Shown one piece after another: positions 1-32,000 of a stretch of DNA of 32,000 nucleotides. Position numbers and translations under genes: made by a program. Positions within the stretch are counted from its first letter, which is position 1. Every line of letters starts with the position of its first letter. This DNA comes from Telmatocola sphagniphila (GTDB taxonomy: Bacteria; Planctomycetota; Planctomycetia; Gemmatales; Gemmataceae): positions 5,160,001 through 5,192,000 of the forward strand of contig NZ_CP074694.1 in assembly GCF_018398935.1 (NCBI RefSeq). The letters are read 5' to 3'. The notes under the pieces were generated by a model. The model was not told where the DNA came from. It saw nothing but the letters and a program-made list of their open reading frames with translations, and searched no databases.

Positions 1-1
1 C

Positions 2-1204
2 AAGAATAGCTCGGCGCCGATACTTCCGACCAAAATAACGGAATTTACCCCAATACAGGCAACTGTGCTTCTTGGCATTTCAGGGACTGCACTCAGAGCA
101 AAAATAAAACGATTAGGTCTTCCTGCCACTGGCAAAGGTAAGTCGCGCAAGTATCCCAGATCGACGCTAGAGTTCATCCTTGAAAAGACGAGCCAGGGGA
201 TTGGTCCTGCAACCGCCAATTGCTATGTGGCTGCTGCGAAGTCTTTCGGGAACTGGCTGCGAAAATCCCGACGGTCTCCTATAAACCCTTTTGAAAACTT
301 GGTTAGATTGAATGAATCTGGGGATATTCGACGAAAACGAAGCGAATTCTCGGTAAGCGAACTTCAGGAACTTTTGCAAACAACTCGCTTCAGTAAGCGA
401 ATCTACCGTGGACTGACTGGAGAAGATCGCTATCAGCTTTACCTTACCGCCTATGCAACCGCATTTAGAGCTACTCCTCTTTCCAAGTTAACTCCAGAGG
501 ATTTTCACTTCGATGCTGAGCTACCTTATGTCGCGCTAGCGGCTCGACACAATAAATGCTTGAAAGCGAAGGACCAACCTCTGATTGACTCAGTGCTGCC
601 AACCCTAAAACCCTACATTTCTACCAAACCGAAAGGGCTCCCCATCTGGGGTGGGACATGGGCAAAGGACCACAAGGGCGCTGAAATGTTGCGGGGTGAT
701 TTGGAAGAGGCAGGGATTCCGTACACTCTCGAAGGACCACACGGAGTAGAATATCGCGATTTTCACGCTCTAAGACATTCGGCACTGACTCATGCTGGCC
801 GAGCGGGGATGAACCTCATGGACATTCGAGAGATGGCAGGGCACGGAGACGTAAAAGTTACCCAGCGTTATGTGCACCGTCGTTTAGATGATGTAGCGGG
901 TAGCATGAATAAGTTGCCAAACATCCTAACTCTAGAGGGTAGCGAACGAGTCTTGGTTTCCTCTTCTATGGCTAGCGGGAAAAAATCTGCATCCATTCTG
1001 CATCCATATCCAGACGGCATTCCGGTTCATTCCCCATCATCCTCTGACAATAAACAGACAATTCCAGATAAGGGGCTACAAACGACAAAACCCCTGATTT
1101 CTCAAGGGTTTAGTGACCTACAGCCATCTTGCGACAGGTTGGGACAAAACGAGGATGACGGGACTCGAACCCGCAACCTCCGCCGTGACAGGGCGGCGCT
1201 CTAA
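2..1204 (+). CDS. Tyrosine recombinase / phage-type integrase, 5'-partial (frame open to the left window edge)
   Basis: The catalytic set is visible: R in 'AFRATPLSKL', H-x-x-R in 'FHALRHSALTH', 'MAGHGD' and the nucleophile Tyr in 'VTQRYVH'. 'LLGISGTALRAKIKRLGLP' looks like part of an N-terminal HTH. Codons 2-64 contain no stop and no ATG/GTG/TTG, so the true start is probably left of the window. The last ~18 codons (1150-1204) are antisense tRNA sequence. Confidence 0.85.
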   Translation, partial: KNSSAPILPTKITEFTPIQATVLLGISGTALRAKIKRLGLPATGKGKSRKYPRSTLEFILEKTSQGIGPATANCYVAAAKSFGNWLRKSRRSPINPFENLVRLNESGDIRRKRSEFSVSELQELLQTTRFSKRIYRGLTGEDRYQLYLTAYATAFRATPLSKLTPEDFHFDAELPYVALAARHNKCLKAKDQPLIDSVLPTLKPYISTKPKGLPIWGGTWAKDHKGAEMLRGDLEEAGIPYTLEGPHGVEYRDFHALRHSALTHAGRAGMNLMDIREMAGHGDVKVTQRYVHRRLDDVAGSMNKLPNILTLEGSERVLVSSSMASGKKSASILHPYPDGIPVHSPSSSDNKQTIPDKGLQTTKPLISQGFSDLQPSCDRLGQNEDDGTRTRNLRRDRAAL

Positions 1205-1223
1205 CCAATTGAGCTACATCCCC
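1150..1223 (-). tRNA. tRNA-Asp (anticodon GTC), 74 nt, no encoded CCA
   Basis: The reverse complement folds by hand into a cloverleaf. Acceptor GGGGATG/CATCCTC has one G-T pair. D stem is GCTC/GAGC. Anticodon stem is CCGCC/GGCGG with loop CTGTCAC. T arm is GCGGG-TTCGAGT-CCCGT. The discriminator is G. Confidence 0.9.
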
Positions 1224-1235
1224 AACCGATAGCTA

Positions 1236-1264
1236 AATATAAGCAGCCGACCCTCGCGCAGCAA
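1236..1264 (-). promoter_or_regulatory. Candidate sigma70-type promoter for tRNA-Asp
   Basis: On the minus strand there is TTGCTG (1264-1259), a 17-nt spacer, then TATATT (1241-1236), which ends 12 nt upstream of the tRNA 5' end. Confidence 0.35.
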
Positions 1265-1381
1265 GACCCCTCGACACATTTCCTTCACCGGTTTTGCCCC
1301 GCTCGTGGTACAATCCCTAAGAGCGTTTACCCGCCGCCCAGGTTCGCCCCGAAAATCTCCCGCTAACGAGGGTGCTCGGTT

Positions 1382-2047
1382 ATGTACTTTATCTTCGTCG
1401 TCCTCTTCAGCTTTTTCTGCCTGTTTCAGGCTCCGCGCGTTCAGTCTCCCGATAAAGAGCTGAACAAGTTCGAAAAAGAAATCGTGGCCTTCGAAGAACT
1501 GGACAAAAAACAGCCCGTGAAAACCGGCGGCATCCTTTTCGTCGGCAGCTCCACCATCCGCAAATGGAAACTCTCCAATAATTTCCCGGACCGAAGCGAT
1601 CTGATCAACCGCGGCTTCGGCGGCTCCGAGATTTCCGACAGCGTGAAGTACGCCAACCGAATTATTATCCCCTACAAACCCCGACAAATCGTCTTCTACG
1701 CCGGGGATAACGACCTGGCCAACTCCAAAAAGCCGGAAACCCTGCTGGAAGACTATCGTCAACTCGTTAAAGTGATTCGCCAGAGCCTGCCCGATACGGA
1801 GATTCTCTTTCTCTGCATCAAGCCGAGCCCGAGCCGGGAGAAACTACTACCCTTTCAAAATCAGGCTAACGCCTTGATCGAGGCCGAGATTCAGAAAGAC
1901 CCCAAGTCGAAATTCATCGATTTTCGCAAAGCGATTTTAGATCGCAACGGCATGGCCAAGCCCGAGCTGTTCGAGAAAGATCTGCTGCACCTGAATTTGG
2001 ACGGCTACATGCAAGTGGCCGAGGTGCTCAAACCGTACTTGAAATAA
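1382..2047 (+). CDS. SGNH/GDSL-family hydrolase (secreted or membrane-anchored esterase)
   Basis: The four SGNH blocks appear in order: 'FVGSSTI' (Ser block), 'GFGGSE' (Gly block), 'GDNDL' (Asn block) and 'DLLHL' (D-x-x-H). The N-terminus is hydrophobic. Confidence 0.85.
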   Translation: MYFIFVVLFSFFCLFQAPRVQSPDKELNKFEKEIVAFEELDKKQPVKTGGILFVGSSTIRKWKLSNNFPDRSDLINRGFGGSEISDSVKYANRIIIPYKPRQIVFYAGDNDLANSKKPETLLEDYRQLVKVIRQSLPDTEILFLCIKPSPSREKLLPFQNQANALIEAEIQKDPKSKFIDFRKAILDRNGMAKPELFEKDLLHLNLDGYMQVAEVLKPYLK

Positions 2048-2052
2048 CTGAA

Positions 2053-3177
2053 TTAGAATTTTAGCCCGAGTCGTAGCTGAACGTACGCGCTCGGCTTCAC
2101 CGCGACGCGGTCGTAGTTTTCATCGTTGTAAGTCCGGCCGCTGAAATAAAGCTGATCGAAGATGTAGCCGCCCTGTACGTCCAGCATGATATGCAGGGGG
2201 GCTTCCCAGCGGGCCCCGATGCTCAACCGTTTGTCGTAGGAGAACAGAAAATTGTCTGTGATAACGCGATCGGCCAGCAGATAAGCATCGTTATTCCATT
2301 CGAACCCGGTAAACAACTGCACCTGATCCGTCAATTCGTAGAAGAGATACGATTTCACGCGTCGGATCGGCAGGTAGCCGGCTTCCAGGCGCCATTTTTC
2401 GCAGAATCGCCAGCGAATATCGAACGGAACCCCAATATTGACCTGCAAATCCTTGGAAGGATTCCACTGGTAGGCAATCCCGGGTAGCGGATAGGGAATT
2501 TCGCTGACCGGCTGATAGAAGACCGAAAAGAGCCAGGCGTCGCCATTGTCGCGCGGCGTTTTCAGATAAGCCGTTACAAACGGATTCAATTCGTGAAAAC
2601 TGTGAAAAGGCTTATCGCTCGGCGTACCGATGTCCGCCTCGATGCCGAAGATCCAGCCATTTTCGAACTGATGTCGAAAGAACAGCCCGGGATCGACGTC
2701 ATATAAGTGTTTGGGGAACGGTACCCGGCTATTGGGCAGCATTGCAGTCGTGTTGAAATTGAGAGCCCGCATGCTGAGCGTGAAAACCAGCAGCCAGGTT
2801 TCATCTTGCTTGTAGAGCGGGACATTGACATCCATGTCCTGTCGCAGATAGCTCATGCTGGCGTTCTGGCCGTAGACTTTGCTGCGAAAAGTCTGTTGAA
2901 CCGAGTAATCGACCGGGAAGAATCCGGCCTGACCCAGAAAGGTCGAGGGCGTTTGGATGGCGATAGGCCCCGGGCTTTCGCCGATGTCGTCCTTTTCCCA
3001 GCCGGGGGTATTTGGATCTTTGCTTTTATCCGAGATCTTTTTGTCGATTTCCGGACGATCCGCCGGTTCGAGCGTACCCCACTGGGTCTGCTGACCGGCT
3101 GCCACCGGAGCCCAGCAGAGCATGAAAAAAGACAAAAGAAGACTGACCCGCGTCCCTGCGGGTAATCGGAAAATCAT
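2053..3177 (-). CDS. Putative outer-membrane beta-barrel protein (hypothetical)
   Basis: Long ORF with an internal start 'MIFRLPAGTRVSLLLSFFMLCWAPVAAGQQ' that looks like a signal peptide (ATG at 3177). The sequence is aromatic and Gly rich with alternating patterns, and the C-terminus '...LRLGLKF' ends in Phe like OM barrels. The track start at 3243 is probably an over-extension. Confidence 0.55.
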   Translation of the reverse strand: MIFRLPAGTRVSLLLSFFMLCWAPVAAGQQTQWGTLEPADRPEIDKKISDKSKDPNTPGWEKDDIGESPGPIAIQTPSTFLGQAGFFPVDYSVQQTFRSKVYGQNASMSYLRQDMDVNVPLYKQDETWLLVFTLSMRALNFNTTAMLPNSRVPFPKHLYDVDPGLFFRHQFENGWIFGIEADIGTPSDKPFHSFHELNPFVTAYLKTPRDNGDAWLFSVFYQPVSEIPYPLPGIAYQWNPSKDLQVNIGVPFDIRWRFCEKWRLEAGYLPIRRVKSYLFYELTDQVQLFTGFEWNNDAYLLADRVITDNFLFSYDKRLSIGARWEAPLHIMLDVQGGYIFDQLYFSGRTYNDENYDRVAVKPSAYVQLRLGLKF

Positions 3178-3356
3178 GAGGAGTAAATAATGAGATAGTG
3201 CCGGAGAAGCAAGATCAAACGGCAAGCGCGACAAAAACGGCAATTTTAAAGTCTTGAACGGACACTTTCTCTCAGTTTTTCATCACATAATCCGGGTAGA
3301 ATACGTTATGCGGGATAGATTCCGGATTCCCGTTCCTTCCGAATAGGGGGCCGACT

Positions 3357-3980
3357 ATGGCTCTCACCAGTGTTGATCGGACTTTACTGAGCCGCTGCCT
3401 GAAACACGATGTCGGCGCCTGGAATGATTTTGTCGACCGATTTCTCGGTCTGATCTATCATGTGGTGCGTTACACCGCCCATTTGCGCAGCACTCCTCTG
3501 AACGCCGAGGAAGTGGAGGATTTGGCTCAGGAGATCCTTCTGCAAATCATTTCCGACGATTACAAGATCCTCCGCCAGTTTCGCGGCAAAAGCTCCCTGG
3601 CGACCTATTTGACCGTGATTGCCCGCCGAATCTGCGTTCACGAACTGATGCGTCGGCAGGCTACCCGGAAACCGCTGCCACCGGAGATGCGGAAATCGAA
3701 TCCGGAAATGGAAATCTCGGCCGCCGAGCGTGTGGGACTGGATAAGCTGGAGGAAGTTCAGAAGCTGATGCGTAAATTGCCGACGAAAGAACGGCAGATC
3801 GTCCGGCTGTTTTATCTGGAGGGCCGGACTTACGAGGAAATTAGTACGGTTCTCGATGTGCCGGTGAATTCCATCGGCCCGGTTCTTACCCGGGCCCGCA
3901 AGCGACTAAGACATTATTCCGATCAGCAGGCCGAGAAGAAGCGGCAAGCCGCCCTCGCCCGGCAGCAGAACGGCGAATAA
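3357..3980 (+). CDS. ECF-type RNA polymerase sigma-70 family factor
   Basis: Region 2 is 'DLAQEILLQIISDDYKILRQFRGKSSLATYLTVIARR'. The region 4 HTH is 'LPTKERQIVRLFYLEGRTYEEISTVLDVPVNSIGPVLTRARKRLR'. Confidence 0.9.
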   Translation: MALTSVDRTLLSRCLKHDVGAWNDFVDRFLGLIYHVVRYTAHLRSTPLNAEEVEDLAQEILLQIISDDYKILRQFRGKSSLATYLTVIARRICVHELMRRQATRKPLPPEMRKSNPEMEISAAERVGLDKLEEVQKLMRKLPTKERQIVRLFYLEGRTYEEISTVLDVPVNSIGPVLTRARKRLRHYSDQQAEKKRQAALARQQNGE

Positions 3981-3998
3981 GGTGCTTGACGAATTTAC

Positions 3999-4520
3999 TT
4001 ACTTTTTGCGTTTATAAACGGACGAGAACGTCGGATCTTTGCCGTCACCAGAGTACATGGTGAAGTTGATGGTGTTATCGTCCACGAATTCCAGCACGCT
4101 TTTTTGCTTTTCCATTTTGCCGTCCATGCCTCGACCTTCCCCGGTCATCGTCAGGGTCTTTTTGGCTTTATCGTAAGTCCCTTCCGAAGTGGTGGGTAGG
4201 GTAACCATATTGTCGAACCAGACAGTCAGGTATTTTTTCTTCTGATCGTCGTAAGAATTCATGCCGTGGCCCTGGTATTTAAATCCGCCAAAATCCACGC
4301 TCAAATCGTTGGCGATCCAGACGCCGTTCAATTCAGATTTATAAGTGATGGTTCCCAGAGATTCGTTTCCGCCATCTTTCATACTGATGTTCCAGGTGCC
4401 GACTAATTTTTTCAGAACATCGTATTCTGGGCCTTGTTTAGGTGGTTCCTGCCCTCGGGCACCAGAAACGCCCAAAAACAAAAGCGCCAGGGCCAGAGTG
4501 ATCAAATTTCGCTTCTTCAT
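3999..4520 (-). CDS. Secreted DUF1579-like protein
   Basis: Signal peptide 'MKKRNLITLALALLFLGVSGARG'. The pattern 'LKKLVGTWN...GVWI...GHGMNSYDDQKKKYLTVWFDNM' matches my recollection of DUF1579. A GGGAG-type RBS lies upstream on the minus strand. Confidence 0.7.
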   Translation of the reverse strand: MKKRNLITLALALLFLGVSGARGQEPPKQGPEYDVLKKLVGTWNISMKDGGNESLGTITYKSELNGVWIANDLSVDFGGFKYQGHGMNSYDDQKKKYLTVWFDNMVTLPTTSEGTYDKAKKTLTMTGEGRGMDGKMEKQKSVLEFVDDNTINFTMYSGDGKDPTFSSVYKRKK

Positions 4521-4702
4521 AACGCACTCCCAAATGAAATAGCCGCCCTTGGGACACTCGCCGAATGAGCCGCTATGGTATTGGTCTTCCGTGAATATCC
4601 AGGTACCCAGCTCCTGGAGCGACAGTATTGTGTATTAATGTACACTACACTATTGGCCGTGGCTAGCCAATTACTTCAAAAGTTTTCGAAGGTGACGGCG
4701 AT

Positions 4703-5911
4703 TTACGCCGACCAATCCTCCGGCTGCATGACCTCGATCATATCTTCTGAAGGGAATTGCTTCACGGAAAATCGCGGCGGGTAGACATCCAACAGCTCGA
4801 TGGAGTCTCTGGCAACGGCCTGCAAGCGTTCCCAGCGGACGAAGCGCAGTTTCTCTTTCTCCGAATCGTACAACGAGACGTAATCGGCCTGGGGCAGCCA
4901 GCTCGGCACGTCCTTGGTCCAGACGCAATAGCTGAGGAATTCTCCCTGCCGTTCCAGAACGGTCAGGGAAGCCACGAAGATATCGAGCCCCAGTTTTTCG
5001 TGCTGTTTATCGAGCAGCGTCTTCTGCTCAGCGTACTCACTCGCGAGATACCCCAGTTCCAGTTTCTTAAATTCGCCCCGATGCGGGTGCTCAACCGGCA
5101 AGAGCCAGGTTTCCCAGCGGTCCCCAATCAAGCGGATGGGAATCGGGCAAAGCGGCCGGGCTTCGTTTTGTTTGGTGCGGGCGATATCCAGCATCATCCT
5201 CAGACCTTCAGTATCCTCCGAGCCGGTGAGCAACAAGCAATCACGGCTCAGGGGCAAGGCCATCGGGTCGCCTTGGAATTTCAATTCGCGAATGCGAGCC
5301 TTATTGAGAATCCGGGTGCCATCGTAAGCATCTCCGGTCTCCAGAACGTACAGTTTCTCATTCAATTCCATCATGACGGCGGGCAGATTTTTCAGATTTT
5401 CCAGTGCGATTTGAAACGCTTCTTCGAACGTGACGCCCCAGTGGTTCAGATTATCCTGATTCACAAAGCGTATAGTTGTCGGCAGATCGTAAACCAGGCA
5501 GATGATTAAATGATCGGTCAACGGCAGCATCGGCAACTCGAATTTGTCGCTGCCGGCCAATTCCTGTTCCAACTTGAATACTTCGATCAGAGCGCGTGAG
5601 CGAACGGTAGGCAGGAGATCCGGTTTGACGTCTTCGAATTCTTCCGGAGTTTCCATCGGATTGAGCAATCCTCTGCAAACGCGATCCAGCATGCTATTGC
5701 GAACCGACTTGGGCAGGTTACAATATTCGATGTAGAGATTGCGGAGATTGGTGATGCCGGCCTGCTCGCCCTCTTCGGTATGGATCAGCCGAAATTCCTT
5801 CGGATCGTATTGGCAAGGGCGTTTGTCGCCGGCTTTGCGTAAGGCGTTGAGCAGGATTTTCGCAAACTGGTCCTGACTGGGCGGGCCAAAGAATCGGCTG
5901 AACAATCCCAT
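4703..5911 (-). CDS. Hypothetical protein (about 402 aa)
   Basis: Long ORF. The most plausible start is ATG at 5911 ('MGLFSRFFGPP...'), preceded by GGGAGAG 8 nt upstream. The 67 extra codons in the track ORF look like read-through. I recognise no motif with confidence. Confidence 0.75.
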   Translation of the reverse strand: MGLFSRFFGPPSQDQFAKILLNALRKAGDKRPCQYDPKEFRLIHTEEGEQAGITNLRNLYIEYCNLPKSVRNSMLDRVCRGLLNPMETPEEFEDVKPDLLPTVRSRALIEVFKLEQELAGSDKFELPMLPLTDHLIICLVYDLPTTIRFVNQDNLNHWGVTFEEAFQIALENLKNLPAVMMELNEKLYVLETGDAYDGTRILNKARIRELKFQGDPMALPLSRDCLLLTGSEDTEGLRMMLDIARTKQNEARPLCPIPIRLIGDRWETWLLPVEHPHRGEFKKLELGYLASEYAEQKTLLDKQHEKLGLDIFVASLTVLERQGEFLSYCVWTKDVPSWLPQADYVSLYDSEKEKLRFVRWERLQAVARDSIELLDVYPPRFSVKQFPSEDMIEVMQPEDWSA

Positions 5912-6135
5912 GGAATACTCTCCCGCCGGTTTGAATCTGACTGTTTGAGATAGGAGATCCCTGTCTGAGTACCATCCGGAAATATACCCCCAAAACAGCA
6001 GGCAATCAGTCATCAATAAGTAGTGAAAATAGCGTTTTGATGATTCCCCCCCGCGGATATTCGACCGCTCGCGACGGCCATAGAATAACGAAATATTAAC
6101 TCTCCCCAACACCCCCAGGTTCGGAGCTTTCCACC

Positions 6136-8553
6136 ATGCGATTGGGTTGTTTGGCCTTTGTTCTGCTCCTGCCGGGCCTCTTACGAGCCGCTCCGCCCGT
6201 TTCTTACGGTCGGGATGTCCGACCGATCCTGTCCGAGAACTGTTTCTACTGCCACGGACAGGATACCAACCACCGCAAGGCCGATCTGCGCCTGGATACG
6301 GCCGAGGGGCAGAAAGCTGAAAAGCTCATCATCCCCGGTAAGCCGTCGGAGAGCGAACTGGTGCAGCGCATCCTGAGCCACGATGCCGATAAAATGATGC
6401 CGCCGCCCAAATCGAATCGCAAACTGACCGATGCCCAAAAAGAAATTTTGCAGCGCTGGATCGCCGAAGGAGCCAAATTCGAAGGGCACTGGGCATTTCA
6501 AACGCCGGTCCGCCCGGCCGTGCCCAAAGTTGCTTCTGTCAGCAATCCGATTGATGCCTTCATTCGATCCAAGTTGGCCGCTGAAAAAATCTCCCCGGCA
6601 TCCGAAGCCGAAAAAACGGCTCTCATTCGTCGGTTGACGCTCGATCTCATCGGCTTACCACCGACCCCGGAGGAGGTCGATGCCTTTCTGAAAGACACAT
6701 CAGCCAATGCTTATGAGAAAGTCGTCGATCGATTGTTGGCTAATCCGCACTACGGCGAGCGCATGGCCCTGCCCTGGCTCGATGCCGCCCGCTACGCCGA
6801 CAGCAATGGCTTCCAACAGGACGGCGATACTTTCCAATGGGTCTGGCGCGATTGGGTCGTCAAAGCGTTGAACGACAATATGCCCTACGATCGTTTCAGT
6901 ATCGAGCAACTGGCCGGCGACTTGCTACCCAACGCCACGCTCGATCAAAAAATCGCATCGGCCTTTAATCGCAATCACCTGGTCAACGGTGAAGGCGGCG
7001 CCATCCCGGAAGAGCAGCGTTTCAACATTCTTTTTGATCGGGTGGATGTGACCGCAACCAATTGGCTGGGCTTGACAATGGCGTGCTGTCAGTGCCACGA
7101 CCATAAATACGATCCGCTGACCCAGAAAGATTATTATTCGCTGTTGGCGGCCTTCAACAACGTGAGCGAAAACGGGGCCGCGGGCTACCAGTCTTCCAAG
7201 ACGCGCGTTTCGCCTCCTTTCATTGAAGCTCCTTCGCCGGAACAAAAAGCCATGGCCGCTTCGCTCGATAAAATCGCTGGCGATTTGCGCAGCGCGTTGA
7301 CCGAAAAGCAAAAGCTTTGGGAACTGCGTGCCAAGAACGACAAAAAACTGGAAGCGATCCTGAAGAATCCGGCTCAAGCGAAGACTCATTTCGAGGAGAA
7401 GGTGGAAGCGAAACTGGCCGAGCTGGTGAAAGCGGCCGAAGCGGAAGCGCGAAATTATAAGGCGGATGAAATTCCCAAAGTCATGATCATGGCCGATGAT
7501 CGACCGCGGGAAAGCCATATCCTCGATCGCGGCGAGTATCTCAAAAAGAAAGAAAAAGTCACCTTCGCCGTACCGGCCACCTTACCCCCACTGCCCAAAG
7601 AGGCTCCCAAAAATCGGCTCGGCCTGGCCCGCTGGCTATTCACTCCCGAACATCCCCTAACGGCCCGCGTGGCGGTCAACCGGATGTGGCAAACCTTCTT
7701 CGGCGTCGGTCTGGTGAAAACCAGTGAAGACTTCGGGGTGCAGGGCGATGTTCCTCTACAAGCGGAATTGCTCGATTGGCTGGCCGTGGAGTTTCGCGAG
7801 TCGGGCTGGAACGTCAAAAAAATACATCGACTGATCGTGACCAGTGCCACTTATAAACAAAGCTCGCGCGTTTCCGCCGAAGTTTTAGCCAAGGATCCGG
7901 AAAACCGATACCTGACCCGCTTTCCACGCGTCCGGCTGCCGGCCATGATCCTACGCGATCTGGCCCTGGCGACGAGCGGTTTACTCGATTTGCGCATCGC
8001 CGGTAAACCTGTCTATCCTTATCAGCCCGACGGTATCTGGGAGACGCTGGCAATCACCAAGGAACGCGATTTCACTTATCCGAACTCGAGCGGTGCCGAT
8101 CTCTATCGCCGCAGCCTCTACACCTTCTGGCGACGGACGATCAGCCCGGCCAATATGTTCGATGCCTCGGCCCGGCAGGTCTGCAAAGTGAAACCTTCCG
8201 TAACCAACACGCCGTTGCACGCTCTGACGACCTTGAACGATCCGACTTGGACCGAAGCCGCCCGGGCTCTGGCCGTCAAGACGGTCAAGAGCGAGGCGAA
8301 TACCGATGGCCGGCTGGCGTACATCTATCGTCGTGTCCTGTCTCGAGCGCCTACCGAGAAGGAAAAGAAGATTCTGCAGCGAATGCTCGACGAACAGACC
8401 GCCTTCTACAAGAAGGATGAACCGGCCGCGAAAAAATTGCTGAGTGTCGGCGCCAGCCCGATGGACCCCAGCGTCGATGCAGTGACCCAGGCGGCCTGGA
8501 CCAACCTCTGTCTGGCGATTTTCAATTTGGACGAAGCTCTCACCCGCGAGTAA
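6136..8553 (+). CDS. PSCyt1/DUF1549/DUF1553 (PSD1) family protein, planctomycete cytochrome-c-domain protein
   Basis: Signal peptide, heme motif 'CFYCHG' (CxxCH), 'DLIGLPPTPEEVDAF' (DUF1549-type), and 'CCQCHDHKYDP' plus C-terminal DUF1553-type blocks. Confidence 0.9.
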   Translation: MRLGCLAFVLLLPGLLRAAPPVSYGRDVRPILSENCFYCHGQDTNHRKADLRLDTAEGQKAEKLIIPGKPSESELVQRILSHDADKMMPPPKSNRKLTDAQKEILQRWIAEGAKFEGHWAFQTPVRPAVPKVASVSNPIDAFIRSKLAAEKISPASEAEKTALIRRLTLDLIGLPPTPEEVDAFLKDTSANAYEKVVDRLLANPHYGERMALPWLDAARYADSNGFQQDGDTFQWVWRDWVVKALNDNMPYDRFSIEQLAGDLLPNATLDQKIASAFNRNHLVNGEGGAIPEEQRFNILFDRVDVTATNWLGLTMACCQCHDHKYDPLTQKDYYSLLAAFNNVSENGAAGYQSSKTRVSPPFIEAPSPEQKAMAASLDKIAGDLRSALTEKQKLWELRAKNDKKLEAILKNPAQAKTHFEEKVEAKLAELVKAAEAEARNYKADEIPKVMIMADDRPRESHILDRGEYLKKKEKVTFAVPATLPPLPKEAPKNRLGLARWLFTPEHPLTARVAVNRMWQTFFGVGLVKTSEDFGVQGDVPLQAELLDWLAVEFRESGWNVKKIHRLIVTSATYKQSSRVSAEVLAKDPENRYLTRFPRVRLPAMILRDLALATSGLLDLRIAGKPVYPYQPDGIWETLAITKERDFTYPNSSGADLYRRSLYTFWRRTISPANMFDASARQVCKVKPSVTNTPLHALTTLNDPTWTEAARALAVKTVKSEANTDGRLAYIYRRVLSRAPTEKEKKILQRMLDEQTAFYKKDEPAAKKLLSVGASPMDPSVDAVTQAAWTNLCLAIFNLDEALTRE

Positions 8554-10016
8554 TGAACATGGAACCAATCATTGCGGATACCTTCGCTCGCATGACCCGT
8601 CGGCAGATGTTCGGTCAATCCGCGACCGGTCTGGGCCTGGCGGCACTCGCGACCTTGCTGGGAGAAGAGACTCAAGCCGCCGATAAGAAGCCGGGTCAAC
8701 CGGGGCTGCCCGGCTTGCCGCACCACGCGGCCAAGGCCGATCGGATGATCTACCTCTGGCAGGGGGGCGGCCCTTCGCATCTCGATTTATACGACCCCAA
8801 ACCGACGCTGGAAAAGTTCAAACTTCAGGATCTGCCCGAAAGCGTGCGCGGCACCACCCGGCTTTCGACGATGACATCGGGTTACAAAAAGTGGCCGGTG
8901 GTTCCCGCCATCAAGCCCTACAAAAAATGGGGTAAAAGCGGCCTGGAAATCAGCACGCTCCTTCCAAACATCGGCAGTATCGCCGACGATATCTGCGTGG
9001 TGCGCTCGATGAACACCGAGGCGGTGAATCATGCTCCGGGTGTGACTTTCTTTCTGACCGGTAGTCAGGTGCCGGGGCGGCCGAGCATGGGCGCCTGGGT
9101 GACCTACGGGTTAGGGAGTGCCGCCGCCGAGCTTCCGGCTTTCGTGGTCATGACCTCGTCCGATAAAACTCGCAGTTGCGGCCAGCTTTTCTACGACTAT
9201 TATTGGGGCAGCGGTTTTCTTCCCAGCAAATATCAGGGCACTCGCTTCCGAGCGGTTGGCGATCCCGTACCGTATCTGAATAATCCCGCCGGTGTCAGCC
9301 CGGAAGGCCGCCGCAAATTGCTCGATGGCTTGCAGGAGTTGAACCAGCAGCATCTGGCCGAATACGGCGATCCGGAAATCGACACGCGCATCAGCCAGTA
9401 CGAGATGGCTTTCCAGATGCAATCGAGCGTGCCGGGCTTGCTGGATTTCAGCAACGAGCCCAAGCATATCCTCGAGATGTACGGTCCTCAGGTCCATGAG
9501 CCGGGAACTTATGCCCGGCACTGCCTGATCGCCCGTCGACTCTTGGAGCGAGGCACGCGCTTCGTACAGCTGATGCACAGCGGCTGGGACCAGCACGGCA
9601 ATCTGTACACGCAACTGGAAGGCCAGTGCCAGGACACCGATCAGCCCTCGGCGGCTTTGGTCAAGGATCTCAAACGTTTAGGTTTACTCGATAAGACTCT
9701 TGTAGTCTGGGGCGGCGAGTTCGGACGGACCCCTTTTGGCCAAGGTCCCGCCGAGAAACCGAATGGACGCGACCACTTCGGCCGGGCTTTCAGTCTCTGG
9801 ATGGCAGGCGGCGGTGTCAAAGGCGGCCATGTGCATGGCGAAACCGACGAATGGGCCTGGAACATCGTCAAAGATCCCGTGCATGTTCACGATCATCAGG
9901 CGACGATTCTTCACCTGTTGGGTATCGACCATACCCGTCTGACTTACCGCTATCAGGGACGGCAGTTCCGACTCACGGATATTCATGGTAATGTGGTTCG
10001 AGGCGTCATGTCTTGA
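8553..10016 (+). CDS. DUF1501 domain protein (sulfatase-fold, Tat-exported)
   Basis: Twin-arginine signal 'MTRRQMFGQSATGLGLAALATLL'. DUF1501 blocks 'GGPSHLDLYDPKP', 'VVWGGEFGRTP' and 'GRDH'. The start ATG overlaps the upstream stop (TAATG). Confidence 0.9.
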   Translation: MNMEPIIADTFARMTRRQMFGQSATGLGLAALATLLGEETQAADKKPGQPGLPGLPHHAAKADRMIYLWQGGGPSHLDLYDPKPTLEKFKLQDLPESVRGTTRLSTMTSGYKKWPVVPAIKPYKKWGKSGLEISTLLPNIGSIADDICVVRSMNTEAVNHAPGVTFFLTGSQVPGRPSMGAWVTYGLGSAAAELPAFVVMTSSDKTRSCGQLFYDYYWGSGFLPSKYQGTRFRAVGDPVPYLNNPAGVSPEGRRKLLDGLQELNQQHLAEYGDPEIDTRISQYEMAFQMQSSVPGLLDFSNEPKHILEMYGPQVHEPGTYARHCLIARRLLERGTRFVQLMHSGWDQHGNLYTQLEGQCQDTDQPSAALVKDLKRLGLLDKTLVVWGGEFGRTPFGQGPAEKPNGRDHFGRAFSLWMAGGGVKGGHVHGETDEWAWNIVKDPVHVHDHQATILHLLGIDHTRLTYRYQGRQFRLTDIHGNVVRGVMS

Positions 10017-10048
10017 TTTGTTCCCGGCTTGGAAGCGGAAAGGATTTT

Positions 10049-11560
10049 ATGGCGGGCCGCTATTTGCACCTCCTCGGCTGTTTGTGTCTTTTGGCTGCGT
10101 CGGGAGCACTGCGCGGGGCAGAACCCACGAAGCTTCCCAACATCGTTTTTTTGATTGCCGATGATCTGGGCTACGGCGATTTGGGCTGCTATGGGCAGAC
10201 CAAAATTCGCACCCCGAATATCGACAAGCTCGCCACCGAGGGGATGCGTTTTTCCAATCACTATTCAGGCAGTAATGTCTGCGCTCCGTCGCGCTGCACA
10301 CTGATGACCGGCAAGCATCCGGGGCATGGCTACATTCGGGAGAATCATCAGGCGAAAGGTTATAGCGAAGGTCAGGAGCCGGTGCCGGCCGGTTTGCTGA
10401 AAATGCCGTTGCGGCTCCAGGAAGTGGGCTACACGCTGGGCGGCTTCGGTAAATGGGGCCTCGGTCCAGTGACCAGTTCCGGCGATCCGCTCAAACAGGG
10501 ATTCGATCGCTGGTATGGTTACAATTGTCAGGCCGAGGCGCACAACTATTATCCCACGCATTTGTGGGATAACGACAAACAGATCACTTTGAATAATCCC
10601 AAGTTCGCCGCGCACCAGAAGCTGCCCAAAGACGCGGATGTCAACAACCCCGCCAGCTATGCCGCATACAGCGGTAAAGATTATGCCCCCGACCTGATCG
10701 GCGAGAAAGCGCTCGAATTCGTTCGCGCGAATAAAGACAAGCCGTTCTTCCTCTATTTCGCCACCACGGTGCCGCATCTTGCTCTTCAGGTTCCTGAAGA
10801 CTCTTTGCAGGAGTACGCCGGGAAGTTTCCCGAAACGCCCTATACCGGCGACCGATCTTATTTGCCGCATCGTCAGCCGCGGGCTGCCTATGCCGCGATG
10901 ATCACGCGCATGGATCGCGATATCGGCCGTATTCTGTCGGTGCTCCGCGAGCTGCATCTGGACGAGAATACCATCGTCGTTTTCACCAGCGACAACGGCC
11001 CGCTGTACGACAAACTGGGCGGCACCGACACGGAGTTCTTCAACAGTGCCGCCGGTTTGCGCGGCCGCAAAGGCTCCTACTACGAAGGGGGTTTTCGGGA
11101 GCCCTGCATCGTTCGCTGGCCCGGGCACATCGCACCCAACAGCCAGACAGATCGCGTCAGCGGCTTCGAAGATTGGTTCCCTACTTTTATGGAGCTAGTC
11201 GGCCGGAAAGACAAAACGCCCGCCGACATCGACGGTATTAGTTTCGCTCCGACTCTCTTGGGGCAGAAGCAACCCGAACGCCCTTTCCTCTACCGCGAAT
11301 CGCCGGGCTACGGTGGCCAGCAATGCGTTCGCGTCGGGAACTGGAAAGCCCTGCGCCGCAATTTGAATCCGGCTCTGAAGGCGAAGGATCAGAACCCAGG
11401 GCCTATAGAACTTTACGACCTGGCGAACGATCCGTTTGAGAAGACCGATCTAGCGAAGATTCATCCCGAAATTGTGAGCGAACTCCAGCTTCTCCTGGAT
11501 AAGCAACATGTGAAATCGGATCTATTTCCGATGCGGGTACTCGACGCAAAGAAGAATTAA
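10049..11560 (+). CDS. Arylsulfatase (formylglycine-dependent sulfatase family)
   Basis: 'PNIVFLIADDLGYGDLGCYG' and the FGly motif 'CAPSRCTLMTGK' (C-x-P-x-R), plus 'FTSDNGP'. ATG at 10049 follows GGAAAGGA. The TTG start at 10013 in the track is less likely. Confidence 0.9.
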   Translation: MAGRYLHLLGCLCLLAASGALRGAEPTKLPNIVFLIADDLGYGDLGCYGQTKIRTPNIDKLATEGMRFSNHYSGSNVCAPSRCTLMTGKHPGHGYIRENHQAKGYSEGQEPVPAGLLKMPLRLQEVGYTLGGFGKWGLGPVTSSGDPLKQGFDRWYGYNCQAEAHNYYPTHLWDNDKQITLNNPKFAAHQKLPKDADVNNPASYAAYSGKDYAPDLIGEKALEFVRANKDKPFFLYFATTVPHLALQVPEDSLQEYAGKFPETPYTGDRSYLPHRQPRAAYAAMITRMDRDIGRILSVLRELHLDENTIVVFTSDNGPLYDKLGGTDTEFFNSAAGLRGRKGSYYEGGFREPCIVRWPGHIAPNSQTDRVSGFEDWFPTFMELVGRKDKTPADIDGISFAPTLLGQKQPERPFLYRESPGYGGQQCVRVGNWKALRRNLNPALKAKDQNPGPIELYDLANDPFEKTDLAKIHPEIVSELQLLLDKQHVKSDLFPMRVLDAKKN

Positions 11561-11642
11561 TCCTTCTGACTGAGCTCAGTAATACTCAACGATTTTTGCG
11601 GACGGCGAATGGAAGCCGGGAACATCAAAAATATTGCGATTC

Positions 11643-11666
11643 CGAGCCGTCCCGGCTCGAGTTTTC
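11643..11666 (+). terminator. Probable terminator of the sulfatase operon
   Basis: Hairpin CGAGCCG-tcc-CGGCTCG followed by GTTTTCT, about 85 nt after the arylsulfatase stop. Confidence 0.45.
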
Positions 11667-11704
11667 TGACAAATATTTTATGAGAGCTTTTTAATGTTTT
11701 TTTG

Positions 11705-11733
11705 TTGACGTTCGCGGTTAGGTGGTGTAATTT
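11705..11733 (+). promoter_or_regulatory. Orphan sigma70-like promoter (TTGACG-N17-TAATTT)
   Basis: TTGACG at 11705-11710, an exactly 17-nt spacer, and TAATTT at 11728-11733. No protein-coding ORF follows on this strand. Confidence 0.3.
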
Positions 11734-11739
11734 ACCTAC

Positions 11740-11812
11740 ACGTCTCGCAAATGCTATCGGACTCTGTGAGTGGGCGACACGGACCCGGACGTTTGCGAGA
11801 CTTTTTTTTATT
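11740..11812 (+). ncRNA. Candidate ~70-nt small RNA ending in a strong intrinsic terminator
   Basis: GTCTCGCAAA (11742-11751) pairs perfectly with TTTGCGAGAC (11792-11801). Two further pairs extend the stem. A run of eight T follows immediately (11802-11809). The unit sits just downstream of the orphan promoter and after a separate terminator for the upstream gene. Confidence 0.3.
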
Positions 11813-11836
11813 CTCGAAAAGCTATCTCGACAATTC

Positions 11837-12346
11837 TTACTTTCCAGCATTCTTAATTTGAAACTTCAGTAGGGCAATCTCCGCTTCTTGTCGAGCGGCG
11901 CGCACCTGCATCAGTTCCTGTTCCAGTCTCAAACCGCCATCGAACATCGCTTTGGTTTCCCTTTCGATTTCGGTGGTTTTTTCGACCCATTTTTTCAGAT
12001 GTTCCGCCTCTAAACTCGCGTTCCCCTGATCGAGGTCGAGCCCTGCAAGGCAGTAGTTCTTGCAAGTTTGCAGTTTGGTCTGAAAAGGAAAATCGCGGCC
12101 CATGTTGGAACGGGAAAAAACCAATTCCATTTCCTTGTGCAAAGTTTGATATCGATCTCTTTGCACTTCTTTGAGCCGCTTGTTCAGATTTTCCTCTCCC
12201 GAAGTGTTCTGGAGAGGGGCGATGGCATTCGCGACCGAACTGCCGATCTGGGGAATTTGTTGAGCGCGAACGGTGACTACCGTTCCCGTGACGGCAACGA
12301 CGAAAACGGCTAAACCGACGGCACAGATCTTACGAGGGAAGAGCAT
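11837..12346 (-). CDS. Hypothetical secreted or membrane-anchored coiled-coil protein
   Basis: N-terminal hydrophobic segment 'ICAVGLAVFVVAVTGTVVTVRA'. The rest is charged and helical. No family recognised. Confidence 0.65.
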   Translation of the reverse strand: MLFPRKICAVGLAVFVVAVTGTVVTVRAQQIPQIGSSVANAIAPLQNTSGEENLNKRLKEVQRDRYQTLHKEMELVFSRSNMGRDFPFQTKLQTCKNYCLAGLDLDQGNASLEAEHLKKWVEKTTEIERETKAMFDGGLRLEQELMQVRAARQEAEIALLKFQIKNAGK

Positions 12347-12577
12347 TGGAGAACTCCATGCGGATGGTTAAAGAGTTCTTAAGAGTCCAGACGACTCTCA
12401 GAGGGTTTTTCAAAATTGTTGGCAATTATTGTGCCGGGAAATATCGATCTGTCTTACACAAAAAATGCGTTGGAATTCGAAATTGAATTGATGAAAGAAG
12501 TGATTAAACCCACCCTTAAGCCCGAGGGAGGATGCGCATTTATTTTCCAGCGCGCAAAAAAAATGCACTTCCCAACA

Positions 12578-12603
12578 CCGCGGGCACATATCTGTGCCCG
12601 CGG
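12578..12603 (-). terminator. Hairpin downstream of the phosphoesterase-fusion gene
   Basis: Perfect 11-bp inverted repeat CCGCGGGCACA-tatc-TGTGCCCGCGG, 13 nt beyond the stop at 12616. On the minus strand a T8 run follows only ~15 nt later, so the terminator is non-canonical. Confidence 0.45.
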
Positions 12604-12615
12604 ATTCGAAAGTTC

Positions 12616-15198
12616 TTACTCCCCGTCGGCCTTTTTGCGAACGAATCGCTCCGGATAGGGGCTGTCGTACCCTTTCACCGAATGCCAGAGGATTCGATTA
12701 AAAGTATCCTCATCGGCCACGTCCGCCTGTTCGAAATTCATCGCTACCGACTTCTCCGCCCAGAACAGAGCCTTACCCGTTAACTTCTTTAAAGGGGGGT
12801 TCATTTCATCCAAAGCGATTTTGTTGTTCACGACCTTATAAGGAGTCAAATCCGGTTCCGCCGAGAAGCAGCCGCGCATCGGCGTGGCCGAGAGATCCAT
12901 TTGATTCATCGGCGGTAGGCCGAGCATCATCTCGATCGTCTTGACCATGCCGGTCTGGTTATAACTGGTGTGATCGACATACTTGCGTTTGGTGTAAGGG
13001 CTGATCGCAAAAGCCACGGTCCGGTGACCATCCACGTGATCGAACCCGGCTTGCGGATCATCTTCGACTACCAGGATGCAGGTATCTTTCCAGAAGGAAC
13101 TCGCGCTGATCGCTTCCACAATTCTTCCCAGAGCGAGATCGTTATCGGCCACCATAGCCCGGGGAGTGGGGAAATCGGGCGTGGTGCCATCGGTGTGATT
13201 GCAGGGCAGCGACATGAGAATCAGATCGGGCATCTTTCCAGCTTTTTCAAACGCTTTCAGATCTTCCTTGAATAGTTCGGCCCGGTAAACATCCGGCGCG
13301 TGCAGCGGAAAGTAAGGATAGGTCGGATGCGTGTGCGACTTCAATGCCGCATCGTTGATCTTGATCGTGATCGGCACTTTGCGAGTGCCATTTTTATAAT
13401 CGTTGAAGAAGTCGGTCCAGCGGGTGCCCTTGGGGAAATAGGGCTCTTCAGAAATATGTTCGCCATAGTTGCGAATCGTTTTTTTGTGTAACAGAGCATT
13501 ATCCCAGATGAAGCCGGTCGGCGCGAACGCCAGAGGATCGCGGCCGTCATCGGGATAGCTGCGCGGGAAGCCGCCGAACGCTTTTTCCAGATAGTCGGTC
13601 ACGTACGCAGAATCGGTCCAGGAATGGCCATCGGCACTCAGAACGCCCGAGCAATAGAAGTTATCCAGAAGGGTGAATTCGCGGGCCAGCTTGTGGTGAT
13701 TCGGCGTAGTGTTTTCACCAAAAATGCAAAGGTGTGCATCTCCGTTGCCCTCTTTCATATCGCCCAATACCTGATCGTAAGTGCGGTTTTCCTTGATGAT
13801 GTAAACCACATGTTTAATCAAGGACGGTTCGCCGTGCCGCTGCGGAATTACCAACGGCTTGGCATCCGGCCGAGGTTTCTCCAGCCCCGCGAGACTATAG
13901 TTGAGGCGATTGTTGGTATTCACTTCTTCGGTGTACTTTGCCAAGGTTTTCGCATCGGGCACGTCGATAATGGAAATCGAACCGAGGTGATCGTGCGAGT
14001 TGTGCCCCTTCTCGGCAATTCGCTTCTGATTCAAACTGCCAAGCCCTTTGACGTTCGCAACGATCAGCTGGGTGCCTTCCGCATTCAGCAGGATCGCGCC
14101 GGGGTACCAGCCGGTGGGAATCAGACCCAGCACCTGACTTTTCTCCGGTCGGCCTTCTCCCATTCCTTCAGAAGACTTGGCAGACAGACGAACAACGGCG
14201 ATGCAATTGTTGGTGCCGTTGGCGACATAGAGGGTTCCGCCCTCCGGGCTTAAGGCCAGAGCATTCGAAGCACTGCCGAAGGGCAGGCGGGATTCCGGCC
14301 GGCAGAAAATGGTTTCCAGAACTTCATCGGTATCGGTATCGATGACCGAAACGGTGTCGCTGTTAGCGTTGGCGACGTAGAGGCGTTTGGAGTTTTTGCT
14401 GAGGATCATGCCGCTGGGATGCAGGCCGACCGTGATGCTCTTCGATTCTTTCCAGGTGCCATTCTCTTTGCGGATAATCGACACCGAACCGTGATTGCTG
14501 ATGCCCGTCCGTTCATCAACGCGGGTGGGGGTTCCGGAACTGGATCGCTGCGGATCGTTCGCCTTGGGATGATCGCCGCCCCAGTTGGAAATGTAGGCCT
14601 TGGTGCTACTGACCACGGCCACCGTATACGGGGCCACGCCGACGGGAATGATTTGGCCCGCTTTCTGATTCTTGATGTCGACCAGTTGCACGAAATTGCC
14701 GCGCGTGCAGGTGACGAAGATTTGCTCATCGGAAAGCTTGGCAATCCCCGCGTAATCGGGTTCGCCTTCGAGCTTGATTTTTTCCAGCGGCAGGGCGGGT
14801 AGCAGTTTGTAGAAGCCGTCTTCATCGAATTCGATGCTCTGCATCAGGCCCATCGAATCCGAGACGTATACTTTGCCGCCCACATTCACGAGTCCGACGA
14901 CGCTCAATTTCGATTTGGGAATATCCACGGTCTGCAGAATTTTTCCGCTGGCGGTTTCGACGAACACGATGTCGTGCATGTTCTTGATGGCAGTGATTTT
15001 ACCATGTTCGAGAAAGGCCAGATCGACGGGACGGCCGGGGAATGTCACCTGTTTGCCCGCCGGTTTGATTACCTGATTGGTCGGCACGATAACGCGACCG
15101 TCGGCTTGCAGACCGATTTTCAACTGATCGATATCCTGAGCGCACGCCAGGTAGCCGGGACCGAAAAACAGCAGGGCCATAAACAAGTATCTATTCAT
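12616..15198 (-). CDS. Fusion protein: N-terminal YVTN/YncE-like beta-propeller plus C-terminal phosphoesterase (phospholipase C / acid phosphatase family)
   Basis: Signal peptide 'MNRYLFMALLFFGPGYLACA'. Propeller repeats include 'LYVANANSDTVSVIDTDTDEV' and 'LYVANGTNNCIAVV'. Phosphoesterase blocks are 'HVVYIIKENRTYDQVLGD', 'NFYCSGVLSADGHSWT' and 'VVEDDPQAGFDHVDGHRT'. Confidence 0.85.
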   Translation of the reverse strand: MNRYLFMALLFFGPGYLACAQDIDQLKIGLQADGRVIVPTNQVIKPAGKQVTFPGRPVDLAFLEHGKITAIKNMHDIVFVETASGKILQTVDIPKSKLSVVGLVNVGGKVYVSDSMGLMQSIEFDEDGFYKLLPALPLEKIKLEGEPDYAGIAKLSDEQIFVTCTRGNFVQLVDIKNQKAGQIIPVGVAPYTVAVVSSTKAYISNWGGDHPKANDPQRSSSGTPTRVDERTGISNHGSVSIIRKENGTWKESKSITVGLHPSGMILSKNSKRLYVANANSDTVSVIDTDTDEVLETIFCRPESRLPFGSASNALALSPEGGTLYVANGTNNCIAVVRLSAKSSEGMGEGRPEKSQVLGLIPTGWYPGAILLNAEGTQLIVANVKGLGSLNQKRIAEKGHNSHDHLGSISIIDVPDAKTLAKYTEEVNTNNRLNYSLAGLEKPRPDAKPLVIPQRHGEPSLIKHVVYIIKENRTYDQVLGDMKEGNGDAHLCIFGENTTPNHHKLAREFTLLDNFYCSGVLSADGHSWTDSAYVTDYLEKAFGGFPRSYPDDGRDPLAFAPTGFIWDNALLHKKTIRNYGEHISEEPYFPKGTRWTDFFNDYKNGTRKVPITIKINDAALKSHTHPTYPYFPLHAPDVYRAELFKEDLKAFEKAGKMPDLILMSLPCNHTDGTTPDFPTPRAMVADNDLALGRIVEAISASSFWKDTCILVVEDDPQAGFDHVDGHRTVAFAISPYTKRKYVDHTSYNQTGMVKTIEMMLGLPPMNQMDLSATPMRGCFSAEPDLTPYKVVNNKIALDEMNPPLKKLTGKALFWAEKSVAMNFEQADVADEDTFNRILWHSVKGYDSPYPERFVRKKADGE

Positions 15199-15484
15199 CG
15201 CTACTCCAGACTTCGTCGTCCAATGGATTTACAGATAGCCTTGAGACGGGGCCGTCATTGCCGAATGTCCGTCAAAATTTTTGTGTATTGGTAACGAGGA
15301 TAGCGTATGGGACTTGATCTGCCCCGAAGCGAAGAAGCCGTGAAATCCGCATTGATGAAGTATTTTTGAAGAGAGGCGAATCCCCGACCAATAGAATTGC
15401 CTCCTGAGGTCTTAGCACGTTCGGGAGTTTCTAACACCGCGGATGCCAGCGATTCGACGAGCGCGAGTAATCCCTGTATCCAGA

Positions 15485-16093
15485 ATGCATTCGTTAATTC
15501 TGGGGTTGCTGATGCTTGCGCAACTGCTGATGGCGACCCGACTACCAGCCTCCAGCGCTCGCATTGTCCGGGATTGCCGCCAACCTTACCCCTGCATGGA
15601 TCACGCCTGCGGCTGCATGAGCGCGCAGCAGTGCTGGGAGAGTTGCTGCTGCTTCACCAATTCCGAAAAGGTGGCCTGGGCGGAAGCTCAGGGTGTGGCG
15701 ATCCCCGATTATGTGCGCGAAGCGGCCCGGGCGGAAGTCGCGGAAGAGATCCGAAAACCCGCGCCCAAAAAAAGCTGCTGCGAAGAAGGCGCTGCGGATT
15801 GTTGCTGTTCATCGCAGTCGAGTAAGTCTTGCTGCGACGAGGAACCTCACCCCACAAAGAGTATTGCGAAGAAAAAAAGCCTCGGTTGGTTGGTCATTCT
15901 GAATACTCTGCAGTGCCGGGCGCCCCGTCCGCTCGGAGCCTTTTCCTCCCAGCCTTCCGTGCCGATCACTTTGGAATCGCCGGCTACTCTCGAACAACCT
16001 TTTACAGGTTTGATTTCCTCTCACTCCGATACTTATCTGTCCGTATCTTCTCTTCCTTCCGTGCCGCCGCCGAAGAATCTCGCGGGCTGTTAA
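15485..16093 (+). CDS. Cysteine-rich exported hypothetical protein
   Basis: Start 'MHSLILGLLMLAQLLMATRLPA' looks like a signal or anchor. Two dense Cys clusters follow: 'CRQPYPCMDHACGCMSAQQCWESCCCF' and 'SCCEEGAADCCCSSQSSKSCCDEE'. The C-terminal half is Ser/Pro rich. Confidence 0.6.
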   Translation: MHSLILGLLMLAQLLMATRLPASSARIVRDCRQPYPCMDHACGCMSAQQCWESCCCFTNSEKVAWAEAQGVAIPDYVREAARAEVAEEIRKPAPKKSCCEEGAADCCCSSQSSKSCCDEEPHPTKSIAKKKSLGWLVILNTLQCRAPRPLGAFSSQPSVPITLESPATLEQPFTGLISSHSDTYLSVSSLPSVPPPKNLAGC

Positions 16094-16308
16094 CGATCCT
16101 ATGACGAGGAGCGGCTCCCTTTAGGGAAGGCCGTTCGTCCGCGGATGTCGCCCTCCCGGCGAATACCCGTTAACGCCTGTCATTTCCTGCAACTAAACAA
16201 CCACACCGCAAGCACTTCATTCCAGAGGTGCGCTTCCCTCTATTTACCGACCGTGCTGCACGTTCGGTCGGACACGTAAATTGGCAATATCGGAAAGACA
16301 CATAGGTA

Positions 16309-17175
16309 ATGTTTAAACTTCAAAAATATCGAACGGGTTTTACACTCATTGAATTGCTGGTGGTGATAGCCATCATCGCCGTACTGATCGGCCTGCTCCT
16401 GCCCGCGGTCCAAAAGGTCCGCGAAGCCGCGGCCCGCATGTCCTGCACCAACAACCTCAAACAATTGGGACTGGCGGCGCACAACTTTGCTTCCACCTTC
16501 GGCTTTCTACCTTCGGAATACGTGCCCAATCCGGGGCAGCCGCCGATATCCGGGAATTATCCCTATCCCTATCAGGATTGGCACGTCCAGCTGATGTTCT
16601 ACATCGAACAGCAGAATGAAGTCACTAACGTTAACGGCGTTCTGACGCCGGTGAACGCAGCCACGGACACGTTGAAACTCTTCATCTGTCCCAGCCGGGG
16701 GAAGCGACCTGGACAGGCTTCGCCCAACTCGCCAGGGACCAGCCCGCCGTATGGGGGCATCAGCGATTACGGCTACTACGTCCTGGTGCCGTGGAATACT
16801 CCTGGAGCCCAGTGCATTCTCTGGAGCCCCTATGGCGTGGATCTTGGACAGATCTCCAATGCCAACGGGACTTCCAACACTGCCCTGCTTTCGCATCTGG
16901 GCGTCAATCCGACTGAGTACGGTTACGGCCCGACGACCTGGTTCAACTGCAACAACGCCACGGGGGGTGCCAGCGTGCCGGATAATCAGGTTCCCCTGGG
17001 AGCCTATCTGGTGCCGAACAGTTACAGCCCGCCCGATCTCAGTTCCCCGCACCCGGGCGTGAATCTGGTCACTTTTGCCGATGGTCACGTTCAGTCCATC
17101 ACGCACGATTGGCTGACCCAGTATCAAAATCAGGTCTGGTCCTGGACAAATAGTACGCCCTTAGTCTTCCCGTAG
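16309..17175 (+). CDS. DUF1559 / H-X9-DG protein with prepilin-type N-terminal cleavage/methylation domain
   Basis: '[50 protein letters not shown]' and the C-terminal '[14 protein letters not shown]' (H-X9-DG). Confidence 0.9.
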
Positions 17176-17180
17176 ATCTC

Positions 17181-17210
17181 GAGCCCCGGGGAGTCTTTTC
17201 CCCGGGGCTC
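17181..17210 (+). terminator. Hairpin after the DUF1559 gene
   Basis: Perfect 11-bp inverted repeat GAGCCCCGGGG-agtctttt-CCCCGGGGCTC starting 6 nt after the stop. There is no strong T tract. Confidence 0.45.
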
Positions 17211-17357
17211 CATTCCCGATTAGGATCGAGTTGGCAATTTAGGCAAGAAAGGAAAAGTATTTAGGCCGGGCAGGAAATAGCGACTGCGTTCAAATTGCTA
17301 TCGCATTTTCACTTTGAGTTGCTTACGATTATCGTCCTTGAACTTTGTGTAATTGGG

Positions 17358-18578
17358 ATGACCTGTCGCATGTCTTCAGTCCATTGGGACCGCTTCCGCA
17401 ACACCCGTACTTTCGCCTCCCTCGACGGGCTGCGCTGTTTCAGCATTCTCGGCGTGATCGCCTATCACACGATGGAAACTGGCGTCAGCCAGACCATGAT
17501 CCAGCGCGGCTACCTGGGCGTGGACATGTTCTTTGTGCTGAGCGGTTTTCTCATCGTCACGCTGCTATTGCGCGAACAGGATCGCACCCATACGATTTCC
17601 ATCGGGCGTTTTTATGCCCGCCGGGCGCTGCGTATTTTCCCGCCCTATTATCTGCTGCTGTTTCTGCTGGCGATTTTGTACACTTTCGTGTCCAAAGGCA
17701 CCCCGTTGAGTAAGGCCTTCTTCGAAGCCCTGCCCTACAACCTTACGTACACTTCGAACTGGATCGTCATGGACGGGATGATTCGCATCTTCTGGTCTTT
17801 AGCGACCGAAGAGCAGTTCTATCTCGTCTGGCCGTTCGTGCAAAAGTACTGCGGCCGAAAAATGATCTTCGGGTTATTGGCGTTCATCATCGGCGTTTCC
17901 CAGCTGATGAATTATCGACTGATTGATGCCGATTTTCGCCAGGTCTTCGGCGTCGGCTACCTCGATTTGAACATCCTGCAGGTGACTTTCACGCCGATTG
18001 CTCTGGGGGCTTTGCTGGCCAACCTGATGCATCGACAGGAAGGCTATCGGCTCGTCTACATTCTCACCGGTTACACCGGCGCTTCGGTGATCTGGTTCGT
18101 CTTGTTGATTGCCACGATGAACATTCCCGCCGCGGACATCGGCGGCACGCTGCGACTGACCATACAGTTGGTCATGACCGTCTTTCTGGCTTCCTGCGTC
18201 GTTCGCGAAGATCACCTGCTTCGGCCCCTACTGACCCTCTGGCCGATTCGCAAACTGGGGGTGATCAGCTACGGCGTCTACCTTTATCACACCCTGGGCC
18301 ATCACTTCGGGCTGATCCTGTCGCGCAAAATCGGTCTGGAGTTGCCCGCCGTGGTCTTTGCCAACACGCTGGCGATCAGCGTGGGGTTGGCTTATCTCAG
18401 CTTCGTTTACTGGGAAAAATGGTTCCTCAATCTCAAGGACCGCCTGGCCCTTTCCTCCGCCCCGGCAGTGGAGATTTTCGGAACTCGAACCACTTTTGGC
18501 GATCGGCTCGGGATTCCCGAATCTCTCGAATCGGTGGGACTGAGCACCGAAACCCCCGAGAATAAAAGCGAAACCTAG
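17358..18578 (+). CDS. Acyltransferase family 3 membrane protein (O-acyltransferase)
   Basis: 'LDGLRCFSILGVIAYH', 'GVDMFFVLSGFLI' and 'RRALRIFPPYY', with about 10 hydrophobic segments. The start is uncertain: ATG at 17358 or 17370, and the track uses TTG at 17295. Confidence 0.85.
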   Translation: MTCRMSSVHWDRFRNTRTFASLDGLRCFSILGVIAYHTMETGVSQTMIQRGYLGVDMFFVLSGFLIVTLLLREQDRTHTISIGRFYARRALRIFPPYYLLLFLLAILYTFVSKGTPLSKAFFEALPYNLTYTSNWIVMDGMIRIFWSLATEEQFYLVWPFVQKYCGRKMIFGLLAFIIGVSQLMNYRLIDADFRQVFGVGYLDLNILQVTFTPIALGALLANLMHRQEGYRLVYILTGYTGASVIWFVLLIATMNIPAADIGGTLRLTIQLVMTVFLASCVVREDHLLRPLLTLWPIRKLGVISYGVYLYHTLGHHFGLILSRKIGLELPAVVFANTLAISVGLAYLSFVYWEKWFLNLKDRLALSSAPAVEIFGTRTTFGDRLGIPESLESVGLSTETPENKSET

Positions 18579-18660
18579 AAAATAATTTCCCGATCCTGCC
18601 AATCAAATGGGCATCACATTTGACCTTACGGTCTGAATCATTATAATTTAGATCAAGTTA

Positions 18661-19428
18661 ATGATATCGGCCGGTCGATCTTTCAAGACGAAAGTCATGT
18701 GCATGGATTCCCCCTTTATCACGGCAGCGGAAATTGAATCTGCCAACCTGGAACTGACCGGCCGGAGTGCCGAGGAAGTTCTGCGTTGGGCCGTGGGGCG
18801 TTTTGGCCATAAGTTGATGATGGCCACGGCTTTCGGTGCGGAAGGATGTTGCCTGATTCACATGCTGGCCCAGATCGATCCGACCATTCGCGTGATAAAT
18901 CTGGATACTGGATACCAATTTAAGGAGACCCTGAAGCTCCGGGAACGCTTACTTTATACCTACGGCGTGGCAGTCGAGTTCATCCGGCCCGACACAACGG
19001 TCGAAGAATACGAGAGAATGCACGGCGGGCCGCTCTACGAACATCGTTCGGACCAATGCTGTTTTGACCGAAAAATCGTACCATTGCGTAAGGCGGTCGT
19101 CGGCTATCAGGCGTGGATCAGTTCGATTCGCAAGGATCAGACTGCGGATCGCGCCCGGGCCGATGTCGTGCAGTGGGATCCGAAGTTCGGGGTCGTCAAA
19201 GTGAATCCGATCCTCACTTGGAACTATAAGGACGTCTGGAACTTCATTTACAAAAATAACGTTCCCTACAATCCTCTGCACGATCAGGGTTATCCCAGTA
19301 TCGGATGCTGGCCCTGCACTCAACCGGTGACTGAGGGCGCGGACGAACGGTCTGGGCGCTGGGCCGGGATGAAGAAAAAAGAGTGCGGCCTGCACGTGGT
19401 CGAGTATCAGCAAGGATCGGGAATTTAA
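18661..19428 (+). CDS. cysH: Phosphoadenosine/adenosine 5'-phosphosulfate reductase (Fe-S type assimilatory APS/PAPS reductase)
   Basis: 'MMATAFGAEGCCLIHML', 'SIRKDQTADR', 'KVNPILTWNYKDVWNFI' and 'YNPLHDQGYPSIGCWPCT...ECGLH'. The CC...CxxC cysteines suggest the Fe-S APS-reductase type. Internal ATGs at 18697 and 18703 are alternative starts. Confidence 0.9.
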   Translation: MISAGRSFKTKVMCMDSPFITAAEIESANLELTGRSAEEVLRWAVGRFGHKLMMATAFGAEGCCLIHMLAQIDPTIRVINLDTGYQFKETLKLRERLLYTYGVAVEFIRPDTTVEEYERMHGGPLYEHRSDQCCFDRKIVPLRKAVVGYQAWISSIRKDQTADRARADVVQWDPKFGVVKVNPILTWNYKDVWNFIYKNNVPYNPLHDQGYPSIGCWPCTQPVTEGADERSGRWAGMKKKECGLHVVEYQQGSGI

Positions 19429-19446
19429 TCGAACGAAAGAGTATTC

Positions 19447-19890
19447 ATGCGCGCATCTTTCTTCTCGATGAAAGCCGAATACGCCTGCGAGGCGATGATG
19501 GAGCTGGCGGCGCGGCATCGCGACCCGACCCCCATCCGGCTTAAGACCATCGCCGATGCGCACGGGATCCCCAAACGCTTTCTGGTGCAGATCCTGATTC
19601 AACTGAAAACCGGCGGCCTGGTCGAAAGCACCCGCGGTTCTTCCGGCGGCTATCAGCTGGCCCGCGATCCCGATCAGATTTCGCTGGCCGATATTATCGG
19701 GGTCATTGAGCGGACCGAGCCGGCCGAGAACAGTCTGGACCGAAACCGTTCCGAAAATTCCTGCAAGCGCGTGATCCATTCTCTCTGGAATGAAATCACC
19801 GAAGCGCAGCAGGCCATCCTGGAGCGAACCACCCTGGCGGAATTGATCAGCCGGGCCCGCGCTCAGGATTCCTTGATGTATTCGATTTAA
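19447..19890 (+). CDS. Rrf2-family transcriptional regulator
   Basis: 'KAEYACEAMMELA...PIRLKTIADAHGIPKRFLVQILIQLKTGGLVESTRGSSGGYQLAR' is a classic Rrf2 winged helix. The gene lies 18 nt after cysH and 17 nt before sat. Confidence 0.9.
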   Translation: MRASFFSMKAEYACEAMMELAARHRDPTPIRLKTIADAHGIPKRFLVQILIQLKTGGLVESTRGSSGGYQLARDPDQISLADIIGVIERTEPAENSLDRNRSENSCKRVIHSLWNEITEAQQAILERTTLAELISRARAQDSLMYSI

Positions 19891-19907
19891 CCGAAGAGGA
19901 GTGTTGA

Positions 19908-21197
19908 ATGCCGGATTTGATAGCGCCCCACGGGGGATTGAGCAAACCCATCGATCGCCGATTGACCAACCCCGAATGCCCGTATAAGGAATGGGCCGCC
20001 GGGACCGAGGCGCAATCCCTGAAGTTGAACGGCAGCACTCTGCCGACACTTAAAGTCAGCGATGCCGATCTTTCCACGCTCTATCGCATTGCCGACGGCG
20101 GACTCTCGCCGCTGACCGGTTCGATGACTTCCGAGGAATACAATCGCGTTCTCGAAGAAGAGGTGATCGTTCGCCAGGGCAAGAAATATGCCTGGACGAT
20201 TCCCCTCGCTTTCCCGGCCACCGAAGAAGAAGCCAAGAGTCTGACCCCCGGCAAACCAGCCGCTCTCCTCAACAAAGAGGGCAAACTGGTCGGCCTGATT
20301 GAAGTTAAAGAAGTCTATCCCTGGGACAAGAAGAAATATAACGCTTCGGTTTATGCCACTGAGCGGAACGATCATCCTGGCGCCCGCATCGCCAATGAAG
20401 ATCTCCGCACTTTCTTAGTCGGCGGCGATATCTGGGCCTATCCGCAACCCAAGCATCCTGCTTACGGAGACGTGGTTCTCTCTCCGGAAGAGACGCGCAA
20501 ACTGTTCTCGGCCAAGGGTTGGGAGCGGGTGGTCGCTTTCCAGACCCGCAATCCCCTGCATCGGGCGCACGAATACGCGCTGGTCGTCGGCGCGGAAACG
20601 CTGGCTCGATTGGGCCACAAGGCCGGGGCCGTGTTGAATCCGCTGATCGGCGAAACCAAGGGAGACGATGTGGACGCCGTCACGCGCATGGCGACTTATC
20701 GCGCTCTGATCGAGCGTAAAGCACTCGGCGAAGGGGATACCGATACGGATCTGTGGAACAAGCTGGGCCGCAAGTTCACCGACAATCTGATTCTGCTCGG
20801 TTTGGATATCAAGATGTTCTATGCCGGGCCGAAAGAGGCGGTGATGCACGGCATCTATCGGCAGAACTTCGGGTTCACCGATATCATTATTGGTCGTAAG
20901 CACGCCGATGCGCCGTACGACGACGGCAAGGATATCTGGGACGGCCTGGCCGCGCAGCGCAAGTTCGACACGCTCAAGGGCGAGCTGTTGATTCAGCCGG
21001 TCAAAGTCGGTTTCGCGGCGTTCTTCGAGGAGTTGGGCCGGGTGGGTCTGGTTGACGAGTACGGCCCAAAGGGCTACAAGACGGTGAGCATCAGCGGCCG
21101 GGATCTGCGGGAGCAACTCCGCGGCGGCAAGCTGCCCGACCCGCGCATCATGCGTCCCGAAACGGCCCAGATTCTGATTGAGAGGATGAAGGGGTGA
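19908..21197 (+). CDS. sat: Sulfate adenylyltransferase (ATP sulfurylase)
   Basis: 'VVAFQTRNPLHRAHE' and 'GPKEAVMHGIYRQNFGFTDIIIGRKHAD', with a GAGGAG RBS 7 nt upstream. The C-terminus is '...GKLPDPRIMRPETAQILIERMKG'. Confidence 0.93.
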   Translation: MPDLIAPHGGLSKPIDRRLTNPECPYKEWAAGTEAQSLKLNGSTLPTLKVSDADLSTLYRIADGGLSPLTGSMTSEEYNRVLEEEVIVRQGKKYAWTIPLAFPATEEEAKSLTPGKPAALLNKEGKLVGLIEVKEVYPWDKKKYNASVYATERNDHPGARIANEDLRTFLVGGDIWAYPQPKHPAYGDVVLSPEETRKLFSAKGWERVVAFQTRNPLHRAHEYALVVGAETLARLGHKAGAVLNPLIGETKGDDVDAVTRMATYRALIERKALGEGDTDTDLWNKLGRKFTDNLILLGLDIKMFYAGPKEAVMHGIYRQNFGFTDIIIGRKHADAPYDDGKDIWDGLAAQRKFDTLKGELLIQPVKVGFAAFFEELGRVGLVDEYGPKGYKTVSISGRDLREQLRGGKLPDPRIMRPETAQILIERMKG

Positions 21198-21275
21198 GGC
21201 TCAAATCCTGTCGCCCAACAGTTTTGAAAATGTGGGCCCCTCGACAAGTAGGTCGAAGGGCATTATTGTTTTGGG
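21099..21275 (+). repeat. R1: resident sat 3' end + GTTCAAATCC-type core + terminator (first of five direct copies)
   Basis: Aligned by eye to 22278-22428 and 24228-24432. The core 'CTCAAATCCTGTCGCCC' is at 21200-21216. Confidence 0.85.
21236..21273 (+). terminator. Intrinsic terminator of sat (R1 version)
   Basis: GCCCCTCGAC-aagtag-GTCGAAGGGC forms a 10-bp stem with one mismatch, followed by ATTATTGTTTT. Confidence 0.6.
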
Positions 21276-21453
21276 GACTGGAGTTACAGACTGACGAAGT
21301 TCCAGAATAAAGCTCTCTAAATTTCAAGTTCAAAATTTTGTAAGTGAATTCCATCCGCCGAACACGCCGCCCCCCTTTCGCGCAGCATATTGAGCCCCGT
21401 GCGGTTATAATTATTGAGGTATCCACAACTCAACGTTGCAGAGGATTCAACTA

Positions 21454-21918
21454 ATGATCCCATCTCTACGGGAAGAGTTGGAGAAGGTCGCGAACCCCGA
21501 TGTGGCTGAGGCAATAACGAAGACAACCAGTCGGCTTGCCAATGAGCTTGCCGGGGTTCTCGGTACTATCTCCTCGAAGGAACAGACCACTTTACTTCTT
21601 CTCATCAATCAGACAATGCTTGAAGAGATCGAATCTCGGAACAAGAAACTGGAACGTCGTCGTTTAAGTGAAATGAAAGATGAAAGTGCTCTATCCCACC
21701 AACTCAATATTTCGAGCGGCTTAGGGGAAAAGCTGAAGATTACCGACCCCGATTTGTTGCCGACCTGTGAAGTACCTTCCGAAGTGCTGGAACTTGCAAA
21801 GAGAGAATTTAATGACCAGGAAACTACTGCCGAAATCCGCCGAATTAGGGAATCAGGTGGCCTCTCTTTCAACGACTTTTTTGAAGAACTCGAACGTCTA
21901 GCCCGATCCAACAAATAA
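21454..21918 (+). CDS. Hypothetical acidic coiled-coil protein in the antitoxin position upstream of the ParE/RelE-like gene
   Basis: The ORF ends 6 nt before the next gene. ATG at 21454 ('MIPSLREELEK...') is more plausible than the TTG at 21436. No DNA-binding motif recognised. Confidence 0.55.
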   Translation: MIPSLREELEKVANPDVAEAITKTTSRLANELAGVLGTISSKEQTTLLLLINQTMLEEIESRNKKLERRRLSEMKDESALSHQLNISSGLGEKLKITDPDLLPTCEVPSEVLELAKREFNDQETTAEIRRIRESGGLSFNDFFEELERLARSNK

Positions 21919-21924
21919 ACGCCC

Positions 21925-22230
21925 ATGGATGACTTAGTGCCCTACGAAGTTTCCTACTCCGAAAGAGTTCGGGAAGAACTTCGTGCCCTTATTGCCCGTG
22001 CAAAAAACGCTGGACTTGTCGATGAAGTTTTAAGTGCGCTTAAAGGTATTGAAAAACGATTGCGTCTTTATCCGCAGTTTGGTCAACCTTTGTGGAATCT
22101 TTCTGTCGAACCTGCTCAAATGTGGATGGGCGTAGTAGCTCCCCTAGTCATCCAGTATGTTCTGGATGAATCTCGTCGACAAGTAATGGTTGTTCATCCT
22201 ATCACTCCCTTGCGCAACTCGGGTTTATAA
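21925..22230 (+). CDS. ParE/RelE-superfamily toxin-like protein (101 aa)
   Basis: The size and pattern 'YEVSYSERVREELRAL...IEKRLRLYPQFGQPL...VIQYVLDESRRQVMVVHPI' match the RelE/ParE layout: Y-x-V-x-Y-S start, a mid 'P..G..L', and a C-terminal 'Y.vde....v.v..i'. Confidence 0.6.
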   Translation: MDDLVPYEVSYSERVREELRALIARAKNAGLVDEVLSALKGIEKRLRLYPQFGQPLWNLSVEPAQMWMGVVAPLVIQYVLDESRRQVMVVHPITPLRNSGL

Positions 22231-22277
22231 AGCCTAACGCATAGATTCAATTTGATCATTTGCAAAATTCAAGCTTT

Positions 22278-22428
22278 GGCGGCAAGCTGCCCGATCCGCG
22301 GATCATGCGGCCCGAAACGGCCCAGATTCTGATCGAGCGGATGAAGGGGTAAGGGTTCAAATCCTGTCGCCCAACATTTTTGAAAAGTGGGCCCTTCCGC
22401 GAGAACGTCGAAGGGCATTAGCATTGTT
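22278..22428 (+). repeat. R2: orphan copy of sat codons GGKLPDPRIMRPETAQILIERMKG* + core + terminator-like hairpin
   Basis: Over 75 nt of coding tail I count 6 differences from R1 (gac/gat, cgc/cgg, cgt/cgg, att/atc, agg/cgg, tga/taa). All are synonymous or stop-for-stop. The core 'GTTCAAATCCTGTCGCCC' is at 22355-22372. The hairpin is GCCCTTC...GAAGGGC. Confidence 0.85.
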
Positions 22429-22480
22429 GGACCAGAGTGCATCTTCGATTACGATAGTACCAAAATAAATCGGAGGCCTT

Positions 22481-23152
22481 TTAGACGAGCAGGGTGCGTC
22501 GTTGCCAGTTCACTAAAACGCGAATTGTGCACCCGAGTGTTCCATTCCAGTCATAGCCAAAGCCTTCGTCTTGCAGGCATTCGCAGATCTCGCGAGCGAT
22601 GCCGAGTGCATTCTCGTTGTAGACTTCTTGAGCGACTTCGGACCCGTCTGCCGAGAGCCAACCGTAACCCATGTAGACTGACAGTTTCGTGTTTTCCGAC
22701 AACTTTTCGGCCATATTCTGATCGATGAAAAATGCATAGCCACGAATCCGGTCCTGGAACCCGGGATGACGATGATCGATTACATCGATCCGATTTGAAA
22801 ATTCGCCCAGTGTGCATGAGTCGCAGCAGGGTGAAACTTGCCACAGTAAAATGCCTCGTTCGCGTAAGGTCGCTTCCACTCGATCCAGACGATCGCAGTC
22901 TGTCTCTGAAGGCCATAAGGACTGTTCAGCCGCGAGCTGGGCTTCGGCCCGTTTGAGCTCATTGGCCGCAAATAGAATGAAAGAATCTTGTTCGTTATCA
23001 GGACATTGGTCCTGGAGGTATATATCGCGGCATGCTTCAAGAATGGCATTGTGGTCGTACCTCGACAGCCGAACTTCACCAAGAACGAACCACCGAAGCG
23101 TTGCCCGCATATCGTCGCGCGCCTTGTCGTTCCATTCGTCCTTCTGACTCAT
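22481..23152 (-). CDS. Hypothetical protein, immunity-protein-like (possibly DUF6891-like)
   Basis: 223-aa ORF. The pattern 'RGILLWQVSPCCDSCTLGEF...GYAFFIDQNMAEKL...LSVYMGYG...IAREICECLQDEGFGYDWNGTLGCTIRVLVNWQRR' resembles, from memory only, the DUF6891 family. Confidence 0.6.
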   Translation of the reverse strand: MSQKDEWNDKARDDMRATLRWFVLGEVRLSRYDHNAILEACRDIYLQDQCPDNEQDSFILFAANELKRAEAQLAAEQSLWPSETDCDRLDRVEATLRERGILLWQVSPCCDSCTLGEFSNRIDVIDHRHPGFQDRIRGYAFFIDQNMAEKLSENTKLSVYMGYGWLSADGSEVAQEVYNENALGIAREICECLQDEGFGYDWNGTLGCTIRVLVNWQRRTLLV

Positions 23153-23434
23153 CCTCGGTTCTCCTATTGCACTTCTGCCCTGTGGATTAAAGTCTTATAG
23201 AATTTGGTAATCGCTTTAGCGGCACTAAATCGAAAATAGAGTAGCTAAAGGTGTGTAGGAAACGAACTCCTTCTCACTGGCCGGACTTTGATTTTTCTAC
23301 TCTCAAGTTTGTCTCGTTCACCCCTATGATCCACCCGACATCCGCACGGCAGCCTTGTTGTTTGTTACGGCGGCATCTATATTCTCCATGTCTTCAATTC
23401 AAAGACACATGAGTCGATCTGCTTGGGGCCCCTG

Positions 23435-24214
23435 ATGGCGCAAGACTTCAACACATTCCTGTTCGGTGATCTCCGCATTGCTACCGCAAGTAGTGGCCGG
23501 AGCGACTATGCCCACACCTTTGGTGGGCCGCACGATCGCAAAGGTACTTCCAGAGAGGACTGCAACGGGATACTTATCCATCTTTTACATCGCTTTGATC
23601 TGACCGATCCCGCAATTCCGATTCGCATCCCCGGTGTTCGCTGGCTGCCGCTGTATTACTGCTTCGACTTCCGTGCCAACGACCTGGGCTATCGGCTGAT
23701 CTCCGATGATCAATTAGTGACCTACTTTCCCGATGACGACCCGAACGTTTCGAAGGAAGAGTCGTGGCCCGACGACGAGGGGTATCCTTTAGAATTTCCG
23801 AAGTCCAGCATCAAAATCGCGGCCTACTCTTATAACCCGACTAAATTAAATGACGCTTACCAGTGGGCTGGCATTTTCGGTATCGGGAATCTCTCGAAAC
23901 GAGACCAATTAGCCGCGAAGAAACGTGTTGCCAAATGGATTGACAGCCTGGGATTTGAGGCCCCACCCGAGACGGACGAAGAATTCGACGAAGCATTTTC
24001 CAGTCCGTTTGCACAGGGCAAGCCAGATAGTCCCTGCTTGAATCCTGATTGCTCCAATTGGAAGAAAAAAGGTCAGTTGACTACGATTGCTCTGATGCCT
24101 GCGGAACCGGTCAAAGGCATCCGCACTTTCGGCCGTATGGGCGCTGGTGTGCAGTTGATTGTCCGCATGTGCCCTAGATGCTACACGATTCGAGTCAGCA
24201 ATCAGTGCGACTGA
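23435..24214 (+). CDS. Hypothetical protein with C-terminal Cys4 zinc-ribbon-like motif
   Basis: ATG at 23435 ('MAQDFNTF...'). 'CLNPDCSNW' and 'CPRCYT' lie ~45 aa apart near the C-terminus. The stop at 24214 lies 14 nt before R3. Confidence 0.6.
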   Translation: MAQDFNTFLFGDLRIATASSGRSDYAHTFGGPHDRKGTSREDCNGILIHLLHRFDLTDPAIPIRIPGVRWLPLYYCFDFRANDLGYRLISDDQLVTYFPDDDPNVSKEESWPDDEGYPLEFPKSSIKIAAYSYNPTKLNDAYQWAGIFGIGNLSKRDQLAAKKRVAKWIDSLGFEAPPETDEEFDEAFSSPFAQGKPDSPCLNPDCSNWKKKGQLTTIALMPAEPVKGIRTFGRMGAGVQLIVRMCPRCYTIRVSNQCD

Positions 24215-24227
24215 GTGACAGTTGTTG

Positions 24228-24432
24228 CGGGATCTGCGGGAGCAACTCCGCGGCGGCAAGCTGCCCGATCTGCGCATCATGCAGCCCGAAACGGCCCAGA
24301 TTTTGATCGAGCGGATGAGGGGATAAGGGTTAGTTATTTGTGTTTGGGCCGGCAGGGGTTCAAATCCCGCCGCCCCGACTTGACGAGACGAGAAGCCCTT
24401 CGGCGAGAACGTCGAAGGGCTTTTCTTGTTTG
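24228..24432 (+). repeat. R3: orphan, longer copy of the sat tail (DLREQLRGGKLPDLRIMQPETAQILIERMRG*) + ~28-nt insertion + core + best terminator
   Basis: Over 96 nt of coding tail I count 9 differences from R1, three of them non-synonymous (P>L, R>Q, K>R). There is no start codon, and an in-frame TGA lies at 24216. After the stop (24324-24326) comes 'GGGTTA', then extra sequence, then the core 'GTTCAAATCCCGCCGCCCC' at 24358-24376. Confidence 0.85.
24394..24432 (+). terminator. Intrinsic terminator (R3 version)
   Basis: AGCCCTTCG-gcgagaacgt-CGAAGGGCT forms a perfect 9-bp stem followed by TTTCTTGTTTG. Confidence 0.6.
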
Positions 24433-24540
24433 TTGCCAATGCTTTGCGCCGACCTGCGGTTCCGCTCATCCGGTCCAAAACGCCAAGCAACATCGGCTGA
24501 GCAGCCAGTGCAATGGCTGCAAGTCATTGGCTCAAAAGCG

Positions 24541-24575
24541 GTTGCAGAGTTCAAATCCAGCCGCCAGTTTCACTG
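24541..24575 (+). repeat. R4: degenerate fourth copy of the core only
   Basis: 'GCAGAGTTCAAATCCAGCCGCC' compares with the R3 sequence 'GCAGGGGTTCAAATCCCGCCGCC'. Upstream similarity to the sat tail is weak ('AGCGG.TG.AG'). Confidence 0.4.
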
Positions 24576-24665
24576 TATTCGCGCCAACTCGTCCGACTGT
24601 CTGTCTGAACCTTCCGATGGCAATCGCTGTCTACAATAGGCCAAGCAATAGCAGGGAGAGCGAAT

Positions 24666-25616
24666 GTGGGAACGAGCGCAGCAGAAAAACGCCAGAAACT
24701 CTTCGAGGTCAACAGCGCCGGCATGGCCGCTCTCGGCATGGGCGAGCCGGACACATTCGTCTGCCCTCTCTGCGTGAAGGTGTTCACGAAGGACGACCTG
24801 AAGCCGATAGGCACCCCGAAGGTGCCGGAGTTTCGGTTGACCCTGGCTCACATTATCCCCGAGGCGCTCGGCGGAAGGCTCTGCACGCTCGCCTGCAAGG
24901 ACTGCAACAACGGCGTGGGAAAGGCACTCGAAGCCGCGCTGAAGGAGCAGTTCGTCGTTGAAGACGCGGTCAAGGGCACAGGCAAGTTGAGGGCGCGACT
25001 CGCCGGCGACTTCGGGAACGTGGGCGTCGAGGTCAGCTTCCCCGGCGACGGCGGCCAGCCCTGGCAACTGGAACCCGTGGCGAGAATCTCCAACCCGGTG
25101 CATGCGGCGTCGCTGGACAAGATGCTGGAGGGTACCGAGGCGAACCCGCAGGCGGGGCCGCGCAGTGAACTGAAGTTCGAGTACAAGCATCAGCCCGGCG
25201 TCGTCGGGGCGGCGCTGTACCACGTCGCCTACCTAATGATGTTCCACTATTTCGGCTATCCGTTCGTCGCGAGCCCGCTCGGGCATCAGCTGCGGGCGCA
25301 GTTCCGCGAGCCCGACAAGGACATCCTTCCCCGGTACTTCCCTGTACCGCCGGAGGACTGGGTCGCGGCCAACGTGGACGCCGCGCGAAAGCACGCCGTT
25401 GTGCTGATTCAGGAGCCGTACATCGGCATCCACATCATGATGCGCTTCCATCCCGACAAGGGGCTGCCCCGTGTTATCGGGGTTGCCCTATCCGACCTGG
25501 ACGGGATGTCGTGGCCGACCGGCCCCGTAGGACTCGTTCGCGGGGCCATCGTCCGCATCAAGACCGATGGGGAGGAACTCCCGCCGTGGGTGCCACGGAC
25601 GCGTGCGGTGGAGTAA
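24666..25616 (+). CDS. HNH-like (HNH_5-type) nuclease-domain protein with an uncharacterised ~200-aa C-terminal domain
   Basis: GTG start preceded by AGGGAGAG. The N-terminal 'CPLC...(24 aa)...LAHIIPEALGG...CKDCNNGVG' matches the CxxC...H-(I/V)-I-P-x-x-L-G-G...CxxCN layout of beta-beta-alpha-Me / HNH_5 nucleases. Confidence 0.65.
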   Translation: MGTSAAEKRQKLFEVNSAGMAALGMGEPDTFVCPLCVKVFTKDDLKPIGTPKVPEFRLTLAHIIPEALGGRLCTLACKDCNNGVGKALEAALKEQFVVEDAVKGTGKLRARLAGDFGNVGVEVSFPGDGGQPWQLEPVARISNPVHAASLDKMLEGTEANPQAGPRSELKFEYKHQPGVVGAALYHVAYLMMFHYFGYPFVASPLGHQLRAQFREPDKDILPRYFPVPPEDWVAANVDAARKHAVVLIQEPYIGIHIMMRFHPDKGLPRVIGVALSDLDGMSWPTGPVGLVRGAIVRIKTDGEELPPWVPRTRAVE

Positions 25617-25650
25617 GTAACAGACGAGATTCAACCTCAAGGGGGTTCCA

Positions 25651-25842
25651 TTGGCACGCATTGTCGCGGACACGAACGTCTTCTACTACAATCTCGGGGC
25701 GGGCAATACCGCGCTCGAACTGGCCGATACCAAAGAGCATTGGCTCCGCATCACCCGGCAGAGTGTCAGTGGTGTCGGACCGACGCGCGGATGCGGGCGA
25801 GTGTCGCGTCGATCGAGCTTGAAGACGACAGGGGAGCGGTAA
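25651..25842 (+). CDS. PIN-like N-terminal fragment (possible 5' part of a frameshifted gene)
   Basis: TTG start 5 nt after AAGGGGG. 'ARIVADTNVFYYNL' resembles the first acidic strand of PIN / PIN-like (DUF4935-type) domains. The ORF stops after 63 codons but overlaps the next long ORF by about 100 nt in another frame. Confidence 0.3.
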   Translation: MARIVADTNVFYYNLGAGNTALELADTKEHWLRITRQSVSGVGPTRGCGRVSRRSSLKTTGER

Positions 25843-25874
25843 GCTTCAGAACGGAAGATGGGGAGCCAAGTCGC

Positions 25875-26930
25875 ATGACGCCGATGTCATATCCGGAACT
25901 CGGAACACGAACGGCGGAGATCCGCCAGCGCCTCGCAGCGGCTGATGCCGTCCTGAATCCAGGCGAAGGCCTGGCGCAGGCGCTGACGCAGGCGGAGGTC
26001 GTCGCTAGAACCAACGGGCCGGTCCGCGGTACTCCTCAGCACGAGTTCCTCGCAAACGCGAGGGCATGCACCGCCATGTGGGACCTTGCGGGGATGCTGC
26101 GCACCTGCGCCACCCGCGCGCTCGACATGACGGCTCACCTGCGGAACATCACCACCGGCACGGTCGATTTCGGGGTGCCGGCCGCGCCCAACTCGCAAAG
26201 TCACTACTTCAAGGATTTCCAGCTTGAGCTGTATGTCGCGGCGCAGTGCATCACGGACAACGTGCCTCACGTCGCGCTGAACCCTGTCCCTAACGCGCCC
26301 GACGGCGACCTCTACCTTGAGACTCTTCGTTGCGAGATCAAGCACCCCAACTCGCTCGGCCAGCTGAGCGACTATCTCAAGAAGTTCAACAAGGCACTTC
26401 AGGACCGTAACCTGTACGGGGTGTTCGTCACCGGCATTGAAGACATGTTCAGCGTGTTCCCGCCCGAGATGTTCCCCGACGACGCGGCGTTCCAGGCATG
26501 GCTCACGCAGAAGCGGCAGGAGGCGGACTTCTACGCGAGGACGTTTTTCCGGATGGCCGCGGGTCGTGACCGTATCCTCGCGACCGTCCAGCTGTGGAGC
26601 TTCTGGTACCAGGCCGGAGGCGCGGTGTCGCTTCACCGCGAAGGAAATGCCATCGTCTTCGACCACCGCGCCGGAATCCCGGCTCAACAGCAGCAGGACG
26701 CAGAGCGGATCGCCCGGGTCTTCAATCCGCACTTCCGCAGATGGACCCAGATCGAGACGGCCGTCCAAAATCTCATCAGCGACAGCGAAAGGACGCGTCT
26801 GCGCGAGTCCCTGCACAAGAAGGCCTACCAGATCTGGCAAGGCGAGGGCGAGCCCAGAGAGGGCCGCGCCCTCGCGAACTGGCTCCAGGCCAAATCCGAC
26901 TACGGCTTGGTACTGAACACGACGATCTGA
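25875..26930 (+). CDS. Hypothetical protein with PD-(D/E)xK-like nuclease core and C-terminal DUF2934-like motif
   Basis: The helix 'FQLELYVAAQ', then 'PDGDLYLE' and 'LRCEIKH', fit the E...D...ExK arrangement. The C-terminal 'KKAYQIWQGEGEPREGRALANWLQAKSDYG' is DUF2934-like. The frame is open from 25740 (TTG). ATG at 25875 follows GGGGAG, and ATG at 25791 is also possible. Confidence 0.6.
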   Translation: MTPMSYPELGTRTAEIRQRLAAADAVLNPGEGLAQALTQAEVVARTNGPVRGTPQHEFLANARACTAMWDLAGMLRTCATRALDMTAHLRNITTGTVDFGVPAAPNSQSHYFKDFQLELYVAAQCITDNVPHVALNPVPNAPDGDLYLETLRCEIKHPNSLGQLSDYLKKFNKALQDRNLYGVFVTGIEDMFSVFPPEMFPDDAAFQAWLTQKRQEADFYARTFFRMAAGRDRILATVQLWSFWYQAGGAVSLHREGNAIVFDHRAGIPAQQQQDAERIARVFNPHFRRWTQIETAVQNLISDSERTRLRESLHKKAYQIWQGEGEPREGRALANWLQAKSDYGLVLNTTI

Positions 26931-27196
26931 GCGCCGGACATACCCTCGGCGGCAAGCACTCTGTGCATTGGTCTTATCGATCGAAGCGTTCGCGGCTTTG
27001 CTCCTTGCGCCCGTCGGTGTTCACGACCGAAGCGAGAAACGGCGAGTGGCGAATCGCCCCGGTCACATCGCGTTCTAAGGCTGACCAAACTGGACGCTTT
27101 GGTCGCAACCACTTACTTCATAATGTCTTGTGGTTCTGATCCTTTGTCCGATTTCCGGGGGAAATGCCGCCGAATCCCGGCTTCCCAGCCCCTGAT

Positions 27197-27275
27197 CCCG
27201 GCCAGAAAAAGTTCTAACGGCGTCTTGTCGCCCCGACTATTTTCAGACACAAGCACTTCGCCGACAACTCCAGGT
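27197..27275 (+). repeat. R5: strongly degenerate fifth copy of core + terminator region (right boundary of islet C)
   Basis: 'CCGGCCAG..GTTCTAA..GTCGCCCCGACT..AGAC..AAGC.CTTCG.CGA.AAC' aligns by eye with the R3 sequence 'CCGGCAGGGGTTCAAATCCCGCCGCCCCGACT..AGACGAGAAGCCCTTCGGCGAGAAC' at very roughly 60-65% identity. 'GTTCTGATC' at ~27132 may be a relic of the sat tail 'ATTCTGATC'. Confidence 0.35.
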
Positions 27276-27316
27276 CCAACGCATCCTTCCCTCGGCTCTT
27301 CAAACCAAGCTCTCGC

Positions 27317-27910
27317 TCAACCTTTTTTCCCCTGGCGACTTCCTGAAGCCTTGGCAGCTTTAACCGCCTTTGGAGCGGTTTTGGGACTTGTCCGCTTGCT
27401 GGCTGTGGTCGATCGAATGACCACCGCTCCACGTCCAGTACTCGCGAAGGGCACCGGATTGAGTGTGAGGGCTTGATCGATCAGTCGAGCTACTCCCGGT
27501 TGAGAAAGTGTCGATTTATTTTCCACTTCGATCAGTCGCGTCTGCTTGCCGGATCCCTGCAACAATTTCTCCGGATCGGACAATTCCTTGCCCCGATTGA
27601 AATAGAGTTGAACGCCTTTGGCACTTCCGCGTAAGGCCAACACGCCCTCGTAGCCGCGCTCGTTCGGGGTGTAGCTGATCACGAAGCTGTCGCGATACTC
27701 ATACACCACTTCGATGGCGGTGGGCAGCCGCTTTCGCAGCGCTTTTCGCACGGCTACCAGAAGCGGCAAATGTGCAGGAGCGAACTTATCAACCAGTGTC
27801 AGCAGCTGAGCTTCCGCCGCTTTGCGATCGGCAGTCGATTGCGTCTTTTCCGGGACTTCGGTTTTTGCTTTCACTGATCGGGAGGTGGCTGTTGTTTTCT
27901 TCGTGCTCAT
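27317..27910 (-). CDS. DUF1801 (YdhG-like) domain protein with Lys/Ala-rich tails
   Basis: The central 'LRKRLPTAIEVVYEYRDSFVISY...VLALRGSAKGVQLYFNRGKELSDPEKLLQGSGKQTRLIEV' matches my recollection of DUF1801. Both termini are basic and low-complexity. Confidence 0.6.
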   Translation of the reverse strand: MSTKKTTATSRSVKAKTEVPEKTQSTADRKAAEAQLLTLVDKFAPAHLPLLVAVRKALRKRLPTAIEVVYEYRDSFVISYTPNERGYEGVLALRGSAKGVQLYFNRGKELSDPEKLLQGSGKQTRLIEVENKSTLSQPGVARLIDQALTLNPVPFASTGRGAVVIRSTTASKRTSPKTAPKAVKAAKASGSRQGKKG

Positions 27911-28085
27911 AAAAAACCTTGCAGATCGGATCAGGAAGGTACAGAAGTATCGTTTTTCCTTTTTTGTAAGAAGGGACCGACTTTTTTAATAGCGAAATTT
28001 ACTCGAACCGCACCGGCATGATAGTTGCCCAAAGCACCTCCGGATTTTCAAGGAATTTATGAATCTTCAATTCGAAGGAGCAACA

Positions 28086-28790
28086 ATGGCCGGAACAAAC
28101 AGGATACTCATCATCGTTACGAATGTCGGGGAATACGAAAAAGTCGGCTTTCGAACTGGGCTTTGGCTGGGAGAGATGACGCATTTTTGGGATGTCGCGG
28201 AGCAGGCGGGCTATCGAATGGATATCGCTAGTCCTTTGGGCGGTTTCATTCCCATCGATCCCGAAAGCCTCGCTCACGATGTGCTTAAGATGGGCGAGAC
28301 CGACAAACGATATATGGATCGCGCTTTCATGGATCAATTGAAGAACACCCGGAAAGTCGCCGAGGTCGATGCGGCCAACTACGACGCGATTTATATGACC
28401 GGCGGCCATGGTGTCTGTTTCGATTTCAATAAGAGCACCGATCTTGCGAAGTTGACCGCCGAGTTCTACGAGTCCGGCAAGATTGTGTCGGCCGTGTGTC
28501 ATGGCCCTGCGGGTCTTTTGGAAGTGAAGCTCAGTACTGGCGACTATCTGATTGCCGGGAAGCAGGTGACCGGTTTCTCCTGGAATGAAGAAATCAAAGC
28601 GGGTCGGGAAGCAGCGGTGCCCTACAACCTCGAGGAGCAACTGCAAAAGCGGGGCGCCAAGTACGGCAAGGCCTGGATGGCGTTCGCCTCGCATATTGTC
28701 GAAGATGGTCGGCTGATCACCGGCCAGAACCCCGCCAGTGCGGAAGGGGTGGGCAAGGCCGTCGTAAAACAGCTTCGAAAAGCCAAATAA
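28086..28790 (+). CDS. DJ-1/PfpI-family type 1 glutamine amidotransferase-like protein
   Basis: ATG at 28086 follows GAAGGAG. Motifs are 'ILIIVTN', 'YDAIYMTGGHG', the nucleophile elbow 'SAVCHGPAGLL' and 'DGRLITGQNPAS'. Confidence 0.9.
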   Translation: MAGTNRILIIVTNVGEYEKVGFRTGLWLGEMTHFWDVAEQAGYRMDIASPLGGFIPIDPESLAHDVLKMGETDKRYMDRAFMDQLKNTRKVAEVDAANYDAIYMTGGHGVCFDFNKSTDLAKLTAEFYESGKIVSAVCHGPAGLLEVKLSTGDYLIAGKQVTGFSWNEEIKAGREAAVPYNLEEQLQKRGAKYGKAWMAFASHIVEDGRLITGQNPASAEGVGKAVVKQLRKAK

Positions 28791-28977
28791 TTCGAGAATT
28801 GTTTGACTGTAAACTCCGGTCTTCATTTCGAGCCGGGGTTTATGGAACAAGATTTCGTTTCAGTAAATTCTTTCCCTTTCGGATATTAGAATCCCTTCCG
28901 CTATGCATTTTTGTGGCCATTTCCGCCCTTGTAGTCTTTGATAATAGCAGACCATACAAATGCGAAAGGACGGGCAG

Positions 28978-29511
28978 ATGACGGACGAAATTCAAGAGTA
29001 CGCGTACCGGCCCAAATTCAAGACGATACTAATCATGCTGATCCTAGGTGCGCTTGGTGCCATCTTCGCGTCTTCGAAGGCCGTTCATAACAATCGCAGG
29101 CTTATTATTTTTCGTATCATCGAACTCGACCCATCGGAGGCGAGTATTTTTTATTGGATTTTAGCCGCTTTCTGCGCCGCGATAGTCTTAACCTCCCTAG
29201 CGCTCACGTACCATCGAATGACCTTCCATCAGCGCGTGGTCATCGGCCCGCAGTCGATAATCGTTCCGGCCTCGCGCTGGTCGCACGAAGAAAAGGAAAT
29301 CGAATATCGCAATATCATCAATCTTTCGCGGTCGGAGATTAACAAACTGCTGATTATCTACATAATGCATACTGGCGGTAAAAACCATATTAATGCTGAT
29401 TTTATGCCATCCAAAGCGGCCTATGAAGAGTGTTGCGAATTAATAACCTCTCGGGTCCGAGCATCTCGCGAATCGCAACATCCGAACGCTTCGGATTCAA
29501 CAGTTGAATAG
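28978..29511 (+). CDS. Hypothetical membrane protein (two TM helices plus a soluble C-terminal domain)
   Basis: AAGGA RBS before ATG at 28978. The TM segments are 'ILIMLILGALGAIFA' and 'IFYWILAAFCAAIVLTSLALTY'. The gene is AT-richer than the core genes. Confidence 0.55.
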   Translation: MTDEIQEYAYRPKFKTILIMLILGALGAIFASSKAVHNNRRLIIFRIIELDPSEASIFYWILAAFCAAIVLTSLALTYHRMTFHQRVVIGPQSIIVPASRWSHEEKEIEYRNIINLSRSEINKLLIIYIMHTGGKNHINADFMPSKAAYEECCELITSRVRASRESQHPNASDSTVE

Positions 29512-29527
29512 CGTTAAATCTAGGTGA

Positions 29528-29891
29528 ATGCCTGCCATTGTAACATTCAGGAATCTCCTCTGGAAAAGGGGGAACAACCAGGAGTCCCGCGAGGAGTGTG
29601 CCACGCTGTGCTTGAGTAGCTTCTTGAATTTTTGCCTGCACAAGTCCGTTCTTTGACATTATCTGCATGGTCTGCACGAAAGCCTGCAAGCTCTGCGGCG
29701 ATTAGTGGGAACACCAAAGAGATCCGATTATGAAGCAGTGTGCTAAAGAGTGCCGTAAATGCGACAAGGCCTGCCGGGAGATATTAAAGCATACGGGAAA
29801 TGAGAGCGGGTATTCCGTGCGAAGCTGGTTGAAGAAGATTTTAGCGGAAGTGGACTGGGACATTTTTCGCAATTCCGATCGGAATCAATAG
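29528..29891 (+). pseudogene. Decayed four-helix-bundle Cys-rich (DUF326-type) copper-binding protein gene
   Basis: Frame A (29528-29653) reads '...SREECATLCLSSFLNFC...' and stops at 29654-29656. Frame B (29628-29702) reads 'ACTSPFFDIICMVCTKACKLCGD', then an in-frame TAG (29703-29705), then 'WEHQRDPIMKQCAKECRKCDKACREILKH...' up to the stop at 29889-29891. The C-x3-C-x3-C spacing is DUF326-like. There is one frameshift plus one premature stop. Confidence 0.5.
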
Positions 29892-29990
29892 GTCGGGAAT
29901 TGACGGAAGAAAAACTTGGCATCCAGTTTCAACGAATAATGAACGAAAGAACTGCTTGATTTTAGCTTTTTTCTGATACGTCGAAGGACT

Positions 29991-30470
29991 TTATTTCTCA
30001 AAACTTACCCAACTCTCGGGAAGCCATGACAGGAAATTCTGAAGACGGGCCGCAGCTTCCTTTATGCTCATGTTTTCCGCTGAGGAATCGTCTTCGTGTG
30101 CCCAACGATTGCGTACCCTTCGAACCGCCTGAGCATTAGCTCGGATCGACGCCGAAATTCCCTGCCCTCTCCGGCCACCGATCGAATCGATCAACACGGC
30201 TGCGTCTTCGCGACGGGTCGAGTCGTTATGTCTGGCCCGGTCGAATGACCTCAGACCAGCTTCAAACGCTGCGAACAATCTTACGAGGTAAGTGCCTTCG
30301 AGGTTTTCGTAGGCAGTCCGAAGGCTCGAGCGGACGGACTCGCTCTCAACGAGAATAGATGGATTTTTGGCAACTTCGTTCAGAAGGCGGTCCACCGCGA
30401 ATTGGGCAGCTCTGTATTCGCGCTCGACCTCCTTGAGATGTTCGTGCCAGTCAAACCGAAGGTGTGGCAT
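29991..30470 (-). CDS. HEPN-domain protein (R-x4-H motif, Swt1-like)
   Basis: 'AQAVRRVRNRWAHEDD' contains the RNxxxH HEPN signature within a predicted all-helical ~159-aa protein. The ATG at 30470 overlaps the upstream gene by 20 nt. The track start at 30551 is probably an over-extension. Confidence 0.65.
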   Translation of the reverse strand: MPHLRFDWHEHLKEVEREYRAAQFAVDRLLNEVAKNPSILVESESVRSSLRTAYENLEGTYLVRLFAAFEAGLRSFDRARHNDSTRREDAAVLIDSIGGRRGQGISASIRANAQAVRRVRNRWAHEDDSSAENMSIKEAAARLQNFLSWLPESWVSFEK

Positions 30471-30870
30471 GGGCGGCGATGGAGTCGAGGACGCGGACCA
30501 GAGATTTCTCATCCAAAGAAAGAGTGTCGGGTTCGTTGAAAGACTCAGCAAGCGTATCGTCCGAGAAGGAGTAATGGATCATCCATTGATTTTCGCGGAA
30601 ATACAAACTGGCCAAGTCTTCGTAGGTCGGCATCAAATAAAGGTCGACTGCTGCATCAGCTCCCGGGACGTCATACGCGACCGGGTCGAGCAGCACGCGG
30701 GTCGGACCCTTTTGCAGATAGAGTGCGGAGATTTCAAAAATGGAACGATCTGATGCCCGCATTCGCTTGGGATAAAGCTTTGTCGTCCAACCGACGGGCT
30801 CGGCCCAGGTTTTCACGTTCTCAATAAGATCGTCTACGAGCCGTATAAATTGAGTCTGCGTATTCGACAT
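30451..30870 (-). CDS. Hypothetical 139-aa protein, upstream partner of the HEPN gene
   Basis: GGAGAG RBS 6 nt before the ATG at 30870. No MNT/nucleotidyltransferase or HTH motif recognised. The gene is translationally coupled to the HEPN gene by overlap. Confidence 0.65.
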   Translation of the reverse strand: MSNTQTQFIRLVDDLIENVKTWAEPVGWTTKLYPKRMRASDRSIFEISALYLQKGPTRVLLDPVAYDVPGADAAVDLYLMPTYEDLASLYFRENQWMIHYSFSDDTLAESFNEPDTLSLDEKSLVRVLDSIAAHATPSV

Positions 30871-31067
30871 GGGCGCTCTCCGATAATTCCCAAGGGCACA
30901 ATATACTTTAATAATTATATCAAGCCTTAGCCTGAGACGCGTCTGGAGAGTCTTCTGAGCTCCAAAATTGGCAAGATAGAAGCTTAATAACTTTCCTCGC
31001 CCAGATTACCGAACAGGAACTGGCACCTGCGGCGCCATTCTCTGTACGCTTTTGTTCGTGAAAGTAC

Positions 31068-31391
31068 TCAATCCTTCTTCTTCCCGCCTACGACAATCTT
31101 GGTCACCACTTCCTTGCCGTCCCGCGTGTCCGTGAAGATCGTGGCTTCGACCCCTTCCTTTACCGATTTCAAGCCATCGGGCAGCTCAGGCGTTTTAGCC
31201 CCTTTGCCTTTCTTATGAAAGGTCGCAGTCTTATCGACACTCAGAACCTTCTGCTTGCCGTCCACGGTGATAGTGATCGTACTGTCTTCACCGTCGCGCT
31301 TGATCTTGCTGATTTTGGAGGTGTACTCCTCCGCCGAGATCAGACTGATGAAGACGAACAGGGCGACAAAAGGGGCCAGCATTCTTCGCAT
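31068..31391 (-). CDS. Small secreted hypothetical protein (107 aa)
   Basis: Signal peptide 'MRRMLAPFVALFVFISLISA', a Lys-rich mature part, and a GGAG-type RBS upstream. Confidence 0.6.
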   Translation of the reverse strand: MRRMLAPFVALFVFISLISAEEYTSKISKIKRDGEDSTITITVDGKQKVLSVDKTATFHKKGKGAKTPELPDGLKSVKEGVEATIFTDTRDGKEVVTKIVVGGKKKD

Positions 31392-31602
31392 CGCAATAAT
31401 CTCCTGATTTCGGCTAAGAACTCGTTAGGGAATTGAACCCGAACCCACCCGGCCGGTTTCGAATACTCGCTTATCCCCACATTCCCAAGAGTATCAAACC
31501 CTATTTTAGCTTAAAAAGCTCATATATTCTTATGTTTGATCTTGCATTAGCTCGAATTGCCCGTTATTCGCAGTAAATTATCCGAATAACTGGAATCGAA
31601 TT

Positions 31603-32000
31603 ATGCCTCGTTCACGAATTTCGATTGCTCTATTGGTGGGACTATTCTCGATTGGTTGTGCCTCGCTGACTTCCACCCCTTTGTCCTCGGAATCTGTCGA
31701 GATTGCACCTCAAGTGCCCCGAGTTGAAGAGTCGGAAACGCAAAATACTTACTGGGGCGGCCTGACGGGGCAACTGAGTCAGGCCGGGCACTGGGTCCAG
31801 TCCAACGTCAGTTTTAATACGGCCCTGATCTATTGCAATAATGGCCAGCACTGGCTGCAGGAAAACGAATCGGTGAAAATCGGCCTCGAATATATGTCTC
31901 AAGCGAAATCGTGGGTCGTTGAAAATGTCTCGGTAAAGACCGTGATGCTTCAGGTCGACAAAGTCGATCGCTGGATGGAAGACAAGGAAACGCTGAAGAA
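31603..32000 (+). CDS. Putative lipoprotein with 20-aa tandem repeats, 3'-partial (runs off the window)
   Basis: The ATG at 31603 opens a frame with no stop to position 32000; it is absent from the ORF track because no stop is reached. The lipobox-like sequence is 'LLVGLFSIGC'. The repeats are 'HWVQSNVSFNTALIYCNNGQ / HWLQENESVKIGLEYMSQAK / SWVVENVSVKTVMLQVDKVD / RWMEDKETLK'. Confidence 0.6.
   Translation, partial: MPRSRISIALLVGLFSIGCASLTSTPLSSESVEIAPQVPRVEESETQNTYWGGLTGQLSQAGHWVQSNVSFNTALIYCNNGQHWLQENESVKIGLEYMSQAKSWVVENVSVKTVMLQVDKVDRWMEDKETLK

Follow-up and report, generated by a model that had tools for sequence, protein, structure and literature searches.

The sat locus and its repeated 3′ end

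The analysed window is a 32-kb stretch from the genome of the peat-bog bacterium Telmatocola sphagniphila that contains the sulfate-activation gene sat, whose product is 100% identical to T. sphagniphila KIH39_20740 and whose upstream gene order, PAPS reductase-Rrf2-sat, is conserved in Gemmataceae (Table 1). The last 25–33 codons of the gene, together with ~120 nt beyond them, are present in three copies (blocks R1, R2 and R3), all of them direct and colinear. Self-BLAST with 21060–21330 across the 32 kb returned R2 at 22278–22420 (88.9% over 144 nt, E = 1.7e-48), R3 at 24228–24328 (90.1% over 101 nt, E = 1.8e-35), together with its hairpin at 24395–24431, and no copies besides these. This confirms, far beyond chance level and as judged by alignment, the multiple direct copies reported in a preliminary description of this stretch; the extents given there located all three blocks, each of which continues ~50 nt further to the right. 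The left ends of the R2 and R3 blocks lie 24 nt apart (21123 versus 21099 in sat coordinates), and the homology between R1 and R2 stops near 21316/22471.

Table 1 Features at and behind sat, in window positions. LSR, large serine recombinase.
Feature	Position	Strand	Description
sat	19908–21197	+	ATP sulfurylase, 429 aa; functional gene with repeated 3′ end; Pfam ATP-sulfurylase 2.1e-55, and PUA_2
Block R1	21099–21316	+	Functional sat tail 21099–21197; tRNA-Pro T loop/acceptor remnant ~21198–21218; hairpin ~21236–21261; antisense LSR C-terminal relic 21204–21320
Islet 1	21317–22277	+	Small ORFs 21454–21918 and 21925–22230, no family match
Block R2	22278–22471	+	sat pseudo-tail (last 24 codons and stop) 22278–22352; T loop/acceptor remnant; hairpin ~22391–22416; LSR relic to ~22472
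Islet 2	22472–24227		DUF6891 gene 22481–23152 (−; Pfam 2.3e-40); 263-aa ORF 23423–24214 (+)
Block R3	24228–24470	+	sat pseudo-tail (32 codons and stop); 30-nt segment ~24329–24358; T loop/acceptor remnant 24357–24378; strong hairpin 24390–24425; LSR relic
R4	24536–24565	+	Variable-loop/T-arm-like piece, no hairpin; nhmmer E = 0.01, borderline alone
Islet 3	24566–27161	+	HNH_5 protein 24666–25616 (Pfam 9.7e-9); 396-aa ORF 25740–26930
R5	27162–27267	+	Family right-end motif 27162 to ~27225; acceptor/spacer/decayed-hairpin remnant 27226–27267
DUF1801-like gene	27317–27910	−	Adjoins the unit remnant; Pfam DUF1801 weak, 1.4e-3

Each block joins a sat end to a tRNA-Pro end and a recombinase relic

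The repeated block of ~200 bases has three parts: the sat end, the final portion of a tRNA-Pro gene from T loop to acceptor end and, in antisense, the terminal codons of a gene for a large serine recombinase (LSR). Searches by tblastn with LSRs of the family described below recovered only the last 28–40 codons in each block. The hairpin is the conserved C-terminal coding sequence of the LSR (RKPFDVLAEG...SRGDxI, followed by the stop), and the ‘GTTCAAATCC...CGCC core’ and ‘terminator hairpin’, earlier proposed as a sat-specific attachment core, are in fact the tRNA-Pro 3′ end and the antisense LSR C-terminal codons. The T loop lies 3–34 nt past the sat stop and the tRNA 5′ half is absent; a search by alignment for decayed traces of it was negative. 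Neither an intact tRNA-Pro nor an LSR gene was found in the window, which holds relics only, and Rfam and ARAGORN reported no RNA gene there.

Matches of the family model in the window comprise solely R3, R2, R1, R5 and R4. In R1 (nhmmer E = 9.1e-16; tblastn 40 codons, 45% identity), the stop codon of the LSR relic is the complement of TCA at 21201–21203; in R2 (E = 4.2e-18) the relic carries a frameshift of 1 nt; in R3 (E = 6.1e-24; tblastn 85% over 20 aa to the LSR of contig L124) it ends in EKPFDVLAEGLLVSSSRGGGI and the stop, with an ORF at 24360–24554 on the minus strand. By bit score, R3 (78.5) is the best preserved, followed by R2 (59.4), with R1 (51.8) the worst. The proposal that age rises with distance from sat consequently fits the coding integrity of the tails only, the family model giving the opposite order. 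The R3 hairpin folds at −30 kcal/mol (z −5.2) and is terminator-like by scan and fold, those of R1 and R2 are weaker (~−15.5 kcal/mol, z ~−1.4), and folding of R5 gave no hairpin.

The 30-nt segment of R3 is without counterpart in R1 and R2. Since R1 and R2 have this deletion and the same recombinase truncation in common, the data show that they are copies of one already-truncated block, copied as a unit with the dead relic included. The known att core of the relic thus cannot be the source of the tail duplication, because both of its sides were duplicated together.

A Planctomycetota-wide family of LSR elements in tRNA-Pro genes

This overlap of tRNA end and LSR end is how the left junction normally looks in a family of LSR elements that are sited in tRNA-Pro genes and occur throughout Planctomycetota. 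The pattern TCAAATCCNGNCGCC-N25-46-GTCGAAGGGC occurs in at least 120 metagenome stretches among the matches listed and in 5 viral contigs, with a span of 61 nt in almost all. An intact tRNA-Pro, with anticodon GGG, TGG or CGG according to ARAGORN, lies upstream in 55 of the 109 units with enough flank. The antisense ORF across the hairpin and the tRNA end is conserved in the family, its stop codon falling within the T loop, and at 33 loci it belongs to a full-length LSR ORF with Resolvase, Recombinase and Zn_ribbon_recom domains. LSR homologues number more than 1,500 at E ≤ 1e-60, and all named ones are from Planctomycetota, including the isolate genome of Anatilimnocola floriformis, in which the LSR gene overlaps a tRNA-Pro(CGG) by 20 nt. 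A right-end motif of ~80 nt is found at 8 other loci, 1.1–4.5 kb downstream of the unit and on the same strand, and the family also includes LSR-less mini-elements with conserved ends.

Islets and the right flank

As had been described, the islets differ in composition, with a GC content of 0.458, 0.514 and 0.626 for islets 1, 2 and 3, against 0.588 for sat. They have no sequence in common, and islets 1 and 2 have no motif in common at their right ends. The earlier statement that they encode no recombinase holds for ORFs, none being found in islets 1–3, but each block holds the LSR relic. Islet 1 is also present between R1 and R2 in three metagenome contigs (L206, L207 and L217), and for islet 3 only 14 homologues exist, each of them in an unrelated accessory setting that has no LSR unit.

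R4 and R5 had been taken for further degenerate copies of the core, a view that our data do not bear out. R4 lies ~178 nt after the T loop of its unit, an offset equal to that in contigs L092 and L204, and is best regarded as part of a composite also found in those contigs rather than as an independent accretion scar. For R5, a right-end model built without the window sequence showed that 27162–27237 matches the ~80-nt motif of 8 other contigs (E = 8.6e-21), and 27226–27267 aligns with positions 57–98 of the family model, its spacer/hairpin part (E = 1.8e-6). These matches identify R5 as a junction of the family right-end motif with an older left-end remnant. Islet 3, bounded by R3 and R5, therefore resembles an element of the tRNA-Pro LSR family that is without an LSR and inserted into an earlier relic. 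Contig L092 also carries a homologue of the DUF1801-like gene (64% identity), ~190 nt past its unit.

Divergence of the sat tails

A codon check reproduced the reported 6 differences in 75 nt between the R1 and R2 tails, every one synonymous or stop-for-stop, a pattern with a random expectation of P = 1.4e-4 to 1.7e-4. Between R1 and R3, the earlier count of 9 differences in 96 nt becomes 10 differing bases, spread over 9 codons, in 99 nt, and the 3 non-synonymous changes stand. In wild strains R1 is still changing synonymously, while R2 acquires D->N and M->L, with 5 SNPs clustered in 17 nt. The all-synonymous differences show that purifying selection acted while the R1 and R2 tails diverged, each as the working sat end of a separate lineage, before they were joined, in agreement with the suggestion that R2 came as a functional sat tail from elsewhere and is not a decayed in-situ duplicate. 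Their synonymous divergence (6 per ~18 sites) is somewhat above that of the relic (p 0.13, plus indels), numbers too small for a clean clock. Contigs of the same species carry the same architecture, and the nearest other Sat protein has only 75% identity; neither a donor lineage nor a site that is empty or differently filled was found among these relatives.

Discussion

We cautiously regard it as probable that insertions accumulated in several layers behind sat, at a hotspot now in decay and marked by a composite block, and that foreign sat tails recombined ahead of the resident copy. An LSR-type element would have entered directly after sat and then lost its integrase; lineages would have split, each retaining sat tail and relic, while the DNA beyond the relic grew different. 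Twice, a foreign sat 3′ end with relic and its own downstream DNA would then have recombined ahead of the resident copy, each event giving sat a new tail (now R1) and shifting the old one downstream (R2, then R3), where it would decay. A stacked history, with the newest islet adjoining sat, is the simplest reading. The recombination may have been homology-anchored and partly illegitimate, with no dedicated enzyme, or may have been carried out by a trans-acting site-specific recombinase, and we consider these two routes about equally likely. For the homologous route, ~200 bp at 85–90% identity would be inefficient, and an illegitimate joint would be needed at the right end of each islet.

Homology-facilitated illegitimate recombination, or allelic replacement at a conserved flanking gene, is described for naturally transformable bacteria and resembles this scheme in that one anchor lies in a conserved gene (here sat), the other joint is arbitrary, no recombinase is needed and the foreign DNA comes with a diverged anchor allele. 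Its usual outcome is replacement or deletion, whereas here the resident sat tail would have been kept as a duplicate, twice running at the same locus.

A possible, though doubtful, alternative is that the sat 3′ end is targeted by a site-specific recombinase encoded elsewhere, the islets being CIME-like remnants that are mobilisable in trans and whose attP includes a replacement sat tail. A more specific version has an offshoot of the tRNA-Pro LSR family shifting its target into sat by ~100 nt and retaining the tRNA-like bases solely as code for its own C-terminus. Past purifying selection on the R2 tail is consistent with such targeting, as are the LSR 3′ relic convergent with sat in every block (stops only ~4 nt apart in R1 and R2), the existence of LSR-less mini-elements in the family, and R5, which shows that an element of the family type inserted into an older relic at this locus at least once; tandem accretion of ICEs/IMEs with CIMEs is moreover a documented scheme (reviewed in PMC5704250). 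Against this, there is no integrase in the window or in the 8.7 kb to its right, and the search for an integrase-bearing element with a sat tail was negative there as well as among family units, viral contigs and LSR homologues; a sat tail was found at none of the ~120 family units examined, except in same-species contigs, and in no viral contig. Because the LSR truncation is identical in R1 and R2, islet 1 cannot be an LSR element that was once autonomous and lost its integrase in a separate event. Also, the repeats, at 150–240 bp, far exceed serine-recombinase att sites, which are much shorter. The integration at the sat 3′ end put forward in the preliminary description is therefore partly supported: the data favour accretion with tail replacement, but a dedicated sat-targeting integrase stays an assumption, because the left ends of the blocks are offset by 24 nt, the islet right ends lack a common arm-like motif and no integrase element with a sat tail was found.

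The parallel drawn with ICESt1/ICESt3 at the fda 3′ end of Streptococcus thermophilus holds in form only: in both cases tandem recombinase-less islets adjoin a protein gene that remains intact, the direct repeats include the gene end and the newest copy adjoins the functional gene. ICESt1 uses a tyrosine integrase and a short att identity (tens of bp), while the longer sat-locus repeats contain a dead serine recombinase relic and a tRNA-Pro end, their left boundaries vary, and genes for a cognate integrase, for excision or for conjugation were not seen. At least as close are the SCC/SCCmec composite islands at the rlmH/orfX 3′ end in staphylococci, where the target is likewise the 3′ end of a conserved, still functional protein gene, the site-linked recombinase class is the large serine recombinase, and cassettes form arrays, some recombinase-less. 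Ccr recombinases have their attB inside rlmH, with short direct repeats; the sat-locus relic comes from another recombinase family with tRNA-Pro as its documented site, the repeat carries the sat tail as an additional passenger, and the window is without a ccr-like gene. Elements that target tRNA genes and supply a replacement tRNA 3′ end classically use tyrosine integrases. They too leave tRNA-end scars and form serial-insertion hotspots, but the present family has an LSR, the last ~20 codons of which are antisense to the tRNA end, and the window has a protein-gene tail in place of a tRNA 5′ half. For SCC diversification, homologous recombination anchored in common fragments has also been proposed (PMC12648241).

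In-situ tandem duplications starting within sat, followed by cargo replacement or decay and occasional gene conversion between copies, seem improbable. The copies are direct, colinear and near one another, their left ends look as arbitrary as illegitimate duplication joints would be, and the SNP cluster in wild-strain R2 hints at conversion-like events; however, all 6 R1/R2 tail differences are synonymous, against 13% divergence plus indels in the relic part, and the dissimilar islets would demand complete cargo replacement at each duplication.

It is very improbable that the block is no recombination scar but was retained in several copies because it is itself functional, for example as a terminator or a tRNA-like RNA. 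The R1 hairpin is probably the terminator of sat, its stem kept despite 5 changes, and all three blocks have hairpins; but neither Rfam nor ARAGORN supports an RNA gene, the LSR coding frame accounts for hairpin conservation across the family, the decaying sat pseudo-tails have no plausible function and R5 has lost its hairpin.

Mis-assembly, which the breaks of short-read contigs inside R1 and R3 might suggest, being typical of repeats, is a negligible prospect, as the copies differ at 10–20% of positions and three contigs from Logan run SRR14506984 match the window at 100% identity, one covering 21110–24257, with R2 and both adjoining islets, and the others abutting it. Islet 2 is spanned without a mismatch by the Logan contig L208 (100% identity). 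In three metagenome samples (two JGI, one ENA), contigs match at ~99% identity, one covering 19396–22520, from sat through R1, islet 1 and R2 into islet 2, so that the array order is identical in independent assemblies.

Stacked copies of the sat tail

Repeat searches, MAFFT alignment and BLAST bear out three direct, colinear copies of the end of sat and its downstream sequence (blocks R1–R3), with 88.9% identity over 144 nt between R1 and R2 (E 1.7e-48) and 90.1% identity over 101 nt between R1 and R3 (E 1.8e-35); BLAST found no further copy elsewhere in the 32 kb. At these E values R1 and R2 bound islet 1, and R2 and R3 bound islet 2. The array is genuine, not an assembly artefact: Logan contigs from run SRR14506984 match the window at 100% identity, one of them covering 21110–24257, and three samples (two JGI, one ENA) yielded metagenome contigs at ~99% identity, one running from sat through R1, islet 1 and R2 into islet 2. 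The same array is carried by the same-species contigs.

Features of the sat array in window coordinates, with base composition and nhmmer match to the profile of the recombinase family described in the text
Feature	Position	GC fraction	Profile E	Content
sat	19908-21197	0.588		ATP sulfurylase, 429 aa
R1	21099-21316		9.1e-16	live sat tail, tRNA-Pro end, antisense recombinase relic
Islet 1	between R1 and R2	0.458		two small ORFs without family match
R2	22278-22471		4.2e-18	sat pseudo-tail, tRNA-Pro end, antisense recombinase relic
R2 substitution cluster	22289-22305			17 nt of the pseudo-tail
Islet 2	between R2 and R3	0.514		DUF6891 protein; 263-aa ORF
R3	24228-24470		6.1e-24	sat tail copy, tRNA-Pro end, antisense recombinase relic
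R4	24536-24565		0.01	second T-arm-like piece
Islet 3	R3 to R5	0.626		HNH_5 protein; 396-aa ORF
Short ORF	25651-25842			overlaps start of 396-aa ORF
396-aa ORF	25740-26930			
R5	27162-27267		1.8e-6	right-end motif (27162-27237), decayed remnant
DUF1801-like gene	27317-27910			
Right of array	27900-32000			hypothetical genes

The product of sat (Pfam ATP-sulfurylase, 2.1e-55, and PUA_2) is 100% identical to T. sphagniphila KIH39_20740, and the second-best Sat in a search of 5.8 billion proteins is 75% identical. The gene stays intact, reading through R1 to its stop with a C-terminus that agrees with relatives. Its 5′ neighbours, encoding a PAPS reductase and an Rrf2 regulator, keep their order in many Gemmataceae contigs, and there is no conservation downstream of sat across the Gemmataceae contigs compared. 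The islet genes are absent from 80 GTDB sat loci, all ≤82% identical in Sat, and among those with an alignment through the sat C-terminus there is no second tail or T-loop motif downstream. A search of these 80 loci and the 5.8 billion proteins for an empty or differently filled sat site returned no relative above 75–82%.

As the preliminary description claimed, the R1 and R2 tails differ only silently, with synonymous or stop-for-stop changes at six of 75 coding positions and no others (random P ~1.5e-4). Between R3 and R1 there are 10 base differences, spread over 9 codons; three amino acids are changed, each change being private to R3. A possible extra extension of R3 into sat is marginal (p = 0.06). 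Most differences are unique to the R1 tail, four of the six states being common to R2 and R3. In wild strains, R1 shows synonymous changes only, except for one K->R in one contig, and R2 has gained D->N and M->L; such a contrast would be predicted between a tail in use and one that is dead. Five substitutions cluster within 17 nt of the R2 pseudo-tail in wild peat strains (contigs L206, L207 and L217), compared with three in ~960 nt of islet 1; the cluster is conversion-like or mutational, and two of the five return to the R1/R3 state. An argument for recent between-strain transfer of islet 1 from its low SNP density was dropped, because SNP density is patchy region-wide (0 to 1.6% per stretch).

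The blocks contain the end of a tRNA-Pro-associated recombinase

Behind each tail the preliminary description had placed a 'core' and a 'terminator'; these are re-identified here as the 3′ end of a tRNA-Pro and the antisense C-terminal codons of a large serine recombinase (LSR). We scanned public contigs with a pattern drawn from the parts common to R1–R3 (TCAAATCCNGNCGCC, a gap of 25–46, then GTCGAAGGGC), which matched 5 viral contigs and more than 120 metagenome stretches, a lower bound, with a 61-nt span in nearly all pattern matches listed. Of the 109 units with enough flank, 55 have an intact tRNA-Pro whose 3′ end is the motif, its anticodon being GGG, TGG or CGG according to ARAGORN. An antisense ORF crosses the hairpin and the tRNA end, its stop being the TCA of the T loop and its C-terminus reading ...LVPTMRKPFDVLAEGLxSxxSRGDxI*. 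This ORF is full at 33 loci, where its Resolvase, Recombinase and Zn_ribbon_recom domains identify it as an LSR. The family comprises more than 1,500 proteins (E ≤ 1e-60), and its named sources, among the matches listed, are planctomycetes only. The LSR gene of the Anatilimnocola floriformis isolate genome and tRNA-Pro(CGG) overlap by 20 nt, and a second genome, of 7.3 Mb, has this overlap too, there with tRNA-Pro(TGG).

The hairpin behind the tRNA folds from the same bases that encode the LSR C-terminus; given the antisense frame, the fixed spacing and conservation of the 'terminator' are largely protein-coding constraint. Across the family (L081–L205, L220 and L221) the LSR has ~496 aa, its last ~20 codons lie antisense to the tRNA-Pro 3′ end, and the KPFDVLAEG codons make the hairpin (for example at L220:11300-11535 and in L157 and L102). 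This design, in which the last codons of an integrase run antisense to the tRNA end that the integrase restores, is unusual. Full-text literature searches on tRNA-Pro serine integrases brought up nothing about this LSR family, hinting that it may be undescribed. Known phage serine integrases, considered as an attP reference, are all <30% identical.

The units fall into classes by their left junction. Besides those with an intact tRNA-Pro, 31 of 109 carry a tRNA-Pro fragment with a sharp start in the anticodon loop (L082, L085, L088, L110, L160 and L184, among others), and 23 of 109 are T-loop-only, usually starting just after GT. These classes point to LSR crossover in the T-arm/acceptor region, and the start points in the anticodon loop and T loop probably reflect either use of the same tRNA by other integrases or LSR crossover at those points. 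Several T-loop-only units (L097, L106, L175, L149/L183, L104, L141, L135 and L153) have an upstream sequence in common, ~100 nt before the T loop (...GTCGGACCGACGCGC...CAAGCGA.G.GTG...GGT), which neither ARAGORN nor Rfam recognised.

An nhmmer profile built from 96 family units matches all five repeats in the window (see table); it was seeded by the window-derived pattern, and positions that the pattern left unconstrained match too, namely the spacer, the left hairpin half and ~30–50 nt beyond the hairpin. The sole other match in the window below E 0.01 is the palindromic R3 hairpin itself, on the reverse strand. In R1–R3 the tRNA-Pro 3′ end is followed at a fixed distance by the hairpin and LSR C-terminal codons, and the translated relics end ...PFDVLAEG...RGGGI*, with the R3 relic listed as an ORF ending ...EKPFDVLAEGLLVSSSRGGGI*. 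In tblastn with the 33 family LSRs, the last 40 codons are left at R1, 13–28 at R2 and 20–34 at R3, and the window holds no full-length LSR or other recombinase fragment. An intact LSR from T. sphagniphila is not among the best 120 of the more than 1,500 family matches.

ARAGORN and Rfam call no tRNA, tmRNA or other RNA gene at the blocks in the window, and upstream of the T loop in R1–R4 local alignment to a decayed tRNA-Pro 5′ half or anticodon loop scored no better than shuffles, which places R1–R3 in the T-loop-only class. A reading of the motif as a tmRNA or other RNA gene was rejected, both programs being negative in the window and at 18 family loci. The R3 hairpin has a folding energy of -30 kcal/mol and passes a terminator scan, and the R1 hairpin behind the live sat has a 10-bp stem with one mismatch and a T-rich tail (z = -1.5), on which the scan makes no call.

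The right end of the array

R5 was previously taken for a faded copy of the same block, wrongly: it consists of a right-end motif and a decayed remnant. The first part of R5 matches an ~80-nt motif (E 8.6e-21, with a model built without the window) that occurs in 8 other contigs on the same strand, 1.1–4.5 kb downstream of a unit. In one contig, L105, the LSR gene alone separates an intact tRNA-Pro from the motif, which we therefore read as the right end of the LSR family. The L105 element (L105:1700-3390) holds tRNA-Pro(GGG), a full-length LSR gene and the right-end motif inside 1.64 kb, and may be minimal, with a recombinase gene alone.

The other contigs, where the right-end motif ends GTCGCCCCGAC, continue into unrelated sequence; the window continues after the motif into a decayed spacer and hairpin. 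As judged from sequence, this is the junction expected if an R3-to-R5 element, now integrase-less, had inserted into an older relic. Consistent with such an insertion, contig L092 has, immediately right of a unit, a homologue (64% identity) of the DUF1801-like gene that adjoins R5 on its right. The gene and its homologue (L092:1481-1999) each lie directly after a unit on the opposite strand, and may be old cargo of the LSR element family, not host flank. The old remnant in R5 is no nearer to R1/R2 than to R3 (identities 0.55–0.70).

R4, earlier described as a separate core copy, lies ~178 nt after the T loop of a unit, an offset repeated in L092 and L204, which makes it part of a conserved composite and not a separate scar. 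The second T-arm-like piece in these three unrelated sequences (R4, L092:1403-1420 and L204:1704-1722) suggests that they have in common a derivative of the left end of the element that lacks an integrase.

How the stack may have formed

A 30-nt segment between the sat stop and the T loop is present in R3 and missing from both R1 and R2, and R1/R2 homology stops at the same point within the recombinase relic (~21316/22471), indicating that R1 and R2 are copies of one block already without its integrase. In their relic part they differ by 13% with several indels; set against the synonymous-only tails, this argues that both tails long served a working sat, in different lineages, before they were joined, and it supports the earlier proposal that R2 evolved as a functional tail in another lineage. 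The R1 tail is the odd one out, which would follow if in the last event a foreign allele had arrived with islet 1 and displaced the resident tail; one step earlier, by the same logic, R2 with islet 2 would have displaced R3. The age gradient with distance from sat proposed in the preliminary description holds for the coding integrity of the tails and fails for preservation against the family profile, which runs R3 > R2 > R1. Its accretion reading is partly supported, in the stacking at sat and the diverged tails; the 'core' and 'terminator' have another identity, and no cognate integrase was found in the sequences covered.

The LSR core inside the block cannot have made the tail duplications, because sequence on both its sides was duplicated together. 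Two routes are similar in likelihood. By anchored recombination, a diverged allele would have entered by crossing over on the left, in sat or the block, and by joining illegitimately on the right, within the resident sat tail. This would account for the unequal left ends of the blocks (21099 versus 21123, 24 nt apart), for islet right ends that have no arm-like motif in common and no homology past the blocks, for the absence of an integrase from the window and 8.7 kb beyond, and for the co-duplication of a functionless relic. Alternatively, as the preliminary description proposed, a recombinase acting in trans on a sat-tail site, possibly a family member with a shifted target, would have built the array; the repeat architecture, the convergent recombinase relics and the integrase-less mini-elements of the family speak for it. 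Against it, no pairing of an integrase with a sat tail was found among the viral contigs, family units and LSR matches listed: the sat tail has no match in viral contigs and does not lie beside other family units, and the window, the 8.7 kb to its right and the same three sets yielded no cognate integrase.

A more specific form of the trans-acting route, which we think improbable, is that a branch of the tRNA-Pro LSRs moved its landing site to the sat end and that the islets are integrase-less cassettes still moved in trans; the recombinase would then be encoded elsewhere in Telmatocola or on a helper element. If so, this would be a CIME- or pseudo-SCC-like cassette system in Planctomycetota, and its att site, ~200 bp long, would combine the tail of a protein gene with the fossil C-terminus of the recombinase itself. 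In-situ duplication, finally, is unlikely in view of the synonymous-only pattern and the unrelated cargo of the islets.

Comparison with known systems

ICESt1 and its CIME relatives accrete in tandem by integration, decay and renewed integration at an att site holding a gene end (PMC5704250). The sat stack resembles them in form, with tandem accretion adjoining a protein gene and islets without integration or transfer genes. The parallel with SCC composite islands at rlmH is just as close, since the associated recombinase class is LSR and the gene end stays functional; sat, like rlmH, is a conserved protein gene taken at its 3′ end and kept intact. SCC elements have ccr-type recombinase genes and short direct repeats of about 15–30 bp, whereas the T. 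sphagniphila window has no recombinase gene and repeats of 150–240 bp. Fragment-anchored homologous recombination has also been proposed for SCC diversification (PMC12648241). The sat stack differs from both systems in the length and composite nature of its repeats, in its unfixed left boundaries, in its relic from tRNA-Pro and in that no cognate integrase was found.

At the sat locus a cultured peat planctomycete has gained foreign DNA serially at a single site, and the tail copies there are a record of working gene ends swapped in from other lineages. If a recombinase swaps the sat tails, it has a new target specificity; if none does, the locus clearly exemplifies stacking through anchored recombination. 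To our knowledge, the mobile elements of Planctomycetota are almost uncharted, and the tRNA-Pro end with the KPFDVLAEG hairpin, together with the right-end motif, offers an island marker for planctomycete genomes. The LSR family also supplies candidate site-specific integrases with a defined natural target for genome engineering.

Cargo of the islets and the right flank

Both the differing base composition of the islets and their lack of a recombinase gene, noted in the preliminary description, are borne out: no islet ORF has a recombinase or transfer domain, the last 28–40 codons of an LSR being all that is present, and PADLOC gave no defence-system match to the islet genes. The HNH protein of islet 3 has 14 homologues only, in unrelated contigs where they neighbour toxin-antitoxin, IS and nuclease genes; they have no LSR units nearby, and the idea that islet 3 cargo travels with LSR units elsewhere was rejected. 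A short ORF in islet 3 starts MARIVADTNVFYYNL, resembling a PIN-domain N-terminus, with no Pfam match; its frame differs from that of the 396-aa ORF, whose start it overlaps, and the two could be a frameshifted or fused gene. Right of the array, the end of the window and its continuation (L215:1-8660) contain no more units, tRNA or integrase. The GC fraction there is lower (~0.50), and beyond the hypothetical genes lies a fatty-acid/aryl-polyene-like synthase cluster (FabA, two ketoacyl synthases and ACP).

Follow-up and report, generated by a model that had tools for sequence, protein, structure and literature searches.

A GC-rich islet of Telmatocola sphagniphila with two candidate nuclease genes and the remnant of a PIN-like gene

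In a stretch of 32,000 nt from Telmatocola sphagniphila (GCF_018398935.1, NZ_CP074694.1:5160001-5192000; hereafter the window), a GC-rich segment termed islet C carries three same-strand open reading frames, g1, g2 and g3. A sequence-only reading had taken them for the nuclease-like genes of one candidate undescribed defence-type system. The question is whether these genes form a coordinated system or were brought together independently. We favor the second answer, with a probability of about 0.6: islet C would be a mosaic in which two unrelated, uncharacterised nuclease genes that each stand alone are joined by the stump of another, not a coordinated three-gene system.

Limits, ends and integration site of the islet

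The limits of islet C were set by alignment to the metagenome contigs L003, L013, L030, and L027. Positions 20–2899 of L003 corresponded to window positions 24357–27236 (+ strand) with 97.9% identity, and the flanks of L003 were different, indicating a discrete unit of 2,880 bp. Homology to the islet started at 24355–24371 in L013, L030, and L027, and nucleotide identity was 97.9% for L003, 93% for L030, 88% for L013, and 86–91% for L027. The limits 24433–27196 given previously were corrected by this comparison. The GC content of the islet was 0.622 versus 0.533 for the remainder of the window, 3.8 sd above equal-size windows elsewhere (maximum 0.584), so the earlier description of a segment far GC-richer than its surroundings held true. 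The GC3 values of g1 and g3 (0.82–0.84) were also higher than those of host genes (0.56–0.72). The presence of the 2,880-bp unit on a contig with different flanks agrees with the proposal that the segment is a cassette gained by horizontal transfer and located at an insertion hotspot. As judged from these comparisons, islet C is real and was acquired horizontally.

At the left end, a tRNA-Pro 3′-end-like fragment was found, consisting of the T-arm and acceptor strand (GGTTCAAATCCCGCCGCCCCGAC; 24357–24379, + strand) and collinear with the 3′ end of tRNA-Pro(TGG) in L013. This tRNA-like pattern had four matches in the window, compared with 0.41 expected. The possibility that a tmRNA or tRNA gene marks the left boundary was rejected: no tRNA or tmRNA was called there, and ARAGORN and Rfam gave just a 13-nt T-loop match, indicating a fragment but not a gene. 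A 16-bp hairpin followed by a T-run (24390–24425, + strand), predicted to be intrinsic-terminator-like, forms a conserved left arm. The same hairpin was present in L003 and L013, variants of it were present in L027 and L030, and a scan of viral contigs gave zero matches. The left flank holds a true long repeat (24225–24425), namely a third copy of the sat 3′ end together with a tRNA-like T-arm and a hairpin. At the right end, a motif CCGGCTTCCCAGCCCC...AAAAGTTCTAACGGCGTCTTGTCGCCCCGA (27164–27258, + strand) was homologous to L013 positions 2368–2434 and 2784–2878, and L003 and L027 have homologous right ends. Its pattern occurred once in the window versus 0.00 expected, and was present at each islet junction in L003, L013, and L027–29. 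This motif closes in the 10-nt core repeat CGCCCCGACT at 27229–27238, the other copy of which is located at 24370–24379. The att-like bounding repeats reported earlier are thus supported as to the core at both ends and the long repeat on the left, but the right flank holds no significant long-repeat copy: a candidate copy of the sat 3′ repeat at the right boundary was rejected, with a local alignment score of 24 versus 34 reached by shuffled sequence.

In L013, the islet lies directly 3′ of an intact tRNA-Pro(TGG). Another cassette, which shares the right-end motif, comes next in tandem, and the array closes with 20 nt that repeat the tRNA 3′ end exactly. As in elements of tRNA sites, tRNA-3′-derived direct repeats are present at both ends of islet C (the fragment at 24357–24379, and CGCCCCGACT twice). 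No integrase or recombinase was detected in the islet, in the scanned or translated flanking ORFs (Pfam), or on L003, L013, L027, and L030, and no excised form of the islet was seen. The left and right arms were kept among islets with differing cargo, and the cassette units ranged from 0.4 to 2.9 kb. These locus comparisons suggest that islet C is small, is or once was mobile, encodes no integrase itself, and belongs to a family that may insert at tRNA-Pro 3′-end-like sequences. Its movement probably relied on an integrase from another locus, or else the islet is a decayed remnant.

Tycheposon islands, an example of tandem tRNA-targeting integrative elements and of the decayed remnants of such elements that have no integrase, are also flanked by partial tRNAs (bioRxiv 10.1101/2020.12.28.424599). 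Like such tRNA-targeting tandem elements, the islets described here are flanked by partial tRNA 3′ ends, are arranged head-to-tail at one site, and carry accessory or defence-type cargo. However, the units here are only 0.4–2.9 kb, those seen have no integrase, and conserved arms are found on both sides. Moreover, in Telmatocola no tRNA gene occupies the site, which consists of a tRNA 3′ fragment abutting the sat stop codon. Tandem cassettes that have no integrase and share conserved arms at tRNA-Pro-like sites give a hint that planctomycetes may have a mechanism for shuffling genes.

Two candidate nucleases and a PIN-like remnant

The earlier description of tightly spaced genes on the same strand was confirmed by the three ORFs and by the NCBI annotation. 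The first gene, g1 (KIH39_20765; 24666–25616, + strand), encodes a 316-aa protein listed as hypothetical by NCBI, with an HNH_5 domain at about residues 30–96 and an unmatched C-terminal domain of ~220 aa. Residues 55–96 matched Pfam HNH_5 (PF14279) with 35.5 bits (E 9.7e-9; gathering score 27.5), and a PHROG HNH family was also matched (E 2e-4). In the family alignment, C33, C36, C77, C80, and N81 were invariant and H62 was present in 12 of 13 members, while in a phage subfamily of relatives the catalytic His is replaced by Asp. The N-terminal HNH_5 pattern noticed previously was therefore verified, with the CxxC...CxxC motif, H62, and N81 all conserved. Its fusion to an unrecognised domain was verified as well, since the ~220 aa matched no known fold. 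The AlphaFold model of g1 was moderate (pLDDT 67.7), and with it Foldseek gave no meaningful PDB fold match, including for the C-terminal domain; a PDB sequence-profile search with the g1 alignment gave chance matches only. The g1 family is rare (15 clusters among 5.8 billion), and the dN/dS of g1 was 0.18–0.25. By its domain, g1 is an HNH_5 zinc-finger endonuclease, predicted to be a zinc-finger HNH (beta-beta-alpha-metal) enzyme; we infer from the sequence that it has nuclease activity and that DNA is its substrate. The C-terminal domain, which is unique to this protein, presumably determines its target or regulates its activity.

Among the HNH_5 His-Me finger endonucleases are 'group 8' of the His-Me finger survey (PMC5714182), which is uncharacterised, and the HNH proteins that accompany AAA15/21 ATPases in Septu-like defence (PMC11464382). 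g1 resembles the HNH_5 enzymes in its CxxC...H...CxxCN zinc-finger core, which scores above the Pfam threshold. It differs in being solo, with neither an ATPase partner nor a PADLOC match, and in that its HNH domain is N-terminal to a family-specific region of no known fold. Restriction endonucleases that are solitary or of type IV (modification-dependent), McrA and ScoMcrA among them, are single genes without a cognate methyltransferase, in which a nuclease is combined with a reader or regulatory domain. g1 is likewise a single-gene nuclease with a separate domain, and one of its relatives lies between ScoMcrA-like genes; however, it has no recognisable modified-base reader (SRA, SBD, YTH, etc.).

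The second gene, g2 (KIH39_20770; 25651–25842, + strand), is a 63-aa ORF, also hypothetical according to NCBI. Of a 295-aa PIN-like gene that is intact in L013 (positions 1387–2274), it retains ~25 codons at the 5′ end. Homology ends at about 25726, and the remainder has been replaced by g3. The invariant residues of the PIN-like family are D11, E44, D255, and D258, of which g2 keeps only the first Asp (DTNV motif). A PIN fold with four acidic residues spans at least ~120 aa, which the 63 residues of g2 do not provide. g2 had no match in Pfam, PADLOC, NCBIfam, or PHROGs. The intact family reached a best E of 0.023 against Pfam PIN, and one of its members is fused to a DUF433 antitoxin-like domain. 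Compared with VapC-like PIN-domain nucleases, the intact relative of g2 has the D...E...D...(D/E) acidic set, but the family carries an insertion of ~170 aa. Judging from the intact copy, g2 is a truncated pseudogene remnant, a non-functional stump. Thus, the short ORF, described earlier as having a PIN-like first strand, derives from the start of a PIN-like gene but is not a functional gene.

The third gene, g3 (KIH39_20775; 25875–26930, + strand), encodes a 351-aa protein that is again hypothetical in the NCBI annotation. Homologues, an upstream RBS, and the NCBI annotation support the ATG at 25875, and a TTG start giving 396 aa was rejected. Of the size range of ~350–395 aa proposed before, the shorter form is correct and the 395-aa form is not. 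The protein comprises a helical bundle (residues 1–90), a PD-(D/E)xK-like core (~95–300) with E118, D145, E154-x-K156, and E189-D190, and a DUF2934 helical tail (~303–343). Among 78 relatives, E118 was conserved in 77 of 77 (one gap), K156 in 75, D/E145 in 63, and E/Q154 in 67. The AlphaFold model (pLDDT 87.2, pTM 0.81) showed an a-b-b-b-a-b core, formed by a helix (111–127), three strands (133–135, 146–148, and 151–156), a second helix (161–177), and a final strand (182–187). The E on helix 1, the D at strand 2, and the (D/E/Q)xK on strand 3 occupy the canonical positions. The motif residues named in the sequence-only reading are the conserved ones, and the topology of the model agrees with the PD-(D/E)xK core proposed there.

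The best Foldseek match of g3 was 4g6v_A, with a borderline E of 1.9e-3 and a probability of 0.99, and many weak structural matches were phage restriction-endonuclease-like proteins. Profile searches found no match to Pfam core models, NCBIfam, PHROG, or PADLOC, and PDB sequence-profile searches with shallow and deep alignments gave chance matches only. The topology of the model, together with the one borderline Foldseek match, indicates that g3 very probably has a PD-(D/E)xK fold. g3 is predicted to be a nuclease of this fold, preceded by a helical domain and followed by a DUF2934 tail. In the window copy, the tail scored 19.4 bits, under the DUF2934 gathering score of 22, so its membership rests on homology: the aligned tails of the closest relatives, P0002 and P0006, scored 28.5 and 27.9 bits. 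The DUF2934-like tail proposed earlier is therefore clear in these relatives but below threshold in g3 itself. Depending on the relative, the DUF2934 module lies N- or C-terminal to the core, and a literature search found no functional data on DUF2934. The dN/dS of g3 was 0.07–0.17, and the family, which has no Pfam model, is rare (19 clusters among 5.8 billion). g3 would represent a new PD-(D/E)xK-like family and the first link of DUF2934 to a nuclease.

The nearest solved structure, PDB 4G6V, is that of CdiA-CT, a PD-(D/E)xK tRNase toxin from Burkholderia pseudomallei 1026b, which in turn has the restriction enzyme MspJI as its closest neighbour (PMC9086364). g3 shares with PD-(D/E)xK nucleases and CdiA-CT the core and the canonical places of E, D, and (E/Q)xK. 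It differs from PD-(D/E)xK nucleases in lacking detectable sequence similarity to Pfam, NCBIfam, PHROG, PADLOC, and PDB entries, and in having a helical bundle added at the N-terminus, a beta-hairpin region at the C-terminus, and, in this subfamily, the DUF2934 tail. Unlike the CdiA-CT/CdiI polymorphic toxins, g3 is free-standing, with no delivery region, no immunity gene, and no conserved downstream gene.

Gene neighbourhoods and mosaic history

The neighbourhoods of homologues were compared. g3 relatives were found without g1 on L001, the P0008 contig, and L008–L012, and g1 relatives without g3 on L006, the P0029 contig, L007, L013–L019, and L032. Full-length relatives of the PIN-like gene occurred without g1 or g3 on L022–L026. 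Outside the islet lineage, co-occurrence of g1 and g3 was absent at 7 further g3-family loci and at least 7 further g1-family loci, and no neighbour family recurred within ±3 kb of 9 g3-family and 10 g1-family loci. Adjacency of g1 and g3 was limited to the window, L003–5, L030, and L027–29 (86–98% nucleotide identity), and because these are one islet lineage, all of the adjacencies count as one evolutionary event. In L001, the 260-aa gene that precedes the g3 homologue is unrelated to g1, and AbiH could not be accepted as a conserved partner of g1-like genes, the six phage loci being one lineage and thus a single observation; at these loci AbiH lies just 3′ of the phage lysis cassette, in the phage moron region.

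The islets also differ in content. L013 carries g1 and the intact 295-aa PIN-like gene without g3, and its homology to the window breaks at 25726; L015 has just the first 244 nt of g1; and L001 and L002 share solely the g3 gene body with the window (25863–26893). These breakpoints indicate a mosaic history, in which g3 recombined into the islet, thereby destroying the PIN-like gene.

The surroundings of individual relatives were diverse. One g1 relative lies between ScoMcrA-like HNH genes, with NOV_C also nearby, and near other relatives are staphylococcal-type nuclease, ligase, and SRAP genes or a TrwC relaxase. Elsewhere around relatives, a RES toxin, DUF4062, a giant AAA_16 protein, an ImmA/IrrE peptidase, and an MNT-type nucleotidyltransferase were seen. 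Transposases near relatives were of the IS200, IS66, IS1595, and Mutator types. HNH_5 is also among the common cargo of integron cassettes (PMC7370490). Homologues thus often adjoin mobile elements, toxin genes, or defence genes, but no neighbour recurs. In PADLOC-DB v2, g1, g2, g3, and the intact PIN-like relative had no match at E ≤ 1. As stated previously, no methyltransferase, helicase, or ATPase is located inside the islet; a methyltransferase was also absent from the scanned flanking genes, which does not fit a type I–III restriction-modification system. A defence role of the genes is plausible in view of these contexts.

One system or independent genes

Co-located genes can pass for a "system", and a single lineage-specific adjacency is not co-occurrence. 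If g1, g2, and g3, or at least g1 and g3, formed one multi-nuclease defence or abortive-infection system, one component would sense or license and the other execute. The shared strand, the tight spacing, and the lack of a predicted terminator between the genes agree with this, as do the g1-g3 adjacency across the islet copies and purifying selection on both genes. A natural in-frame g1-g3 fusion of 687 aa (P0190), assembled independently from three sequencing runs, points in the same direction. On the other hand, g2 lacks three of the four PIN acidic residues, the L013 islet pairs g1 with another partner, distant homologues are always apart with no common neighbour, and no PADLOC match was obtained. 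The P0190 fusion, produced by loss of 178 nt from the spacer with the dead g2, may be neutral. We therefore regard a multi-nuclease system as unlikely, and the "system" reading as weak: with g2 a pseudogene remnant and the homologues never co-localised outside one lineage, the proposed three-gene unit fell away, and the PADLOC and co-occurrence checks suggested with it gave no support. A narrower version would take the HNH_5 and PD-(D/E)xK-DUF2934 proteins for a working two-nuclease module of the islet lineage, fused in one population, that acts as an undescribed anti-phage or anti-plasmid system on unrecognised tiny integrase-less cassettes with conserved arms, stacking at tRNA-Pro 3′-like sites in Gemmataceae. 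The chance of this being true is low, and lineage-specific functional coupling of g1 and g3, as suggested by the fusion, is possible.

The arrangement of the islets bears on another explanation, in which g1 is a selfish homing-type HNH endonuclease that cuts empty tRNA-Pro-3′-like sites (...GGTTCAAATCCTGTCGCCCCGA...), the islet is copied in by arm-homology repair, and g3 and the PIN-like gene are passengers. Such a role would account for the absence of an integrase from any islet copy, the position of g1 as first gene past the left arm in each copy, and the tandem cassettes with arms conserved despite different cargo; free-standing HNH genes are classic homing endonucleases (PMC5714182). However, the distant relatives on L006, L007, L016, L019, and L032 are not beside tRNA-like ends, neighbouring cassettes with the same arms lack a g1-like gene, and the phage subfamily lacks the catalytic His, so that homing by g1 appears very improbable. 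For g3, the match to the tRNA-cleaving toxin 4g6v (PMC9086364) raised the idea of a CdiA-CT-like toxin RNase, serving as an addiction or abortive-infection effector and restrained by its own helical domain or DUF2934 tail, with g1 unrelated. That relatives of g3 adjoin a RES toxin, and have an MNT-type nucleotidyltransferase as a neighbour or fusion partner, is consistent with this, and so is the placement of the DUF2934 module at either end of the core. Nevertheless, no immunity or antitoxin gene is conserved beside any family member, a delivery domain is missing, and the Foldseek match is marginal, the weak viral matches being mostly DNA nucleases (restriction enzymes, resolvases, and endonuclease I). 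A toxin RNase is thus highly doubtful.

The mosaic reading is preferred over these alternatives. Purifying selection acts on g1 and g3, as indicated by dN/dS values of 0.07–0.25, and neither has a conserved partner gene. Most likely, each would act alone as a conflict nuclease. The role of this cargo may be defence against phages or other mobile DNA, or a selfish or addictive function that favors persistence of the islet. The present comparison provides the first structural and evolutionary description of the two rare families, and g1 and g3 are each cheap single-gene candidates for defence or toxicity, for which the natural fusion offers a ready-made construct.

One point against this reading concerns the islet lineage itself. 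There, the adjacency of g1 and g3 has been kept through ~10% nucleotide divergence, with an in-frame fusion in one variant, which could mean that the two cooperate, at least in this lineage.

Composition and limits of islet C

The GC content of islet C, which lies on the chromosome of Telmatocola sphagniphila (Planctomycetota), was 0.622 versus 0.533 in the remaining window, 3.8 sd above equal-size windows elsewhere (maximum 0.584). The GC3 of g1 and g3, the first and third of its same-strand ORFs, was 0.82-0.84 versus 0.56-0.72 for host genes. Both contrasts indicate that the compositional anomaly noticed in the sequence-only reading is real. The limits of the islet were set by locus comparison. 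A metagenome contig (L003) matched window positions 24357-27236 at 97.9% with both flanks diverging, and the match to three other loci (L013, L030, and L027) began at 24355-24371, indicating that the islet C unit is 2,880 bp (24357-27236). At the left end, a fragment like the 3′ end of tRNA-Pro is followed by a 16-bp hairpin (24390-24425), and at the right end a conserved motif (27164-27258) closes on the 10-nt core CGCCCCGACT, which is found at both ends (24370-24379 and 27229-27238). The right-end signature AAAAGTYCWA-N8-12-CNCCCYGA occurred once in the window (0.00 expected) and was present at all islet junctions of L003, L013, and L027-29.

The sat gene (ATP sulfurylase, 19908-21197) is located upstream of the islets. 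Its last ∼90-125 nt, together with a tRNA-like T-arm (GGTTCAAATCC...) and a hairpin, is present in three direct copies of ∼93% identity (21100-21270, 22278-22423, and 24225-24425), which bound islet C on its left as well as two neighboring islets, A (about 21270-22278) and B (about 22424-24225). No significant copy of this long repeat was detected on the right side of islet C. Of the att-like repeats thought to bound the islet, the long repeat was thus confirmed for the left side, while the right side carries only the 10-nt core and the right-end motif. In the third copy, 30 nt are inserted between stop codon and T-arm.

Predicted nuclease folds of g1 and g3

The g1 product (KIH39_20765, hypothetical; 24666-25616, 316 aa, 100% identical to that entry) matched Pfam HNH_5 with 35.5 bits (threshold 27.5), as expected from its N-terminal pattern. 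In an alignment of 13 family members, the four zinc Cys and N81 were invariant and H62 was present in 12. The remaining ∼220 residues matched no family, and the AlphaFold model, of moderate confidence (pLDDT 67.7), showed no PDB match. Only 15 clusters among 5.8 billion belong to this very rare family, and dN/dS values of 0.18-0.25 indicate purifying selection. A true homologue covering both domains (hhalign probability 99.6%, E 9e-24) was found in one IMG/VR phage lineage (L032 5989-6900 and 7064-8383; also L031 and L033-L036), in which the catalytic HNH His is changed to Asp. A lysis cassette with endolysin and spanin genes directly precedes this phage gene, the abortive-infection gene AbiH lies beside it, and a VRR-NUC-like gene is close by.

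For g3 (KIH39_20775, hypothetical; 25875-26930), homologues beginning MxPMSYPEL, a GGGGAG ribosome-binding site 9 nt upstream, and the NCBI annotation agree on the ATG at 25875 and a length of 351 aa, and the ∼395 aa proposed earlier, starting from an upstream TTG, was rejected. The g3 family comprised 19 clusters in a word-indexed search and 119 representatives at 50%-identity clustering in a full profile scan of 1.84 billion proteins, with a usual length of 290-300 aa; ten diverse members gave no Pfam match. The AlphaFold model was confident (pLDDT 87.2, pTM 0.81), with an N-terminal helical bundle, helix 111-127, strands 133-135, 146-148, and 151-156, helix 161-177, and strand 182-187, a predicted topology that corresponds to the canonical PD-(D/E)xK. 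Among 78 full-length relatives, E118 was present in 77 of 77 residues (one gap) and K156 in 75, position 145 was D/E in 63, and position 154 was E/Q in 67; K113, D114, H157, and E189-D190 were likewise strongly conserved. The residues picked out by eye in the sequence occupy canonical places and are the best conserved of all. The best PDB match by Foldseek was 4g6v_A (E 1.9e-3, probability 0.99), the CdiA-CT PD-(D/E)XK tRNase toxin of B. pseudomallei 1026b with catalytic residues E187, D214, D223, and K242, whose nearest structural neighbor is MspJI (PMC9086364). Weak matches among predicted viral structures were enriched in restriction endonucleases, resolvases, endonuclease I, DUF559, MmcB, and YqaJ-like proteins. 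Taken together, the topology, conservation, and structure matches make the PD-(D/E)xK fold of g3 well supported but not proven. The dN/dS of g3 was 0.07-0.17.

The DUF2934 tail of g3 scored 19.4 bits, slightly under the threshold of 22, and the aligned tails of two relatives (P0002 and P0006) scored above it. The tail was found only in the seven closest relatives of g3, and in another relative, P0016, a weak DUF2934-like segment lies N-terminally (residues 4-35, E 0.064) with none at the C-terminus, which suggests that in this family DUF2934 is a terminal module that can move. In a Thermoanaerobaculia MAG (L008 6125-7321), the g3-family core (residues 1-291) continues into an NTP_transf_2 domain (310-388) in the same ORF; this joining to an MNT-type nucleotidyltransferase may represent fusion to a toxin-antitoxin-related module. 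Imperfect tandem repeats (GGCTTTGCGGGGTCACGA-like units), including inverted copies, were observed upstream of P0002 (L001 7590-7960).

The g2 remnant and the relationship between g1 and g3

Between the two genes lies g2 (KIH39_20770, hypothetical; 25651-25842), a 63-aa ORF without a match in any family library searched. By tblastn, its first ∼25 residues match the start of a 295-aa gene directly downstream of the g1 homologue in L013, a related islet without g3, and the DNA homology of L013 to the window (88%) ends at 25726. The family of the intact gene comprises 38 clusters of ∼290-aa proteins with invariant D11-T12-N13, E44, D255, D258, and T274, a PIN-like acidic set interrupted by a ∼170-aa insertion; the match to Pfam PIN reached only E 0.023. 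The "PIN-like first strand" proposed for g2 was correct as to ancestry, but in the window the ORF is a dead stump rather than a working gene. Intact relatives, without g1 or g3, were located amid ArdC, methyltransferase, and KAP NTPase genes (L022 and L023), within a phage-tail-like cluster (L024 and L025), and next to DDE transposases (L026). One family member, P0173 (389 aa), has DUF433, a domain usually of antitoxin type, at its C-terminus.

The occurrence of g1 and g3 was compared. Relatives of g3 without g1 were found in L001, the P0008 contig, and L008-L012, and relatives of g1 without g3 in L006, the P0029 contig, L007, L013-L019, and the phage locus L032. Downstream of the g3 homologue in L001 lies an IS200-type Y1 transposase gene; the g1 relative on the P0029 contig is flanked by ScoMcrA-like HNH_2, HNH, DUF5131, and NOV_C genes, and that in L019 is immediately preceded by a TrwC relaxase. 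An all-against-all comparison of ORFs within ±3 kb of 9 g3-family and 10 g1-family loci revealed no recurring neighbor family outside the islet lineage. Adjacency of g1 and g3 was observed only in the window, L003-5 (98%), L030 (93%), and L027-29 (86-91%), and all these cases descend from one recombination event, in which g3 replaced most of the PIN-like gene. L015 (5353-5596) has only the first 244 nt of g1, with homology from the start codon exactly and 82% aa identity over 84 residues, a further sign of gene-level recombination among islets.

Both g1 and g3 are rare and patchily distributed, under purifying selection, and of foreign base composition, and their relatives recur beside mobile-element, toxin, or defence genes. 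HNH_5 genes are common integron-cassette cargo (PMC7370490). The best explanation is that each intact gene is a stand-alone conflict nuclease. The g1 protein would be an HNH-type DNA endonuclease with a zinc finger, directed to its target or controlled in its activation by the private C-terminal domain, and g3 a PD-(D/E)xK nuclease whose activity would be controlled or targeted by the helical N-domain and the DUF2934 tail, both riding an integrase-less islet at a tRNA-Pro-like site. We infer nuclease activity for both, on a DNA or RNA substrate and in a protective or selfish role.

The sequence-only reading had instead proposed an undescribed multi-nuclease defence-type system. This proposal fails the co-occurrence test, which was its own key check, and one of its three nucleases, g2, is a pseudogene. 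A coupled system reduced to g1 and g3 is likewise unlikely, as the two did not co-occur outside one islet lineage in the loci compared, and it retains some weight mainly because of an in-frame fusion. Loss of 178 nt (window 25609-25786) in L027-29 takes out the g1 stop codon together with the g2 stump and joins g1 to g3, giving the 687-aa protein P0190 (L027 1525-3588; also L028 and L029), which was assembled independently from three runs (Logan: SRR11245131, SRR11245133, and SRR11245134). The fusion may indicate cooperation of the nucleases in that lineage, or it may be a neutral by-product of dead-spacer loss. Two further rivals to stand-alone conflict nucleases concern the single genes: g1 could be a homing endonuclease that spreads the islet, with GGTTCAAATCCTGTCGCCCCGA as the empty site, and g3, in keeping with its tRNase toxin match, could be a toxin-type RNase. 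The HNH, PD-(D/E)xK, and PIN folds and the stacking of islets at a tRNA-like site are of already known kinds. What is new is the link of the g3 family, which has no curated model, to DUF2934; the specific families themselves are uncharacterised.

Cassette stacking and neighboring islets

In L013, an intact tRNA-Pro(TGG) immediately precedes the islet, and a second small cassette follows it, with the same right-end motif and, at its close, the tRNA 3′ end repeated exactly. The L027 islet sits between two further cassette ends. In both loci (L013 127-2860 and L027 1209-3902), small cassettes of differing cargo are arranged head-to-tail without an integrase, having in common the left hairpin arm and the ∼70-nt right-end motif, which resembles a degenerate tRNA T-arm and acceptor. 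No integrase was detected on the L003, L013, L030, and L027-29 contigs, in islets A and B, or among the window ORFs examined, and the cassettes may be a family mobilised by an integrase encoded elsewhere. In its arrangement, islet C is similar to tRNA-targeting elements that are stacked, decayed, or mobilised in trans; islands with partial tRNAs at their flanks have been described for tycheposons (bioRxiv 10.1101/2020.12.28.424599).

No tRNA or tmRNA gene was detected at the sat-end repeats upstream of or at the left side of islet C. A tRNA-Pro 3′-end-like fragment (GGCTCAAATCCTGTCGCC, 21195-21215) directly abuts the sat stop codon, indicating an insertion hotspot without an intact tRNA; a tRNA gene seems to have lost its 5′ part or had it replaced. 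Two small adjoining ORFs in islet A (21436-21918 and 21925-22230) have low GC (0.47) and no family match. In islet B, one ORF encodes a DUF6891 protein (E 2.3e-40) and the other a product of 263 aa without a match (22481-23152, minus strand, and 23423-24214, plus strand). Beyond the islets, a 186-aa ORF on the minus strand (29991-30551) contains an RNRWAH motif and weakly matched Swt1-like HEPN (E 0.014). It is overlapped by an upstream 139-aa ORF on the same strand (30451-30870) without a family match, and the two may be a HEPN toxin and its partner.
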